Both the position numbers and the translations under genes were made by a program. From the IMG/VR virus record IMGVR_UViG_3300049793_000140, positions 1 to 52,993 of that record: 52,993 nt of DNA, one strand, 5' to 3'. Under the pieces are notes generated by a model. The model saw only the letters and a list, made by a program, of their open reading frames with translations, did no database searches and was not told the DNA's origin. Within the stretch, counting starts at the first letter, position 1; every line of letters begins with the position of its first letter. Positions 1 through 52,993 of this stretch are shown here, piece after piece. This stretch comes from a virus. Taxonomy: Duplodnaviria > Caudoviricetes.

Positions 1-29
1 TTGCAGATTGTCGCTCATAGCATTTTATT
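1..29. repeat. Terminal direct repeat, copy 1 (circular contig overlap)
   Basis: ttgcagattgtcgctcatagcattttatt is identical to 52965-52993. Confidence 0.95.
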
Positions 30-216
30 TCGGCCGGAAAACGGTTCGATTCATGTTGCAGAACGGACAGCCGTCGGACGTTTGGAATGGGGTGTCATGG
101 TATTGGCAGTGGAAGTATAAACCGCTTGCCTTCGGCGGCGGCACAACCTCTCCATGCAGCGAACGGGCCTGGGCCGGTTCGCTCTTTCGACGATTCAGCG
201 GCATCGTATATCTCAA
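25..216 (-). CDS. Small hypothetical protein with Cys/His motif (start uncertain)
   Basis: CQYH...GCPFC motif. Its stop lies a few bp before the ATG of the 65-aa ORF across the circular junction. Confidence 0.5.
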   Translation of the reverse strand: MRYTMPLNRRKSEPAQARSLHGEVVPPPKASGLYFHCQYHDTPFQTSDGCPFCNMNRTVFRPK

Positions 217-232
217 GTTTGTAAGTTAGACA

Positions 233-568
233 TCAGTAGCCCCGTGAAACAATTCCAAGCTTTTGCAAATCATCGCGCCCAAGGAGAAACGATTCCTCCA
301 TGTTGATGTGTGCGCCGATGAAACGGAGTTCGGCGGCTTCTGCTTTATGGCTGGCAATGCGTTCTTGCATCATCTCCTGCGGACGCTTCGAATTGCTGAT
401 GCTGAATCCCGTCATTGTTTCGTCGATGTCCGGCAGGGCTTCCTTTTGCTGCTCGTAGAAGCGTGCGCGCTCATCGTGAAATTTAGCCCTGGTGTCACAG
501 AGTGTCTTGAGTTCCGATCCGTCGATTGTTACCTTCAGTCCTTCGATCATACCTTCACGTACCTTCAC
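233..568 (-). CDS. Hypothetical phage protein
   Basis: 111-aa ORF in the operon downstream of the exonuclease. Confidence 0.7.
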   Translation of the reverse strand: MKVREGMIEGLKVTIDGSELKTLCDTRAKFHDERARFYEQQKEALPDIDETMTGFSISNSKRPQEMMQERIASHKAEAAELRFIGAHINMEESFLLGRDDLQKLGIVSRGY

Positions 569-591
569 GCGCTGGTTGCAATCGGATGTCC

Positions 592-1275
592 TCAGTGGGC
601 GTCATCGCTGAACTCATGCGCGAATATCATAGGTGCGCGCTTGGGAGGTTCTTCGCCTCCATTAAGTTCAATCAGTTTAGCCCGAGCCGCGTTGAATTTT
701 TTGCGAAAAACTTCGAGCCCAATACCAATTTGGGTGATTATTTCAATATCTCGGTTCACCTTTAGCACGAACGCGGGAAATCCACGCCTGTAGCTTACAA
801 ATTTCCACCATTTGCGGCCAGTGACGTAAAGAGAGCCGTGCACTTGCGCGGCATAGTCTCCTGGCAATATGCCTTCCAAAAGGTATTTGATATGCGTTTG
901 ACTATAGGGACATTTAATCTCAATCCCCCCATCTTCTCCGAGCAATCCGTCAGGTGAACAACCGACGGAGCCATCGTCCGTTGTGATAAGTCCTACTTTC
1001 TGAATTGGTTCTCCAAATTCGAATTCATACCACGGAATTGCTTCTTCCTCCAAGATTCGGCCTTGTTCCATCTGCCAAGGTTGGGGGCCTCCAAAACTCG
1101 GCAACGGTCCTCCCCAGTTCTCAGCCAACTTCTTGGCGAGATACAATGCCGGTCCTTCACCAGTTTTGATCTTCCACAAAGGTGTTATCAATGCATCAAA
1201 TTCACTGGCGGTTGGAATGCCGGCACGAGCTTCGAGCCATGCTTGCGTTCCCTGGGCTGCTTCATGGATCTTCAT
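592..1275 (-). CDS. YqaJ/lambda-exonuclease family recombination nuclease
   Basis: Motifs QGTQAWLEARAGIPTASEF, GCSPDGL, IEIKCP and YAAQVHG; adjacent to an ERF gene. Confidence 0.92.
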   Translation of the reverse strand: MKIHEAAQGTQAWLEARAGIPTASEFDALITPLWKIKTGEGPALYLAKKLAENWGGPLPSFGGPQPWQMEQGRILEEEAIPWYEFEFGEPIQKVGLITTDDGSVGCSPDGLLGEDGGIEIKCPYSQTHIKYLLEGILPGDYAAQVHGSLYVTGRKWWKFVSYRRGFPAFVLKVNRDIEIITQIGIGLEVFRKKFNAARAKLIELNGGEEPPKRAPMIFAHEFSDDAH

Positions 1276-1991
1276 GGCACAACTCGTTCTTTTCGTCTTA
1301 GTGAAGCGTCCAAAAGCGAATATCGAGCCGCAGGAATAGTCTCAAAGCTCTTGGCACCAGCATATTTCAAGAACGATTCCAGATCGGACGCAGTGTCCAT
1401 AACACGCCTCCCTAGTTCCTTCGCCTGTTCTGGCGTTATCGGAGCGCCAAGGTTCCGGGCATCGTCATCGATTCTCACAGAGATGTTAAGGCTGTCGCAC
1501 AAAGCGCCACGCTGCGCGTATTGGGCGGCAGAACCGTCTGCCTGCGATTCTGAGCTGCCAGGCGGGCCCTTACCGATCCTGACGCTGAATTCGTTCGTTA
1601 CAGCATGTCCTCCGACATGCAAGAGCGTGCAAAACATGATTATCCGAGCTTCATCAACCCTGCTTGAGAAACGAACGGAGAATCCATGTTTTGAAAGAAG
1701 CGGCTGGAGCTGCTTCATTATATCTGCATACGGGGCATATTTATAGCGCGTGCTGCCATCGTTATTCGGGACCGCCTTCGTCGCTTGCACTGGTGTTAGT
1801 TCCTTCTGCATATCGCAAAAGGCTATGGCAAACATGTGCTGAGCCTCGCGATCCTGCATTCGCTCATAAAGTCCACAGAGTGTTTCCAATTCTTTAGCCG
1901 AAACGCCTTTGTCGATGGCCAATTGCAGCATCTGGCCCACGCTCGGCACTTGCGCTGGATCAGGCTTTAGAACTTCAAGTGCGCCACTCAT
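1272..1991 (-). CDS. ERF-family single-strand annealing protein
   Basis: Motifs YKYAPYADIM..L.PLL.KHGF and SQADGSAAQYAQRGAL..SLNI...DDDA; coupled to the exonuclease. Confidence 0.88.
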   Translation of the reverse strand: MSGALEVLKPDPAQVPSVGQMLQLAIDKGVSAKELETLCGLYERMQDREAQHMFAIAFCDMQKELTPVQATKAVPNNDGSTRYKYAPYADIMKQLQPLLSKHGFSVRFSSRVDEARIIMFCTLLHVGGHAVTNEFSVRIGKGPPGSSESQADGSAAQYAQRGALCDSLNISVRIDDDARNLGAPITPEQAKELGRRVMDTASDLESFLKYAGAKSFETIPAARYSLLDASLRRKERVVP

Positions 1992-2305
1992 GCCGGCACC
2001 TCCAGCGCCTTCCCCCGCTTTTTCTTTCCGCCGTTAATCTTTCGAGCGATCGCTTTGGACCGGTGCGTCGTTGAGAGGATATCGACAATCCGCTCGCGTT
2101 CGGTCATTAGGACATCAATAGTCTCCATTAGGATGCTAGCTGCCTCCGGTGACGCAATAAGTGAGCCTTCCTTGCGCAAAACCAAAATCAATTCACACCT
2201 GATGGCAAGCTCCAGCGTCTCGTGTTTCGAATTGTCAGATGCTATGTAAATCAACGCTTTTAATTTTGTGATCATTTGCTCCTTCCTTGCCTTCTTTTCA
2301 GTCAA
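1988..2305 (-). CDS. Hypothetical protein (start uncertain)
   Basis: Stop overlaps the ERF start (ATGA). Confidence 0.6.
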   Translation of the reverse strand: MTEKKARKEQMITKLKALIYIASDNSKHETLELAIRCELILVLRKEGSLIASPEAASILMETIDVLMTERERIVDILSTTHRSKAIARKINGGKKKRGKALEVPA

Positions 2306-2375
2306 TTACTTTTCGCTCCATATGCGAAAACCAGTCATATTCCTTGAATGCTTTCGTTTTTTTCTATTCGGCCAT

Positions 2376-2404
2376 ATCCTAACCAAAGCGATTAGATGTG
2401 TCAA
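2376..2404 (-). promoter_or_regulatory. Sigma70-like promoter for the recombination operon
   Basis: TTGACA-17 bp-TAGGAT on the minus strand in an intergenic gap. Confidence 0.7.
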
Positions 2405-2415
2405 CAATATATTCG

Positions 2416-2461
2416 AAAATAAAACGGGCGAATCACTGTAACAGGTAAGTCGCGCCGTTTT
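2416..2461 (-). terminator. Putative intrinsic terminator
   Basis: Imperfect stem aaacggcgcga...tcgcccgttt followed by tatttt, just after the 126-aa ORF. Confidence 0.5.
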
Positions 2462-2471
2462 CGCCGGCAAA

Positions 2472-2852
2472 TCAGGGCAATTGTTGTTTGATAGCCAACG
2501 GGAGAGCGGAAATAAACTCTGATTTCATGCGATCTAAATCGGTGCGAAAGCCTTCGATGTTGCCCATCACCATGGCGGCAAATGCCAGTTCGTCCAAACT
2601 CTGCCTGAGATCCGGATTCTGTTGGGCCAGCACATTGGCAGTTGCATTCAAAGTATCATCGGCTTGCTGGGCGTTAGAGATCAGAATTGCCGCCTCATTG
2701 TCGAATTGCTTCAGCAATGTCCGCGCTTGCTCTATAGTTGTAACAAGACGCGGATTGTTGATTGGTTGATACGGATTCATATGCAAGTAGTGAGTGGCTT
2801 CGCGAATGAAACCGATTAAAGCCCGCAGCAACTCTTCGTGCTCGTATTTCAC
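2472..2852 (-). CDS. Hypothetical helical protein
   Basis: 126-aa ORF with GTG start, directly downstream of the lipoprotein gene. Confidence 0.65.
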   Translation of the reverse strand: MKYEHEELLRALIGFIREATHYLHMNPYQPINNPRLVTTIEQARTLLKQFDNEAAILISNAQQADDTLNATANVLAQQNPDLRQSLDELAFAAMVMGNIEGFRTDLDRMKSEFISALPLAIKQQLP

Positions 2853-2862
2853 TTCCTACCAC

Positions 2863-3276
2863 TTAATGCCGGGTATAACGATGCGGCATGTTTTCAAGCA
2901 TCTGCTTTTGGGCTTTGTGGACAGCCGGTTTTTCCTCTGGTGAAATCCACAAAACCACCAAGTCAACCACAGCGATGGCTGCATAGTTGAGATTGTTCAG
3001 CATCATGTTCACATCGTTCGGATCTTTGCTTTGGCTGTCGTGGTAAGCCTGCATTGCGGAAGCGAAAGCCGTTTTTGCGATCTGATAGGAGGCAAAATAT
3101 TGTTTGACCTTTTCGATTTCCGCAGCGCTGGGGCGTCCGGTCGAGACGTATCGATGCCAGGCTGTTTGGGCGAGCGTCACGGCAATATCCATTGCGCCCA
3201 TTGCGGAGTTGGCATTCCGCTCGAAAGTTGCACACCCTAATAAACCGGCAAGTAATATGGTGAGTGCAAGTTTCAT
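2863..3276 (-). CDS. Predicted lipoprotein
   Basis: MKLALTILLAGLLG|C lipobox-type signal peptide. Confidence 0.75.
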   Translation of the reverse strand: MKLALTILLAGLLGCATFERNANSAMGAMDIAVTLAQTAWHRYVSTGRPSAAEIEKVKQYFASYQIAKTAFASAMQAYHDSQSKDPNDVNMMLNNLNYAAIAVVDLVVLWISPEEKPAVHKAQKQMLENMPHRYTRH

Positions 3277-3292
3277 AAATGTCTTATGCAGG

Positions 3293-3529
3293 TTATTTGT
3301 ACGTTCGCGCCGGCAGGAATGCCCTATCCCAAGGCCAGCCTAATGTTAGCCTGCGATAGACCGTCTTGGGCGACAGTCCGCTCGCTAATGCACGCTGCCT
3401 AACGGAGGTTGGATCTGGCTTTCGCTTCATGCTATTGCGCTGACACGCCAGGGTTTTTGCCCGAGAGCTGCGAGAGCCACCAATGGCTCCAAGCTCGCGG
3501 GCGGCTCTCGTTGGGGTTATTTTTATCAC
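3293..3529 (-). CDS. Small basic DNA-binding protein (AA..LG..GG motif plus HTH-like C-terminus)
   Basis: AARELGAIGGSRSSRAKTLA is paralogous to the 5578-5757 protein; GLSPKTVYRRLTLGW is HTH-like. Confidence 0.7.
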   Translation of the reverse strand: MIKITPTRAARELGAIGGSRSSRAKTLACQRNSMKRKPDPTSVRQRALASGLSPKTVYRRLTLGWPWDRAFLPARTYK

Positions 3530-3537
3530 TGAATGTG

Positions 3538-3565
3538 AAAATACCTAAGCGGTTCGTAAATGCAA
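3538..3565 (-). promoter_or_regulatory. Putative promoter with operator-like spacer
   Basis: TTGCAT-16 bp-TATTTT; the spacer resembles those at 2376-2404 and 5769-5796. Confidence 0.5.
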
Positions 3566-3934
3566 GTCTTTTGCCATTTCGGCTTTCAAATACTCTGGCA
3601 TGGGTGAGAATTGAAGTCGCGAGTTATGGCCTAGCGTGACCGCTTCAATGTTATCAATGGAATATCCCCTTGCATTGTCTTTTCGATGGATCGACAAACT
3701 CCACGAATGCTTTCCACGCAACAAATCGTAACCGGTTTCTTTTGCGAATGCTTCGTATTGCTCGAAGCTCAATTCGAAAGATTTATCGCGCTCTCTGGCG
3801 CGAGAGCGCAAATGAGCGTACGCATATTTTAACGGATAGCGCTCTTTGAATTGTCGTGATCGATGCTTCGCGCATATGTTGGAGCGATCACGCTCGGTAA
3901 CTCGCCCACGGCAATATTTGATTGCGCATTTCAT
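3545..3934 (-). CDS. HNH-type endonuclease-like protein
   Basis: RSRARERDKSFELSFEQY and LSIHRKDNARGYSIDNI resemble the SIDRIDN.GY..DN signature of phage HNH proteins. Confidence 0.72.
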   Translation of the reverse strand: MKCAIKYCRGRVTERDRSNICAKHRSRQFKERYPLKYAYAHLRSRARERDKSFELSFEQYEAFAKETGYDLLRGKHSWSLSIHRKDNARGYSIDNIEAVTLGHNSRLQFSPMPEYLKAEMAKDLHLRTA

Positions 3935-3968
3935 TTTGGTCTGCGCTCTCCCACTTGTATCTCAATCA

Positions 3969-4271
3969 TTACAAAAAGCATGTTCCGACGTGTTCAAGAA
4001 GCGCATCCGTTTCTAGCCGAGTCGGTGTCACGACGCGGATGTTAATGTCTCGCTCATTCGCTATCATCAGGCAGATGTGCTCCATCGCTGCCTCATAGTC
4101 CCCGCCACAATCAGTGAATCGCTCGCGGCGTACTTTGTGCCGATTGAAAATCCCAGTTGATTTGCTTTCCACGATGATTTCCATATTGGCGATCATCGGT
4201 TCAACTCCTCGCTGGTCAGGTTGCAGCGCCGCTTCGGCTTCGGGCCATCGCTTTGGCTTTGAATTCCTCAC
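3969..4271 (-). CDS. Hypothetical protein
   Basis: 100-aa ORF co-oriented with its neighbours. Confidence 0.6.
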   Translation of the reverse strand: MRNSKPKRWPEAEAALQPDQRGVEPMIANMEIIVESKSTGIFNRHKVRRERFTDCGGDYEAAMEHICLMIANERDINIRVVTPTRLETDALLEHVGTCFL

Positions 4272-4349
4272 GTTGGTTCTCGCTTTTCATTATTCAACGG
4301 CCCATCGGCCGATTCACCGGCTCCTCTTTCTTCGAACAGTGGGAACAGA

Positions 4350-5204
4350 TCATAGCCATTTCACCCCCGGACTGCCCAACTCCGTGAGGACCTCCAACGC
4401 CAGCCGCGCGGAGAGGCAAAGATATTTGTCCGCACTGTCCGCACTGTCCTCACTGGCCTCACTGGCCGCACTGGCCGCCCTGTCCGCACTGTCCGCACTG
4501 TCCGCACTGTCCTCACTGGCCGCACTGTCCGCACTGGCCCCACTGGCCGCCCTGGCCTCACTGGCCGCATTGGCCGCCCTGGCCGCACTGTCCGCACTGG
4601 CCTCACTGTCCGCACTGGCCGCACTGGCCACCCAGGCCGCCCTGGCCGCCCTGTCCGCACTGGCCGCACTGGCCACCCAGGCCGCCCTGGCCGCCCTGGC
4701 CGCACTGTCCGCATTTCCTTCGCGCTCACAATAATCGGCGGCGGCTAAGACGGTTGGCTCACCGGGGAAAATCTGACGGAACAAAGCTGGCAGCAGAATA
4801 CGGATCGTTTTCTCGGCCAACCGCCTCGTGAACTCTCGATCATCTACTACGCCACGCGACCCGATTTGAGCAATACCCAGATCCCGCAAACCGCTCGCCC
4901 GAGCCGCGGACGAGGACCAGCACGAGTCGTTCAAGTTGATTTTGTACCTCCGCACCGCCTCGGCGACACATTCAGGGTTGTCCCCAAATGGCAGATCGAG
5001 TGCGACACAAATGGCCGCCTCAATACACATCTGCCCATTTCTCTGGCCCAGCCCCTCGCACAGTCCGCGTGCCAGAATCTCATCAAACCGCCCGATCGTT
5101 TTAGGAAAATCAATTTCCAGTGGGATTTGCATTTTTGGTTTTGTTTTCTTTTCTCCAACTCCTGAATTTTTTCCGCCCATGTCGCAATATTCGCATTTGT
5201 TCAT
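4350..5204 (-). CDS. Hypothetical protein with Ala/Ser/Asp/Arg low-complexity tripeptide repeat
   Basis: 284-aa ORF; N-terminal GQMCIEAA...DNPECV domain and an ADSAARA-type repeat tract; start may be downstream. Confidence 0.8.
   Translation of the reverse strand: MNKCEYCDMGGKNSGVGEKKTKPKMQIPLEIDFPKTIGRFDEILARGLCEGLGQRNGQMCIEAAICVALDLPFGDNPECVAEAVRRYKINLNDSCWSSSAARASGLRDLGIAQIGSRGVVDDREFTRRLAEKTIRILLPALFRQIFPGEPTVLAAADYCEREGNADSAARAARAAWVASAASADRAARAAWVASAASADSEASADSAARAANAASEARAASGASADSAASEDSADSADSADRAASAASEASEDSADSADKYLCLSARLALEVLTELGSPGVKWL
4427..4713. repeat. Degenerate 9-bp tandem repeat inside a CDS
   Basis: About 30 units of gcactgtcc/gcactggcc/gccctggcc. Confidence 0.9.
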
Positions 5205-5212
5205 CCATTGAT

Positions 5213-5581
5213 CTATTCGTTCGTCAGCTTCTCGTCGTCGCCTGCGTGGTGCGGTTCGTAGCTGCTCTCCCGGTCTTTGTCTTCCGCGTCCAACTTTTCG
5301 TCAACCTCAGTGATTTGCTCGAACTCCGCGACCCGCTCCACAATCCTAAGCGCAGCTTCCGCAAATCGGTTGTCCGCTTCGGTGCCGGATTCCAGCGCCT
5401 TGGCGACATACTCAACGATCGCGTTCAGGTCCCGCGCGCATTGGTTGCGCCATTCCTCGTTGTGCGCTTTGTCGTCGTATTGGATATTGCAGCGCTCAAC
5501 TTGACTCTTGGGAGGCCGTGCAGCGAGCGCGACGTAAACAGCGTTCAGGTTGGCTTCCATCAGTTTGATTTCGTTGCTCAT
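5213..5581 (-). CDS. Hypothetical acidic protein
   Basis: 122-aa ORF with ATGA coupling to the upstream gene. Confidence 0.7.
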   Translation of the reverse strand: MSNEIKLMEANLNAVYVALAARPPKSQVERCNIQYDDKAHNEEWRNQCARDLNAIVEYVAKALESGTEADNRFAEAALRIVERVAEFEQITEVDEKLDAEDKDRESSYEPHHAGDDEKLTNE

Positions 5582-5757
5582 GCCGGGAGAGTGGGAGATT
5601 GCGGTCGTGATAGCTCGTTGCCTTGCGTTGATTTCTTACGCTTCCGACCTTTCGGCCAACCGCCGAGTTTCGCGTTCTCTCGCACGGCCAGCGTCTTCGC
5701 CTTGGAGGTAGCTTTTCCTCCAAGGCGCCCAAGGACTAAAGCAGCCGGATTTTTCAT
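5578..5757 (-). CDS. Small basic putative DNA-binding protein
   Basis: MKNPAALVLGRLGGKATSKAKTLAVRENAKLGGWPKGRKRKK; first gene behind a promoter; start moved to the ATG at 5757. Confidence 0.75.
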   Translation of the reverse strand: MKNPAALVLGRLGGKATSKAKTLAVRENAKLGGWPKGRKRKKSTQGNELSRPQSPTLPA

Positions 5758-5768
5758 TGAATACCTAC

Positions 5769-5796
5769 ACAATAGCTGAGCAGTTAGGTATTACAA
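5769..5796 (-). promoter_or_regulatory. Putative early promoter with operator-like spacer
   Basis: TTGTAA-16 bp-TATTGT directly upstream of the small basic protein gene. Confidence 0.55.
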
Positions 5797-5885
5797 GAGG
5801 AATCGCAAACTATTTTCTGCCTCTGTTCGCGGTCCCTCCCGGAGAGCGCCCACATTTCAAGCCCTTTAATTTCGGAAAGGGTCAT

Positions 5886-6290
5886 TTACCCATTTTTAAG
5901 TTTCTGTTCAGCAAGAAAGTCATCAATGATACGTTGTTTCTCAAGGTCGTTTCGCGTTTGAGTTGCGAGTGCTTTCGCCTGATTTGAATTGTGGTCATCG
6001 GAAATTTTACGTGCAGCGACGGCTTCTAATATTTTCTCTGGATCTTGAGTAAGCCGGGCTACTGCTTCCTGAGCGCTAGCCGCCGTTGCGAGTGCCGTGC
6101 CGAGCGGTCCATCGACCGATTTTTTGATCTCGGACGTGGTATTTTTAATCTCGGCAATTTCTCGATTGTTTTTCTGGCGATGCTTTTTCGACCACCACAT
6201 CGCCATAAATTGCATGATCGCCAAGCCGAGCAATGCCAGATTGTTGATTGCCGTCGAATATCCAGAGTCTATGGCAGAAAACTGTATCAT
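5886..6290 (-). CDS. Membrane protein, holin-like candidate
   Basis: One N-terminal hydrophobic helix (NLALLGLAIMQFMAMWW), a basic patch and a coiled coil; last gene of the late block. Confidence 0.5.
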   Translation of the reverse strand: MIQFSAIDSGYSTAINNLALLGLAIMQFMAMWWSKKHRQKNNREIAEIKNTTSEIKKSVDGPLGTALATAASAQEAVARLTQDPEKILEAVAARKISDDHNSNQAKALATQTRNDLEKQRIIDDFLAEQKLKNG

Positions 6291-8800
6291 AATCGTGTTC
6301 CTCTTCGTCGAGATTTAGCACCGTGCACATTCGTAAGGCTGGTCAGCGGTGCATTCGTAAATGCCGCGAACCGGCTTGCATCAGCACTTAATATCACAGT
6401 GACGTTGCTATTTCCAGACGAAGCCGATGAACCATCGAGGTTTTTCCAGTCAACGAACACCTGCCCATTTGTCAGCGTCGGCGGTGCGCTTAATTGGACC
6501 GATGTGGAGGCAGGATATGTGCGTGTGAATCCCGTAATGCCATTGGACAAGGAGTTGACATCTATCACCGAAAGGGAGATCGGAACGCCCGTCGCCGGAT
6601 TGATCGAACCGACTACAAGGTCGTGATTCACCGGAGCCGGCGCAACGTATGTTGCGACGAAGCTCGCCGGGCTGACTACGAGGTTCGCGCTATTGGCTAT
6701 AATCGTGAAAGCTACAGAAGTCGTGAAATCGACCCCGTTCTTGCTCCATTTCTGGAAATTGTTGCCTCCGGCTGTAGTCGGCGCGGTGACAGTAATCGAC
6801 ACGCCATCGTTGTTTGTTCGGTTGAACGAGGTTACGCCAGCCCCGAGACCGCCGTTGTCATTCGGAGAATATCCAATCGTCACGCCACTCGCGGGATTCA
6901 CGCTCGCGAATGAGAGCGTCCACGTCACAATCGGAGGTGCGATATAAGTTGCCTGCCAAGTCTCGTTCGTCGTCACCGTGAAACTGACGGTGTTGGTAAA
7001 GGCAAAGTCTACCCCAGCGCGGCGCCATTTGCTGAAATTGTTTGTGCCGGCAGTAAGCGGGGCTGCGAGCGTGACGGGCGTGCCGAATAGATAGTTGCGT
7101 ATGAAGCTAGTGGTGCCGGTCGAATTGCCGTCGATATCCGAGGTAGCTATTATCGAGAAGCCGTTGGCCGGCGAGCTGGTTACGGTGATGACATTCGTCG
7201 GCGTGGATGCTGCGCCAGTGATTCGTTCCAGCACGAAGGCTCCAAACTTTGGGAAAGTCTTTGGCCCGGTAACCGTACTCGAGCCGTGAGGTAAGGCCAC
7301 AGTGTGGGATGCTGCCAGCATATTCAGCGTGATCACGTTACCAGGCAGGGTATTGGTTGTGATGTCCACCAGGTAGTCTTGTGCGTTGCGGACACGCACA
7401 GAATCCAGCGTGCTCCAGCCAAGAGTAGCGAGGTTCACCGCAATCGTGGAACCCAGCGACCAATTGTAGGCCGCGATCTGAGCCCGGTTCGTGTCGTACT
7501 GGTTGGGTTGCAGGACAACGTGGTTGGTCGTCGGCAATAAGTTGATCGTGGAGTTATCATCAAACGGCGTGCCGGCAATCCAATTGGCCAGGCTCACCGG
7601 AGCCAATCCCTCGACGCGGAATCCTTGCGCGTTAGTTGGCGTGAAAAAGTAATGATTACGGTCCACTGTCCAGCCCGGAACGATTGTCGTTCCACTGATC
7701 GGGATGTAATCGAACAATTTGGCTGTGGGCGAGTCGATCACTGTGTTGTCCACTATCAGCGCGTTGGTCCACGAGCCTCCCTGCAAGCCGCCCAGACCGA
7801 TGTAATTGTTCGTCACTTCGATCGATGTTGCGTTGATCGAGGTGAAGTAAATGAATACGAGGTCGCTGTTGAACTGAAGATTGTTCCAGACATGATTATC
7901 CCCCTCGTCCCCGTCTTTTCGGCCACCAACTAGCAGCCGGTTGTTTACCAGGATATTGTGGTGAATGAGATAATGGTACACCGACGCTGAACCAGATCCG
8001 TAAGCTTGGATGCTGTTGTCGTAATTGTTAAGAACGACGTTGTAGGAAATGTCCTTTGACTCGCGCGCCGCCGTATTTTGGGTGTAAAATCCATGTCCGT
8101 GAAGCTGCGTCACGCCCACCCATCCATTATTATAGACCACGTTATTGCGTGCGAAAAGTCGACTGGATTGTTGCCAGGCAGATATGCCCGTGCTGACATC
8201 GTGCACTACGAGGTTTTCGATGATGTTGGATTGTCCAAAATTATAGAGGCCGTCGCTCAGAAAGAAATCGGTTGGGAAAGACGGATCAGTCGGCGGTATG
8301 CAAGTCGGACAAGAGACCGTTGAACTAAACCTGTCGGCAGTGCTCGATGAGGTGATTTCGAAGTTGCGCAAGTGAAGGAAGCGCCCCTTGGTGGCGTCGC
8401 TCGATGAGCCTAGCATCAGCGTTGGGCGTGCGGTGGCATGGTACTCGAAGGGTGCGCCAAAGGCTTGGCCATCGATGATTGCCCATTCGTTTGTCGCACT
8501 CTCAACGATGATTTCATTTGCGTAGGCACCGCTGATCAATGCCTGGAAGATGTCGCCTTCGTTGCCTCCAGCCACGTAATGCTCTGGCGAATTCGTAAAC
8601 GCACCTCCTCTCAATTCTAGCTTGTCACCCCCCACTAATGTAGCGGTCTTCGCAAGTGCGGTTCTCAGATCCCAAGGACTAGCAATGGAGCCTGTTCCGC
8701 CAGCCGTGCCATTAGTGGCCGCGAAATAGATCGCTGCTCCCGCAGACTCAGAAAGCATGAGCGCGACGGCTAACAATACTGAGAAAACAATGAGCTTCAT
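6287..8800 (-). CDS. Secreted parallel beta-helix protein with three C-terminal beta-sandwich repeats
   Basis: Sec signal MKLIVFSVLLAVALMLSESAGA|A; GTGSIASPWDL start motif; beta-helix-like N/V/I stacks; three ~80-aa repeats (G.TSF.R.Y....VTL.AP......F.KW). Confidence 0.8.
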   Translation of the reverse strand: MKLIVFSVLLAVALMLSESAGAAIYFAATNGTAGGTGSIASPWDLRTALAKTATLVGGDKLELRGGAFTNSPEHYVAGGNEGDIFQALISGAYANEIIVESATNEWAIIDGQAFGAPFEYHATARPTLMLGSSSDATKGRFLHLRNFEITSSSTADRFSSTVSCPTCIPPTDPSFPTDFFLSDGLYNFGQSNIIENLVVHDVSTGISAWQQSSRLFARNNVVYNNGWVGVTQLHGHGFYTQNTAARESKDISYNVVLNNYDNSIQAYGSGSASVYHYLIHHNILVNNRLLVGGRKDGDEGDNHVWNNLQFNSDLVFIYFTSINATSIEVTNNYIGLGGLQGGSWTNALIVDNTVIDSPTAKLFDYIPISGTTIVPGWTVDRNHYFFTPTNAQGFRVEGLAPVSLANWIAGTPFDDNSTINLLPTTNHVVLQPNQYDTNRAQIAAYNWSLGSTIAVNLATLGWSTLDSVRVRNAQDYLVDITTNTLPGNVITLNMLAASHTVALPHGSSTVTGPKTFPKFGAFVLERITGAASTPTNVITVTSSPANGFSIIATSDIDGNSTGTTSFIRNYLFGTPVTLAAPLTAGTNNFSKWRRAGVDFAFTNTVSFTVTTNETWQATYIAPPIVTWTLSFASVNPASGVTIGYSPNDNGGLGAGVTSFNRTNNDGVSITVTAPTTAGGNNFQKWSKNGVDFTTSVAFTIIANSANLVVSPASFVATYVAPAPVNHDLVVGSINPATGVPISLSVIDVNSLSNGITGFTRTYPASTSVQLSAPPTLTNGQVFVDWKNLDGSSASSGNSNVTVILSADASRFAAFTNAPLTSLTNVHGAKSRRRGTRL

Positions 8801-8934
8801 TAAAATATTGTCTTCTGATTATCCACACTGTACAGTCCAAGGAACACCGCCATAATTGAAAGGCTTTCGCATGGATGGTCTGTCGACCAAGCCCTTACGC
8901 GCCCATTCCAGCGATACCGCAAAAAGTCTCGCAT
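8800..8934 (-). CDS. Possible 44-aa ORF (MRDFLRYRW...KTIF)
   Basis: Fills the gap exactly; its TAA overlaps the next ATG (TAATG); below the ORF-track cutoff. Confidence 0.4.
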   Translation of the reverse strand: MRDFLRYRWNGRVRAWSTDHPCESLSIMAVFLGLYSVDNQKTIF

Positions 8935-8940
8935 GATTGC

Positions 8941-9360
8941 TTAGGGCGTCAACCATAGCTCGTTTCCTACAGCTTCGATTAACAAGGCTCCCCTGACTTG
9001 ATTAGTTGGAATTACTCCAAACCAAAAAACGTTGTTCGTCTGAAATCTCAGCGATAAGCCTGCGGGATTGCTCCAGTAAAGCGTGGTGAAAGCACTAGGA
9101 GCAAAGTTTGTAAATGTGAAGATGGGCGGCGAGCTGACGAATCGAATCAATCGCGGGCCGAGCTTCGCATCTACAGCATCGTTTGGAAGTGCAATCAAAA
9201 GAGTGCTCGCGTTGGTAATAATGAAAATGTTTGTGACGTAAGTGATGTTAGTTGACGGCGGCAATGGAATGTCGGCACTGAGAAGGATTGGCACACGCAC
9301 AGTTTGAGCTTGAATTCCAAGCGCGAGCAAGTTGGCTAAAAGCAAGAGAAACGTTTTCAT
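8941..9360 (-). CDS. Small secreted TN-rich beta protein
   Basis: Signal MKTFLLLLANLLALGIQA|Q; 6 TN dipeptides in 139 aa. Confidence 0.75.
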   Translation of the reverse strand: MKTFLLLLANLLALGIQAQTVRVPILLSADIPLPPSTNITYVTNIFIITNASTLLIALPNDAVDAKLGPRLIRFVSSPPIFTFTNFAPSAFTTLYWSNPAGLSLRFQTNNVFWFGVIPTNQVRGALLIEAVGNELWLTP

Positions 9361-11834
9361 TGGACTGGTAGTTTGAATGGCGACTTGCGTTTGCGGTGTG
9401 GCGTTGTCGGCGAAGGCACGGTAGGATTGAACACGTACGAGTATTCTGCGGAATTCCCGACGTTATCCATCGCTGTCACATAAAAGGTGTGGTTGCCGCC
9501 CGCCAGATTCGAGATCCACACGTGGTTGCTAGGCGAGTAAGCGGTATAACTGTCGCTGTCGAAGTGCCATTTGTAAACGATGTTTGTCGCGGTCGCGGTC
9601 GTGGTCCATGGGATGATTTTGGTATCGCACGCACTCCACTTGATCAATGTTGGATTTGCATCACCACTCCACGGGCCGGAAGGAGCCACGTCAAATGCAA
9701 TCGTTGGAGCCACCGTATCGGTCACTGTCGCGATGCTGGCCTGCTTCACATCGTTGGATAATTGAGCAAACGAAAGACTGCTGCTGATCAAGTATTGTGG
9801 GGTGCGCGTAATGGTGAATACTGCGGTATTCGTTGCCACCTGATTACCCATCACGTCCACGATGCCGACGCCCGTTGTGTTGGTGAGGGTGAGGCTCTTG
9901 AGAGTGCGGTCGTAATTCCATGCAGCAACCACTGAACCAGCCCCGTTCGTAAACCCAAACAAATCCATCGTAGTCGCCGATGAGTTGGTAATTTTTCCCA
10001 GGCCTAACCCGGTAAACGACTTGGCCATCAACAGGGCAACTCCATGAGGTGTTTCCGAGCAGTTATACTCAACGACCGTCGGATCAGTAGGCGATAGGTC
10101 TACCATTACGTCATTGTAGTATTTGCTCCAGTAATTCACGTAACGCATTCCCCATCCTAATGAGCGCAGCGCGGCATAGAGGCACCGATCCACATTGTAC
10201 TGGGAGCGTTGTTGCTTCTCGTTTCGAAGGGTCTCGGGTGAGAACGTCTCGGCCAGTGAAAAGTTGCCTTCGCGCAACGAATCCATCGTCTTCATGCCGC
10301 CGACACTCCAACCGCCCGATTCCGTGTTCCACACGGGCCGTATTCCGGCAAAAGCCCGCGCCCAATCTTGCATTGAAGCAAAATGAACATCACTTTCTGA
10401 AGCGTTGGGATCGGCTGAGCCGTCTTGTGGGTAAATGTGACCGGATACCGCGCTTACTTTTGCCTGCGTGCCGGCTGATAGCGCGTTCCAAATTGTCAGC
10501 GCGTCAGCGGCATGAGCCATTCCCCCGAAGGCTATAATATAGGCTTGCGGATCGGCATCGAGGATTGTCTTCACCGAATCGGTAATCATTGAGGCTATCC
10601 CGGTCAGATTTGTACCCAAGCCAACAGAATCCCATACCGATGCATTCGGCTCGTTCCAAGTCTCCCAGAAATGAATGTTGTACGGCGATTGGCTGTAGCG
10701 ATTGACCACTTGATAAACATAGTTGGTATATGCTGAAAAATTCGGACTCCCGTCGCCATTAGTCGCCCATGTGGGCCAAGCCAGGCCCGGGTACAGATTG
10801 CAAATCGGAACCATTCCGTTCGTCGCGATATTTGCCACCGCAGCATCATTGTAGACGAAAGCGCCGCTTGTGGGCTGAACCGTTGTCCAGCGCACCCCAC
10901 CAATCGGTGAGAGGTCGCGAGCGAAGGCAAATCCACTCCGGCGTTCGCGCAGCATGTGATAAGGCAAATAGTTTGGATGCGTGCCGATGATTCCGTTTGT
11001 ATCCTGCGTCGTGGCGACGGCGTAGGGCAGCACAGCGACCGACGTTTCATCAAAGGAATCGTTTGAACCATAGAGACGACTGATAATGCGCATATAACCG
11101 TTTTGCGTCGGCAATGCGACTGTGACCGTTTTGTTCGTGTTTGCGCTGAGAGCCACGGAGATTGAATTCGAAGCGACCAGGCGGTTGAGGTAGTCGTAAA
11201 TCAGGTATTGGCCCGTGGCGATTGCGGCCGCTCCATCATTCCAGAACCTATACCGGAATTGTTTGGTATCCCCAGAGAGAAGCAGATTATCAGCATCGGC
11301 GGTGTCGAGGCCAAGTTCTACCGGATATTCCGGGGAATACGTCGTAGCGCTTGAACCGGTCTCAAGCTGCACCGCGTCAACGAGTGTGTCGTTGACCAAC
11401 ACGTTCGCCGAGTAAATCTTAGCGTGATACATGCCGTTTGTGCTGAGCGTTGCCGTTGTGCTGAATCTCTGCCAGCCATTGGTAAACGTGACGGAGGTCG
11501 GAGGGGCTGCTTTCAGTTCCCCGCCGCCCATGATTCCAATCTTAACAGTGATGCTCGTTGGACTCCGGCCATACACGCTCATGGTATATGTGCCAGCCGT
11601 GAGCCACATCGCCCTGGAGATGATTCGGGAACCCAGTCGGAATGAGGTAGCCCCATGCCAGGCATCGGAGGTTCGCAGTTCGCCTGCCGAAGAATCAGCG
11701 TTTCCCTTGTTGTCGTTGCCGACGTAATAGATCCAGCCGCGCCCAGGCCCGCACTCAAAGGAGGAGTTTGGAATCAGGTTCGCCGCGCTGGCGCTCAAGA
11801 CCACGCTCCAAAGAAAGACGGCGACTGCTTTCAT
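9357..11834 (-). CDS. Secreted glycoside hydrolase, clan GH-A (GH39/GH5-like), with N-terminal CBM-like domain
   Basis: Signal MKAVAVFLWSVVLSASA|A; NLIPNSSFE CBM start; acid/base motif WETWNEPN; nucleophile motif VWNTESG; C-terminal Ig-like HTFYVTAMDNVGN. Confidence 0.82.
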   Translation of the reverse strand: MKAVAVFLWSVVLSASAANLIPNSSFECGPGRGWIYYVGNDNKGNADSSAGELRTSDAWHGATSFRLGSRIISRAMWLTAGTYTMSVYGRSPTSITVKIGIMGGGELKAAPPTSVTFTNGWQRFSTTATLSTNGMYHAKIYSANVLVNDTLVDAVQLETGSSATTYSPEYPVELGLDTADADNLLLSGDTKQFRYRFWNDGAAAIATGQYLIYDYLNRLVASNSISVALSANTNKTVTVALPTQNGYMRIISRLYGSNDSFDETSVAVLPYAVATTQDTNGIIGTHPNYLPYHMLRERRSGFAFARDLSPIGGVRWTTVQPTSGAFVYNDAAVANIATNGMVPICNLYPGLAWPTWATNGDGSPNFSAYTNYVYQVVNRYSQSPYNIHFWETWNEPNASVWDSVGLGTNLTGIASMITDSVKTILDADPQAYIIAFGGMAHAADALTIWNALSAGTQAKVSAVSGHIYPQDGSADPNASESDVHFASMQDWARAFAGIRPVWNTESGGWSVGGMKTMDSLREGNFSLAETFSPETLRNEKQQRSQYNVDRCLYAALRSLGWGMRYVNYWSKYYNDVMVDLSPTDPTVVEYNCSETPHGVALLMAKSFTGLGLGKITNSSATTMDLFGFTNGAGSVVAAWNYDRTLKSLTLTNTTGVGIVDVMGNQVATNTAVFTITRTPQYLISSSLSFAQLSNDVKQASIATVTDTVAPTIAFDVAPSGPWSGDANPTLIKWSACDTKIIPWTTTATATNIVYKWHFDSDSYTAYSPSNHVWISNLAGGNHTFYVTAMDNVGNSAEYSYVFNPTVPSPTTPHRKRKSPFKLPVQ

Positions 11835-13330
11835 TGGGAAAAGGTCGAAGTCGCTGAACGGATACTTGTCCCCTGCGCTGCGCCAATGTCCGGCTTGCCA
11901 ACTGTGCCGGTGTAACTCGCGGCAGTCTCGGTGAATGTTCCGCGCCCGGTTCCCTTGGCACCCACCAGGTTTATCCGGAAATCTCCGTTCGCCGGATCAA
12001 CCCAGGGGGTAGCATTAGCCGTGTACGTCTGTGAGTTGACGATATTGATACCGGCAATGGTGTTGATTTGCCCGAGATAATTGGTTTGGGTGCCAGACCC
12101 GAAGCCGCAATTGATGATTAAGCCATTGCGAAGCGTAGCCGATCCAGATGTGTTAATCCCCCAGCCGCCATTTTTCACAAAATTGGAATTCTCGATCAGT
12201 GCAAAACAGGCAGCGGTTGAGTTCAAATCCACTCCGTCGAGAATATTGTTGTACGCGTCGCAGTTCAGAATCCAGTTGGACCCCTGTGACCCAAGCGCAA
12301 AGCCATACTCGCCATTCGTGTCAGAGATGCATTCCGAAAATAAACAGAGTGTCGTTGTGCCAGTCGATACTCTAAAGCCGGATGTGTTTGAGCCGGCATT
12401 GTCGTGAGAAATACAGCGTATAAATTCGGTTCCGGTGACGGCATCGAAGAAACCTGCGAGGGCCGCCGTATTACTCTGATTGCAAGCGTAGGCTTCGCAC
12501 TCGATCAATGTCGATGATGCCGTGGCAACATTAACGCCATGCCCGCGAACGCTATTGACGACGACTCCCTGAATAAGACATTCGCCGCCCGTAGCCGAAA
12601 TGCCCGCCGCTGAACCGGTCGAACCGTTGTTTTGGATAATGCAATCAACCAAATCATTATTGACTCCACTCAGGGTAAAGGCGGTGTAACTTGATCCGCT
12701 AGTCGCTCCCGCAATCGTGAACTTTCCGCCGTCCCGAACGCTTGTAGTGTACCCTTGCCAGCGGGTTGGGCCGGCGAGCGAGTGCGTTATTCCCGCTGTC
12801 ATGCTGTAGGAGGTGCCGCTTTTGATGTTCACGCAAGGAACGTTTCCACCAGAATCTGTCATGGTATTCTGCACGAAATTAAACGGAAAACTTGCTGCGG
12901 CATTAGGCCCTTTCCATGCGCCGCCATGTTTCAAAGTAGTGGCGCCCAAGGCATCGGTTGCTGGCGCGGTGCCAGATTTGGCCGTCAAGGAAACCGTGAT
13001 TGTCGTTGAGTTAGTTGCCGTCACACGGGCGACGAATGTCGCGACCGTTGCGCCCGACGTGACATAGACGCTCGCCCAATCGCCAAGTGCAACATTGTCC
13101 GCCGCCGGATTGCCGGATGCCACAGTAAAGATCCCGGTCGTGGAATCCCATCCGCCAGCGACAATCGCGCTGGTATAGGTGTGCGCCGCTGAATCTGCGG
13201 TCGTGGAACCTGCGTTAAGATTGTTCCCGGTGGTCTGACAGTAAAATTCGGTGTATGTAGTGGCTGCCTGCATCACCAAAGCCCCCCTCAAAAGAGCCGC
13301 GAAAAGTAAATAAAGAAAAAGCTGCTTCAT
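11831..13330 (-). CDS. Secreted right-handed beta-helix (pectate-lyase-like/tailspike-like) protein, 499 aa
   Basis: Start moved to MKQLFLYLLFAALL (ATGA overlap with upstream stop); C.AY.N / C.S.DN beta-helix rungs; C-terminal PWVDPANGDFRI...DIGA motif. Confidence 0.8.
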   Translation of the reverse strand: MKQLFLYLLFAALLRGALVMQAATTYTEFYCQTTGNNLNAGSTTADSAAHTYTSAIVAGGWDSTTGIFTVASGNPAADNVALGDWASVYVTSGATVATFVARVTATNSTTITVSLTAKSGTAPATDALGATTLKHGGAWKGPNAAASFPFNFVQNTMTDSGGNVPCVNIKSGTSYSMTAGITHSLAGPTRWQGYTTSVRDGGKFTIAGATSGSSYTAFTLSGVNNDLVDCIIQNNGSTGSAAGISATGGECLIQGVVVNSVRGHGVNVATASSTLIECEAYACNQSNTAALAGFFDAVTGTEFIRCISHDNAGSNTSGFRVSTGTTTLCLFSECISDTNGEYGFALGSQGSNWILNCDAYNNILDGVDLNSTAACFALIENSNFVKNGGWGINTSGSATLRNGLIINCGFGSGTQTNYLGQINTIAGINIVNSQTYTANATPWVDPANGDFRINLVGAKGTGRGTFTETAASYTGTVGKPDIGAAQGTSIRSATSTFSQ

Positions 13331-16300
13331 TTCGTGAGTTGGAGTTGAAAAGTTAACTCGGTTGCCGCCGAACAAGCGGTCAGGTCAAAAGCGAAAATAT
13401 CTCCCGCCGTGACCGTGGTTGAAGTGAAGTCTGTAACCGTGGTGCTGTTCGTCGCGGTTCCCGAAGTAATCCCCAAGCCAGCCGTATTTATTAAATTCGA
13501 GGAGGTCGGATGAGCATTCCCGGAACCGATTTTCCAGCAATTCACGGTCGCCGTTCCTGTGTCTAAGACGATGCTCCAACCGGTGATCGTGGCGCTGTAT
13601 TCGCAAACCGCAAAGCCAGTCCTTTTGCCGGTGGCAATGATCGAGCCGCCGCCGTCCGAAGTGAAACCTAGCGTTGCCAGTTTTAGATTAGTCGCCAGGG
13701 TCGGGCTTGTGGCTGTGCCGGCCAAGTCGCCGGCGAGTTTGATTACGCCGGTCGCCGCTGTGGTCGCATTGCTGACAGTTAACGTTAGATCTGTGCTAAG
13801 ATCCCCCCCGCCAGCGAGTGGACCGGTTGTTGATATTGTCCGTGCATATGGAACTTTTGCCGCCCAGCCGGTGCTTGCAGAGCCGGATTCCTTCCAATAC
13901 ATCGTTGATCCCGCGCCACCGTCTGTACGGATCCAAATGTCTCCAACATTGCCTTGCTGGGCGCTTTCGGGGCTGCCCGTGCCTTTCTTGATCGTCGGGC
14001 CATTGTTTCCGAGCTGCCAGCGCGTCACGTTCGCGTTGCCGAGGGCAAAGGAGTTGTTGTTTGTTGCAAGTGCGCCGAAACCCGCCTGCGTCGTGTTCGT
14101 ATAGGTCAACGTCCCATTGCCATCGAAGTACCCTGCCTGCGCGCCCAAATAGGTATTGTAAGCCCCGGTCAAATTGTCATAGCCGGATCGTGCGCCCAGG
14201 CCGGAGTTTGAGTCAGATGTTGTTGTGTTTTTGAGAACCTCGGCGCCAAGCCCGGAATTGTAATTGCCCGTCGTGTTGCCGTTGCCGGAATACCAACCTA
14301 CGAAACTATTTGAATAGCTGTTTCCAGTCGTTCCGAGGGAAGCGCGTCCGATTGCGATGTTTTTTGAAGCGCTTACTTTGGTCAGTGCTGTATAACCGAG
14401 AATCACGTTGTCACCGCCGTCCGTCAAGTTTTGTCCAGCCTGGCGGCCTATGCCGAGATTGCCCGCGCCAGTGGTTAGATTTTCCAATGCATTTTCTCCG
14501 AGGCCCAAGTTGTTGATCGACCCTGCGATCGTCAGGAAAGTGTTTGTGCCCCCGAGCGCCAGTTGATTTGTCGAAATGAAATACCAAGCGCCTTGCGTCA
14601 GATTACCACCTGACCAAATGGCGTCAAAATTGTCTTCGCCTGTGCCGGATAATCCGCCGCTGGACGGAAACGTGAGCGCGTCTCCGGACGCCTCAACGCG
14701 CTGCCAAGTTCCGTTGCTGACACGGAAACCCATCGTAAAGGCAGAATCCGTATCGTTCGTGATGGTGCTTGTGGCTTCCTTCGTCTCCTCCCGCCAGAGG
14801 GCGGTCGTGACAGTCGCCACTTTAATCGTGCCGATCTGCGTCCCTCCGCTGGTATTCGTGCCGGTGATCTTGGCCCAGTAACCATTCGTGGAATCCGGTG
14901 GCATCGGGAGATTGACGCTGAATGTGGAACCGCTGAAGATCCCCCTGTAAAGATTGGTGTTGATGCTGATGGTTGCAGTCCCCGCGCCGGCAATGGTTCC
15001 AAGGTTGTTTTCGGACAAGTCGATGACGTTGGCGAAAAGATTCGTCGTGTTGCTGCCTGGCGGCGTGGCTTGAGTTCCATCGCTCCGCAGGAACGTTGCC
15101 GTACTTCCGGTCAGAAGAAGCGCGTTGGTCATGTGCGCCAGGGTTGCGGCAATGCCGTTTGTCTTGCTGGCATCGACCGCCAAGAGGCCACTGACAGCAA
15201 CGGTGTTCAGGACAGTTCCGGCTAATGCCCCGCCGCCGCCGGGAAATACAAGGGTGTTGCCGAGATAAAGCGAAGTGACATTCGCATTTCCAATTGTCGC
15301 AGTATTGCTGCCGTTACCAGTTGCCTCGGACCCAATAACGATTTCATTAGTGCCTGAGGTTGTTGAAAGCTGCGCATTTTGGCCGACAATAACGTCGTCA
15401 TTCCCGGTTACATTAGCGCTGCCGGCATTAGATCCAACGTCAACATTTCGCGCACCGCCGTTGTTGTTAAAACCGGCATTGTAGCCAACTGCGGTATTGT
15501 TGTCGCCAGAAGTGTCGTGCTGTAGAGCGCCGACGCCAAGCGCTACGTCTTGCAAAGTGGCGCTGGTACTAAATAAAGCGTTTTGCCCCATAGCAATTGA
15601 ATTTTGGCCACCAGTGACTCCGAACATTGCTCCGGGACCAATAGCGGTTAAACCGCTTAGTCCATCCGTCATTGCTCCCAACGCCGCCAAACCAATTCCA
15701 AAACTTGCGTTAGTGTTTACGTTTATAAAACTATTCGTGTCAGCAAATCCCATCCGTTGAGATCCGAGGCGAAACCAAGGAGAATTTGCAAATGTTGTGG
15801 CGCTTGATCGATATGGCAAATAGCCGTCGGTTGGGTTAATCGTTGTCCCGCCGCCCGCACTGAACGCTGCCCAGCCCGTGGTGCCAATGCCGGTTTGCTT
15901 TACGTAAATGATCCCATTTGAATAATCGGTGTACTCGCTTCCAATGTTCGCCGCCTGCACGCCTTCTGGACTTCCCGATCCATGATAAAATCCGAATCGG
16001 ACGGAGGCTGCGTCAGGTGAACCTGCACTCCACAACAAGGGGACAGCATCGTTGAGCCGCATCGAACTTGTATTGAAATACGCAACATCGACCGTGTTGG
16101 CTGCGATACTGATCGCGCCATTGGGATCGCGAAACATACCTCCACCTGGCGAAGCTAAGGTTCCACCTAGACCGATGGCGGGATTGGTAGCATTGCCTTG
16201 ATTCGTAGTAAAAAACGAAGTTGTCGCCGTGAGTGATCCGCTCATCGCCACAACCGACGAAGAAATCCTTTGGAGCGGACTATCCCCAAGCGTGTTGGTT

Positions 16301-18606
16301 CCCGTGGCGTAAGGAATAAAGGCGGGGGTGAATGGGCCGATCTGTTCAACGATCACGTTCGTGCCCCCTGTTGTTACGTTATCGTACTGACCATTATCCT
16401 TGAGCACTTTTAATCCAGTTCCTGCGTAACCGCTAGGAGACTTGACGTAAAAGTTTGTACTCCCATCGTTCTTGTAAATCGTCAGGCTGCTCGGGCCAAA
16501 CTTAAAGTTGTTGGTGCTTCCGAGTGTTCCAGCAAAATTAAATCCGGGGCTAACGTCCACCGTCAAATCACTGTCCAATTCGACAACTTTTGCGGCGTAG
16601 AAAGTCATTTGAGGAACCGAGCCAGCTCCCTCAGCGATCAGCATTTGATACTGGCCAGTCGGAACCGTGCGGTTGAGATAGAGAGTCCGAGATGATTTGC
16701 TGTAAAGAAATTGCGCGTCATCTGAATCAAGAGAATCCCCACTGAGCTTGTGGAAAACAATGTTACCATCGGCGAGCGTGGCAAAAATATTCGTGCCAGT
16801 CCCGCCATATGAAACAGGCAGTGGATTAAACGTCGTGAAATCCGTTGAGTTGGTTTTAACTACGACCCCAACGCCTCCACCAATTTGCGCAATGCCCGCT
16901 GAATTGACGTTCGCTATCTGCTCGGGATCGCTGGCGAATATTCTGCCACCCGATTTCCAAAAATGATAGATATTAACGGCATTCGTATCCACTGCCGGAA
17001 CCACGCCAGATATCCAGGTGAGTTCGTTCACACCTGCCCCCAACGTATTGGTAAATCCGAGAGTGAAGGTCGTGTTCGTGACCGTGAAGCTCACCTGTTG
17101 GCCTTCGGACATATTGATGATCCCCAAGGTCGTATTGCTCGCTAGTTCCTTTGAGAATTCGTTGCCGAGTCCGCCATCAATATTGACCCCGGAAACATCT
17201 CGAATCGTTGTGCTGAGTGGTCCTTCGACGTTAACAATGCCGCCGACCAGCCGTTTGAGCGGCGAATCCAGGAAAGTTTGAGCGTCGAACCGATAAGGGA
17301 TGTACTGATCAGTGGGATTGATGGCGGCTATGTTCGTGATAAATGTGCCATTGAAGAAAAAGTTTGTAAGGAAAGTATTCGTGGATAGGAATGTTATAAT
17401 GTCGCCCTGAATCGTGAAGACGTTGGTCGAAAAGAAGTTGCTGATCACATTAAGGTTAACCACTGTGATGTTCGTTGTGAAAAAGTTACTGGCATAGAAG
17501 TTGACCGCATTAGTGGTTGCCAGAATTGTTACGACAGTGTTGCTCCCGCTATCTGTTGCCGTAACGCCATCGCCGACGAAATTGATGGTCGTTTGTTGGG
17601 ATAGCGCGGCGCCTTCGTCCTCGATCGTGTTGTAGGCATTTGTCACGCCAACGCTGCCAGTGATAGGGACCGACCAGTGACCTGTGCCATCCAGGAATTT
17701 CAAGATGTCGCTGGGGAAAGTTGCGTTGTCGGCGATTCTCAGAGTATCCACCACGCCCCCCGGTTGGGCGAAACGTAGATAATTGGTGCCAAGTGAAATC
17801 GGACTGTTGGAGAGCGTGTGTGTGCCGATCCACATCGGCAATGTGTTGCTCGTTCCACTTCCGAACAAGAGATTGCTCGAACTTCCACCGACAAAAGTAA
17901 CGTTCGTCAGAGTGATCCCGCTGTTAATTGTAATATTCGTTCCGGTAAGAAGAAAAATATTCGTATCGAATCCGATAAGTCCAATCGATTGCCGCCAGGT
18001 CACATGGCCCGAGCCGTCTTGCGCCAAGACGCTGCCAGGCGTTCCCTGAACCGTCGGCAGCGTGTAGGCTAGCCCGTTTATCGCATAGATGAAGTTCGTA
18101 GCTGAATCCGTATAGATTCGAAGGCCGCCAGAGCCGCCGATCTGGAGATACTTTTGGTTGATCTTCAGGCTTGAAGGAATCAGAGAAAGCATAAATTGGT
18201 TCGTGGTATTTCCACCGGTGAGATTGGAGACAAAGGCGGCATAACCTTTAGATGCAGCCGCGCTCAGGACGGCTGCAATTTTCGTGTTATCTCCAGGCGA
18301 CCCATCTCCAACTGCCCCGCCCCAGCGAAAGTCAACCGGCCCACTGAAACGCCGATCATAAGACCAATTTGCATCGTCGGTGGATTGAATTCTGAAAATG
18401 CCGTCCACGAGGATTGACGAATTGGTAATGACAAACAGACCGCCCCCGCCTTGTCCGGGCACGTCGAAGTCTCGGACGAATACGGACTTGTCCAGATTCC
18501 CAATCTTGCGCGTCTTAAGCGCGGCGACGTTTGGCACCTCATCGACGAAGCGTTGGCCCAGGGCAGGCAGGCCAATTAAGAAAAAGATTGCCAGTAATCG
18601 TTTCAT
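13327..18606 (-). CDS. Large modular tail-fibre/adhesin-like protein with signal peptide
   Basis: Signal MKRLLAIFFLIGLPALG|Q; tailspike-type N-domain (PGQGGGGLF); two blocks of YadA-head-like N.A.G..A repeats; repeated INPTD.Y.PY...T..DSP and GSPE...GW modules. Confidence 0.85.
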   Translation of the reverse strand: MKRLLAIFFLIGLPALGQRFVDEVPNVAALKTRKIGNLDKSVFVRDFDVPGQGGGGLFVITNSSILVDGIFRIQSTDDANWSYDRRFSGPVDFRWGGAVGDGSPGDNTKIAAVLSAAASKGYAAFVSNLTGGNTTNQFMLSLIPSSLKINQKYLQIGGSGGLRIYTDSATNFIYAINGLAYTLPTVQGTPGSVLAQDGSGHVTWRQSIGLIGFDTNIFLLTGTNITINSGITLTNVTFVGGSSSNLLFGSGTSNTLPMWIGTHTLSNSPISLGTNYLRFAQPGGVVDTLRIADNATFPSDILKFLDGTGHWSVPITGSVGVTNAYNTIEDEGAALSQQTTINFVGDGVTATDSGSNTVVTILATTNAVNFYASNFFTTNITVVNLNVISNFFSTNVFTIQGDIITFLSTNTFLTNFFFNGTFITNIAAINPTDQYIPYRFDAQTFLDSPLKRLVGGIVNVEGPLSTTIRDVSGVNIDGGLGNEFSKELASNTTLGIINMSEGQQVSFTVTNTTFTLGFTNTLGAGVNELTWISGVVPAVDTNAVNIYHFWKSGGRIFASDPEQIANVNSAGIAQIGGGVGVVVKTNSTDFTTFNPLPVSYGGTGTNIFATLADGNIVFHKLSGDSLDSDDAQFLYSKSSRTLYLNRTVPTGQYQMLIAEGAGSVPQMTFYAAKVVELDSDLTVDVSPGFNFAGTLGSTNNFKFGPSSLTIYKNDGSTNFYVKSPSGYAGTGLKVLKDNGQYDNVTTGGTNVIVEQIGPFTPAFIPYATGTNTLGDSPLQRISSSVVAMSGSLTATTSFFTTNQGNATNPAIGLGGTLASPGGGMFRDPNGAISIAANTVDVAYFNTSSMRLNDAVPLLWSAGSPDAASVRFGFYHGSGSPEGVQAANIGSEYTDYSNGIIYVKQTGIGTTGWAAFSAGGGTTINPTDGYLPYRSSATTFANSPWFRLGSQRMGFADTNSFINVNTNASFGIGLAALGAMTDGLSGLTAIGPGAMFGVTGGQNSIAMGQNALFSTSATLQDVALGVGALQHDTSGDNNTAVGYNAGFNNNGGARNVDVGSNAGSANVTGNDDVIVGQNAQLSTTSGTNEIVIGSEATGNGSNTATIGNANVTSLYLGNTLVFPGGGGALAGTVLNTVAVSGLLAVDASKTNGIAATLAHMTNALLLTGSTATFLRSDGTQATPPGSNTTNLFANVIDLSENNLGTIAGAGTATISINTNLYRGIFSGSTFSVNLPMPPDSTNGYWAKITGTNTSGGTQIGTIKVATVTTALWREETKEATSTITNDTDSAFTMGFRVSNGTWQRVEASGDALTFPSSGGLSGTGEDNFDAIWSGGNLTQGAWYFISTNQLALGGTNTFLTIAGSINNLGLGENALENLTTGAGNLGIGRQAGQNLTDGGDNVILGYTALTKVSASKNIAIGRASLGTTGNSYSNSFVGWYSGNGNTTGNYNSGLGAEVLKNTTTSDSNSGLGARSGYDNLTGAYNTYLGAQAGYFDGNGTLTYTNTTQAGFGALATNNNSFALGNANVTRWQLGNNGPTIKKGTGSPESAQQGNVGDIWIRTDGGAGSTMYWKESGSASTGWAAKVPYARTISTTGPLAGGGDLSTDLTLTVSNATTAATGVIKLAGDLAGTATSPTLATNLKLATLGFTSDGGGSIIATGKRTGFAVCEYSATITGWSIVLDTGTATVNCWKIGSGNAHPTSSNLINTAGLGITSGTATNSTTVTDFTSTTVTAGDIFAFDLTACSAATELTFQLQLTK

Positions 18607-18618
18607 CGGGTTATTCCT

Positions 18619-18873
18619 TTATGCAGTTCGTGTAAGGGATTCCCACCCTTTTTTAGGGCGCAGTTCGATACCGAATACTGCGTTAACAAAAATAAGGTTC
18701 GACGCGCAAAGGGAACACAACCTTTCCAGGTTGTGTGGCCGGAGAAAACGGCGCGGTAAATAAATGTCCGGCTGGGTTGCCCTCCGTCTGCCCCTTGAAA
18801 GAGAGATAGGGGGGAAGGGGGGTTGTGAGAAAGTCTGGTCCGGAGTCTTGTGTTGTTCTTCATGTCTGCTCAA
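18619..18873 (-). CDS. Possible small hypothetical protein (alternative frame 18603-18863)
   Basis: Two overlapping candidate ORFs fill a 330-bp gap; I cannot tell which, if either, is real. Confidence 0.3.
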   Translation of the reverse strand: MSRHEEQHKTPDQTFSQPPFPPISLSRGRRRATQPDIYLPRRFLRPHNLERLCSLCASNLIFVNAVFGIELRPKKGWESLTRTA

Positions 18874-18933
18874 AATATGTCCAACCCGAATTCTTTACAC
18901 ACCGCAATTTGCTCTTTTGCCTTGTCCAGCGGG

Positions 18934-21924
18934 TCATTTCGGGAAATTACCTGACTTAATAAAGTCTTGCATCTGCTTCTGTTCATCGGTTGGACGTTGT
19001 GACTTTCCAGCCGGCACATCGAATCCAAATGCGTGCCGAATGGAATTCACTATTCCCACTTTCTGAGCCGAATCAGACACATCATCATTCAGTGCTTTCA
19101 AGAATGGCTCGCTGACTGCAACCGCTTTACCAAGGTCTTTGTACAACGAGGAAGGAGTATTAAGAAACCAACTTTCAACGGTGGGATTGGTGAGAGCCAA
19201 TCCGATCATCTTTATTCCAACGAGTTCCTGAATCTCTTTTACGCCGCCTTTTGGGTTGAGCATAATTAAGGACACAGCAGCTTTGATGAGCTTCCCAGTA
19301 GCTGAACCTTTGGAAAATATACCCGTTCCTGCTCCATATTGTTCGGTGATGCGATATGGAGAAAGCGCCGTCGCCAAGTCCTGCATCATATCCATTTTGC
19401 GTTGGCCAATCATCGCAATGTACTTGGGGTTCATCTTGGAATCATTCAGCACCTTTCGCAGAGACACATCATCAATCTTGGGGCCGGCCTTCCTTAGAAT
19501 CTGTTCGAGTGTCTTGCGCTCCAGTTGTTCGGATAAATCGGGATTAGCCCTTGCAATATTTGAAAGCCACTTGATATCGCTCTCCGTTCCAACGTCCATG
19601 AAGCTGTTCAACGCCTTTTCAGCATTGACAGTATTGATGTCGAGAGTTCCAGAAGTGAACTCCTTAATGAGTTGGTTTTTGTAAAGGGTGCTCTGTGCTG
19701 CCGTAGCCGCATACATTCGCTTCACCATGTCCAAAATTGGCGCGTCCGATGCCAACAGTTCCTTAGCTTGGTCCAGCGTGATGCGTCCTTGGCCAATGGC
19801 AATTCTGCGAGCGGCTGCTACCAGCCGATGCAGTCTTGAACCGAAAACCGCATCGGCGATGTCCTTGTTTGGACCCAGGCGATAATCGTCCAATGCTGCG
19901 AGAAATGATTTACCGTCAATCGTGTCGCTACCAAGGCCCATCGTGCTTTTGTTTAGCAAATCATCCATCACCGATCCCCGCAACGCCGTCTCTCCCGGCA
20001 AACCTTTTACTCGGTTCAACGTCTCAAGGAATTGGCTTGGCTTGGATTTCAAACGCTCCAACACAGCCTCATCAGAAACATACCCCGCGCCCTGTGTGCT
20101 CTTACGAAACAAATCATGGAACCCAGGCTCTTCCCAACGGAGGACGTTGCTCTTGTAGAAGTCTTCCGCGATCTTGAGTTTCGTTTTGACCGCTGTTTGG
20201 GGAGGTGCAGCAAGCCATGCTTTTATTGCATCGGTTATAGACCCAGCAATCTGTCTGATGTGACGTGTTGGGATACCCTGCACCGCTTCGCCCTGAGCCG
20301 CTTCGTCATAAAGCATGGATCGCATTTTGATCATCTCTCCAAGATTCATTTCAGGGTCTAACTCGGCACTCAGAAATCGCTTTACTTCAGGGTGTATGAA
20401 TTCGTGGACGGGTTCCTTTCCTTTGACCGTGGCAGTACCGGTGCCTCCGTATTGGTTTACGGTTGTTGCTTGGGACGTGACTGCCCTGCTTGGAACATTC
20501 TTACGGAGGTCGTTTATTTCATCCAAGATTGGCTTCGTTGGAATATTCCTTTGCTGAGCGGCTGGCTCAGAAAAAACATCTCCATATTTGACGTTCTTCT
20601 CGGTCATGTCCGCAGCATGGACTGTTTCTAAACTGCTCCGAGTTACTTTGCCTTTCTCGATTGGACTAAATCCAGAACCGGGACCGACCTTCTCCCCGGC
20701 GATCTTCCGCGTCGTAGCCTGAAGGTCGCCGGTGCCTTTGACTTCAACAGCCTTAGCCGCCGCTGCTGATTCGCCTTCGGTGGCATTGCGAATGCCTTGG
20801 AGTTCATTGACAAGGGTCGCGCCTACCTCTTCGTCGCTTTTTACACCAGCGGTAATAGCCCTGAAGGTTGCATCCTTGCTCGCTTGAATATCAGCCAGTT
20901 TTTTGGCGGCTGATGCTGCGCTTGATGGAAGGCTTTCGATCATCTTTTGGCCCATTGCCAGGATGGGCGATCCGCTAACATCGGCTGGGCTATGGCGGAG
21001 TTTAACGCCAAGCTCTTGTTCCAACCGATCAGCCGCAGCTAATCCCTCAGTCTGAACGGCAGTCTTTGAAAATGAAAAAGGCGCTTGAACGAATTTGAAA
21101 GCTTCGTTGAGCGTCTTGGCAAACCCAGCGGTCAAGTAACCGAATCCTATATCAATGGGCAAATCCTTCAATCCAGTCATCAAAATTCTACCCGGATCAA
21201 TGGGTTGTCCCTGTTCTGACTTCACTGATGCCTGCTGAACTGCTGAAGCGGTTTCCATTCCGATTGATGAAGCCGTGACATCGCGGGCAAAACTTAATTT
21301 TGGCCCGAGATTGCCAAGTCCAGGGACTCTTCGAGCAACAGCCATCCCCAACAACGAGCCGGCTAATTCGGGAGTCTTTGCCGCAAGTTGTGCAAAATCT
21401 CCAAGGTTGATTGAGCGGTCGTTGACAAGGACATCTTTCTCACCTCCCGTATCATCGGGAAGTGTGAGGATGAAGTCCCGACCGTCTTTGGAAACCCGCA
21501 CCTTGCCGGGATACTTTTCCTCCAAGTAGGTGTATTGATCCAAGAAATCTTTTCGTCTTCCAAGTTGATAGCGATCCACCAACGGAACATTCCCGAATGC
21601 CCCTTGTTCTGGACCGGCTATTCCGGCGCGTGTTTCGATTGGGCGAGATGGACCTTCAACGCCAGCAGGCATCGCTGCTGCATTCTCTTGCTGAAACAGT
21701 TGTTCTTTTGTGAGCGGTAAAGAACGCGAGATTTTGGTAACGTACGGAACTGCGGGTCCGTACTTTCGCATTGATTCACGCGCTGCTTCCGTCGTCATCG
21801 GAGACAACGAACCAGAAATGTCTGAAGCCGTTATTGGCTTGGGTTCTAAGGGTTGTCCTGCGACTGGAGTATCAGGAATGGAACCAAGCGCAGCATCAAG
21901 TTCATTGACAAATGTGGCCGGCAT
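18934..21924 (-). CDS. Large internal virion / DNA ejection protein
   Basis: 996 aa, helical and Ala/Gly/Lys-rich; third of three size-increasing genes after the tail tube gene, as in podovirus ejection modules. Confidence 0.7.
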   Translation of the reverse strand: MPATFVNELDAALGSIPDTPVAGQPLEPKPITASDISGSLSPMTTEAARESMRKYGPAVPYVTKISRSLPLTKEQLFQQENAAAMPAGVEGPSRPIETRAGIAGPEQGAFGNVPLVDRYQLGRRKDFLDQYTYLEEKYPGKVRVSKDGRDFILTLPDDTGGEKDVLVNDRSINLGDFAQLAAKTPELAGSLLGMAVARRVPGLGNLGPKLSFARDVTASSIGMETASAVQQASVKSEQGQPIDPGRILMTGLKDLPIDIGFGYLTAGFAKTLNEAFKFVQAPFSFSKTAVQTEGLAAADRLEQELGVKLRHSPADVSGSPILAMGQKMIESLPSSAASAAKKLADIQASKDATFRAITAGVKSDEEVGATLVNELQGIRNATEGESAAAAKAVEVKGTGDLQATTRKIAGEKVGPGSGFSPIEKGKVTRSSLETVHAADMTEKNVKYGDVFSEPAAQQRNIPTKPILDEINDLRKNVPSRAVTSQATTVNQYGGTGTATVKGKEPVHEFIHPEVKRFLSAELDPEMNLGEMIKMRSMLYDEAAQGEAVQGIPTRHIRQIAGSITDAIKAWLAAPPQTAVKTKLKIAEDFYKSNVLRWEEPGFHDLFRKSTQGAGYVSDEAVLERLKSKPSQFLETLNRVKGLPGETALRGSVMDDLLNKSTMGLGSDTIDGKSFLAALDDYRLGPNKDIADAVFGSRLHRLVAAARRIAIGQGRITLDQAKELLASDAPILDMVKRMYAATAAQSTLYKNQLIKEFTSGTLDINTVNAEKALNSFMDVGTESDIKWLSNIARANPDLSEQLERKTLEQILRKAGPKIDDVSLRKVLNDSKMNPKYIAMIGQRKMDMMQDLATALSPYRITEQYGAGTGIFSKGSATGKLIKAAVSLIMLNPKGGVKEIQELVGIKMIGLALTNPTVESWFLNTPSSLYKDLGKAVAVSEPFLKALNDDVSDSAQKVGIVNSIRHAFGFDVPAGKSQRPTDEQKQMQDFIKSGNFPK

Positions 21925-23129
21925 TATTGTGGCGGGTTTACTCTCTCAGCCCAATCGTGAGCTTCTGTTTTGGTCAGCAAACCGGAATTGACAAGATTTA
22001 CATAGTCGTTCACCTGTAGCCCCATGAACATCCACGGCTGCAACGCTTGTCCTCCCGGACCCTTTGCCGTTGTTATTGCCTCCATTTTGGTGAGCTTCTT
22101 CATCTCGGAAGCATTGGCCATGATTTGGTCATACGATTGATCCGCTGCTTGAGGATCTATGAATGCCTTTCTCAACCTTTTTACATCTGTCTCTCTGATT
22201 CGTCCTCGGAGTAATTGGGACTGTAAGAAATCCGTTAGCGCCCCTTCCGCTTGTGCTCTGTTGGACGATACCGACATATCCCCCCCGAGACCGATCTGAC
22301 CGAGTATTCGATTTTGAAAAGATCCGATCTTGCCGGCTACACCAACATCCTGTGGACGAAGTTGTGAAGTCATGTTTTCGAGCAATTGGACTACGCCCTG
22401 ATACCGCATCAAATCCGTCTGCGCTTTCGTCTCTGTCGCTACAGTTGGGCCGGTCTTGCCACCAGCGCCCCTGTGAGTCGTAATGCTCTGAACGGTGCCT
22501 CCGGGACCGAGTTCAACCTTAGTATCCTCATTTGGCAATGCGGTTTGCTCATCTACAAACTGTTGATACTTTACGGCTTCTTCACCTGGAGTCATCTGCT
22601 TCCCTCCAGTGGCCGATAATGACGCCTTGTATGCGGATAAACGTTCTTTGGCGTTCTTTACGCTGGCGGTATCCTCCGACCTCGGAGTTTTCATCAACTC
22701 GATATCAAGCTTATTCTGAAGCGTCTGAGCCGTTTTATTATTCAAGTCGGCATTCTTGAACGTAGCTTGTGCGAATTGGCTTACCTCTTGGCTCATCCAA
22801 GGCTTTAAGGCGCGACCTTTGAACCATTCAGCTTGCTGTGCTGGATCGCTTGGGTCTTTTATTTTGGCTAGATCGGCCCACGCTGATTGATCTGCGTCTT
22901 TGGTTTTAAGAAGCATGTGCTGATGTTCCTGCTTAATCGTGTGATCCAAGGCAGCGTTCGCAATCTGTTGATTCATCTCCTGCATCCTGAGCGGCAGCAA
23001 AGCCTTCTCTGCATCGATTTGTTGTTGCCTCTGACGCAACTGAAACGCTTCAGCCAAGCTCATCGGCTTGTTTGAGTCGGGCGCCTGTTGCATCCACGGC
23101 AGATCGTAATTGAGATCTAGTTCAGGCAT
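21924..23129 (-). CDS. Internal virion / ejection protein
   Basis: 401 aa, Gln-rich helical; synteny; TAATG coupling. Confidence 0.65.
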   Translation of the reverse strand: MPELDLNYDLPWMQQAPDSNKPMSLAEAFQLRQRQQQIDAEKALLPLRMQEMNQQIANAALDHTIKQEHQHMLLKTKDADQSAWADLAKIKDPSDPAQQAEWFKGRALKPWMSQEVSQFAQATFKNADLNNKTAQTLQNKLDIELMKTPRSEDTASVKNAKERLSAYKASLSATGGKQMTPGEEAVKYQQFVDEQTALPNEDTKVELGPGGTVQSITTHRGAGGKTGPTVATETKAQTDLMRYQGVVQLLENMTSQLRPQDVGVAGKIGSFQNRILGQIGLGGDMSVSSNRAQAEGALTDFLQSQLLRGRIRETDVKRLRKAFIDPQAADQSYDQIMANASEMKKLTKMEAITTAKGPGGQALQPWMFMGLQVNDYVNLVNSGLLTKTEAHDWAERVNPPQ

Positions 23130-23980
23130 TATCTCGTCATTCTATCAAGCCGAGCAGCGTTCCAAAATTCGTTTTGAGTGCCTTGTAAATAAGCATCGTA
23201 CGATCCCTGAGCAAACCCCGGCCCGTAATTATCGCCACCGCCCCCGGCACCGCCCGCGCCCGCACCGCCCCCGGTTCCGCCTGGCCCACCGGCTGACACA
23301 TTGCCGCCCATCGCACTACTTATCCCCATCGTCGCCGCACTCGCCAAGATTCCCTCGACCCAATCGGTCAACCCGGTAAGCGCTCTTTCCGCGCCAGTCG
23401 GCATCGCCGCTTGTTTGGCCTTCAGGAAGTCGTAATTGAATCGGCTGTTGCGCTCCGATGTGCTCACGGCTATCTGCTGCGCTGGGCTGATGAACATCGA
23501 AGTTGCGTCGGCCATGTGCGGAAGTCGGGAAGCCGCCGACTGCAACCAGCGCTCAGATGCTGACAACCCTTCGCGAATGAGATCCAGCGATGTCAACCCA
23601 AGACTTTCGGCTTCCGCGCCGCCAGCCATTGCTGATCCTCCATATCCACCTGCAAACGATCTTGCCCCGCGAGATCGCTGAATCGTGCGCTGCACGTCGG
23701 CTGGCAACTCGCCTTTGAGGAAAGAATTTACCTGTTCCCCTCCGGTCTTCATCATCTCGTCGAATCCAGGGACTGACGCCTGATACATCTTCTGAAGCTC
23801 GTCGAAGTTGAACTTGTTGATCTGTCCCGCAAGCTGTGTCGCCTGAGGTGTGGCATCCAAGTTTCCCTGAATGGCCCTCTGCTGCTCTGTCTGTGCGTTG
23901 ATTGTAGGCAGATCTGGTATGGCGACATCTTTGAACGTCTTCTCCCAACCCATCAGATTTGCTAAAACTTTTGCCGACAT
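23129..23980 (-). CDS. Internal virion / pilot-type ejection protein
   Basis: 283 aa, Ala/Gly/Gln-rich with Gly-rich C-terminus; synteny. Confidence 0.65.
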   Translation of the reverse strand: MSAKVLANLMGWEKTFKDVAIPDLPTINAQTEQQRAIQGNLDATPQATQLAGQINKFNFDELQKMYQASVPGFDEMMKTGGEQVNSFLKGELPADVQRTIQRSRGARSFAGGYGGSAMAGGAEAESLGLTSLDLIREGLSASERWLQSAASRLPHMADATSMFISPAQQIAVSTSERNSRFNYDFLKAKQAAMPTGAERALTGLTDWVEGILASAATMGISSAMGGNVSAGGPGGTGGGAGAGGAGGGGDNYGPGFAQGSYDAYLQGTQNEFWNAARLDRMTR

Positions 23981-24036
23981 ATCTGCGTTTTATACTTTAA
24001 TCGATTTAGGTATAATTGTTCCCGATCAAATTGACT

Positions 24037-25101
24037 TTAGGTGAAATTCTCTATGTAGCCCGCTCCGAATAATGCCGGGTCTTGGATGCGAGGCGTGGCT
24101 ACGGGGCCGTCGCCGTTCCAGTTGGCTAATTCCTCCTCCAGCAGTGGGATCGCCCCACCGCGACGCGAAGGAATTCCATATTCGTTGGTCACATTGCCCT
24201 CCATAAGCCGCTCGGCGGCTGTCCAATCGTTATTCTCCTCAGCCTTAATCGCCATGACCGCGAGCTTAAGCGCTTGTAGGTTTCCAATGACAAGGTAGTC
24301 GGTATCCTTCGATACTGGAATGAATGCCATCTTAACGAGCAAATCTACCTGAGTTTGGTCGCAGGTTGCATCTGTTGAACATGGCGGGTTCCGACTGTTG
24401 CCGCCGCCCATCTGAGAGAGACCCGGAATCATATAGCGCCGATATTGCGGAAGCGTTTCGTCTGACTCGTATATCGCCAGCGATTTCACATTGGCACCGC
24501 TTGGAACATCATAGCTATAAAGGCGAACAGGCCCATTAGTGACAGGTTTCTGGACAGCGGTAATCGAGGTGAAATAATTGACCGAAAGCTGCGGACCAGT
24601 GGTCAACAGAACTCGCTCGCCATCAATCCATTCTCCAGCGACTTGGGTCTGAATCCAATTGTAATTCTGGTCGAAGCCTTGAAGCAGAATATAAGCGCCA
24701 ACCGCCTCGGTAACATCACAGTATACTTTCGCCTTCTGTGTTGTGCCGAAGAAATCATCGAATGTTGGCGATGTTCCGCGAGGGACAAGTGTTCGGCCGA
24801 TACAATCATCGGGACCAAGAATGCCGTAACTGGTTCCCTGAAATTCAAAAAACTCGTTTCGAATTATCCCTGGAAAATTGCAAATCGCAAAACCTTCCAC
24901 AGTTTCAAACTGTCTGGGAATGGTGATGCAGGCGTTCGAAGTGCAGAAGCGATACCTCTGGAAGCAGCCGACCCACTTACCCCGAGGAAGCAATCTTTGT
25001 ACAGCCTCATTCAGAAAGTGAGAAACACGAGGCTCCGAGTCACAAACCTCCAGTACCCGAGCGATTGTGTGCCTTGCTGCACCAAGGGTTAATCTTGTCA
25101 T
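24037..25101 (-). CDS. Head-tail adaptor / tail tubular protein A-like
   Basis: N-terminal VSHFLNEAVQRLL...W helix typical of adaptor proteins; located between nozzle/fibre and ejection genes. Confidence 0.6.
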   Translation of the reverse strand: MTRLTLGAARHTIARVLEVCDSEPRVSHFLNEAVQRLLPRGKWVGCFQRYRFCTSNACITIPRQFETVEGFAICNFPGIIRNEFFEFQGTSYGILGPDDCIGRTLVPRGTSPTFDDFFGTTQKAKVYCDVTEAVGAYILLQGFDQNYNWIQTQVAGEWIDGERVLLTTGPQLSVNYFTSITAVQKPVTNGPVRLYSYDVPSGANVKSLAIYESDETLPQYRRYMIPGLSQMGGGNSRNPPCSTDATCDQTQVDLLVKMAFIPVSKDTDYLVIGNLQALKLAVMAIKAEENNDWTAAERLMEGNVTNEYGIPSRRGGAIPLLEEELANWNGDGPVATPRIQDPALFGAGYIENFT

Positions 25102-25152
25102 TTGAGCAGTTTGTTATTGTTCCACAACGCGCATTTGTGCCACATTAACCCC

Positions 25153-25536
25153 ATGAGCTATCGGCCAAATGTCAAAGGAGGTTCTACGCTTTGTAAATGC
25201 GGCAAGCCTAGACGACAATCCGGCCGCAATTGCTTGCCATGCCACGCCAAGACGGCTAGAGAATCGCGCCGAAAACGAGGTGGCCACTCGGGTCTTTCTC
25301 CAGAAGCCCGAAAACGCTTGAACGCTCGTTCGTATCTCCACGTTTATGTCAAGAGAGGCAAGGCAGCGAAGAAATCCTGTGAAGTGTGCGGCAATCCAAT
25401 CGTTCAAGGACATCACGAAGACTATAACAAGCCATTGGAGGTTCGCTGGCTTTGCAAGGCTCATCACTTGGATATTCATAGGATCGTCATACAGTCACCC
25501 AAGCCCTTATCGACCGCTTGGCAAACGTCACAGTGA
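25153..25536 (+). CDS. HNH/zinc-finger endonuclease-like protein inserted antisense
   Basis: CEVCGNPIVQGHHEDYNKPLEVRWLCKAHH motif; start moved to the ATG at 25153. Confidence 0.8.
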   Translation: MSYRPNVKGGSTLCKCGKPRRQSGRNCLPCHAKTARESRRKRGGHSGLSPEARKRLNARSYLHVYVKRGKAAKKSCEVCGNPIVQGHHEDYNKPLEVRWLCKAHHLDIHRIVIQSPKPLSTAWQTSQ

Positions 25537-26287
25537 CGTACGGCGGAAGATTCTGATGTGGCTTCACAATGATCGGGGTCGTCGTCAAATCGCCGCCTGT
25601 ATTAGAAAGCGTTGTATTCACCGGATTCTCTGCCGTGCCAGGCGGTAAAGCCAGGCCATCGTCGCTACCTGGATAAACAAGCCCCATCTTTGTTCCATCG
25701 CCCGATCCCCAAATTCTATTTGGAGGCGTTCCTGACTGTCCAACTGCAATGGGCGTATGAGTGTGAGGCGGCATCTCAGCAACCGAAAGCGATACCAATT
25801 CCAATCCGCCAAGATCACCTGGACTTATCACAGTAGTTGATAATGGAAGCGTTCCAGCCCCAATTGGCATTCTTGCCTCATATATCGTATCAGCCTCCCA
25901 GAAACTTCCAGTAACAGGGGTTGGAGGCGTGACGCTCGGGTCGTTTCCATCGCCACCATCGTATGAATACAGATCAGCAAGCGTCCCGCCCCAAATCAAA
26001 TGCTCGTCATTCGGTCCAGGTGGAACGCGGTATTTGCGCACCCATTTTCCGAAGGCGAATGAGTAGGTTCCTTCCAATGCACCTTCCGGCGTTAGTCGAT
26101 GCCAGATTTTGTCTTGATTGTCTACGCTCGGAACCGTCTGCCCTACGTTGTAGCCCAATCCGACTTGACTCGGAATAACGCCGAAAGCACCCGTGAACAA
26201 ATCAATGGCCAATTGCTGCCATGTGGTAAAGCAATACCCCGGAACAAGGCTCGGTGCGGTCAGTGGAACTAATTGGGCATTTGGCAT
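25487..26287 (-). CDS. Short tail fibre / collar-domain protein
   Basis: LSVAEMPPHTH and HQNLPPYVTV motifs of T4 gp10/gp12-like fibre tips. Confidence 0.75.
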   Translation of the reverse strand: MPNAQLVPLTAPSLVPGYCFTTWQQLAIDLFTGAFGVIPSQVGLGYNVGQTVPSVDNQDKIWHRLTPEGALEGTYSFAFGKWVRKYRVPPGPNDEHLIWGGTLADLYSYDGGDGNDPSVTPPTPVTGSFWEADTIYEARMPIGAGTLPLSTTVISPGDLGGLELVSLSVAEMPPHTHTPIAVGQSGTPPNRIWGSGDGTKMGLVYPGSDDGLALPPGTAENPVNTTLSNTGGDLTTTPIIVKPHQNLPPYVTVTFAKRSIRAWVTV

Positions 26288-28104
26288 TACTCGGCGGTAT
26301 ATGTAAAAGGATTGATGTCACATCCAACGACGCTCTGGCACGGCCCTTCGCCTCGACACTCTCCCAGCGGCGATTCATCGACCCAATGCGTGTGAAGAAC
26401 GAGCTTCTTAATCCGACAATAACCCTCAATCGTTTGCCGCGTTTGGAACTCGAATCCCAAGTTGAATGGTTTGCTCACATCCGCCTCACAAGAGTCTGGA
26501 GGCTGCGGGAATTTTATGTCGGGCCGGTATTGCAAGCGGTGCTGCTGTGGACCAATTTGCGCATTTCCGCAAGTTGGTGTCGAACAATCCTGAAATGTCG
26601 AACATTCACTCCATGCCGTCCAATCCAGCCATAGCGGGTATTGGTCCGGCCGGAACTGAAGGTTGAAGGAAACTGGGCCATACAGTTCGTCAACTGACTG
26701 TTGCCCGGTCATTAATCGCTTCAACCCGGTTTGCGCTCCGTTCGATAAAAATTGGAACGAACGATCTTCGTGCGACCAAACGATTCGCTTTGAGCCGTTA
26801 TCCTGCTTGTCGGCTCTGCTCAATTCCCAAAGCTGGATCTTATTGTCGGAAGAAAGCGTGAACATGAAACAGCGCTCTTTACGGTTAACCATAGCCGTAA
26901 GAATCTGGAGAATCTTCACGCCGGTCCAAAGTCCTTCCCAGGCTGGAGGCGACTGCCTGCTCATGCCGGATATTACCGAGAAATCCAAAGATAGGAGTCC
27001 ACGGAAATACGTGCCTTTGCTTGTCCATACCGGGCTTACAGTCATCAGCAAACGGTTGTCGAAATTAACCGCGCTGGCATGGTCTAAGATTTCTTGCTGA
27101 TCATAGTCCAGGATTGTTCTCAGTTCGTCACTTGAAGGCGTGTTTGCCCATGTATTTTGACCCGCAAGGGAGAAATTTCTGCGGGCCAGAACGAAGCTTC
27201 TCACCCCATCTGTGGAACGAAACCATATATCCGAATTGACGCGCACAAGTGAGTTCTGACCGATTGGCCCAAAGTTCTTTAGGCTCACCGTCTGGACCGG
27301 GTAGGTTAGCGTTTTCCACGTCGCCCGATCAATCGGAGCATTCACAGAGAATCCAGTCGTCCGCGTGAATACCTGTAACGCACTTTGGCCGGTAACAGTG
27401 TCAAGGATTGCCGGTGCCAGCATCGCGGTTATCTCCCCGGCATTGTCGGGAATGGAGAATGCGCCCCCCGTTACGAGCAGATCGTTCTCACTCATCTTAA
27501 GGACCGCATCGCGATAATTGTAGGCTGCCGTTCCGCTCGGGCCATAAACCAAATCTCCGGCAACGAATTGACGGCGATCTGGGGATGCAATCCAAAGCCT
27601 ACCCAGTTGATAGTTCATCACGGTTCCGGTAGGAATCTCTCCTGGTTGAGTACGGCGAGCAGAGGCACCATCGAATATATAGGCCGCACTAACTCCATCC
27701 TGCATGATGAAAAAGTTTTCGGCCTGCTCCATGAACGTGTATTCGAGCAACGATGAATTCGGCGATGCAGGAATCGTGATATCCTGCACTGAGAATTGAT
27801 CAGCGATATCTACTTTGAACATGCGCCCACTAATAGCGGCCATGAGCACGTCATCGCCCGTTGCCGTGCGATAGGTTTTTGCGCCTTGGAATTTGCCATC
27901 CTCGAACAAGGAAGATTTAATGCCGGGAAATTGTAAGACCCGATGATTTATTCCAGGTCGCGGCTTTATGAAGCCACCTCGCATCTGAGCGTTTACCGCG
28001 AAGGCGACCTGATTTGGACGAATAATACTAGGAGACAAACCAGAGTCGCACCCCCCGCTTAATTCTGTGAAACCGTCGCTAAGTCTTCTGGGATCTTTTA
28101 CCAT
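26287..28104 (-). CDS. Tail nozzle / stabilisation protein (P22 gp10 / T7 gp12-like beta-propeller)
   Basis: 605 aa beta-rich; starts DGFTELSGGCDS..SPS; contains IWFRSTDGVRS; synteny. Confidence 0.7.
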   Translation of the reverse strand: MVKDPRRLSDGFTELSGGCDSGLSPSIIRPNQVAFAVNAQMRGGFIKPRPGINHRVLQFPGIKSSLFEDGKFQGAKTYRTATGDDVLMAAISGRMFKVDIADQFSVQDITIPASPNSSLLEYTFMEQAENFFIMQDGVSAAYIFDGASARRTQPGEIPTGTVMNYQLGRLWIASPDRRQFVAGDLVYGPSGTAAYNYRDAVLKMSENDLLVTGGAFSIPDNAGEITAMLAPAILDTVTGQSALQVFTRTTGFSVNAPIDRATWKTLTYPVQTVSLKNFGPIGQNSLVRVNSDIWFRSTDGVRSFVLARRNFSLAGQNTWANTPSSDELRTILDYDQQEILDHASAVNFDNRLLMTVSPVWTSKGTYFRGLLSLDFSVISGMSRQSPPAWEGLWTGVKILQILTAMVNRKERCFMFTLSSDNKIQLWELSRADKQDNGSKRIVWSHEDRSFQFLSNGAQTGLKRLMTGQQSVDELYGPVSFNLQFRPDQYPLWLDWTAWSECSTFQDCSTPTCGNAQIGPQQHRLQYRPDIKFPQPPDSCEADVSKPFNLGFEFQTRQTIEGYCRIKKLVLHTHWVDESPLGECRGEGPCQSVVGCDINPFTYTAE

Positions 28105-28115
28105 AAAAGTACTTT

Positions 28116-29222
28116 CTAGGGGAAGCTGTCACCGAATAGATAAATATCCACCGTTTTGGAAGGGGGTGCCACCTGGGCAGTTGAAAGAGACAGGTAAACA
28201 ATTCCGCCGGTTATCAAATCAGTCGTCGCAAACGCGGCGAGCGTTAGTTCGAGCCATTTATTTGCTGAATTCAATGGCCCTGCTGTTCCCCATTGTTGGC
28301 CTGCCGCCACTATGGCATTTCCCGATTTTCCAACCCCAGTGTAAATACCGCCCAAGGTATTGTAGGCGGTCAAATCCAGATTTGGATTCGTGACTATGAT
28401 TCGGTCGATTCTGACTTTATTTGTGATTAAAGTTATTGGCTGATCGGTTGCGACATCCATGTGAGCGCCGATTAGCGATCCCAGCAAACCGCTGCGTTGT
28501 AGCACAGTTGGCGTGGCGACAGTGACCAATATCAATCTGCCATCAGCGCCAACTGTGATTATCGGCCACGAACTGCCGTTTCCGTATGCACCCGGAGTTA
28601 CACCAGTCGCGCCTAATGTGGGGTTAGGGTAGCTCCCGACGAGCGAACCTCCTGCTGCTCCACCGGGACTTCCACCGGTAGGAAATGTTATGGGAACATC
28701 GCCCGCGGCCGTAACCCGACCCTCTGCATCAGTCGTTATTTGGGCGACGTGTGTCGCGTCTCCGTAGACCCCGGCTGTGCCGGTAGGAATGAGCGTTGGG
28801 TTGGGGTAGTTGCCGGTTAAGTCGCCGCCGGCTGCGATGCCGCCGATTGAGCCGGGAGCGCCCTGGAATCCGGTTGGAGTCAGTTTTGCTTGGGCTGGGA
28901 TTATCGTTCCGCCTGCTGCGTTTTCGGGATAATCAAGGATTCCGTCATCCCGCAAATTGCGAAGTGTCAAAGTAAATCCGTCAGGTATCCCATCAACTTT
29001 GAGTGTTCCTCCAAGAGCTAAAAAGACAGGTTGTCCGAAGGAGAATACGGAAGAATCAAGCACACTCGCGTTGCCGTCCTGAGTTTGCGCCGGCATGGTG
29101 AAGTCTGCCGTAAGAACTGTGCTCGCTGAAGTTCCATCAACGCCATCGAGACCAGGATTTCCAATCGTCCCTTTTGTGCCGGGTATACTAGTTGCCAGAC
29201 AAATTTGAGCCGGTAGTGCCAT
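28116..29222 (-). CDS. Tail fibre-like virion protein (no signal peptide)
   Basis: Short collagen-like G-x-x stretch; duplicated AGG.L.G.YPNPTL...G.YG....IT....GR motif. Confidence 0.7.
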   Translation of the reverse strand: MALPAQICLATSIPGTKGTIGNPGLDGVDGTSASTVLTADFTMPAQTQDGNASVLDSSVFSFGQPVFLALGGTLKVDGIPDGFTLTLRNLRDDGILDYPENAAGGTIIPAQAKLTPTGFQGAPGSIGGIAAGGDLTGNYPNPTLIPTGTAGVYGDATHVAQITTDAEGRVTAAGDVPITFPTGGSPGGAAGGSLVGSYPNPTLGATGVTPGAYGNGSSWPIITVGADGRLILVTVATPTVLQRSGLLGSLIGAHMDVATDQPITLITNKVRIDRIIVTNPNLDLTAYNTLGGIYTGVGKSGNAIVAAGQQWGTAGPLNSANKWLELTLAAFATTDLITGGIVYLSLSTAQVAPPSKTVDIYLFGDSFP

Positions 29223-29226
29223 TTTA

Positions 29227-29910
29227 TCAGTTTGGTACTTCTTCCCACAGCAGCCTCCCGGAGACAGTATGCGTTGTCACCGAGATGGTATTTAAGAGTG
29301 CCAGTACGCCTCCAGGCGGCACAAACAAAGAACCGTCGAATGCTTGGACACCCGAAACCGATGGCGTCGGAGTCGCTGCAGCTACCGTTGTGGTTAACAG
29401 TCCGCTTGCAGTGTTAAATTCTGCTGCCTCGAACACCACCAATGGAGTGGTCGCTGCCAGTCCGGTAAGCAAACTCGCGGTTGAAAGCGAAAACGCCTTA
29501 GCTTGGGAACCGGTGCTCGCCAAAGTTTTTCGATTGAACGGGGACAGTCCCGCCGTCAAAGCGGTGACGCCAATCGCGGAAGCCCACACAAAACCCCCGA
29601 GGGCTACAGATGTCACGTTATTGATAAAATCCACCAATGCTGCCTGGAGGATGGCTAAGGTCACAGGCGAGGTCGGAGGATTCCACACTCCAACTATGGG
29701 CTGAGAAGTAGCATCCAGCGCGATGGTCGCTGCCGCCAAAGCAGTCGGTTTACAGCCAATCGAATAAACATTCCCGCGCAATACCTGTTCATAATATCGC
29801 CCGTGCAGGTGCTGCAGGACTAGTTCGCCGGAACGGCCCCCGCGGGCAGTGCCCACCGAGCCGTCGGACAGAATTTGCGGCCCCACCTGGTATTGAATTT
29901 CATAGTTCAT
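29227..29910 (-). CDS. Putative virion structural protein
   Basis: 227 aa Ala/Thr-rich beta protein in the structural operon. Confidence 0.6.
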   Translation of the reverse strand: MNYEIQYQVGPQILSDGSVGTARGGRSGELVLQHLHGRYYEQVLRGNVYSIGCKPTALAAATIALDATSQPIVGVWNPPTSPVTLAILQAALVDFINNVTSVALGGFVWASAIGVTALTAGLSPFNRKTLASTGSQAKAFSLSTASLLTGLAATTPLVVFEAAEFNTASGLLTTTVAAATPTPSVSGVQAFDGSLFVPPGGVLALLNTISVTTHTVSGRLLWEEVPN

Positions 29911-30113
29911 AATGGTTTGTTGAATTCTCCGGGCAGTTCGATTCCTTGCGCGGCCAGATAGGTTGTCAGCAGGTTAAATCTTTCGCTCAGTTCATCCACC
30001 CGATCTGCCAACGGAATGTCCAAGTCATCCCCTGCTTGCAAACGCTGGGTTATTGGCTGGCCGATAGCTCCGGTTTTGTCGTCAGCAATGACAAGGGGTT
30101 TTTGTGCGCTCAC
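29907..30113 (-). CDS. Small virion-module protein
   Basis: N-terminus (KPLVI...QRLQAGDDLD) resembles that of the 161-aa neighbour; coupled at both ends. Confidence 0.65.
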   Translation of the reverse strand: MSAQKPLVIADDKTGAIGQPITQRLQAGDDLDIPLADRVDELSERFNLLTTYLAAQGIELPGEFNKPL

Positions 30114-30595
30114 AAAAGGACAGGAGATTTTATATTAACCATCAGTTCGGTTGTGCTCAAAGCGATGCCCAATTCTACGACATATTGCCCAACTGCTGTT
30201 GGAGCCGTTGCCGTCGCTATGCCAGCCGTAGCCGCCGAAAGATAGTAACGGGTTTTAAATGTCAGACCCCCAGTGGTTCCGAACACCGCATCCCACTGAC
30301 CTGTGGTGGCCGTTAGGACACCATTGACCAAAACCATTCCCGCTACTGCATTGGTAATACTAGCCTGCTGAACCAGGCCGATAACATCCTTGGTTCCGCT
30401 GGCATCAGCCTTGGCCTTCTTTACGCCATCGGCGACATCGTTGTAAACGGGGGTGCAAATAACAATCGCTCCAGCTTCGTCATTAGTCTGACTGACAACA
30501 TCCCCACCTCCAACCGCTGTAACATCGAGCGTGTCGGTTGATTGTAATTGCTGAATCTGACCCGCGTTGACGACTAATGGTTTTCTGAGAGCCAT
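30110..30595 (-). CDS. Capsid decoration/cement-like protein
   Basis: KKAKADA...VIGLV...G...YYLS...G...TAPT...VVELGIALS pattern. Confidence 0.6.
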   Translation of the reverse strand: MALRKPLVVNAGQIQQLQSTDTLDVTAVGGGDVVSQTNDEAGAIVICTPVYNDVADGVKKAKADASGTKDVIGLVQQASITNAVAGMVLVNGVLTATTGQWDAVFGTTGGLTFKTRYYLSAATAGIATATAPTAVGQYVVELGIALSTTELMVNIKSPVLL

Positions 30596-30599
30596 GGTA

Positions 30600-30932
30600 T
30601 TATAACAATATCGGTTGTTCGAGTTCTACGATCACCGTTGTTGCTGATTTTGCCTTGCCAACTTTTTGCACCCATCCGCTCGTTGGAGGAACGCTGGATA
30701 AGGTCGTTCCATTGATGAAAATAGGATCTCCAGCAGTCCAACCCCAGGATCTATTCTCCATTTCACCAATCAGTTTTACAGGTCCAGAAAAACCATTGAG
30801 AATAGTTGCCAACGCTATTCCGGCAACCTTTCCGACCTGAGACAACACCCCTGAATCAGCTTTCTTTCCAGTAATTGTTATCCCCGTAAATTGCGGGACA
30901 ACCTCTGTTGCAGTTATGGTGATTTCCAACAT
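30600..30932 (-). CDS. Capsid decoration/cement-like protein (paralogue of 30110-30595)
   Basis: C-terminus WVQKVGKAKSATTVIVELEQPILL resembles YVVELGIALSTTELMVNIKSPVLL. Confidence 0.6.
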   Translation of the reverse strand: MLEITITATEVVPQFTGITITGKKADSGVLSQVGKVAGIALATILNGFSGPVKLIGEMENRSWGWTAGDPIFINGTTLSSVPPTSGWVQKVGKAKSATTVIVELEQPILL

Positions 30933-30938
30933 GGGTTT

Positions 30939-31262
30939 TTATCCAAGCCATTTTTCCCAGCCGCCCAGCGCGGGCCGAATTACGGAATTTGGAATGATGT
31001 TTGAAACTCCATCGTCAGGCAGATTGTTGGTGGCATTGTAAAAGAAAAAACCTCCGCCAAGACCATCATTCCTGGCATTCAATCCATAGACCATTGCTGG
31101 CATATCATCAACCAGGACGGTTACTCGCGTTTCTTGCCGAAGAAGATCGATGTAGTCGTAGAAATTAATGCCGCTTCCGCCGCCGCCGCTCGGCAAATCA
31201 ACAATTTGAATCGGGCAGCATGGCGTGCAGCAATCGGATGGCGTGGGGAGAATCGAACTCAA
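30939..31262 (-). CDS. Small Cys-tagged protein with tailspike N-terminal-like domain
   Basis: DCCTPCC N-terminus and GLNARNDGLGGGFFFYN....DDGV..I.P...GW motif; TTG start. Confidence 0.65.
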   Translation of the reverse strand: MSSILPTPSDCCTPCCPIQIVDLPSGGGGSGINFYDYIDLLRQETRVTVLVDDMPAMVYGLNARNDGLGGGFFFYNATNNLPDDGVSNIIPNSVIRPALGGWEKWLG

Positions 31263-31291
31263 TTGACACCTCCTGCAAAAGGTAGTAAAAC
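31263..31291 (+). promoter_or_regulatory. Sigma70-like promoter antisense to the late operon
   Basis: TTGACA-17 bp-TAAAAC upstream of the plus-strand HTH ORF. Confidence 0.55.
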
Positions 31292-31351
31292 AGAATTGCC
31301 ACTACCCTGTATGAAGCGGCCGATGGCGCGACACATTAACCCTGTCTTAAT

Positions 31352-31579
31352 ATGCAAGCCCCTAATGGATCGAATCGGGACACTGTTCTTTATTGCCCGC
31401 AGCAGCTTCGACGCCCAAGGAAGCTTTCTCCGGATCAGGTCAGGAAAATACGAATTATGAAAGGGCCACATAAGTTCATTGCCGACCGCTTTGGAATAAA
31501 CAAGGCATACGTCTCGATGATTAAAAGTGGAAAGGCAAGAAAGCATGTCAGGCAGCCCTATTGCGATACGCCTCAGTAA
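31352..31579 (+). CDS. Stand-alone HTH domain of the type found C-terminal in HNH homing endonucleases
   Basis: KLSPDQVRKIR...IADRFGINKAYVSMIKSGKARKHV. Confidence 0.7.
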   Translation: MQAPNGSNRDTVLYCPQQLRRPRKLSPDQVRKIRIMKGPHKFIADRFGINKAYVSMIKSGKARKHVRQPYCDTPQ

Positions 31580-31799
31580 GCCGAGAGGTGATCCCTTCTT
31601 CCGTCCCCAGATCCTCCGGCTCGCTCTTGGCCGCTTTGCCTTCCTCTTTGATCGCAGAGTCTCCGATTTTCACAATGCAGAGTTGCCCGTTGGATTTGAG
31701 CTTTAGAGTGCAAATATCCTCGAAGATCTCCCCTTCGTTAAGACCTTCAGGAACGATGTAGTCCGATGGGGTTTTGAATTCTGGATAGGAAGCGCTCAT
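31548..31799 (-). CDS. Hypothetical acidic protein
   Basis: 83 aa, ATGA-coupled to the upstream fibre gene. Confidence 0.7.
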   Translation of the reverse strand: MSASYPEFKTPSDYIVPEGLNEGEIFEDICTLKLKSNGQLCIVKIGDSAIKEEGKAAKSEPEDLGTEEGITSRLTEAYRNRAA

Positions 31800-32908
31800 T
31801 GCAATGCGTGATAATTGTATTTGTAGGTCGTAGACCCGGCTAGGCCCAAGGATACCGCATTGTTGATCACGAAATTCGTTGTGGTGCTAGTTACATAGGG
31901 AAGAAAAGTCAAGGCACTTGAAGTAGCGCTTGATGGCCATAATACGACGTAAGGCGCAGTGCTGTATGCCACATTAAAAGTAATAGTGACGATGGCTGCG
32001 TTGACGACGGGGGTCAGCCCCGAATTAATCGTCACCTCGCCGGCAAGGTCGGTGCCAGAAATCGAAGCCGAGGCACCACTTACACCTGATCCTGAATTAG
32101 TCGAAACAGTGGGAACTAAACTCTTGCCCACAAGATGCGTCAAATACACGCCGGTTACATTCGAATTTCCAATCGTCGCTGTGTTATTGCCGTTGCCGAT
32201 TGCCCTTTCCCCAATGACAATTTCATTCGTTCTATCCACCGCAGAAGGAGCGGACAAATAACCTATAAATACATTCGCTTCCCCAACAGTATTACTAAAC
32301 CCTGCTTTCCAACCTAAAGCGGTATTGTTTTTAGCTCCATCTGTCCTAGAGAGCGCCGAATTACCGTTTGCTGTATTATTATTTCCAGTGACAAGAGCTA
32401 CCAAACAATTCAAACCTATAGCATTATTTTCACTTCCAGTTGTAAGTGCAAATAATGAACGATATCCAATCGCAACATTGTTATTCCCACCATTAGCCAC
32501 TTTTAACGACTCGACTCCAAGAGCCGTATTTGCTTGAGCAGAACTTTGAACGCTTAACGAATTCAGTCCTAGCCCGACATCAAAAGTGGTCAAGTAAAGA
32601 CTCGTGTTGGTTGCGTTGAAGCCGAGCCGATTAGTGAAGTTGGAGTACAGAGGGGAATTCCCGAAGATCGTAGCGCTCTGTCGATACGGAAGATAGCCAT
32701 CACTGGGATTGATCGCCGTCGAGGTTGGAACCGATAACTGTCCCGCGCCGTTTACGTATGAGCTTGTATTGCCAGTCAATCCAAGCGAATTAGTGATGGC
32801 CGACAGCGGAGGAACAGCATTCGTCGTGTAGGCATTACGCCGTATCGGAGGAGCCGCAAACGCTGAGAAGGACATCACTACAAACCAGAACCACAAAAGC
32901 TTTTTCAT
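31796..32908 (-). CDS. Secreted fibre/adhesin-like protein with YadA-head-like repeats, 370 aa
   Basis: Start moved to MKKLLWFWFVVMSFSAFA|A (ATGA overlap with the 84-aa ORF stop); NTALG/NNAIG repeats; shares INPSDGYLPYR and TNEIVIG..A.GNG.NTATIGN with the 1759-aa protein. Confidence 0.82.
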   Translation of the reverse strand: MKKLLWFWFVVMSFSAFAAPPIRRNAYTTNAVPPLSAITNSLGLTGNTSSYVNGAGQLSVPTSTAINPSDGYLPYRQSATIFGNSPLYSNFTNRLGFNATNTSLYLTTFDVGLGLNSLSVQSSAQANTALGVESLKVANGGNNNVAIGYRSLFALTTGSENNAIGLNCLVALVTGNNNTANGNSALSRTDGAKNNTALGWKAGFSNTVGEANVFIGYLSAPSAVDRTNEIVIGERAIGNGNNTATIGNSNVTGVYLTHLVGKSLVPTVSTNSGSGVSGASASISGTDLAGEVTINSGLTPVVNAAIVTITFNVAYSTAPYVVLWPSSATSSALTFLPYVTSTTTNFVINNAVSLGLAGSTTYKYNYHALQ

Positions 32909-33159
32909 TCTGCAATAATGTTTACCCACCCAGTGTTTCCAGTCCCACTCACCTTGTTCCACACACCTCCAAGAGCAGTCGTGTAAACAGACCCTGGACT
33001 TGCTGTGACGACTCCGTCGGGACTTCCTACCCCGAAGTAGGTGCCAGTCCCAGGTCCTCCACCCTGCCCGCCAACACCCAGGTCTACCAACTTCCACAGA
33101 CTGCGCTGTTCGCTGTCGCCGGAAGATGAAGTGTTTCCTTCTGGTAGCCAACTCGGCAT
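32905..33159 (-). CDS. Small virion-module protein (PEGN motif plus GSP..GW fibre module)
   Basis: MPSWLPEGNTSSSGDSEQRSLWK followed by GSPDGVVTASPGSVY...KVSGTGNTGW. Confidence 0.75.
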   Translation of the reverse strand: MPSWLPEGNTSSSGDSEQRSLWKLVDLGVGGQGGGPGTGTYFGVGSPDGVVTASPGSVYTTALGGVWNKVSGTGNTGWVNIIAE

Positions 33160-33160
33160 G

Positions 33161-33355
33161 TTAGCTCCTTAGCGCGTCAATCTTCTTGAGCAAACGCGCC
33201 TCGTCGTCGCCAGGCTGAGGCGCCGTCCCTTCCGGGAACATCGGCATGGCCCTATGACCACCCGAGGATTCGAGCAGAGAGCACCATTTCTGGAGGCTTC
33301 TCCACTCAGAATCACCTGGTTGCGCCGTATTACCTTCTGGAAAGTACCAGGGCAC
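33161..33355 (-). CDS. Small protein made of two PEG...GD.E.R.L.K repeats
   Basis: MPWYFPEGNTAQPGDSEWRSLQK and MPMFPEGTAPQPGDDEARLLKK. Confidence 0.75.
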   Translation of the reverse strand: MPWYFPEGNTAQPGDSEWRSLQKWCSLLESSGGHRAMPMFPEGTAPQPGDDEARLLKKIDALRS

Positions 33356-33363
33356 GTCGATGC

Positions 33364-33747
33364 TTACGATGCCCCTGGGCCGATGCCGACTTCGTTAATG
33401 TCCACGTCGGCACGCCAATTGATATTCGTAATCGCCGCACCAGTAGCCCGCACGCGAATATCCTTCCCGCTCGCATCAAGCGTGCAGTCCCAAGCTGCAT
33501 TCGATTCCAGGCTCTCAACGGCAGTCGTTGCTCCAATCTGAACCAACGTTCCCGCCGCATTCGTGATGAATGCCGCAGTTCTGCGATAGGCTGCGCCTTG
33601 AGTCAGATCCTGATTGATCGCCTGGACTCGCGCCGTAATCTGATACATCTTCGACGGCGCTGTCGTGAATGTCGAAATGTCTGTAACTGTCGCATCGGCA
33701 GTAGTGATCCACTCCCCCAATGCTTGTACCGTGTTGTGCTTTGACAT
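33364..33747 (-). CDS. Putative capsid decoration / minor head protein, 127 aa
   Basis: Directly follows the MCP; beta-rich; start moved to MSKHNTVQ. Confidence 0.65.
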   Translation of the reverse strand: MSKHNTVQALGEWITTADATVTDISTFTTAPSKMYQITARVQAINQDLTQGAAYRRTAAFITNAAGTLVQIGATTAVESLESNAAWDCTLDASGKDIRVRATGAAITNINWRADVDINEVGIGPGAS

Positions 33748-33778
33748 ATTCTTTACTGTTATTTTGTTAACTTGCGTG

Positions 33779-34969
33779 TCAGTATGGGCATGAGGTAATA
33801 AGATTGCATGATGGGTCACAACGGAGATGGACGAATGCCACTCCACGCTCGGGCGAGGCTGGCATCGGAGCTTCAGCCAATATCCCTCTATGATAGAGGA
33901 TGTTTTTATCCGGGTTGCAACGTCTGTCCTCGATATTTTTCACTTCCCATTCGCCGGCATAGTTCACGGGATCGAAGGTGAATTTGGGCGCGGGATTTGT
34001 GATCGGCCGGGGAATAAGGGAGGTGTAAACTGTTGGATCGAAAATCACGGTTTCTTCATATGGAGCAACCCGATATGCAGGTCGGAGTACGGCCTTTTGG
34101 CCCTTTGAAGCAGACGCCAGTATAAAAGGCGGCACTTCGGTTAAAACGCCGCCCTCGCAAGTGAAGCGCCGGGGATACGGATCGATGACGTGGATGAAGC
34201 CGCTGTAAATTCTCTTATTAGTGAGAAATGGCTTCAGCAATTCATTAGGTGTTGCCCATCTGATGTCTTGCCGGATGTCGGGATTCAGAAAAATGAGGTT
34301 TCTGGATGTTTCCCACGAAGTGAGTAAAGTCAGCACTGGATAGCCATTGTCCGTCGCGAGAGCGCCTTCCTCGGCACCGTCCCTGATCAATTGTGCTGCA
34401 TACCTATCAAGAATTCCCTGAGTGAGAATTGATGTTGGACACCCGGCTGGATATGTGAGTGCGCCAGTTGTCGATTCCGTAGGTGGACACCCGTCTACGA
34501 CAACCTTCGTCTGGCACAAGCGGGCGTAATTATGCCGATAGCGGTTTTCCCACAACAACCGGCTGTATTCGCCGAGGATCTTCGTAATCGCGTTAAGCTG
34601 CTGCATCAGCTCGAACGGACCGCGTAATTGTTCAGCACAGAAGTCCGGGCCTTCCAGAGCTATTCTTTGCATGTTGAAACTGCGGGTCGTCGAAGCAACG
34701 CCAACCTTGGTTACCGGTGGAAGACACATGCCGCCTTCTCCACCGTCCATACTGGATAGAAGAACATCCTGCCACTGTGGTTCTGCATCGGTTGGTGCGG
34801 ATCTCTCGTACGTCAGAACATTCCATGAATCACCCATTCCTTGAGGCACAACGCCTCGTGGTTGAAGACGAATGATTGGTGACCGAGCGAAGTATCTAGA
34901 TCGGATTTCATTTGCCAAATAACGGCCAGATTCCTGGGTCGTTACGGCGGTAATTGCTGTGCAACTCAT
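33779..34969 (-). CDS. Major capsid protein, 396 aa, Cys-rich
   Basis: Size, position downstream of portal and scaffold, own consensus promoter, HK97-like layout; start moved to MSCTAIT. Called by synteny, not by search. Confidence 0.8.
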   Translation of the reverse strand: MSCTAITAVTTQESGRYLANEIRSRYFARSPIIRLQPRGVVPQGMGDSWNVLTYERSAPTDAEPQWQDVLLSSMDGGEGGMCLPPVTKVGVASTTRSFNMQRIALEGPDFCAEQLRGPFELMQQLNAITKILGEYSRLLWENRYRHNYARLCQTKVVVDGCPPTESTTGALTYPAGCPTSILTQGILDRYAAQLIRDGAEEGALATDNGYPVLTLLTSWETSRNLIFLNPDIRQDIRWATPNELLKPFLTNKRIYSGFIHVIDPYPRRFTCEGGVLTEVPPFILASASKGQKAVLRPAYRVAPYEETVIFDPTVYTSLIPRPITNPAPKFTFDPVNYAGEWEVKNIEDRRCNPDKNILYHRGILAEAPMPASPERGVAFVHLRCDPSCNLITSCPY

Positions 34970-35164
34970 AAAAGACAAAAACGGATTGGTTGAAAATCCT
35001 TGAACGAAACGCACGCGCGAGACGTGGACTTTCGTAGTTTTGTCTCTGGCCGGAAGACTATGTGGCCGATTGCAGTCGGCTCGGGCTGCTACCAACAGAG
35101 CCTAGGATTTGAGGAAGGTCTGGTCGGGACCGGGAGGACCGAAGTTTTTATTCCATCAATCTGA

Positions 35165-35497
35165 TTACGAAAAGTAGCCTTTAAGCTCAGAAGTGTCAAG
35201 TATGAATGGAAACACCTGCCGCATGACTCCGTTCTCTTGGACATACCTTTTTGGATATGGCGTGAAGATTGTCATGGCACCAAGTTTCTCACGCGAGTGC
35301 ACTGAATACTCTTGAATTCCATTTGCGAATAAATAACCCATCTCATACGGAGCATTCACGTATGCAGGATTTATCAATATGCGCGCAAGTGGCTTGCGCT
35401 GAGCCTTCCAAATGCGCTCGTACGTCCTGGCAGGCGGCAGCACTGTGAACCCGAACAAGGCGAGCGCGGAGTTTTTAAGGAAGTTGCGTCGGTTCAT
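35165..35497 (-). CDS. Twin-arginine-signal protein containing two permuted MCP-like segments
   Basis: MNRRNFLK plus hydrophobic stretch; INPAYVNAPYE and PYPKRYVQENGVMRQVFPFIL match MCP segments. Confidence 0.8.
   Translation of the reverse strand: MNRRNFLKNSALALFGFTVLPPARTYERIWKAQRKPLARILINPAYVNAPYEMGYLFANGIQEYSVHSREKLGAMTIFTPYPKRYVQENGVMRQVFPFILDTSELKGYFS
35171..35199 (-). promoter_or_regulatory. Sigma70-like promoter for the capsid gene
   Basis: TTGACA-17 bp-TACTTT about 200 bp upstream of the MCP ATG, inside the 3' end of the Tat-protein gene. Confidence 0.7.
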
Positions 35498-35521
35498 AGC
35501 CTGGAAACATTGATTCGTTTG

Positions 35522-35629
35522 TCATAATTTCTCAATCGCAATCTGATACCCACGCATAAGCTCATCGTATTTGCCTTTGTAGATTGCGAGGAAGGCGTCT
35601 ATTCCTGGTCCTGGATTTATACTCGCCAT
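35522..35629 (-). pseudogene. 35-aa duplicate of the methyltransferase C-terminus
   Basis: 35522-35617 matches 35804-35899 at 83/96 nt; reads MASINPGPGIDAFLAIYKGKYDELMRGYQIAIEKL. Confidence 0.8.
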
Positions 35630-35765
35630 GATCTGGAAGCTGAAAGCTCCATAAACACTTTCCCCCGCCAGCTTACGACTGGCGGGGGATTAAATGGGGG
35701 CGAAGTTCAATTGAATGAACACTGCCCCGTTCGAGTGCTTCTAACAGAGTGCGCGGGCAACTAAG
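35630..35765 (-). ncRNA. Candidate structured RNA or leader (unassigned family)
   Basis: Hairpins ggggc..gttca/tgaac..gcccc and tcccccgccag/ctggcggggga (GUAA loop), enclosed by aagcact/agtgttt; upstream TTTACA-17 bp-GATACT. Confidence 0.4.
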
Positions 35766-35803
35766 GTAAAGTATCGGGCTTTCTGTAGCGAATGTAAAGA
35801 TGT

Positions 35804-36373
35804 TCATAACTTCTCAATCGCCACCTGGTACCCCCGCATGAGTTCGGTGTATTTGCCTTTGTAGATCGCGAGAAAGGCATCTATTCCTGGTCCTGGATTG
35901 TCGAGAGGATTTGGCATATTCTTCCAGAGATAGTCGTCAAAGATCAGGATTCCGCCTGACTTCAATAGGCGCCATGACAGCACAGCATCTTCCAGCACTC
36001 CTTGTGAGCGATGGTCCCCGTCAATATAGACAAAATCGAACAGGATAGAGGCGTCTCGGAGGCCCATCCATGATGGTTGCTTGCGCAATTGTACCCGATA
36101 CTTGAATTGCTCGATGTTGCTCAGAAAGCGATCTTCCGCTCCAGAAACATCCACCTTGAAGTATTCATGATCCTTGCCGCCCTCGAAGTGATCGATGCAA
36201 ACGATCTTCGATGATCCATGCGTCAGAATATTTTCAAGAAACCATACCGTAGAACGACCTTCGAAGGGACCGATTTCCAATGCCCGGATATGCTCCCCGC
36301 CTTTGAACCGTTCCAACAGCGTGGTTAAGCCTGCGATGTTACCGGTAAACCAATCGTATTTGAACTCAGGCAT
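35804..36373 (-). CDS. Class I SAM-dependent methyltransferase (Methyltransf_24-like)
   Basis: ALEIGPFEGRST, FDFVYIDGDH and LKSGGILIFDDY motifs. Confidence 0.9.
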   Translation of the reverse strand: MPEFKYDWFTGNIAGLTTLLERFKGGEHIRALEIGPFEGRSTVWFLENILTHGSSKIVCIDHFEGGKDHEYFKVDVSGAEDRFLSNIEQFKYRVQLRKQPSWMGLRDASILFDFVYIDGDHRSQGVLEDAVLSWRLLKSGGILIFDDYLWKNMPNPLDNPGPGIDAFLAIYKGKYTELMRGYQVAIEKL

Positions 36374-36375
36374 TC

Positions 36376-36537
36376 TCAGTGCAGCCGGCGTTTAACACGC
36401 TCCATAGCTCCGAGTGCCCTCACCGAATCCACCGAAAAGAATCTCGCGATCTCTCCAGCCTTAACAGATGTCCTGCCTGCTTTTCGTAATTGCTTAAGCC
36501 TTTTAAGCACGTCTTCGTCATTCAGTTTTTTTCTCAT
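36376..36537 (-). CDS. 53-aa basic HTH-like protein (MRKKLNDEDVLKRL...)
   Basis: Fills the gap between the two methyltransferases with ATGA coupling; below the ORF-track cutoff. Confidence 0.55.
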   Translation of the reverse strand: MRKKLNDEDVLKRLKQLRKAGRTSVKAGEIARFFSVDSVRALGAMERVKRRLH

Positions 36538-37247
36538 ACGTCAGCATTATGTGGCGACACAAGGATATTGCAAAGTCCTTCCGGCAGCGCATCCAGCGGC
36601 TTGCGATCCCAATCCCCTTCGACAAAGGGTACGCCATATTCAGTTATGACACGCCATAGCATCTCGGCGCCGAGATGGTTAAGGTGAGGATACCTCTCGA
36701 CTTGAACGACTGACTTGTTCTGGCGAAACATCGACATATAGCCGGCGAACAATTCGGCGTCTTGTCCCTCCGTATCGATCTTCACGTAAGCCAGTCGTTT
36801 CTTGAACTTGAAAATATCCAAACGTTCTATGCTCACGATTACATCTTCACCTTCGACCAATCGACCGCCGTTCATTCGAGTCGAGTCATATTTGAATACT
36901 TCCTTGCCCTTCTTCATCCCGACCGCTTTGTTGCGGCGTACGATTGGAGCAAATTGAGGATTTTGAAGTGAGTTCTGGTGTAGAATAGCGTAAGTAGTTT
37001 TGTTCGGCTCCCAGGCGAAGACCTCTCCATTGGCCCCTGTTGCAACGGCCATTGGCAGCGCGGTATCGCCTGTATAGGCTCCTATGTCTACACATGAATC
37101 ACCAGGTGAAATGAATTGAGCCAGCCAATCAATTTGTTTCTCGGAAAACTCCTTGCGGACCTCTTGGGGATGCTTCCATTGATAAAAAACAATCTTTCCC
37201 CATTTTCCAAGGTCATGCTCTGACCATTCTGATGGATATTCAGTCAT
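36534..37247 (-). CDS. FkbM-family methyltransferase
   Basis: CVDIGAYTG, VFAWEPN and YVKIDTEGQD motifs. Confidence 0.9.
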   Translation of the reverse strand: MTEYPSEWSEHDLGKWGKIVFYQWKHPQEVRKEFSEKQIDWLAQFISPGDSCVDIGAYTGDTALPMAVATGANGEVFAWEPNKTTYAILHQNSLQNPQFAPIVRRNKAVGMKKGKEVFKYDSTRMNGGRLVEGEDVIVSIERLDIFKFKKRLAYVKIDTEGQDAELFAGYMSMFRQNKSVVQVERYPHLNHLGAEMLWRVITEYGVPFVEGDWDRKPLDALPEGLCNILVSPHNADV

Positions 37248-37504
37248 TCGTCATCATCGCGTTGTCCTATTCGCGTGGCTTCTTCTTCTTTTATGAGCCA
37301 ATCCCGCACATGACCAACGCGAGCGAAGTAATTCCCGCAGCCCGAATTCAGATGCACCGTTCCGCGTTCCTCGCCTTCCTCGTGTTGTGATACGAATATG
37401 GAAACCGCGTCATAATATTCGCCTAATTCGGAAGCATGTTTTTTGATCGCTTCCAGTTCCTTAGAATCTCCAGTTCTCATTTTACCACGGCTTTGGTCCT
37501 TCAA
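37244..37504 (-). CDS. Hypothetical protein
   Basis: Coupled ORF with GCGNYFARVG motif. Confidence 0.65.
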   Translation of the reverse strand: MKDQSRGKMRTGDSKELEAIKKHASELGEYYDAVSIFVSQHEEGEERGTVHLNSGCGNYFARVGHVRDWLIKEEEATRIGQRDDDE

Positions 37505-38186
37505 ACTTGGTTTTGTGTCCGGGTGCCCATGTTTCTGGGATCACAAATCCAGGCGGCAATTCTTTCACTAGCTCCAGACCATTCTTGAGCCGGTCATAGT
37601 TGTGATATTTCAAAGCTACCTCCGCTGTTGGTTTGCACTTTCCATAATGGAAGACATGACGCTTCGATTTCAGATATCCGCCATTGACCCGAGAGCACAC
37701 CTTCCCCTCTCGGCAAAGCTGCTCATGCGTTGCGCCTGAGTAATAGAATTCCTGCCCGAGCGGGAACCCTCGGGCCTGGTAATCCGGGTAGAGGCTTGGA
37801 TCGTAATGCTCGAAATCGTCTACAAATTCATATCGCGGGTAAAGAAACGCCATCGCCATCGACCCCACCGCTCCAAATTCCAACCGCAACATATCCAGAT
37901 CGGACTTAAGCATGGCCTCGTCAGAATCGAGCATAAGAAGATACGACCCGCCGATGTGCTCGCTCACCTTTATCACCGCATTGCGCGCCTCAGCCCAATT
38001 GTTACTGAAGGCTATTTCGGCTACGATAGCATTGGTCGCATCCAAGATTTCCTTGGTGTCATCAGTGCTCTCGGAATAACCGACGACGGTGTGATCAAAA
38101 TAGGGCATCAAGAGCGGCAAAATGCGCGGCAGCAAGAATGCGTCGTTGTGCGCCAACATCCCGAGAATTACTTTCATACAGGGCAA
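37482..38186 (-). CDS. Glycosyltransferase family 2
   Basis: ESTDDT, WAEARN, LMLDSDE (DxD), YPDYQ.R and HEQL motifs. Confidence 0.9.
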   Translation of the reverse strand: MPCMKVILGMLAHNDAFLLPRILPLLMPYFDHTVVGYSESTDDTKEILDATNAIVAEIAFSNNWAEARNAVIKVSEHIGGSYLLMLDSDEAMLKSDLDMLRLEFGAVGSMAMAFLYPRYEFVDDFEHYDPSLYPDYQARGFPLGQEFYYSGATHEQLCREGKVCSRVNGGYLKSKRHVFHYGKCKPTAEVALKYHNYDRLKNGLELVKELPPGFVIPETWAPGHKTKFEGPKPW

Positions 38187-39970
38187 TGAAATTCCCGAAG
38201 TATTTCGATAAGGGTGTTCGCTGAGCGCTCCACAGTAAACTCTCTTGCTGAGGCTGCCGCCATTTCGGATTTATTTTGAAGCTCCACGCGATTCTCGTAA
38301 GCCTTGCGCATTTGAGCAGCCATGCTTTCAACCAGTGGCTTTGCATACACGCCCATGCTTTCGTAGATGCCTTCAGCAGGAACTAGCGTGAATCCTACTG
38401 CGTAGCCATTCTCGCGGCTGAAGAATTCACACACACCTCCGAAGTCTACACCGATCACGGGCCTTCCCATTGCCATCGCTTCGTGCTGATGTCTGCCCCA
38501 CCCTTCGGCTGCGGAGCCGGACACAAAAACGTTAATCGACCTGTACCATTCAACCAATTCTTTCTGGTCGATGTAACGCTGCAAGACTTCGATCCGGGAA
38601 TCCTTGAAATCATCAACCGGTGGATCTTCCGAGAATGATTTCACTTTCAACTTAACATTTTTCTCCCTCGGGAAGGCGAGCCTGAAAGCCTCGACGACGA
38701 TATTGAATCCCTTTCGAATTCCACCACTCGCGGTTTTGGCCGCCGTGCCAAATACCAACTTACCGCTGACATCATTGACAGCCAAAGGGAACACTTCAGG
38801 GTCGAATCCCATCGGGCAAATACGGATTGGCGTATCGACGCCGCAGGAAGAAAAGGAAGATGCGTTCCAGGCATTCGGAGTAATCGCCACCTTGCACCGG
38901 TTGAAAACTTCCACCGCTTTTGTCCGGTTCATGTCAATCTTGGATACTAACCTCGCGGCCTCCCACATCGAATACATGGCATGGTATTTGTTCCCGAGCA
39001 CCAAATTGGCTGGCTGAATCACGCACGGGTAGATTACAAGATCCCAAGGATGAGGATTCGACTGTCCCCGAATGCACCGTTTGAGTTCCGGTGTGATGGC
39101 CCCATGAATCTCGTTGTAGCTTGCCGGAAATATTTGGACATCGTAATCCATTTTCAGAAACTCCAGAGCGATCTGTGAACTCAAAATGCCATAGCCGCTT
39201 GAGCTATCTATGTGCGCTATAAGCGGGATGACCTTTTTGACCTTGGGTTTTGGAGGCGATATGAACAGTCGCGAGAGTAATCCCTTTGGCTTGGCTTCGC
39301 GCAGACGGTCAATAAGCGAACCATCCTTGCAGCGATGGAAGAACACCACGCCCGGCCTGATGATTCTCTGAACGTCTTGCTGCGTATCGAAAGTCTGACT
39401 GTCGCCGTTTTGAAAGGCGACCTGTTGAATCAGATGATTGGCCCTGTGGCAGCGATGCTGCACGTCTTTCCATGCAACGATGTCGAACGGAGAAGCTCGG
39501 CAAAGCATAGCGTTCACCGAGTAGGTTCCGACATCAGGCGGATACACTCCGACGCCGTTCATGTGCGTGCCGTTACCTGAATCTTCCTCGACGATGCAAC
39601 CCATGAATGGCTGCTTGGCATCGGCATATTCATCTCGCAGGGTTCCGTACCAGCCTTTCGCAATCGGGCAACTGTCAGATTCCCACCAGAACCACGGTTG
39701 CTGATGCTTTACGATGCCTCTTGCTGCTGATTGAAAAGCCCAGTTTTGAGGGTGCGGCCATGCGGGATTACCGGCCCAATCCCCATAGCACGATTCGGAT
39801 ATCTTGTTAAATATGCCTTTGGCTCTTTCGACAACGCATGTCGGCTTGAACCCGTGCGGGTGAGAAATGACTGCATGTGCGTCAACAGTTCCATCAAGCT
39901 CAGCGAGCCAATCCAGGTTTTTAAGAACCAAGGCTTCGTCTTTAGCGCAGACCGGAATTACGACTACCAT
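38174..39970 (-). CDS. Two-domain glycosyltransferase (GT-A-like N-domain plus GT4/GT-B C-domain)
   Basis: N-domain WFWWESDSCP, HMNGVGVYP, VFFHRCKDG; C-domain SSGYG, RKG, EGWGRHQHEAMAMGRPVI. Confidence 0.88.
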   Translation of the reverse strand: MVVVIPVCAKDEALVLKNLDWLAELDGTVDAHAVISHPHGFKPTCVVERAKGIFNKISESCYGDWAGNPAWPHPQNWAFQSAARGIVKHQQPWFWWESDSCPIAKGWYGTLRDEYADAKQPFMGCIVEEDSGNGTHMNGVGVYPPDVGTYSVNAMLCRASPFDIVAWKDVQHRCHRANHLIQQVAFQNGDSQTFDTQQDVQRIIRPGVVFFHRCKDGSLIDRLREAKPKGLLSRLFISPPKPKVKKVIPLIAHIDSSSGYGILSSQIALEFLKMDYDVQIFPASYNEIHGAITPELKRCIRGQSNPHPWDLVIYPCVIQPANLVLGNKYHAMYSMWEAARLVSKIDMNRTKAVEVFNRCKVAITPNAWNASSFSSCGVDTPIRICPMGFDPEVFPLAVNDVSGKLVFGTAAKTASGGIRKGFNIVVEAFRLAFPREKNVKLKVKSFSEDPPVDDFKDSRIEVLQRYIDQKELVEWYRSINVFVSGSAAEGWGRHQHEAMAMGRPVIGVDFGGVCEFFSRENGYAVGFTLVPAEGIYESMGVYAKPLVESMAAQMRKAYENRVELQNKSEMAAASAREFTVERSANTLIEILREFHCPV

Positions 39971-40118
39971 CGGGATAGAAAAAGTCGAAACTTAAGGATT
40001 AGAATTACAATCCCCATCCCAATAATTCGGAATGTGTTTCGATTGATAATGATACATTTCAATTTCCCATTCGACCGATAAAACAGATTCATAACCAAAT
40101 CGCGATGGCATCCATCGG

Positions 40119-40343
40119 TTACATCTGTAGCATTCTGATCAGAGTAGCATGAGCCTGCATGTACTTCATAAATTTAGAATTTGTCTCGTTGCGTAATTTG
40201 AAGTAAGCAGCGACATCTGGAGGCCAATAGAAATCCGGCGTGTGGACAATGTGAAACTCGAAATAGCACTGCCGATGATGCATTGCTTGCATCTTCGGGT
40301 CCAAATCGGGCAGGGAATAAATCTCCTCAGCAATCATTGCCAT
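40119..40343 (-). CDS. Hypothetical protein
   Basis: 74-aa ORF overlapping the scaffold stop. Confidence 0.5.
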   Translation of the reverse strand: MAMIAEEIYSLPDLDPKMQAMHHRQCYFEFHIVHTPDFYWPPDVAAYFKLRNETNSKFMKYMQAHATLIRMLQM

Positions 40344-41506
40344 ACTCCAGCTTTCTTTGCCTTGGCCACCACAATTTCACCCATGCTCATACCTTCGAAT
40401 TGTTTTTCGTCATCAACAGTCGATTCGTTTTCCGTGCCCCCTTTCAAGTCAGGTCCTCCAGCTTTTAGGCTTTCCAGTTCCTCCTTGAGTGCTTTGTTTT
40501 CTTTCGCGAGCGCCATTTGATTCTTGAGCAGTCCAGGCGCGGCCGCTGACCAAAGAGCAGCTTTGGAAAGCTGATCGGCGCTCAGATTCAAGTTGAGGAT
40601 GTTGCGTGCAGTTTCAACACGTTGAGCGACTTCCGCATTGTGGGCTTCGTCCCCATCCTTTTTCTGGAATAGTGCCAGTCCATTGTCGGGGTTGCTCCAT
40701 TTCTGAAGTGTGTCTTGGAACGTGCGCTCGAATTCTTCTGCTCGTCTTTTACTATCCCTCTCCTTAATCTGATCATACAGCTTAAGATGATCATCTGGCT
40801 TATCGAGTGCCGATTGCCTCTCGAAGTTTATCTTTCGGATGTCTACCAGCACCGGTCCAAGTTCAGTTTTCTGAAATTCATCCAGATTGTCCAAAAGCCC
40901 TCGGGCGATCTGGTTCCTGAAATCGCCATCAGGCAGTTGGGCGATCTTTTTTAGCGTTTCGGCGTGCTCTTGTCCTACAATCTGCTGCCCGATCGCCAAG
41001 GCAGTATTCCTGCGGTCTTCGAAATGTTTCTTGAATTCCGGCAGTCGGTCGAGCGCCACTTCCTTTATTAACCGGGTAAGCTCATCGTTGCGCTTCTTCA
41101 CTGAATCGAATTCATTACGTTCAGTTTCCCACGACTTCCACTTCTCCTGCTCTTTGGCGTACTTTTCCTGCCCGGCTTTGAACTTTGCGTTTTCCTCTTT
41201 GAGGCGAGCGCGTTCCTCGTTGACTTCCTTCCACTGCGCGGCTCTTGCGGGAGGTTTGATCTCCGCTTCGGACTTACCCGCATCCGTCGTGCCCGCGTCC
41301 AAGGTATCCCGGCTTTCCGCCGGCGCGGGCACGATTGGAGGTTTACCCGAAGGTGGCTTAAATTCTGTTGGTCGTGCTTCGGCGTATGCCTTTTGAACCA
41401 TCTCCTCCATCGAAGTACCGAATGGCTCGGGATTTTCGCTGCCGTTTGTTTGCGCCTCGGTCGAAATTATCGGCGGGGCTGATGATCTAAGAATTGGGTC
41501 TGCCAT
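40334..41506 (-). CDS. Capsid scaffolding protein
   Basis: Highly charged coiled-coil 390-aa protein with Pro-rich disordered N-terminus, between portal and MCP. Confidence 0.7.
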   Translation of the reverse strand: MADPILRSSAPPIISTEAQTNGSENPEPFGTSMEEMVQKAYAEARPTEFKPPSGKPPIVPAPAESRDTLDAGTTDAGKSEAEIKPPARAAQWKEVNEERARLKEENAKFKAGQEKYAKEQEKWKSWETERNEFDSVKKRNDELTRLIKEVALDRLPEFKKHFEDRRNTALAIGQQIVGQEHAETLKKIAQLPDGDFRNQIARGLLDNLDEFQKTELGPVLVDIRKINFERQSALDKPDDHLKLYDQIKERDSKRRAEEFERTFQDTLQKWSNPDNGLALFQKKDGDEAHNAEVAQRVETARNILNLNLSADQLSKAALWSAAAPGLLKNQMALAKENKALKEELESLKAGGPDLKGGTENESTVDDEKQFEGMSMGEIVVAKAKKAGVWQ

Positions 41507-41508
41507 AA

Positions 41509-41709
41509 TTATTTGCTCGCTAACTTTTCCAATGCTACGGCTATTCTCTCCAAGATCGAGAGAGGGCGTTCTTCTACAATGTTCTGCTTTGCCCTTAGCA
41601 TTTCATTTTCCAATTTCAATAATTGCTTTGCTTCCTTGAGCTTATTCCAATCATGTGATTGTATTTGCCTAAATTGCCCCGAAGACTCAGTGCCGGATTC
41701 AACCTTCAT
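41509..41709 (-). CDS. Small coiled-coil protein
   Basis: Likely start MKVESGT; ends LERIAVALEKLASK. Confidence 0.55.
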   Translation of the reverse strand: MKVESGTESSGQFRQIQSHDWNKLKEAKQLLKLENEMLRAKQNIVEERPLSILERIAVALEKLASK

Positions 41710-42073
41710 TCGTTTCTGGATACTCCGTGTTGTCATAATCTGCCTGGATGTCTTCAACTGCTTTTGCGGGGAATTGGCGTAACGAGAACAGCACACTTTG
41801 GCAATCGGCGTATCCCTCTTTGCGTCCTAGCTCAACGGCGCATTGCATGTCGGTCACGCTCTGACCGCGAATTGGGAAACCGCTCGGCTGAAGATTCACC
41901 ATGACAGACAAAGCGTAAGCAAATTCCTCGCTTGTCCTGGCCCATTTCACCAGCCCCTCATCTGTTTGCCAGCGTTCAAGTGTCATGTCGTGGCGGCCTG
42001 GACGTGGAAATTGAACAGGCTTTGGAGCCTCGACAGGTTTCCTTCCAAATATACGATCTAAAATTCCAATCAT
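41699..42073 (-). CDS. Hypothetical head-module protein
   Basis: 124 aa, coupled; ELGRKEGY motif is typical of small genes following portals. Confidence 0.65.
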   Translation of the reverse strand: MIGILDRIFGRKPVEAPKPVQFPRPGRHDMTLERWQTDEGLVKWARTSEEFAYALSVMVNLQPSGFPIRGQSVTDMQCAVELGRKEGYADCQSVLFSLRQFPAKAVEDIQADYDNTEYPETNEG

Positions 42074-42450
42074 GGTCTTGTCTCGATTTTGGACCTATCC
42101 TTCCACGCATCCATTCGATCATGGGGCTTTTCAAGCCTCTCAAATTGTTTTAGCACCTCGATTCGAATCTCGATGAATATTCGGTCTAGTAACTTATTGA
42201 AGGATTCCTGATCGTGTGAGCTTGGGCCTTCCAACATAATGCGACGCAGTGCGGAGTCCTCCCCGATCTCCAAGTGAGCGCGATAGAATGGAACAACATC
42301 TATCACCGGCCAGTAATCGTGATCTACGCCTTCAATCGGTTTGTATACCTCCCCCTGACAACCATTGATCGTAATACTGAACCTAAGCCGTGGGATTTGC
42401 TCCAACAATCGCGCCATTGATTCTTTCGTAATTTCTTCCGAATCACTCAT
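42070..42450 (-). CDS. Hypothetical protein
   Basis: 126 aa, coupled to the portal stop. Confidence 0.6.
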   Translation of the reverse strand: MSDSEEITKESMARLLEQIPRLRFSITINGCQGEVYKPIEGVDHDYWPVIDVVPFYRAHLEIGEDSALRRIMLEGPSSHDQESFNKLLDRIFIEIRIEVLKQFERLEKPHDRMDAWKDRSKIETRP

Positions 42451-44741
42451 TCACTTGTTTTAGATTTTGCTTTTGCCTGTTCAATCGCAATCTGCGCTGC
42501 GGCCTGCGCGTCCTTGATCGCCATGTCCTGTTGCGCCTGCGTCATGGCCTGCTCATGCTTCCGCTGTTTCATAAGCATCCCCTGCTGGCCTTTGGCTGTC
42601 GCCATCGCTATCTTTGCCTTTGTTTCTGCCACTTTTATTGCAGTATCGCCATCGGTCCCCTGGAGGATGGCTTGCGCTTGCTGTGCTTTTTGCTGCTCCT
42701 CCTGGCGTTGCTGCATCATCTTTTGAACTTGCCCATGCAGTTTGTCGGCAATCTGTCCAAGCTTTCGGAATTCACCTTCTAGCGCTTTGAATTGCCGTTG
42801 ATGAGATGGGTCTTTCGAGAGCGCCTGGAGGTGCTGTCCTATGTGAGGCCCGACATTTTCCATGAAGGCCAAGACCGCGGCCGGATCTGCGCCCTGCGGT
42901 AATGACGCTGCGGCATCGGCGCTCGCCTTGAGATGGACTTCGGCATGAATCAGATTGTTCTGCGTTGGAGTCCAAATCACTTGAGCACCGGTCTTCATTG
43001 CAGCATTTTCCAGCATCGCGAGATTCGCCTGATCGTTTGGCTGATTCATCCGCGCCGCCTTGGGATTGTACCTTTCGACTTTGCTTTGGTTCGTGTAGGC
43101 GCTGATAACATCGTCGTGGAAGTTGGCTTGACCAGTTTCCGGCCACATTGCCGAATACGGAGTAAGAGAAGCAAGTGTGGTTTGACGCATGATGGCCGAT
43201 CCGTTGCCCATGCTTCGAAAATGCCTGACACTTCGCCTGGCCAGCAATGCAGCTTTCGGCACTCCCCGGCGAAAGCATCGCTCTTGGAAATCCAAAGCCG
43301 CAATAGATGATTCATCTGTTCTTGAAAGATTCGGATTGGTGATTCGACGTACAAGTTCTTCATCGCATCGGTCCATTTGGTTGTAGAAACGGTTTACTGC
43401 TGAGTTTCCGAGAATCGTACTGGCCGTGTACTCAAGCCGAGCCTGCTCGGCGGTCATTGGGTTTCCGGGTTTCTTTTCTGGCGACGGACGATAGATGCCG
43501 GTATTGCGCGAGAGCCGACTGTCCAAGTCGTTGTTCACCGCGATCACTGTCGTGATGTCGCCAAGGATTTGGCTTTGCTGAACATCGAAGTCGGGCGGGA
43601 TAATGTTGAATGCGCCAATCTGAACGAGTCCGATCTTGCTCATTGCGCTCGCGCTTTTGGCCTGCAACGTGATTGCGGTTCGAAGAAAGGCGGCATCAAT
43701 CTCAGCGCAGGTGAGCCGGTCCTTTGTTTGCACAAGATTGAATATGTCCTTCCCAAGCCCTTGTGCTCCATGCCAACTGCCGTCCATGACCTCCATGAAG
43801 AACGGCGCCAACACCTGATAGAAACTTGAGTAGCGACGTTCTTTCTTGAGCAGGAAATCGGAATCCCCGGTTTCAGTGACAATCAATTCTGTGATTTTTC
43901 CGTCGAATTCCTTCACGTAAACACGGGCAGCACGAATGGTTGACGCCCGACAAGACATTAGTAAATCGTGATCGTTTAATTCCTGCTGAACCAATTGCCA
44001 ATCGACCGGGCTTGAAGTATCCGGGTTGCGCGGGACGGCTTCTCGGATTGCCAGTTTAACGGCCGATGGATTCCAGCCGCTTGCGCGAGCTACAATCTCG
44101 TTCTGAATCTTCTCCCAAAGTTCATGGACTTTATAATCTTGAGAGACGCAAAGAAGTTCCAAGCCCTCAAGCTCAGCTTGCGTGCCGTCCATAACGCGAA
44201 TCTTGCGGTGCGGGATTCGCTTAAAGCGCCAGTCCCACGGATTATTCCATACCAAAAACCCCTGTCCGTATCCAACAAAGTCGTGGAGCATAGCCCAGAC
44301 ATTAAAATCAAATCCCTTCCATTTCTTGAGTGTAACATCAAGTTCCTCAGTAACGATTCCGCTCCACTCGGCTTGCTGGTCGGGGGAACCGTAGTCGGTC
44401 TGGAAGTCAATGTAGTGGGGCGACGAGGAGAATAAATCGTAATAGGGGACGAGCGCGTTACTGAGATAAGCTTTCCCCTCAAGAGATGAAAAGTTAGCTC
44501 GCCATGCCTGAGATGCAGCACGTCTTTTACTGGAATTGAACGGGGGGTTGCCATCGAACATTCCTTTAAGGTTTGCATCTTTACGACTCCTTTCTTTGTC
44601 TGCTTCAATCAATAACCCGACAAACGATTGCGTTTTTCTGGGCTCACTCAGCCGGCTCTTAGGTGGTTTCCCGTTTTTGCTGAGTGTTTCAAGAACGGTC
44701 GAAGTTTGAATTTCGGCGAGCGATGGAACGGCTATAGCCAT
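42447..44741 (-). CDS. Portal protein
   Basis: 764 aa downstream of TerL; MTAEQAR motif and long Gln/Ala-rich C-terminal barrel helix as in P22-like portals. Confidence 0.82.
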   Translation of the reverse strand: MAIAVPSLAEIQTSTVLETLSKNGKPPKSRLSEPRKTQSFVGLLIEADKERSRKDANLKGMFDGNPPFNSSKRRAASQAWRANFSSLEGKAYLSNALVPYYDLFSSSPHYIDFQTDYGSPDQQAEWSGIVTEELDVTLKKWKGFDFNVWAMLHDFVGYGQGFLVWNNPWDWRFKRIPHRKIRVMDGTQAELEGLELLCVSQDYKVHELWEKIQNEIVARASGWNPSAVKLAIREAVPRNPDTSSPVDWQLVQQELNDHDLLMSCRASTIRAARVYVKEFDGKITELIVTETGDSDFLLKKERRYSSFYQVLAPFFMEVMDGSWHGAQGLGKDIFNLVQTKDRLTCAEIDAAFLRTAITLQAKSASAMSKIGLVQIGAFNIIPPDFDVQQSQILGDITTVIAVNNDLDSRLSRNTGIYRPSPEKKPGNPMTAEQARLEYTASTILGNSAVNRFYNQMDRCDEELVRRITNPNLSRTDESSIAALDFQERCFRRGVPKAALLARRSVRHFRSMGNGSAIMRQTTLASLTPYSAMWPETGQANFHDDVISAYTNQSKVERYNPKAARMNQPNDQANLAMLENAAMKTGAQVIWTPTQNNLIHAEVHLKASADAAASLPQGADPAAVLAFMENVGPHIGQHLQALSKDPSHQRQFKALEGEFRKLGQIADKLHGQVQKMMQQRQEEQQKAQQAQAILQGTDGDTAIKVAETKAKIAMATAKGQQGMLMKQRKHEQAMTQAQQDMAIKDAQAAAQIAIEQAKAKSKTSE

Positions 44742-44784
44742 AATTAACCAGCATTAAAACTGCCTAGAATGAGTTTGATGGTCC

Positions 44785-45399
44785 TCATAGAAGCCAGCAG
44801 TGTTTTGGCAACGAACTCATCTGTCCATCAGTCAGATTGTTTCTGAGGATATCGACGGGAAGATGAATCTTTGCCCTTAGCGAGCACCCGCAAATCTTAC
44901 ATGACTTTAATTGGCTATCGTATATCGTCACAGCGCCATTGACCACAGCATTCGCGGCCTCGTGCAATGCTAAAATATTACATCCACTACAGCCCACTGG
45001 CGGCTGATTGTACGGACACCCCGCACAAATCAATGCCCTCCGTTCTGCCTCGGCAGCATCAACCCTCTTCCCCTTCCCATTGATCATCCACTGCGCAAGT
45101 GTTCGTGTCCCTTGAATAACAGCTTGAATTGTAAATCCCCAGCCTCCCATCGGAGGCACCGGATAACCTCCTTCTAAACACCATTCTCCATCCAACGTTG
45201 CGCAAATCTGATCCTGTATCTGCGCTTCCCATTGCGCGCCAATTGGCAAATTGTTTGCCTTACAATGGAGTTTGCAGTGGTAAAGAAAATCGACATATGA
45301 AGGGTCACCTCCGCGCTCTGGCACCCAACTTTTTGTTTCCTCCGAATACCATCGAAAACCTCCAGGAACCGTAACTCCCGTATTGTTTAAAGTTCTCAT
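44785..45399 (-). CDS. Cys-rich metal-binding protein
   Basis: CAGCP, CSGC and CKICGC motifs plus terminal CW; between TerL and portal. Confidence 0.75.
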   Translation of the reverse strand: MRTLNNTGVTVPGGFRWYSEETKSWVPERGGDPSYVDFLYHCKLHCKANNLPIGAQWEAQIQDQICATLDGEWCLEGGYPVPPMGGWGFTIQAVIQGTRTLAQWMINGKGKRVDAAEAERRALICAGCPYNQPPVGCSGCNILALHEAANAVVNGAVTIYDSQLKSCKICGCSLRAKIHLPVDILRNNLTDGQMSSLPKHCWLL

Positions 45400-45436
45400 G
45401 GATGTTTACGCCGCCAACCCACAAATCGGACACTTT

Positions 45437-47206
45437 TCAAACGTTAACTTCTTGTTCTTCAATTGGCTCATTTGTGGCGATGTCATCAGACTCGTAAATC
45501 TCGTCCCATTCACGGGCTGCGATTTCCCATCGGTCGGAGGCTTTAATGTAAATCCCGGCCAGGGCACCGAAGGTTCGCGCCAGTTCGCAAAGCACGGCGA
45601 TGGCATCGAAATGATCCGGGGACCTGCCTATCTTTTTTTTGCATTCGTCCTTGGTATCGAGGCAAATTTTCCTGGCCTTGATCGTATATTCCCGGCTGCA
45701 CGCCTGGATTGTGGCCTCGGGATAGAATCCCTTTAATTGCTCGCCCAAAAGGAATTCCCGGCAACTATACCACAATTCGGTGACTTTTCGGTCATAGACA
45801 TCGCAGCTTTTCCGTGAATCCGCCGATGATGCCGGCTTTGTGCTCGCGGCCCCTCCAAATTCCACGCCCAAGACCTCTCCCCATGTCTGCCGAAGTATCG
45901 CGTACACTCCCCGGCCAGTTCCGGTCTTGTCCATTGCAAATTTTTCCGGTCGAATACGGCGTTTATCGCATTCCAGAACGACGCGGCTGGCAATTTGGTA
46001 ATCAATTTCATCTTTGCTCGTTGGATCGCCCTGAATCGAGATGAAATCACGCAGTTGGATTCCAAATCTTCCGCTTGGAAGATCGCCGTAGTCGGCAAAG
46101 TGAAGAATACAGCCGTCACCTCCGAAAGCGGGGTCTAGCGAGGCAATTTGTTCACTGTGCGATTGCCACATGAGCTCTCCACTGCCATATTTCTCGATCA
46201 TTACTTCGTCGAAAACGGTGTTGAGCACTCCGGCTGGCGTCCAAAACCCACGATCATTGCTCCAAAGCTGAATTGTTTGGCGCTCCTGGCTGTTTGCCTT
46301 GGCCGCTCGATAATCTTCGTAGGTGTAGAGGTAACGATGGACCGTTTTTCCAGCGATTACGTTTGGTGATTTGAAGCCATCGAAATGGTCGGCCCGACCC
46401 GATGGCAGCGACCACGCTTTCACGCCCTTGGTTTTCCATGTTTCGGATTCTACGGAGATCGAGGCCCAGCCGGCAGCCGGCTCGCAACATCGACCGTGGA
46501 TGTCCAAATGCGAAATTGCGTTGCCAATGGTCAAAATGGTCAAATCCTGGCAAGCCTTGCGAATATTCGGGATGGTTTCGCAAATCGCTTCCTCTGTTCC
46601 CGGCGCCTCATCGATGATTACGAGGATACGCTCGGCATGCAGACCCTTCAAATTTTCGATGGCACTCTGCAACTCCCCCCCTTGGATGGCCGTACCAGCT
46701 ATCGCATGTTTGCTGTCGCTTTTTTCGGCCTGGAGCATGATTTGAGAGTCAACCAGGTGGCCAAACGCATACGGACCCTTGGAAAGCTCATAATGCGTCT
46801 TCTGGATAATCGGCCAAACACGACGTTTTAGCATTTGCTTAGACGAACTGACCAGCGTTACCGCACTTTTTCCGGGGAGTGCCCGGAACCAGAGAACCGA
46901 GTAGACACCGGCTGAAAAAGTTTTTCCGGCGCTCCCGCAGCCGGTCCAGTTCACGCTGCGGATGATAGTCTCGCCATCTTTATAGGCGTAAGTATCGTCG
47001 CAAAGCGACTGGAACTGGCGTTCCATCCAAGGATTCCATTCCAGCTCAGGCAGAGCATCAGTAGCGTAATTTTTGAAGTGCTCATATTTGGAGATGCCCC
47101 CGGTCGCGATCGAACCACCGACGCGGAACCCGAAAATCTCCAGAGATTTTTTGTCAAGCTTCTGATCGGCGACCAGGCCGTAGAGTTTATGGCGATACCA
47201 AGGCAT
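45437..47206 (-). CDS. terL: Terminase large subunit
   Basis: Walker A GCGSAGKT, Walker B ILVIIDEA, nuclease motifs SLDPAFGGD and SPDHFDA. Confidence 0.92.
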   Translation of the reverse strand: MPWYRHKLYGLVADQKLDKKSLEIFGFRVGGSIATGGISKYEHFKNYATDALPELEWNPWMERQFQSLCDDTYAYKDGETIIRSVNWTGCGSAGKTFSAGVYSVLWFRALPGKSAVTLVSSSKQMLKRRVWPIIQKTHYELSKGPYAFGHLVDSQIMLQAEKSDSKHAIAGTAIQGGELQSAIENLKGLHAERILVIIDEAPGTEEAICETIPNIRKACQDLTILTIGNAISHLDIHGRCCEPAAGWASISVESETWKTKGVKAWSLPSGRADHFDGFKSPNVIAGKTVHRYLYTYEDYRAAKANSQERQTIQLWSNDRGFWTPAGVLNTVFDEVMIEKYGSGELMWQSHSEQIASLDPAFGGDGCILHFADYGDLPSGRFGIQLRDFISIQGDPTSKDEIDYQIASRVVLECDKRRIRPEKFAMDKTGTGRGVYAILRQTWGEVLGVEFGGAASTKPASSADSRKSCDVYDRKVTELWYSCREFLLGEQLKGFYPEATIQACSREYTIKARKICLDTKDECKKKIGRSPDHFDAIAVLCELARTFGALAGIYIKASDRWEIAAREWDEIYESDDIATNEPIEEQEVNV

Positions 47207-47549
47207 TTTGTGTCAAATCCGCTTGTTGAACTACAACCTCACGACATTCCCACAGCTTGCGCTTTCCCCGCTCCCCGATCTTCCTCCACCCGTGAACTTC
47301 AATTAATCGAGTGGAAGATCCTAACCAAATAGCGGCTGCCGGGCATTCTCGTATTTTTGAAATTCGTTCCGCGACATGATCACCCGTCGTAGTTTGCACC
47401 AGCATAATCACATTGCCTTGGATCGCGAGCAGGTCTCCGAATCCAAAAAGGTCTTGTCGTACTTTTGCATACGGATTCCAGTGTTCGACAACGGCAACAA
47501 ACCATCCTTCCTTTCTGAGTTTGGCGAGAGAGCGCTGGGTTGGACTCAC
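47187..47549 (-). CDS. PD-(D/E)xK nuclease, Holliday-junction-resolvase-like
   Basis: DLFGFGDLLAI...LVQTT motif; likely GTG start at 47549 overlapping the upstream stop. Confidence 0.7.
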   Translation of the reverse strand: MSPTQRSLAKLRKEGWFVAVVEHWNPYAKVRQDLFGFGDLLAIQGNVIMLVQTTTGDHVAERISKIRECPAAAIWLGSSTRLIEVHGWRKIGERGKRKLWECREVVVQQADLTQNALVSP

Positions 47550-47890
47550 GCAGCCCTCCATTGACGCGCCAGCATTCGAAGACATTCTCCGGAATCGCAG
47601 GCCCGCCTTGCCAAGATCATCCAATAGAAATTCATTGCATCGCCCGAATCAAAGCGCCGCTGGTCTTCAAGATTGTATTTTAATTCCTGACCGCAGCCGA
47701 GATAACCATCTCGATCCAGGGATTGAATCTGTTCCTGGACAAATCTTACGTGCATCTGTTTTATGCGATAGACTCTCTCGCGCCGGCAACCTCGTGTCGA
47801 TCTGCTTACGACTTCGATTGAGAAAGTAATGAATGGTGCTTTCACTTCAGCAAAGAGAGTGGATCTGTCAAAGGGCCGAGACCGCACCAA
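47546..47890 (-). CDS. Hypothetical protein (start uncertain, probably downstream)
   Basis: Fills the gap; stop coupled to the nuclease start. Confidence 0.45.
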   Translation of the reverse strand: MVRSRPFDRSTLFAEVKAPFITFSIEVVSRSTRGCRRERVYRIKQMHVRFVQEQIQSLDRDGYLGCGQELKYNLEDQRRFDSGDAMNFYWMILARRACDSGECLRMLARQWRAA

Positions 47891-48054
47891 TCGAAATTTG
47901 TCTCCGAATCAACATATACGACTCGTTTGTTCATCCTTATAAAGCGTACGTATTTGTATTTTCCTCGATAGACATTGGCAAAGACGCCCGAGCGAGACAA
48001 ACCCGTTCTCTGGCTTTCCTCTACCACCCATTGTTTGAGTTGGATTTGGCTCAC
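47842..48054 (-). CDS. Small HTH-like DNA-binding protein
   Basis: LKQWVVEESQRTGLSRSGVFANVYRGKY. Confidence 0.55.
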   Translation of the reverse strand: MSQIQLKQWVVEESQRTGLSRSGVFANVYRGKYKYVRFIRMNKRVVYVDSETNFDWCGLGPLTDPLSLLK

Positions 48055-48063
48055 AATCCAGGT

Positions 48064-48513
48064 TTATCCAACCGCCTTCCTCATCTCTTCAATCCAATTC
48101 GCCAGGTTGGATTCTTTGACTATCTCCGATACATGCCGTGAATGATTGGTTTCCGGGATCGTGGCCGGCCAATTCCGCCGCAACTCATGTATTGGAGTAG
48201 GCCGCTTCCTGGCTCTCTGCTCCGCTTTAATTTGATTGAGCATATCCTCAAACTCGGCCGGGTAACCGATCAGAACGCTGAATCTCAGCCCTGCCAGGCT
48301 CCCTCGCGTTCCTTTTTTGTATTCCTTAATTATCCACCCGATCACCATGCTTAAATCTTCCTCGCAAAATGGTTCCTGCTCCCTGAATCTCAACCATTCG
48401 AACCATTGTCTCTCTCGCTCAAACCCCAAAGTGCTCTTGTTCCCAGTCAGCAACTCAAAAGCTTGGTGCAACTTCAGGATTTTTTCTTTCAGGTCAGGCT
48501 CTTCCTCTTTCAT
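48064..48513 (-). CDS. Putative replication-related protein resembling the C-terminal domain of phage initiators
   Basis: Helical 149 aa with EDL..VI.W, LRFSVLIG.P..F pattern and basic tail; position upstream of the resolvase. Function is inferred. Confidence 0.45.
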   Translation of the reverse strand: MKEEEPDLKEKILKLHQAFELLTGNKSTLGFERERQWFEWLRFREQEPFCEEDLSMVIGWIIKEYKKGTRGSLAGLRFSVLIGYPAEFEDMLNQIKAEQRARKRPTPIHELRRNWPATIPETNHSRHVSEIVKESNLANWIEEMRKAVG

Positions 48514-49020
48514 GTTCTGTTCCTTTGTCCTGACTGTAAATCGGAATTAGGAATTTCCTTCTTCATCTCATTCACTAGATTCGATAGGCACAGGACTTCC
48601 CGCGTCCACGGATACTTGTGCGAAAGCGCTCATTCACTGAGTTCGATGAGGCTCCAGTTTTAGCTGCACGTCTTTTTCGGCCACGCAAGGAACATGCTTT
48701 GCGCCCGTCTCAACAACTCCATTCCGTGCCAGTCCACAAATGCTCTGGTGCCGGGAATTCCACCCGGCTTACCCGCGCGGCGGGAAGTCAAAAGGTTCCG
48801 CGCGACTCGCTTTCCACAAGTCAGCCGATTCGTTAGCGGAGGCTAAAAAGAAGCCGTTCACCATTTGAAATTACCCTCATCGCTGGGCTTGGTCTTGGGC
48901 CGCGAAGCCTTCGACTCATGGTGAACGGAAATTCCGTTCGGTAATGTAGCCGCGGACGAGGGACGATTTCAAACGCCCTACCGAATGCGCAAACTTTTTC
49001 ATAACCCCGAGCAACTGTAA
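48514..49020 (-). ncRNA. Long structured non-coding region (candidate regulatory RNA or origin)
   Basis: No convincing minus-strand ORF; several GC-rich hairpins, alternative pairings and a ~20-bp imperfect direct repeat. Confidence 0.45.
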
Positions 49021-49031
49021 AGATATTTCTC

Positions 49032-49286
49032 TCACAAAAGCGCTAGCGTGGTCTCTATAGCTATACGCCCCACTCTGAGTCCGCCAGCTTCCTTTGTATA
49101 TGCAAACTTATATCCAGGGCTGCGCCTGGCAAATTGATAAGCCGCCATTTTTGCCCTGACACAGTCATCCAAAGTAGCCCCAGGAATCAAAAAACTATCT
49201 CCGACCTCAAGCCTTCTAAATGGATACTTGCTCTGTCTTGCTCTTTCCACCCCCACACCCTTGTCTATGTTGTAGACATTTGTCAT
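49032..49286 (-). CDS. Small phage DNA-binding-type protein (KYPF..LEVGDSF family)
   Basis: SKYPFRRLEVGDSFLIP motif; start moved to MTNVYNIDKG behind an AT-rich TTGACA-containing segment. Confidence 0.7.
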   Translation of the reverse strand: MTNVYNIDKGVGVERARQSKYPFRRLEVGDSFLIPGATLDDCVRAKMAAYQFARRSPGYKFAYTKEAGGLRVGRIAIETTLALL

Positions 49287-49567
49287 AGATGCAACATTTG
49301 AGTAATTACATTTAGTTGTCAATAATATTTCTAATATTTGTTTGTCCACCGGATGCGTCCACCTACCGTGGTTCCTTGCAATAGCCATGGGCACGGGATC
49401 TGCCTCTTTGCCCTGTAACTCCTTTCCCAGTCATAAAGGGGAGGTATGACTAAAAGCGACGGGGGCCAAAAGGGGTTCGTCGATCCACCAGGCTCCGGTG
49501 GCCGGCCGAAAAGGAATCTATTTTATTCGTGCGAATTGCGAGAGTTTTCGCTTATGATCAGTTATAT

Positions 49568-50086
49568 TCAACTCGGTTCCTTGGACTGACAGGCAGTTAC
49601 AGAAATCGCGGCCTCGGGACACTTGGAACTGTCCCGTTCTGGCACAATGTCTACGTCAATCGCGCGAGCCGTATTTGAATTTGCACGAGGTCCCTGGACG
49701 TTCACTTCAATCTTCATCGTTCCGTGCGTCCCAGGTCCGTCAAGACCAAATGCACGCCGGGCGGTTTCATCGCAAGCTTTCGTCATTCGGATCAGAACCT
49801 CCAACTTGCGCGGACTCGGGTTTTCAAGGGTTAATTCCTCTATGCGCGATAGATGCTGCTCGACTAGCGCAAATATGCGTTGCGTCCAATCGGAAGCACG
49901 CTGAGCAAGCGATTGTGTTGACATTGAACGCATTGCAGTAGCATCACGTTTCCAAACGTAGCGAATGGCGCGTTTGGAAACGGAGGAAATGGGAACACCC
50001 ATCTGATCCGAGATTTGCTTGGGGCCAAATCCTTGAGCATAAAGACGCTGGCAAGCAGCCCAGTCTACGTTCAAGCGAGTGGGCAT
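49568..50086 (-). CDS. Terminase small subunit candidate
   Basis: N-terminal HTH (DW...RLYAQGFGPKQISDQMGVP..SVSKRA....W), helical core, RRAFGLD, C-terminal IDVD; start moved to MPTRLNVDW. Confidence 0.65.
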   Translation of the reverse strand: MPTRLNVDWAACQRLYAQGFGPKQISDQMGVPISSVSKRAIRYVWKRDATAMRSMSTQSLAQRASDWTQRIFALVEQHLSRIEELTLENPSPRKLEVLIRMTKACDETARRAFGLDGPGTHGTMKIEVNVQGPRANSNTARAIDVDIVPERDSSKCPEAAISVTACQSKEPS

Positions 50087-50249
50087 ATCCAGTTCCCGGT
50101 ATTCAATTGAGAGAGAATGTGCAAGCACAATGGGGTGCTTGCCGGTTCGGGAGTTTTATCTTCCCTGCGGGAAGTTTTGGCAAGCTTTAATTTGCTCACA
50201 TTTCTATAAGTTGTTGATACAAAGCGCAAAATAAAGTTCACTTATTGTA

Positions 50250-50277
50250 TTGACAATAAGTCTCACTCTGCTAATCT
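50250..50277 (+). promoter_or_regulatory. Sigma70-like promoter for the plus-strand two-gene unit
   Basis: TTGACA-16 bp-TAATCT with extended TG; purine-rich RBS before ATG 50321. Confidence 0.7.
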
Positions 50278-50320
50278 GGGCAAAGTTCAAGACGCGCGAA
50301 CAACCGACGAGGAAGGAAAA

Positions 50321-51112
50321 ATGAAAGTAAAAGCAAATACCGACAAGGGCCAGATGATAATCCGAGGAATTGAGCCACGAGAATATTATGAGATTGAAGT
50401 TGATCTCGGAACGCTCACTGAGTCACAACGTACGATTCTGGCCGGGATGACCAGCCCAACAATATTTGGGGCTGTAGAAGGCACCAGTGCCGAGGTTAGG
50501 GCATACTTGCAGGCCGAAGTGGAGAGCGAGGCCAAGGAGCAAGCCGAGCGTGATAGGGTGTGCCGTGAGGCATGTGCGACGGCGGTGTTGGGAGAATCCG
50601 AGGGAGTCGAGTGCGGCGTGAAATACCAGACCTGGCAATTGCCCTACATCTCCGCATATTCGTTGTCGTCTGAGGTGCGAACAATGTACGATCGCACGAT
50701 CGCGCGGCTCGTAGCAGAAAAAGAAACGCGAAACGCGGCGAGCCTGCTCGCCGCTGAAGCTGACATCCAAGTAGCACAGGAAGCACAAGCCCGAGCCAAA
50801 GCAGAACAGCAAGCCGCGAAAGCCGCGAATTTCGCGGAGCGGTTGGCAACCGGAATCCTGACAATCGAGATGGAGCGCGGCGACCGTAGGGATTGGGGCG
50901 AGCCGTGGATCGCGAAAGTCGCTAGCCGCAATGGTCGGAAGCCTGAATATGACTTTTCTGCCGGGTCTTACGATGTCGCGACAGAGACGTTGAGTATCCC
51001 TTGCAAGCCGGGAGAAGTGATTGCTTACGGGCAGAAAAATTACCGGAAGCCGAAACGCACGATCCACAACATTCGAAAGATGCGTGAAGACGGCGGCCTC
51101 GTCGAAGCTTGA
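50321..51112 (+). CDS. Hypothetical protein
   Basis: 263 aa with promoter and gaggaagg RBS; coiled coil then beta-rich PWIAKV domain. Confidence 0.8.
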   Translation: MKVKANTDKGQMIIRGIEPREYYEIEVDLGTLTESQRTILAGMTSPTIFGAVEGTSAEVRAYLQAEVESEAKEQAERDRVCREACATAVLGESEGVECGVKYQTWQLPYISAYSLSSEVRTMYDRTIARLVAEKETRNAASLLAAEADIQVAQEAQARAKAEQQAAKAANFAERLATGILTIEMERGDRRDWGEPWIAKVASRNGRKPEYDFSAGSYDVATETLSIPCKPGEVIAYGQKNYRKPKRTIHNIRKMREDGGLVEA

Positions 51113-51121
51113 AAGGAGTAA

Positions 51122-51319
51122 GTGAACCGCACTTCTATGAATCCTGAACACAAACACAAAATGGGCCGTCCGCTGCTTCCAAGCGGCGAGGCGGCGGACT
51201 CACAAATACAATTGCGCGTCACGCGCAAGCGCAAGAGCGCGTATGTGGGGGCCGCGAACAAAAAGAAGCAGACGCTCGCCGCATGGTGCTTTGAGGCGCT
51301 CGATAAAGAGAGCGGCTAA
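51122..51319 (+). CDS. Ribbon-helix-helix DNA-binding protein
   Basis: MGRP...IQLRVT...K..Y..AA......LAAW...AL pattern; aaggag RBS. Confidence 0.75.
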   Translation: MNRTSMNPEHKHKMGRPLLPSGEAADSQIQLRVTRKRKSAYVGAANKKKQTLAAWCFEALDKESG

Positions 51320-52050
51320 TGAATCAAAACGGTATGCTCAGGACTGCGCATCCTGACCGCTCTTGCAATTACTCGGCCCATTGGGAGCGGGACTCCGTTC
51401 GCTATCACCTCAAAAAGACCGGCCTTTCGTAGTGGGGAGTCAGTCAGGAAGTCTTCGGGCAAGCCTTGCGCTTCGAGCGCATCGGGAAGCCCCTTGATTG
51501 TTGATGTGCTGCGCGGTCTTTGCCGCAGTGCGTCCCATCGCAGATTGCGGGTCGTAACCGTGTTGTGTTTCGGTTCGCGGACCAGGCACGGCATATCCAG
51601 GTGCAGTTTTGCGCCTGTGCGGGTTCCGAAAGATATTCGACGGAGTCGGCGTTGATCTGCTCCACAGTGGTTAGCGTTGACCATTTGAGCGTGGACGATG
51701 TAGCCCTTGATCGAGGGGATTGGCGCCCGCCTCACATTTTCCATCACGAACCACTCCGGTTGTGCCTCTTGGATGCAGCGGACGTATTCCGGTATCAGAT
51801 CCGGTTGCACTGTCTGGCCGCGAGCCTTGGCGATGTTGGAAGCAGACGACCACCACTTGCACGGCGGACCTCCTATCACACCACGGAAGACTCCCGCCGG
51901 CGGATGGAAGCGGTGAACGTCGCCGCCCCAAATTCTATCAGGTCCGCGCACGACGCAGAATCCCTCCAACTCGAACGCCATGTCCAGCAGACCGATTCCC
52001 GGAAAGATGGACAGGACCAATTCGGGATCCGAATGCTCAAAGTCTCGCAT
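51316..52050 (-). CDS. C5 cytosine DNA methyltransferase
   Basis: Motif I FPGIG, motif IV GGPPC, motif VI ENV, motif VIII QRRLR, motif X IANGV. Confidence 0.92.
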   Translation of the reverse strand: MRDFEHSDPELVLSIFPGIGLLDMAFELEGFCVVRGPDRIWGGDVHRFHPPAGVFRGVIGGPPCKWWSSASNIAKARGQTVQPDLIPEYVRCIQEAQPEWFVMENVRRAPIPSIKGYIVHAQMVNANHCGADQRRLRRISFGTRTGAKLHLDMPCLVREPKHNTVTTRNLRWDALRQRPRSTSTIKGLPDALEAQGLPEDFLTDSPLRKAGLFEVIANGVPLPMGRVIARAVRMRSPEHTVLIH

Positions 52051-52065
52051 CGGATACCTCAGTCG

Positions 52066-52437
52066 TTAGGAATCTTGATCATGGTTCCAGTCGTCTTCGT
52101 AATCGTAAGACCTGCTCGCTTCCCACCTGTCATCGTCGTAGGCTTTGAGTTCGGCTTGGTCGCGCACTGTTCGGTCGCCTTCTGGCGTTGCCCGGATTCT
52201 CGCGACACGTTCCACCAGATATCCACGCTGTGTTTTCTCGTCGAGCAGTCGGGCCGCATTGATTTTTGCGATGCGGTATTGACGCACAGCCTTATCAGCG
52301 AGCCGCGCCGCCTCCTTGCGCATTTCGTCAACTTGGTCGCCGGTGATTGCCGCGTTTGACGACAGACAAACTTCAAAATGGCAATAGTCGTGACTGCGCA
52401 TCACTTTGACCGAAGCAGTTTCGATTGGTATGTCCAT
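52066..52437 (-). CDS. Hypothetical phage protein
   Basis: 123 aa; SVKVMRSHDYCHFEV N-terminus. Confidence 0.75.
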   Translation of the reverse strand: MDIPIETASVKVMRSHDYCHFEVCLSSNAAITGDQVDEMRKEAARLADKAVRQYRIAKINAARLLDEKTQRGYLVERVARIRATPEGDRTVRDQAELKAYDDDRWEASRSYDYEDDWNHDQDS

Positions 52438-52488
52438 ATTATTTTGCTTCTGCTAGTTCGAACGTCGGGCGCTTGCCGCCGTCCGGCA

Positions 52489-52788
52489 TCACCACTTCGA
52501 GTTCGTGGCAGCGCAGCAAGCCGCCGAGCGTCCAGTTGCGTTAGGCGGCTTCAGGTAGCGCTTAATATCTTCAATGATTTGCAGGCAATGGGGGCACGTT
52601 ATACGATGCTTGCCGCGCAGTTGCATTGGAGGTTTTCGATGCAACATGTCATCGCCGGCAAAATCGTGGCCGCAGATCGTGTAGTCAGTGCCGGACGCCA
52701 CAAGATGGACTTCTGGACCATCATCTTCGGTTGACCAGATACGCACGAAATCAGCCGACGAACCATGCGATTTAGCCGTGTGAGTCAT
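52489..52788 (-). CDS. Hypothetical zinc-finger-like protein
   Basis: H...TICG...ITCPHC motif. Confidence 0.7.
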   Translation of the reverse strand: MTHTAKSHGSSADFVRIWSTEDDGPEVHLVASGTDYTICGHDFAGDDMLHRKPPMQLRGKHRITCPHCLQIIEDIKRYLKPPNATGRSAACCAATNSKW

Positions 52789-52982
52789 CTTGGGTCGTTA
52801 GGCGGTTCCAGGTAGCAACCGATAGCATCACTCAGGCGATTCCAGTTTTGAGCGCATCCTTCGTTGCCGGGCCAGGGTCTTGCGCTCCCATCCATATTGA
52901 AGCCGTGCATGTGATTCCAGACGCAGCAGAGCAGTCGGCGACATTCGTCGTTCTCCGAGTCGGTTTGCAGATTGTCGCTCAT
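52785..52982 (-). CDS. Hypothetical protein
   Basis: 65 aa, ATGA-coupled to the next ORF. Confidence 0.6.
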   Translation of the reverse strand: MSDNLQTDSENDECRRLLCCVWNHMHGFNMDGSARPWPGNEGCAQNWNRLSDAIGCYLEPPNDPR

Positions 52983-52993
52983 AGCATTTTATT
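52965..52993. repeat. Terminal direct repeat, copy 2
   Basis: Identical to 1-29. Confidence 0.95.

What the first reader, a model, noticed from the sequence alone, without database searches (positions are those of the whole stretch)
6287..18606. A whole block of fibre, spike and glycosidase genes carries Sec signal peptides: a possible exported virion-appendage system
Seen: five late-operon proteins in one block begin with a Lys/Arg n-region, a hydrophobic h-region and a small-residue cleavage site: 1759 aa (MKRLLAIFFLIGLPALG|Q), 499 aa (MKQLFLYLLFAALL..), 825 aa (MKAVAVFLWSVVLSASA|A), 139 aa (MKTFLLLLANLLALGIQA|Q) and 837 aa (MKLIVFSVLLAVALMLSESAGA|A). The 370-aa fibre in the head module (31796-32908) does too. 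Stop/start overlaps support most of these starts. Together they cover about a quarter of the genome. Known: canonical tail fibres and tailspikes fold and attach in the cytoplasm and have no signal peptides. Inference: these receptor-binding or depolymerase-like proteins mature in the periplasm and join particles at or after lysis, or they remodel the infected cell's surface or capsule.
Basis: partly seen in the sequence, partly recalled or inferred. Interest (0 to 1): 0.85.

Follow-up and report, generated by a model that had tools for sequence, protein, structure and literature searches.

The report
Phage fibre and depolymerase genes with export signals
An uncultivated 53-kb tailed phage puts secretion signals on a whole block of large fibre-like and sugar-cutting proteins, which canonical tailed phages make without such signals, so these proteins probably work or mature outside the host cytoplasm.

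Summary
The window is a complete phage genome of 52,993 bp. Five consecutive late genes (6287-18606, minus strand) and a 370-aa fibre-like gene (31796-32908) start with textbook Sec/signal-peptidase-I leaders.

This is not chance or leftover sequence:
- Homologues keep a leader whose sequence has diverged (6/17 identical) while the mature part is conserved (85%).
- Two related phages (G001, G006) carry blocks of different gene content, and every large block gene called there has a leader.
- Unrelated viral contigs show the same clustering (6 of 6 loci against 3 of 26).
- Lambda and Bacteroides phage B40-8 controls show no leader on any tail protein.

The proteins are:
- a Pel9A-like beta-helix with Ig-like repeats (837 aa);
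- a second beta-helix from a virus-dominated family (499 aa);
- a CBM4_9 plus clan GH-A glycosidase (825 aa);
- a 1759-aa protein with a pectate-lyase-like start and tail-spike-like repeats;
- a 139-aa partner protein.

In SP-less phage relatives, the same domains sit behind an N-terminal extension or start exactly at the predicted mature N-terminus, inside tail-fibre modules.

Export is therefore well supported (about 0.85). Whether the mature proteins act as free or cell-associated depolymerases (my preferred reading, 0.5) or arm virions after lysis (0.25) is unresolved. The host is unknown. Seven full-text searches found no described precedent.

The parts
13327..18606 (-). 1759-aa protein. 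It has a leader MKRLLAIFFLIGLPALG|Q (residues 1-17, window 18556-18606), a pectate-lyase-3-like beta-helix start (about residues 20-126), long fibre-like repeats (residues 921-1115 and 1346-1528 are paralogous to the 370-aa protein), a DUF5907 repeat and a C-terminal domain of about 115 aa that resembles the C-terminus of an SP-less phage fibre.
   Evidence: ORF. phrog_4636 tail spike 1.4e-19 and PF19264. All 10 of 10 non-self homologues have leaders. Q18 is invariant in 9 of 9 aligned sequences. Paralogy to the 370-aa protein. The C-terminus matches the L113 335-aa protein (phrog_10330 virion structural) at E 2e-9.
11831..13330 (-). 499-aa beta-helix protein. The leader is MKQLFLYLLFAALLRGALVMQA|ATTYTEFYC, with the cleavage site placed by homology.
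   Evidence: ATGA overlap with the 1759-aa gene. The nearest ESM Atlas clusters are 91-100% viral, 465-484 aa, with Beta_helix/Pel9A-like leads. Of 9 viral-contig homologues, 2 have a leader, 6 start at M-A(Y/F)T(E/N)(F/Y) and 1 is fused into a longer protein.
9357..11834 (-). 825-aa glycosidase. The leader is MKAVAVFLWSVVLSASA|ANLIPNSSFE. It is followed by a CBM4_9-like domain, a clan GH-A (GH5/GH10-like) TIM-barrel domain with invariant NEP (394-396) and E505, an Ig-like (Y_Y_Y/OmpL47-like) domain and a basic C-terminal tail.
   Evidence: Homologues carry PF02018, PF00150 and PF00331. Invariant columns. A profile built from the family hits the GH10 enzyme Cex at E 0.021. Leaders are seen in 8 of 12 fetched homologues by heuristic and 9 by eye; 3 have truncated N-termini.
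8941..9360 (-). 139-aa protein of unknown fold with leader MKTFLLLLANLLALGIQA|Q. It is the conserved upstream neighbour of the 837/828-aa beta-helix gene.
   Evidence: ATGA overlap with the 825-aa gene. The G001 orthologue (154 aa, 47% identical by BLASTP; 54% over the mature part) also has a leader and Q at +1, and lies directly upstream of the 828-aa gene. Pfam, PHROGs and NCBIfam give nothing. ESM Atlas scores stay below 0.9.
6287..8800 (-). 837-aa protein. The leader is MKLIVFSVLLAVALMLSESAGA|A. It is followed by a right-handed parallel beta-helix (about residues 24-500, Pel9A-like), several Ig-like/InlB-B-repeat-like beta-sandwich domains and a disordered basic tail (819-837).
   Evidence: AF2 model with mean pLDDT 85.8: helix 2-18, pLDDT below 50 at 17-20, strands from residue 24. 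Foldseek PDB hits: Pel9A 1.1e-6, GH136, rhamnogalacturonan lyase, PL6, then phage tailspikes at 7e-5 to 8e-4. Homologues carry PF22842, PF13229 and PF18998. 37 of 67 homologues are leader-positive by heuristic, and more by eye.
5886..6290 (-). 134-aa protein with one N-terminal TM segment and a charged, coiled-coil-like tail. It is translationally coupled to the 837-aa gene and may be a holin-like or other lysis-module membrane protein.
   Evidence: Sequence. ATGA overlap. No family hit. The function is inferred only.
31796..32908 (-). 370-aa fibre-like protein in the head/neck region with leader MKKLLWFWFVVMSFSAFA|APP. Its repeat domain is shared with the 1759-aa protein.
   Evidence: Sequence. 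phrog_6002, phrog_23837 and phrog_4636. 41.5% identity to residues 921-1115 of the 1759-aa protein. The repeat domain has 28,539 relatives at E<=1e-3. Of the top 150 (self included), 53 are leader-positive and the rest include classical SP-less fibre N-termini.
18607..18933 (-). 327-bp gap between the 996-aa tail/internal-protein gene and the block. It may mark the start of a separate transcription unit.
   Evidence: Sequence. The sigma-70/terminator scan found no more sites than shuffled sequence gives. This is therefore unproven.
2863..3276 (-). 137-aa predicted lipoprotein (MKLALTILLAGLLG|C), another exported product of the same genome.
   Evidence: No family hit.

Best explanation
The block encodes late phage proteins of tail-fibre/tailspike and polysaccharide-depolymerase ancestry that have been moved onto the host Sec pathway. 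Each is made with a cleavable type-I signal peptide, translocated unfolded across the cytoplasmic membrane and cut by host signal peptidase I. It then folds outside the cytoplasm. There the beta-helix enzymes (837 and 499 aa), the CBM4_9 plus GH-A glycosidase (825 aa) and the 1759-aa lyase-like/fibre protein bind and cut envelope or extracellular glycans of the infected cell. At lysis they are released as free enzymes. They would clear capsule or EPS for virion escape, destroy receptors on the dying cell and its debris, and strip neighbouring cells. I call them 'exported depolymerases', by analogy with exported versus canonical endolysins. Shown: the leaders, their conservation, the folds and domains, the genome-level clustering and the SP-less counterparts. 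Inferred: actual export and cleavage, the glycan substrates and the non-virion location.
For: (1) Six textbook leaders are present, against no leader on any tail protein in lambda or B40-8. (2) The leaders look selected for function, not sequence. Leader identity is 6/17 against 85% mature identity for 825 vs P0003, 8/22 against 57% for 837 vs the G001 828-aa protein, and 4/17 against 52% for 825 vs P0007. Leaders are present in 10 of 10 relatives of the 1759-aa protein, 8-9 of 12 relatives of the 825-aa protein and at least 37 of 67 relatives of the 837-aa protein. (3) Two phages of the same lineage carry blocks of different composition, and every large block gene called there has a leader. 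G001 (portal 71%, TerL 74% identical) carries 1247/253/154/828-aa genes. G006 (tail proteins 54-74% identical) carries 398/1373/779-aa genes plus 499-like and 837-like genes. (4) The trait clusters by genome. In 6 of 6 viral loci whose matched ORF has a leader, another ORF of at least 250 aa also has one, against 3 of 26 loci where it lacks one (Fisher p = 9e-5; 3 loci unclassified). These loci include unrelated phages: G002, and L003, which lies next to a baseplate-wedge gene. (5) No extra N-terminal domain is present. The beta-helix-start domain of the 1759-aa protein is preceded by 32-238 SP-less residues in 14 of 16 other viral ORFs, but by the leader alone here and in L084. (6) The best structural matches of the 837-aa model are bacterial secreted lyases and hydrolases, ahead of tailspikes. 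(7) The catalytic-type NEP and E505 columns are invariant in the 825-aa family; their catalytic role is recalled knowledge of clan GH-A. (8) There is precedent for phages running the same enzyme type with or without a Sec leader, namely exported versus canonical endolysins (PMC6116005, passages read). Porphyromonas phage genes with predicted leaders have also been reported (PMC10367356, passages read). (9) An SP-less collagen-like fibre candidate (368 aa, 28116-29222) is conserved in the lineage, so the leader-bearing proteins need not be the only adsorption device.
Against: The proteins look like virion parts. phrog_4636 'tail spike' matches the 1759- and 370-aa proteins. The block lies directly after the tail genes. 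SP-less relatives of the 499-aa protein lie between virion-structural and tail-fibre genes and would have the same mature N-terminus. The C-terminal domain of the 1759-aa protein is homologous to that of an SP-less fibre that precedes the beta-helix gene in L113 and L116. Free depolymerases of known phages need no leader because lysis releases them anyway, so the advantage of export is unexplained. No SignalP run, no expression data and no host are available. The leader calls rest on a crude heuristic and on inspection by eye. No endolysin was recognised in the genome, so part of the block could have a lysis role instead.
Confidence: 0.5

Rival explanations
1. Post-lysis arming. The exported, processed fibres and spikes are true virion appendages that fold, and perhaps pre-assemble with each other, in the periplasm. 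They dock onto tail-complete particles only when lysis mixes the compartments.
For: The 1759- and 370-aa proteins match tail-spike and virion-structural PHROGs. The block occupies the tail-fibre position in this lineage, and in L003 leader-bearing genes lie about 5 kb downstream of a baseplate-wedge gene, after three SP-less ORFs. SP-less members of the 499-aa family lie in fibre modules and start with M-AYTEFYC, so the processed and the unprocessed forms would share one mature N-terminus. The order 'fibre C-terminal domain, then beta-helix gene' is conserved between the window and SP-less L113 and L116. In-vitro attachment of tailspikes and fibres to particles is classical for P22 and T4 (recalled).
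Against: No recognisable N-terminal extension is left in the 1759-, 825- or 837-aa proteins. Block content varies freely among close relatives. The 499-like gene sits at a different place in G006, between two halves of the collagen-like fibre gene, which looks more like a mobile cassette than a fixed structural part. An SP-less fibre candidate exists. Dilution at lysis would make stoichiometric assembly inefficient.
Confidence: 0.25
2. Auxiliary or conversion genes. The block is cargo of secreted CAZymes and adhesins. It would feed the infected cell from external polysaccharides, or alter its surface for superinfection exclusion, with no role in virion exit or adsorption.
For: The domains (CBM4_9, GH-A, Pel9A-like beta-helix) are typical of bacterial secreted polysaccharide degraders, and distant relatives lie on long bacterial contigs (323 and 449 kb) with their own leaders. 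The genes behave as cassettes. The Porphyromonas phage paper proposes outer-membrane modification for its leader-bearing genes.
Against: Close relatives (at least 37% identity) were listed on contigs of 56 kb or less. The 499-aa family is 91-100% viral in the ESM Atlas. The genes are co-oriented and translationally coupled with late genes. No integrase was found among the proteins scanned. The 1759- and 370-aa proteins carry phage fibre repeats.
Confidence: 0.1
3. The hydrophobic N-termini are not export signals. They could be membrane tethers that localise fibre assembly at the inner face of the membrane, uncleaved signal anchors, or leftovers of recently captured host genes that the phage tolerates.
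For: No experimental or SignalP evidence is available. The h-region of the 499-aa protein contains an Arg. Some members have an internal Met that could give an SP-less isoform (837: M15; 499: M20).
Against: Small residues at -3/-1 follow a hydrophobic core, which has a Lys or Arg before it, in all six proteins. The feature is kept across 50-85% identical homologues while the leader sequence itself is not conserved. Q18 at the predicted +1 position is invariant in 9 of 9 sequences. The internal Met is not conserved in orthologues. In the AF2 model the helix 2-18 is followed by a low-confidence linker and is not part of the fold.
Confidence: 0.1

Closest known systems
Exported (Sec-dependent or SAR) endolysins versus canonical endolysins, e.g. 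Lys44 of Oenococcus phage fOg44
   Same: A late phage envelope-degrading enzyme is made with a Sec signal and accumulates outside the cytoplasm before lysis. Closely related enzymes exist with and without the signal (PMC6116005, passages read). This matches the leader-bearing and M-AYTEFYC forms of the 499-aa family.
   Different: No peptidoglycan-hydrolase domain was found. The proteins here are large beta-helix, GH-A and fibre-like proteins, five to six per genome, and the predicted substrates are glycans other than murein.
Phage tailspike and tail-fibre depolymerases (P22 gp9, Sf6, HK620, Det7 gp208, Klebsiella and Acinetobacter phage depolymerases)
   Same: They share the right-handed beta-helix fold (Foldseek E 7e-5 to 8e-4; BFVD hits). 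They also share the tail-spike PHROG and a gene position next to tail genes.
   Different: Canonical spikes have no signal peptide and carry an N-terminal particle-binding domain (recalled). Here the leader directly precedes the enzyme domain.
Leader-bearing genes of unknown function in Porphyromonas gingivalis phages ('Nixviridae')
   Same: These are phage genes with predicted Sec/SPI leaders, interpreted as using the host general secretion system to act on the envelope (PMC10367356, passages read).
   Different: Those are five genes of unknown function noted for obeying the Bacteroidetes Q-rule. They are not described as a contiguous block of fibre, spike or glycosidase proteins. Here only 5 of 15 leaders in the lineage have Q at +1.
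Bacterial secreted polysaccharide lyases and glycosidases (Pel9A-like PF22842, PL6, GH136, CBM4_9-GH5/GH10)
   Same: They share the leader-then-domain architecture, the fold and the conserved mature N-termini.
   Different: The close relatives here lie on phage-sized contigs and within phage late operons. They are combined with phage fibre repeats.
Exported phage accessory proteins: lambda Lom and Bor, T5 Llp, spanins
   Same: They are phage-encoded Sec substrates. Lom lies just after the tail-fibre gene J in lambda, and my heuristic flags it.
   Different: Those are small outer-membrane proteins or lipoproteins with exclusion or lysis roles (recalled). They are not 500-1800-aa enzymes and fibres.

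Membership tests
Sec/SPI (type I) signal peptides | A positively charged n-region, an uncharged hydrophobic h-region of about 8-15 residues and small residues at -3/-1, within the first 15-30 residues | tested here: met
   All six proteins pass my heuristic and inspection by eye. The 499-aa h-region has one Arg. SignalP was not available.
Sec/SPI (type I) signal peptides | The leader is retained as a property, not as a sequence, across homologues, with a conserved mature N-terminus after it | tested here: met
   Examples: 6/17 leader identity against 85% mature identity, and Q18 invariant in 9 of 9 sequences.
Sec/SPI (type I) signal peptides | Actual translocation and cleavage by signal peptidase I | not testable with these tools
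   This needs PhoA/BlaM fusions or N-terminal proteomics.
Canonical phage tailspike / tail fibre | Beta-helix or fibre fold with homology to known virion spikes | tested here: met
   phrog_4636 for the 1759- and 370-aa proteins. The 837-aa model matches P22, Sf6, HK620 and Det7 spikes, although bacterial lyases score better.
Canonical phage tailspike / tail fibre | An SP-less N-terminus carrying a particle-binding (anchor) domain | tested here: not met
   The leader is followed at once by the CBM or the beta-helix cap. 14 of 16 other viral ORFs with the same domain as the 1759-aa protein have 32-238 SP-less residues before it instead. That these extensions are particle-binding domains is inferred from their position and from recalled knowledge of tailspikes.
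Canonical phage tailspike / tail fibre | Presence in the virion | not testable with these tools
   No isolate or virion proteome exists. No cultured relative was found: TerL gave 6 weak hits, and the 499- and 837-aa proteins gave no hit in 50,697 phage records.
Exported endolysins | A peptidoglycan hydrolase or amidase catalytic domain | tested here: not met
   No such Pfam, PHROG or NCBIfam hit in any block protein.
T9SS cargo (Bacteroidota) | A C-terminal sorting domain (type A or type B CTD) | tested here: not met
   No Por_Secre_tail or TIGR04183-type hit. The C-termini share no motif.
Bacteroidetes Q-rule substrates | Gln at +1 in most SPI substrates (species values above 48%, mean 71%; PMC5837995) | tested here: inconclusive
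   5 of 15 leaders in the window, G001 and G006 have Q at +1. Q is invariant in the 1759-aa family, but only 1 of the 37 leader-positive homologues of the 837-aa protein has it. The host phylum therefore remains open.
Clan GH-A glycoside hydrolase (825-aa protein) | TIM-barrel domain with an N-E-P acid/base motif and a later nucleophile Glu | tested here: met
   N394, E395, P396 and E505 are invariant in 8 and in 11 sequences. Homologues carry PF00150 and PF00331. The GH10 enzyme Cex is hit at E 0.021. The role of these residues is recalled, not assayed.

The most novel reading that the evidence does not exclude
Several uncultivated lineages of tailed phages have moved their whole outer appendage set (fibres, spikes and partner proteins) to an extracytoplasmic assembly line. 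The parts are exported by Sec, processed by host signal peptidase and folded in the periplasm. They attach to otherwise complete particles only at or after lysis, so the infectious virion is finished outside the cytoplasm.
Probability: 0.25. Interest if true: 0.9.

Novelty: new variant of a known kind. Interest (0 to 1): 0.72.

Why it matters
Tailed-phage morphogenesis is taught as a cytoplasmic process, and depolymerases are taught as virion-bound or lysis-released cytoplasmic proteins. A recurrent, genome-wide switch of large fibre- and depolymerase-like proteins to the Sec pathway means one of two things. Either there is a new class of phage exit or receptor-destroying enzymes that act from the periplasmic side before lysis, or virions are completed outside the cytoplasm. 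Both would change how receptor-binding proteins and 'auxiliary' CAZymes are annotated in viromes, because leader-bearing ones are easily dismissed as host contamination. The finding also offers well-defined pairs of the same protein with and without a leader for experiments. The families have no member among 50,697 deposited phage genomes, so they are currently invisible to isolate-based phage biology.

Tried and rejected
- **Structure of the 1759-aa N-terminus.** An AF2 model of residues 1-600 with a 10-sequence alignment gave mean pLDDT 35.6. It is unusable and was not searched.
- **Host identification.**
  - There are no tRNAs.
  - The genome search does not draw relatives for a virus record.
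  - The single genome-contig scan returned only distant GH-domain matches (24-35% identical, one 31-residue match at 55%), mostly in Chloroflexota MAGs, which says nothing about the host.
  - The listing of cluster members gave one taxon name only, a Verrucomicrobiota MAG for a 25%-identical beta-helix protein.
  - Shine-Dalgarno-like motifs occur upstream of only 12 of 62 ORFs. This fits a low-SD host such as Bacteroidota but is not specific.
  - The Q-rule test was inconclusive.
- **Signals.** The promoter/terminator scan of 5000-19500 found no more sites than shuffled sequence gives. I looked for a shared C-terminal sorting motif or a T9SS CTD and found none.
- **139-aa protein.** ESM Atlas scores stayed below 0.9, so no lead emerged.
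- **Direct PDB sequence searches** of the 837-, 499- and 1759-aa proteins gave nothing significant.
- **Internal-Met idea.** I considered internal Met codons that would give SP-less isoforms. It was rejected as a general mechanism because the Met is not conserved in orthologues.
- **Single-protein scan of viral contigs** with the 825-aa protein found nothing. The broader alignment failed for genome contigs and was replaced by a narrower one.
- **Complex prediction** was not used. No pair had a strong enough prior, and a pass would not separate the two main models.

Full report
**What the window is.** The 52,993-bp window is the whole record G000. It has a 29-bp terminal direct repeat, which IMG/VR classes as direct terminal repeats, and CheckV estimates 100% completeness. 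It is a tailed phage.
- A large terminase (45437-47206) matches phrog_2.
- A 764-aa portal-position protein is 71% identical to one in a second viral contig.
- A YqaJ/ERF recombination pair lies at 592-1991.
- Nearly all genes are on the minus strand.

It has no cultured relatives. TerL finds 6 weak hits (about 25% identity) among 50,697 phage records. The 499- and 837-aa block proteins find none.

**The observation.** ATGA overlaps couple 1759/499, 499/825 and 825/139. They also couple the 837-aa gene to a downstream gene for a 134-aa single-TM protein. The block is 23.2% of the genome.

SignalP is not available, so I wrote a crude n/h/c-region plus -3/-1 heuristic.
- In the window it flags 7 of 62 ORFs of at least 60 aa: the five block genes, the 370-aa gene and a lipoprotein at 2863-3276.
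- In lambda it flags 5 of 73: Lom, RexB (a TM protein), Rz, Bor and one spurious ORF.
- In Bacteroides phage B40-8 it flags 3 of 60: one lipoprotein and two doubtful internal-Met calls.
- It flags no tail protein in either control.
- The genome report for Verrucomicrobia phage P8625 states 0 of 52 proteins with signal peptides (PMC4642752, passages read).

Six leaders on large late proteins, five of them in one operon-like run, is therefore far from background.

**Are the leaders selected?** Three protein-database searches and one exhaustive HMMER search address this.
- *1759-aa protein, residues 1-600.* All 10 of 10 non-self hits have a leader. In the 9-sequence alignment the predicted +1 residue Q18 is invariant. 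Only the first 24-59% of the 600-residue query (24-38% for nine of the ten hits) is conserved, and the distal parts differ (PF12708, PF13229, PF05048).
- *825-aa protein.* There are 15 non-self hits, of which I fetched 12. Eight are leader-positive by heuristic and nine by eye. The other three have truncated N-termini. In most, the leader directly precedes the conserved start ANL(I/V/L)PNSSFE of the CBM4_9-like domain.
- *837-aa protein.* Of 67 non-self hits, 37 are leader-positive by heuristic and several more by eye. The leader precedes the conserved beta-helix cap (…YY/WYA-TNG…SPWDL).
- *Divergence.* Leader sequences diverge much faster than the mature parts while keeping their character: 6/17 against 85% (825 vs P0003), 4/17 against 52% (825 vs P0007) and 8/22 against 57% (837 vs the G001 orthologue). 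This is how functional signal peptides evolve.

**Related phages.**
- *G001* (IMG/VR contig of 38.4 kb, 70% complete) has a portal 71% and a TerL 74% identical to the window's. It carries a block of 1247, 253, 154 and 828 aa, all four leader-positive. It has no 825- or 499-aa homologue.
- *G006* (26 kb, 48% complete) has tail proteins 54-74% identical to the window's 605-, 266-, 354- and 283-aa proteins.
  - Downstream of its 1140-aa gene lie leader-bearing genes of 398 aa (homologous to the N-terminal domain of the 1759-aa protein), 1373 aa and 779 aa. An 837-like ORF with a leader runs off the contig.
  - Its 499-like gene also has a leader, but it sits between two halves of the collagen-like fibre gene.

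Block content is thus fluid and cassette-like, yet every large member called in these three phages has a leader.

**Unrelated phages.** The same pattern appears in contigs that lack the window's portal.
- G002 (52.6 kb, DTR, 100% complete) has adjacent leader-bearing proteins of 1119 and 1011 aa, followed by small TM proteins.
- L003 (from a 139-kb contig) has five to six consecutive leader-bearing ORFs that begin about 5 kb downstream of a baseplate-wedge gene (phrog_219, 1.9e-16), after three SP-less ORFs.
- L098 and L115 have several each.

I scanned 35 viral loci; 3 could not be classified.
- In all 6 loci whose matched ORF has a leader, another ORF of at least 250 aa also has one (9 of 30 other large ORFs).
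- Only 3 of 26 loci with an SP-less matched ORF do (5 of 99 other large ORFs). Fisher's exact test gives p = 9e-5.
- Caveats: the loci were chosen by homology, a few are near-duplicates, and the heuristic gives some false positives (for example a terminase-like ORF in L001).

**What the proteins are.**
- *837 aa.* The AF2 model (29-sequence alignment, mean pLDDT 85.8) shows an N-terminal helix at 2-18 and a low-confidence linker at 17-20. A right-handed beta-helix runs from residue 24 to about 500. Several beta-sandwich domains and a disordered basic tail follow.
  - Foldseek against the PDB ranks Pel9A pectate lyase first (1.1e-6). GH136 lacto-N-biosidases, rhamnogalacturonan lyase and PL6 alginate lyases follow. 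The Det7, P22, Sf6 and HK620 tailspikes come lower, at 7e-5 to 8e-4.
  - BFVD gives generic viral beta-helix and 'bacterial repeat domain' proteins.
- *499 aa.* The nearest ESM Atlas clusters (0.96-0.98) are 91-100% viral, 465-484 aa, with Beta_helix/Pel9A-like leads.
- *825 aa.* It combines a CBM4_9-like domain with a clan GH-A barrel. Homologues carry PF02018, PF00150 and PF00331. N394-E395-P396 and E505 are invariant. An Ig-like domain follows.
- *1759 aa.* It starts with a pectate-lyase-3-type beta-helix cap, continues with repeats that match phrog_4636 'tail spike', and contains DUF5907.
- *370 aa.* It is a paralogue of residues 921-1115 of the 1759-aa protein (41.5% identity).
  - Its repeat domain has 28,539 relatives at E<=1e-3.
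  - Of the top 150 (self included), 53 are leader-positive, 35 of them with Q at +1.
  - The rest include classical SP-less phage-fibre N-termini.

**The comparison that bears on mechanism.**
1. The beta-helix-start domain of the 1759-aa protein (residues about 20-126) occurs in other viral contigs. I examined 18 of the 20 loci returned. I left out L086 and L087, which match only C-terminal parts. Sixteen of the 18 have a closed ORF. In 14 of these the domain follows 32-238 residues of SP-less N-terminal sequence with typical fibre or spike starts. In 2 (L084, which is G001, and L098) a leader is present. In the window and in G001 the leader stands where this extension stands elsewhere.
2. The 499-aa family was found in 9 viral loci.
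   - Two have a leader (L111, L115).
   - Six start directly M-A(Y/F)T(E/N)(F/Y) (L112, L113, L116-L119).
   - One is fused into a 1266-aa SP-less protein (L114).
   - After cleavage, or after removal of the initiator Met (removal is recalled knowledge), both forms would begin at the same residues.
   - The SP-less L113 copy lies between a phrog_10330 'virion structural protein' and a tail-fibre-PHROG protein.
   - The C-terminal ~115 aa of that structural protein are homologous to the C-terminus of the 1759-aa protein, whose gene immediately precedes the 499-aa gene in the window (E 2e-9).

These are therefore proteins of appendage ancestry that certain phages have switched to the Sec route.

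**Interpretation.** I put export at about 0.85. Beyond that, two models remain.
- *Exported depolymerases (0.5).* The mature proteins act in the envelope or at the surface and are released as free enzymes.
  - Arguments for it: there is no N-terminal extension before the enzyme domains, and the architecture and best structural matches are those of bacterial secreted enzymes.
  - Further arguments: the genes behave as cassettes, an SP-less collagen-like fibre candidate is conserved (28116-29222), and exported versus canonical endolysins provide a precedent (PMC6116005).
- *Post-lysis arming of virions (0.25).* The appendage ancestry, the tail-fibre gene position, the identical mature N-termini and the conserved 'fibre C-terminus then beta-helix' gene order all keep this model alive.
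- *Smaller rivals (0.1 each).* The block could be metabolic or conversion cargo, or the N-termini could be non-functional or merely tethering.

**Host.** The host is unknown.
- Shine-Dalgarno-like motifs are rare (12 of 62 ORFs).
- Q at +1 occurs in 5 of 15 leaders across the three related phages. This is below the 48% or more seen in over 99% of Bacteroidetes species (PMC5837995).
- No T9SS C-terminal domain is present.
- The only named relatives are distant beta-helix proteins from Verrucomicrobiota and Gemmatimonadales MAGs.

**Literature.** Seven full-text searches returned no paper describing Sec leaders on tail fibres or tailspikes of tailed phages. I saw search listings and abstract starts only, except for four papers in which I read passages.
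- The closest report concerns Porphyromonas gingivalis phages. It notes leaders on several genes, five of unknown function obeying the Q-rule, and suggests outer-membrane modification (PMC10367356).
- The absence of precedent is limited to this library.

**Verdict.** This is a real, recurrent and so far undescribed arrangement: a new variant of phage-encoded exported envelope-active proteins. There is a 0.25 chance that it is something more radical, namely completion of the virion outside the cytoplasm.

Noticed in passing
window 35804-39970 (-): A sugar-modification cassette lies inside the head/packaging region. It holds two methyltransferases (PF13578 1.8e-19; FkbM-type PF05050 2.4e-7), a weak GT2 match (1.7e-4, below cut-off) and a 598-aa protein with a GT4/GT1 domain (4.6e-11). 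G001 has a homologue of the 598-aa protein (52% identity). It may serve virion or host-glycan modification.
   Followed up: partly
window 35165-35497 (-): A 110-aa ORF just upstream of the 438-aa head-region ORF starts with a twin-arginine-like motif, MNRRNFLKNSALALFGFTVLPPA (TIGR01409 at E 0.053, below cut-off). Its C-terminal part resembles residues 299-352 of the neighbouring 438-aa protein (13/31 identical, pairwise E 5e-7).
   Followed up: partly
window 1-6290: No endolysin or peptidoglycan-hydrolase domain was recognised in the ORFs scanned with Pfam, PHROGs or NCBIfam. The only lysis-like candidates are the 134-aa single-TM protein (5886-6290) and the lipoprotein (2863-3276).
   Followed up: partly
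L111 3903-7325 (G006): In this relative the collagen-like fibre gene (368 aa in the window, 28116-29222) is present as two ORFs of 149 and 205 aa. The leader-bearing 499-like beta-helix gene lies between them. This points to cassette insertion or gene fission.
   Followed up: partly
window, all genes: Shine-Dalgarno-like motifs lie upstream of only 12 of 62 ORFs, and the upstream regions are A-rich. This hints at a host with SD-poor translation initiation.
   Followed up: partly
window 6287-8800 and 9357-11834, C-termini: Both enzymes end in short basic tails (…HGAKSRRRGTRL; …HRKRKSPFKLPVQ). Orthologues keep them (G001 828 aa …NRRRGAR; P0003 …HRKRKSPLKLPVQ). In the 837-aa model the tail is disordered. 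Its function is unknown.
   Followed up: no
L116 9441-12202 (G008, complete DTR genome): One phage has an SP-less copy of the 499-aa family directly followed by two leader-bearing proteins of 530 and 389 aa. SP-less and leader-bearing appendage-region proteins can therefore coexist in one genome.
   Followed up: no
window 1-29 and 52965-52993: A 29-bp exact terminal direct repeat is present, consistent with a circularly closed assembly of a complete genome.
   Followed up: yes
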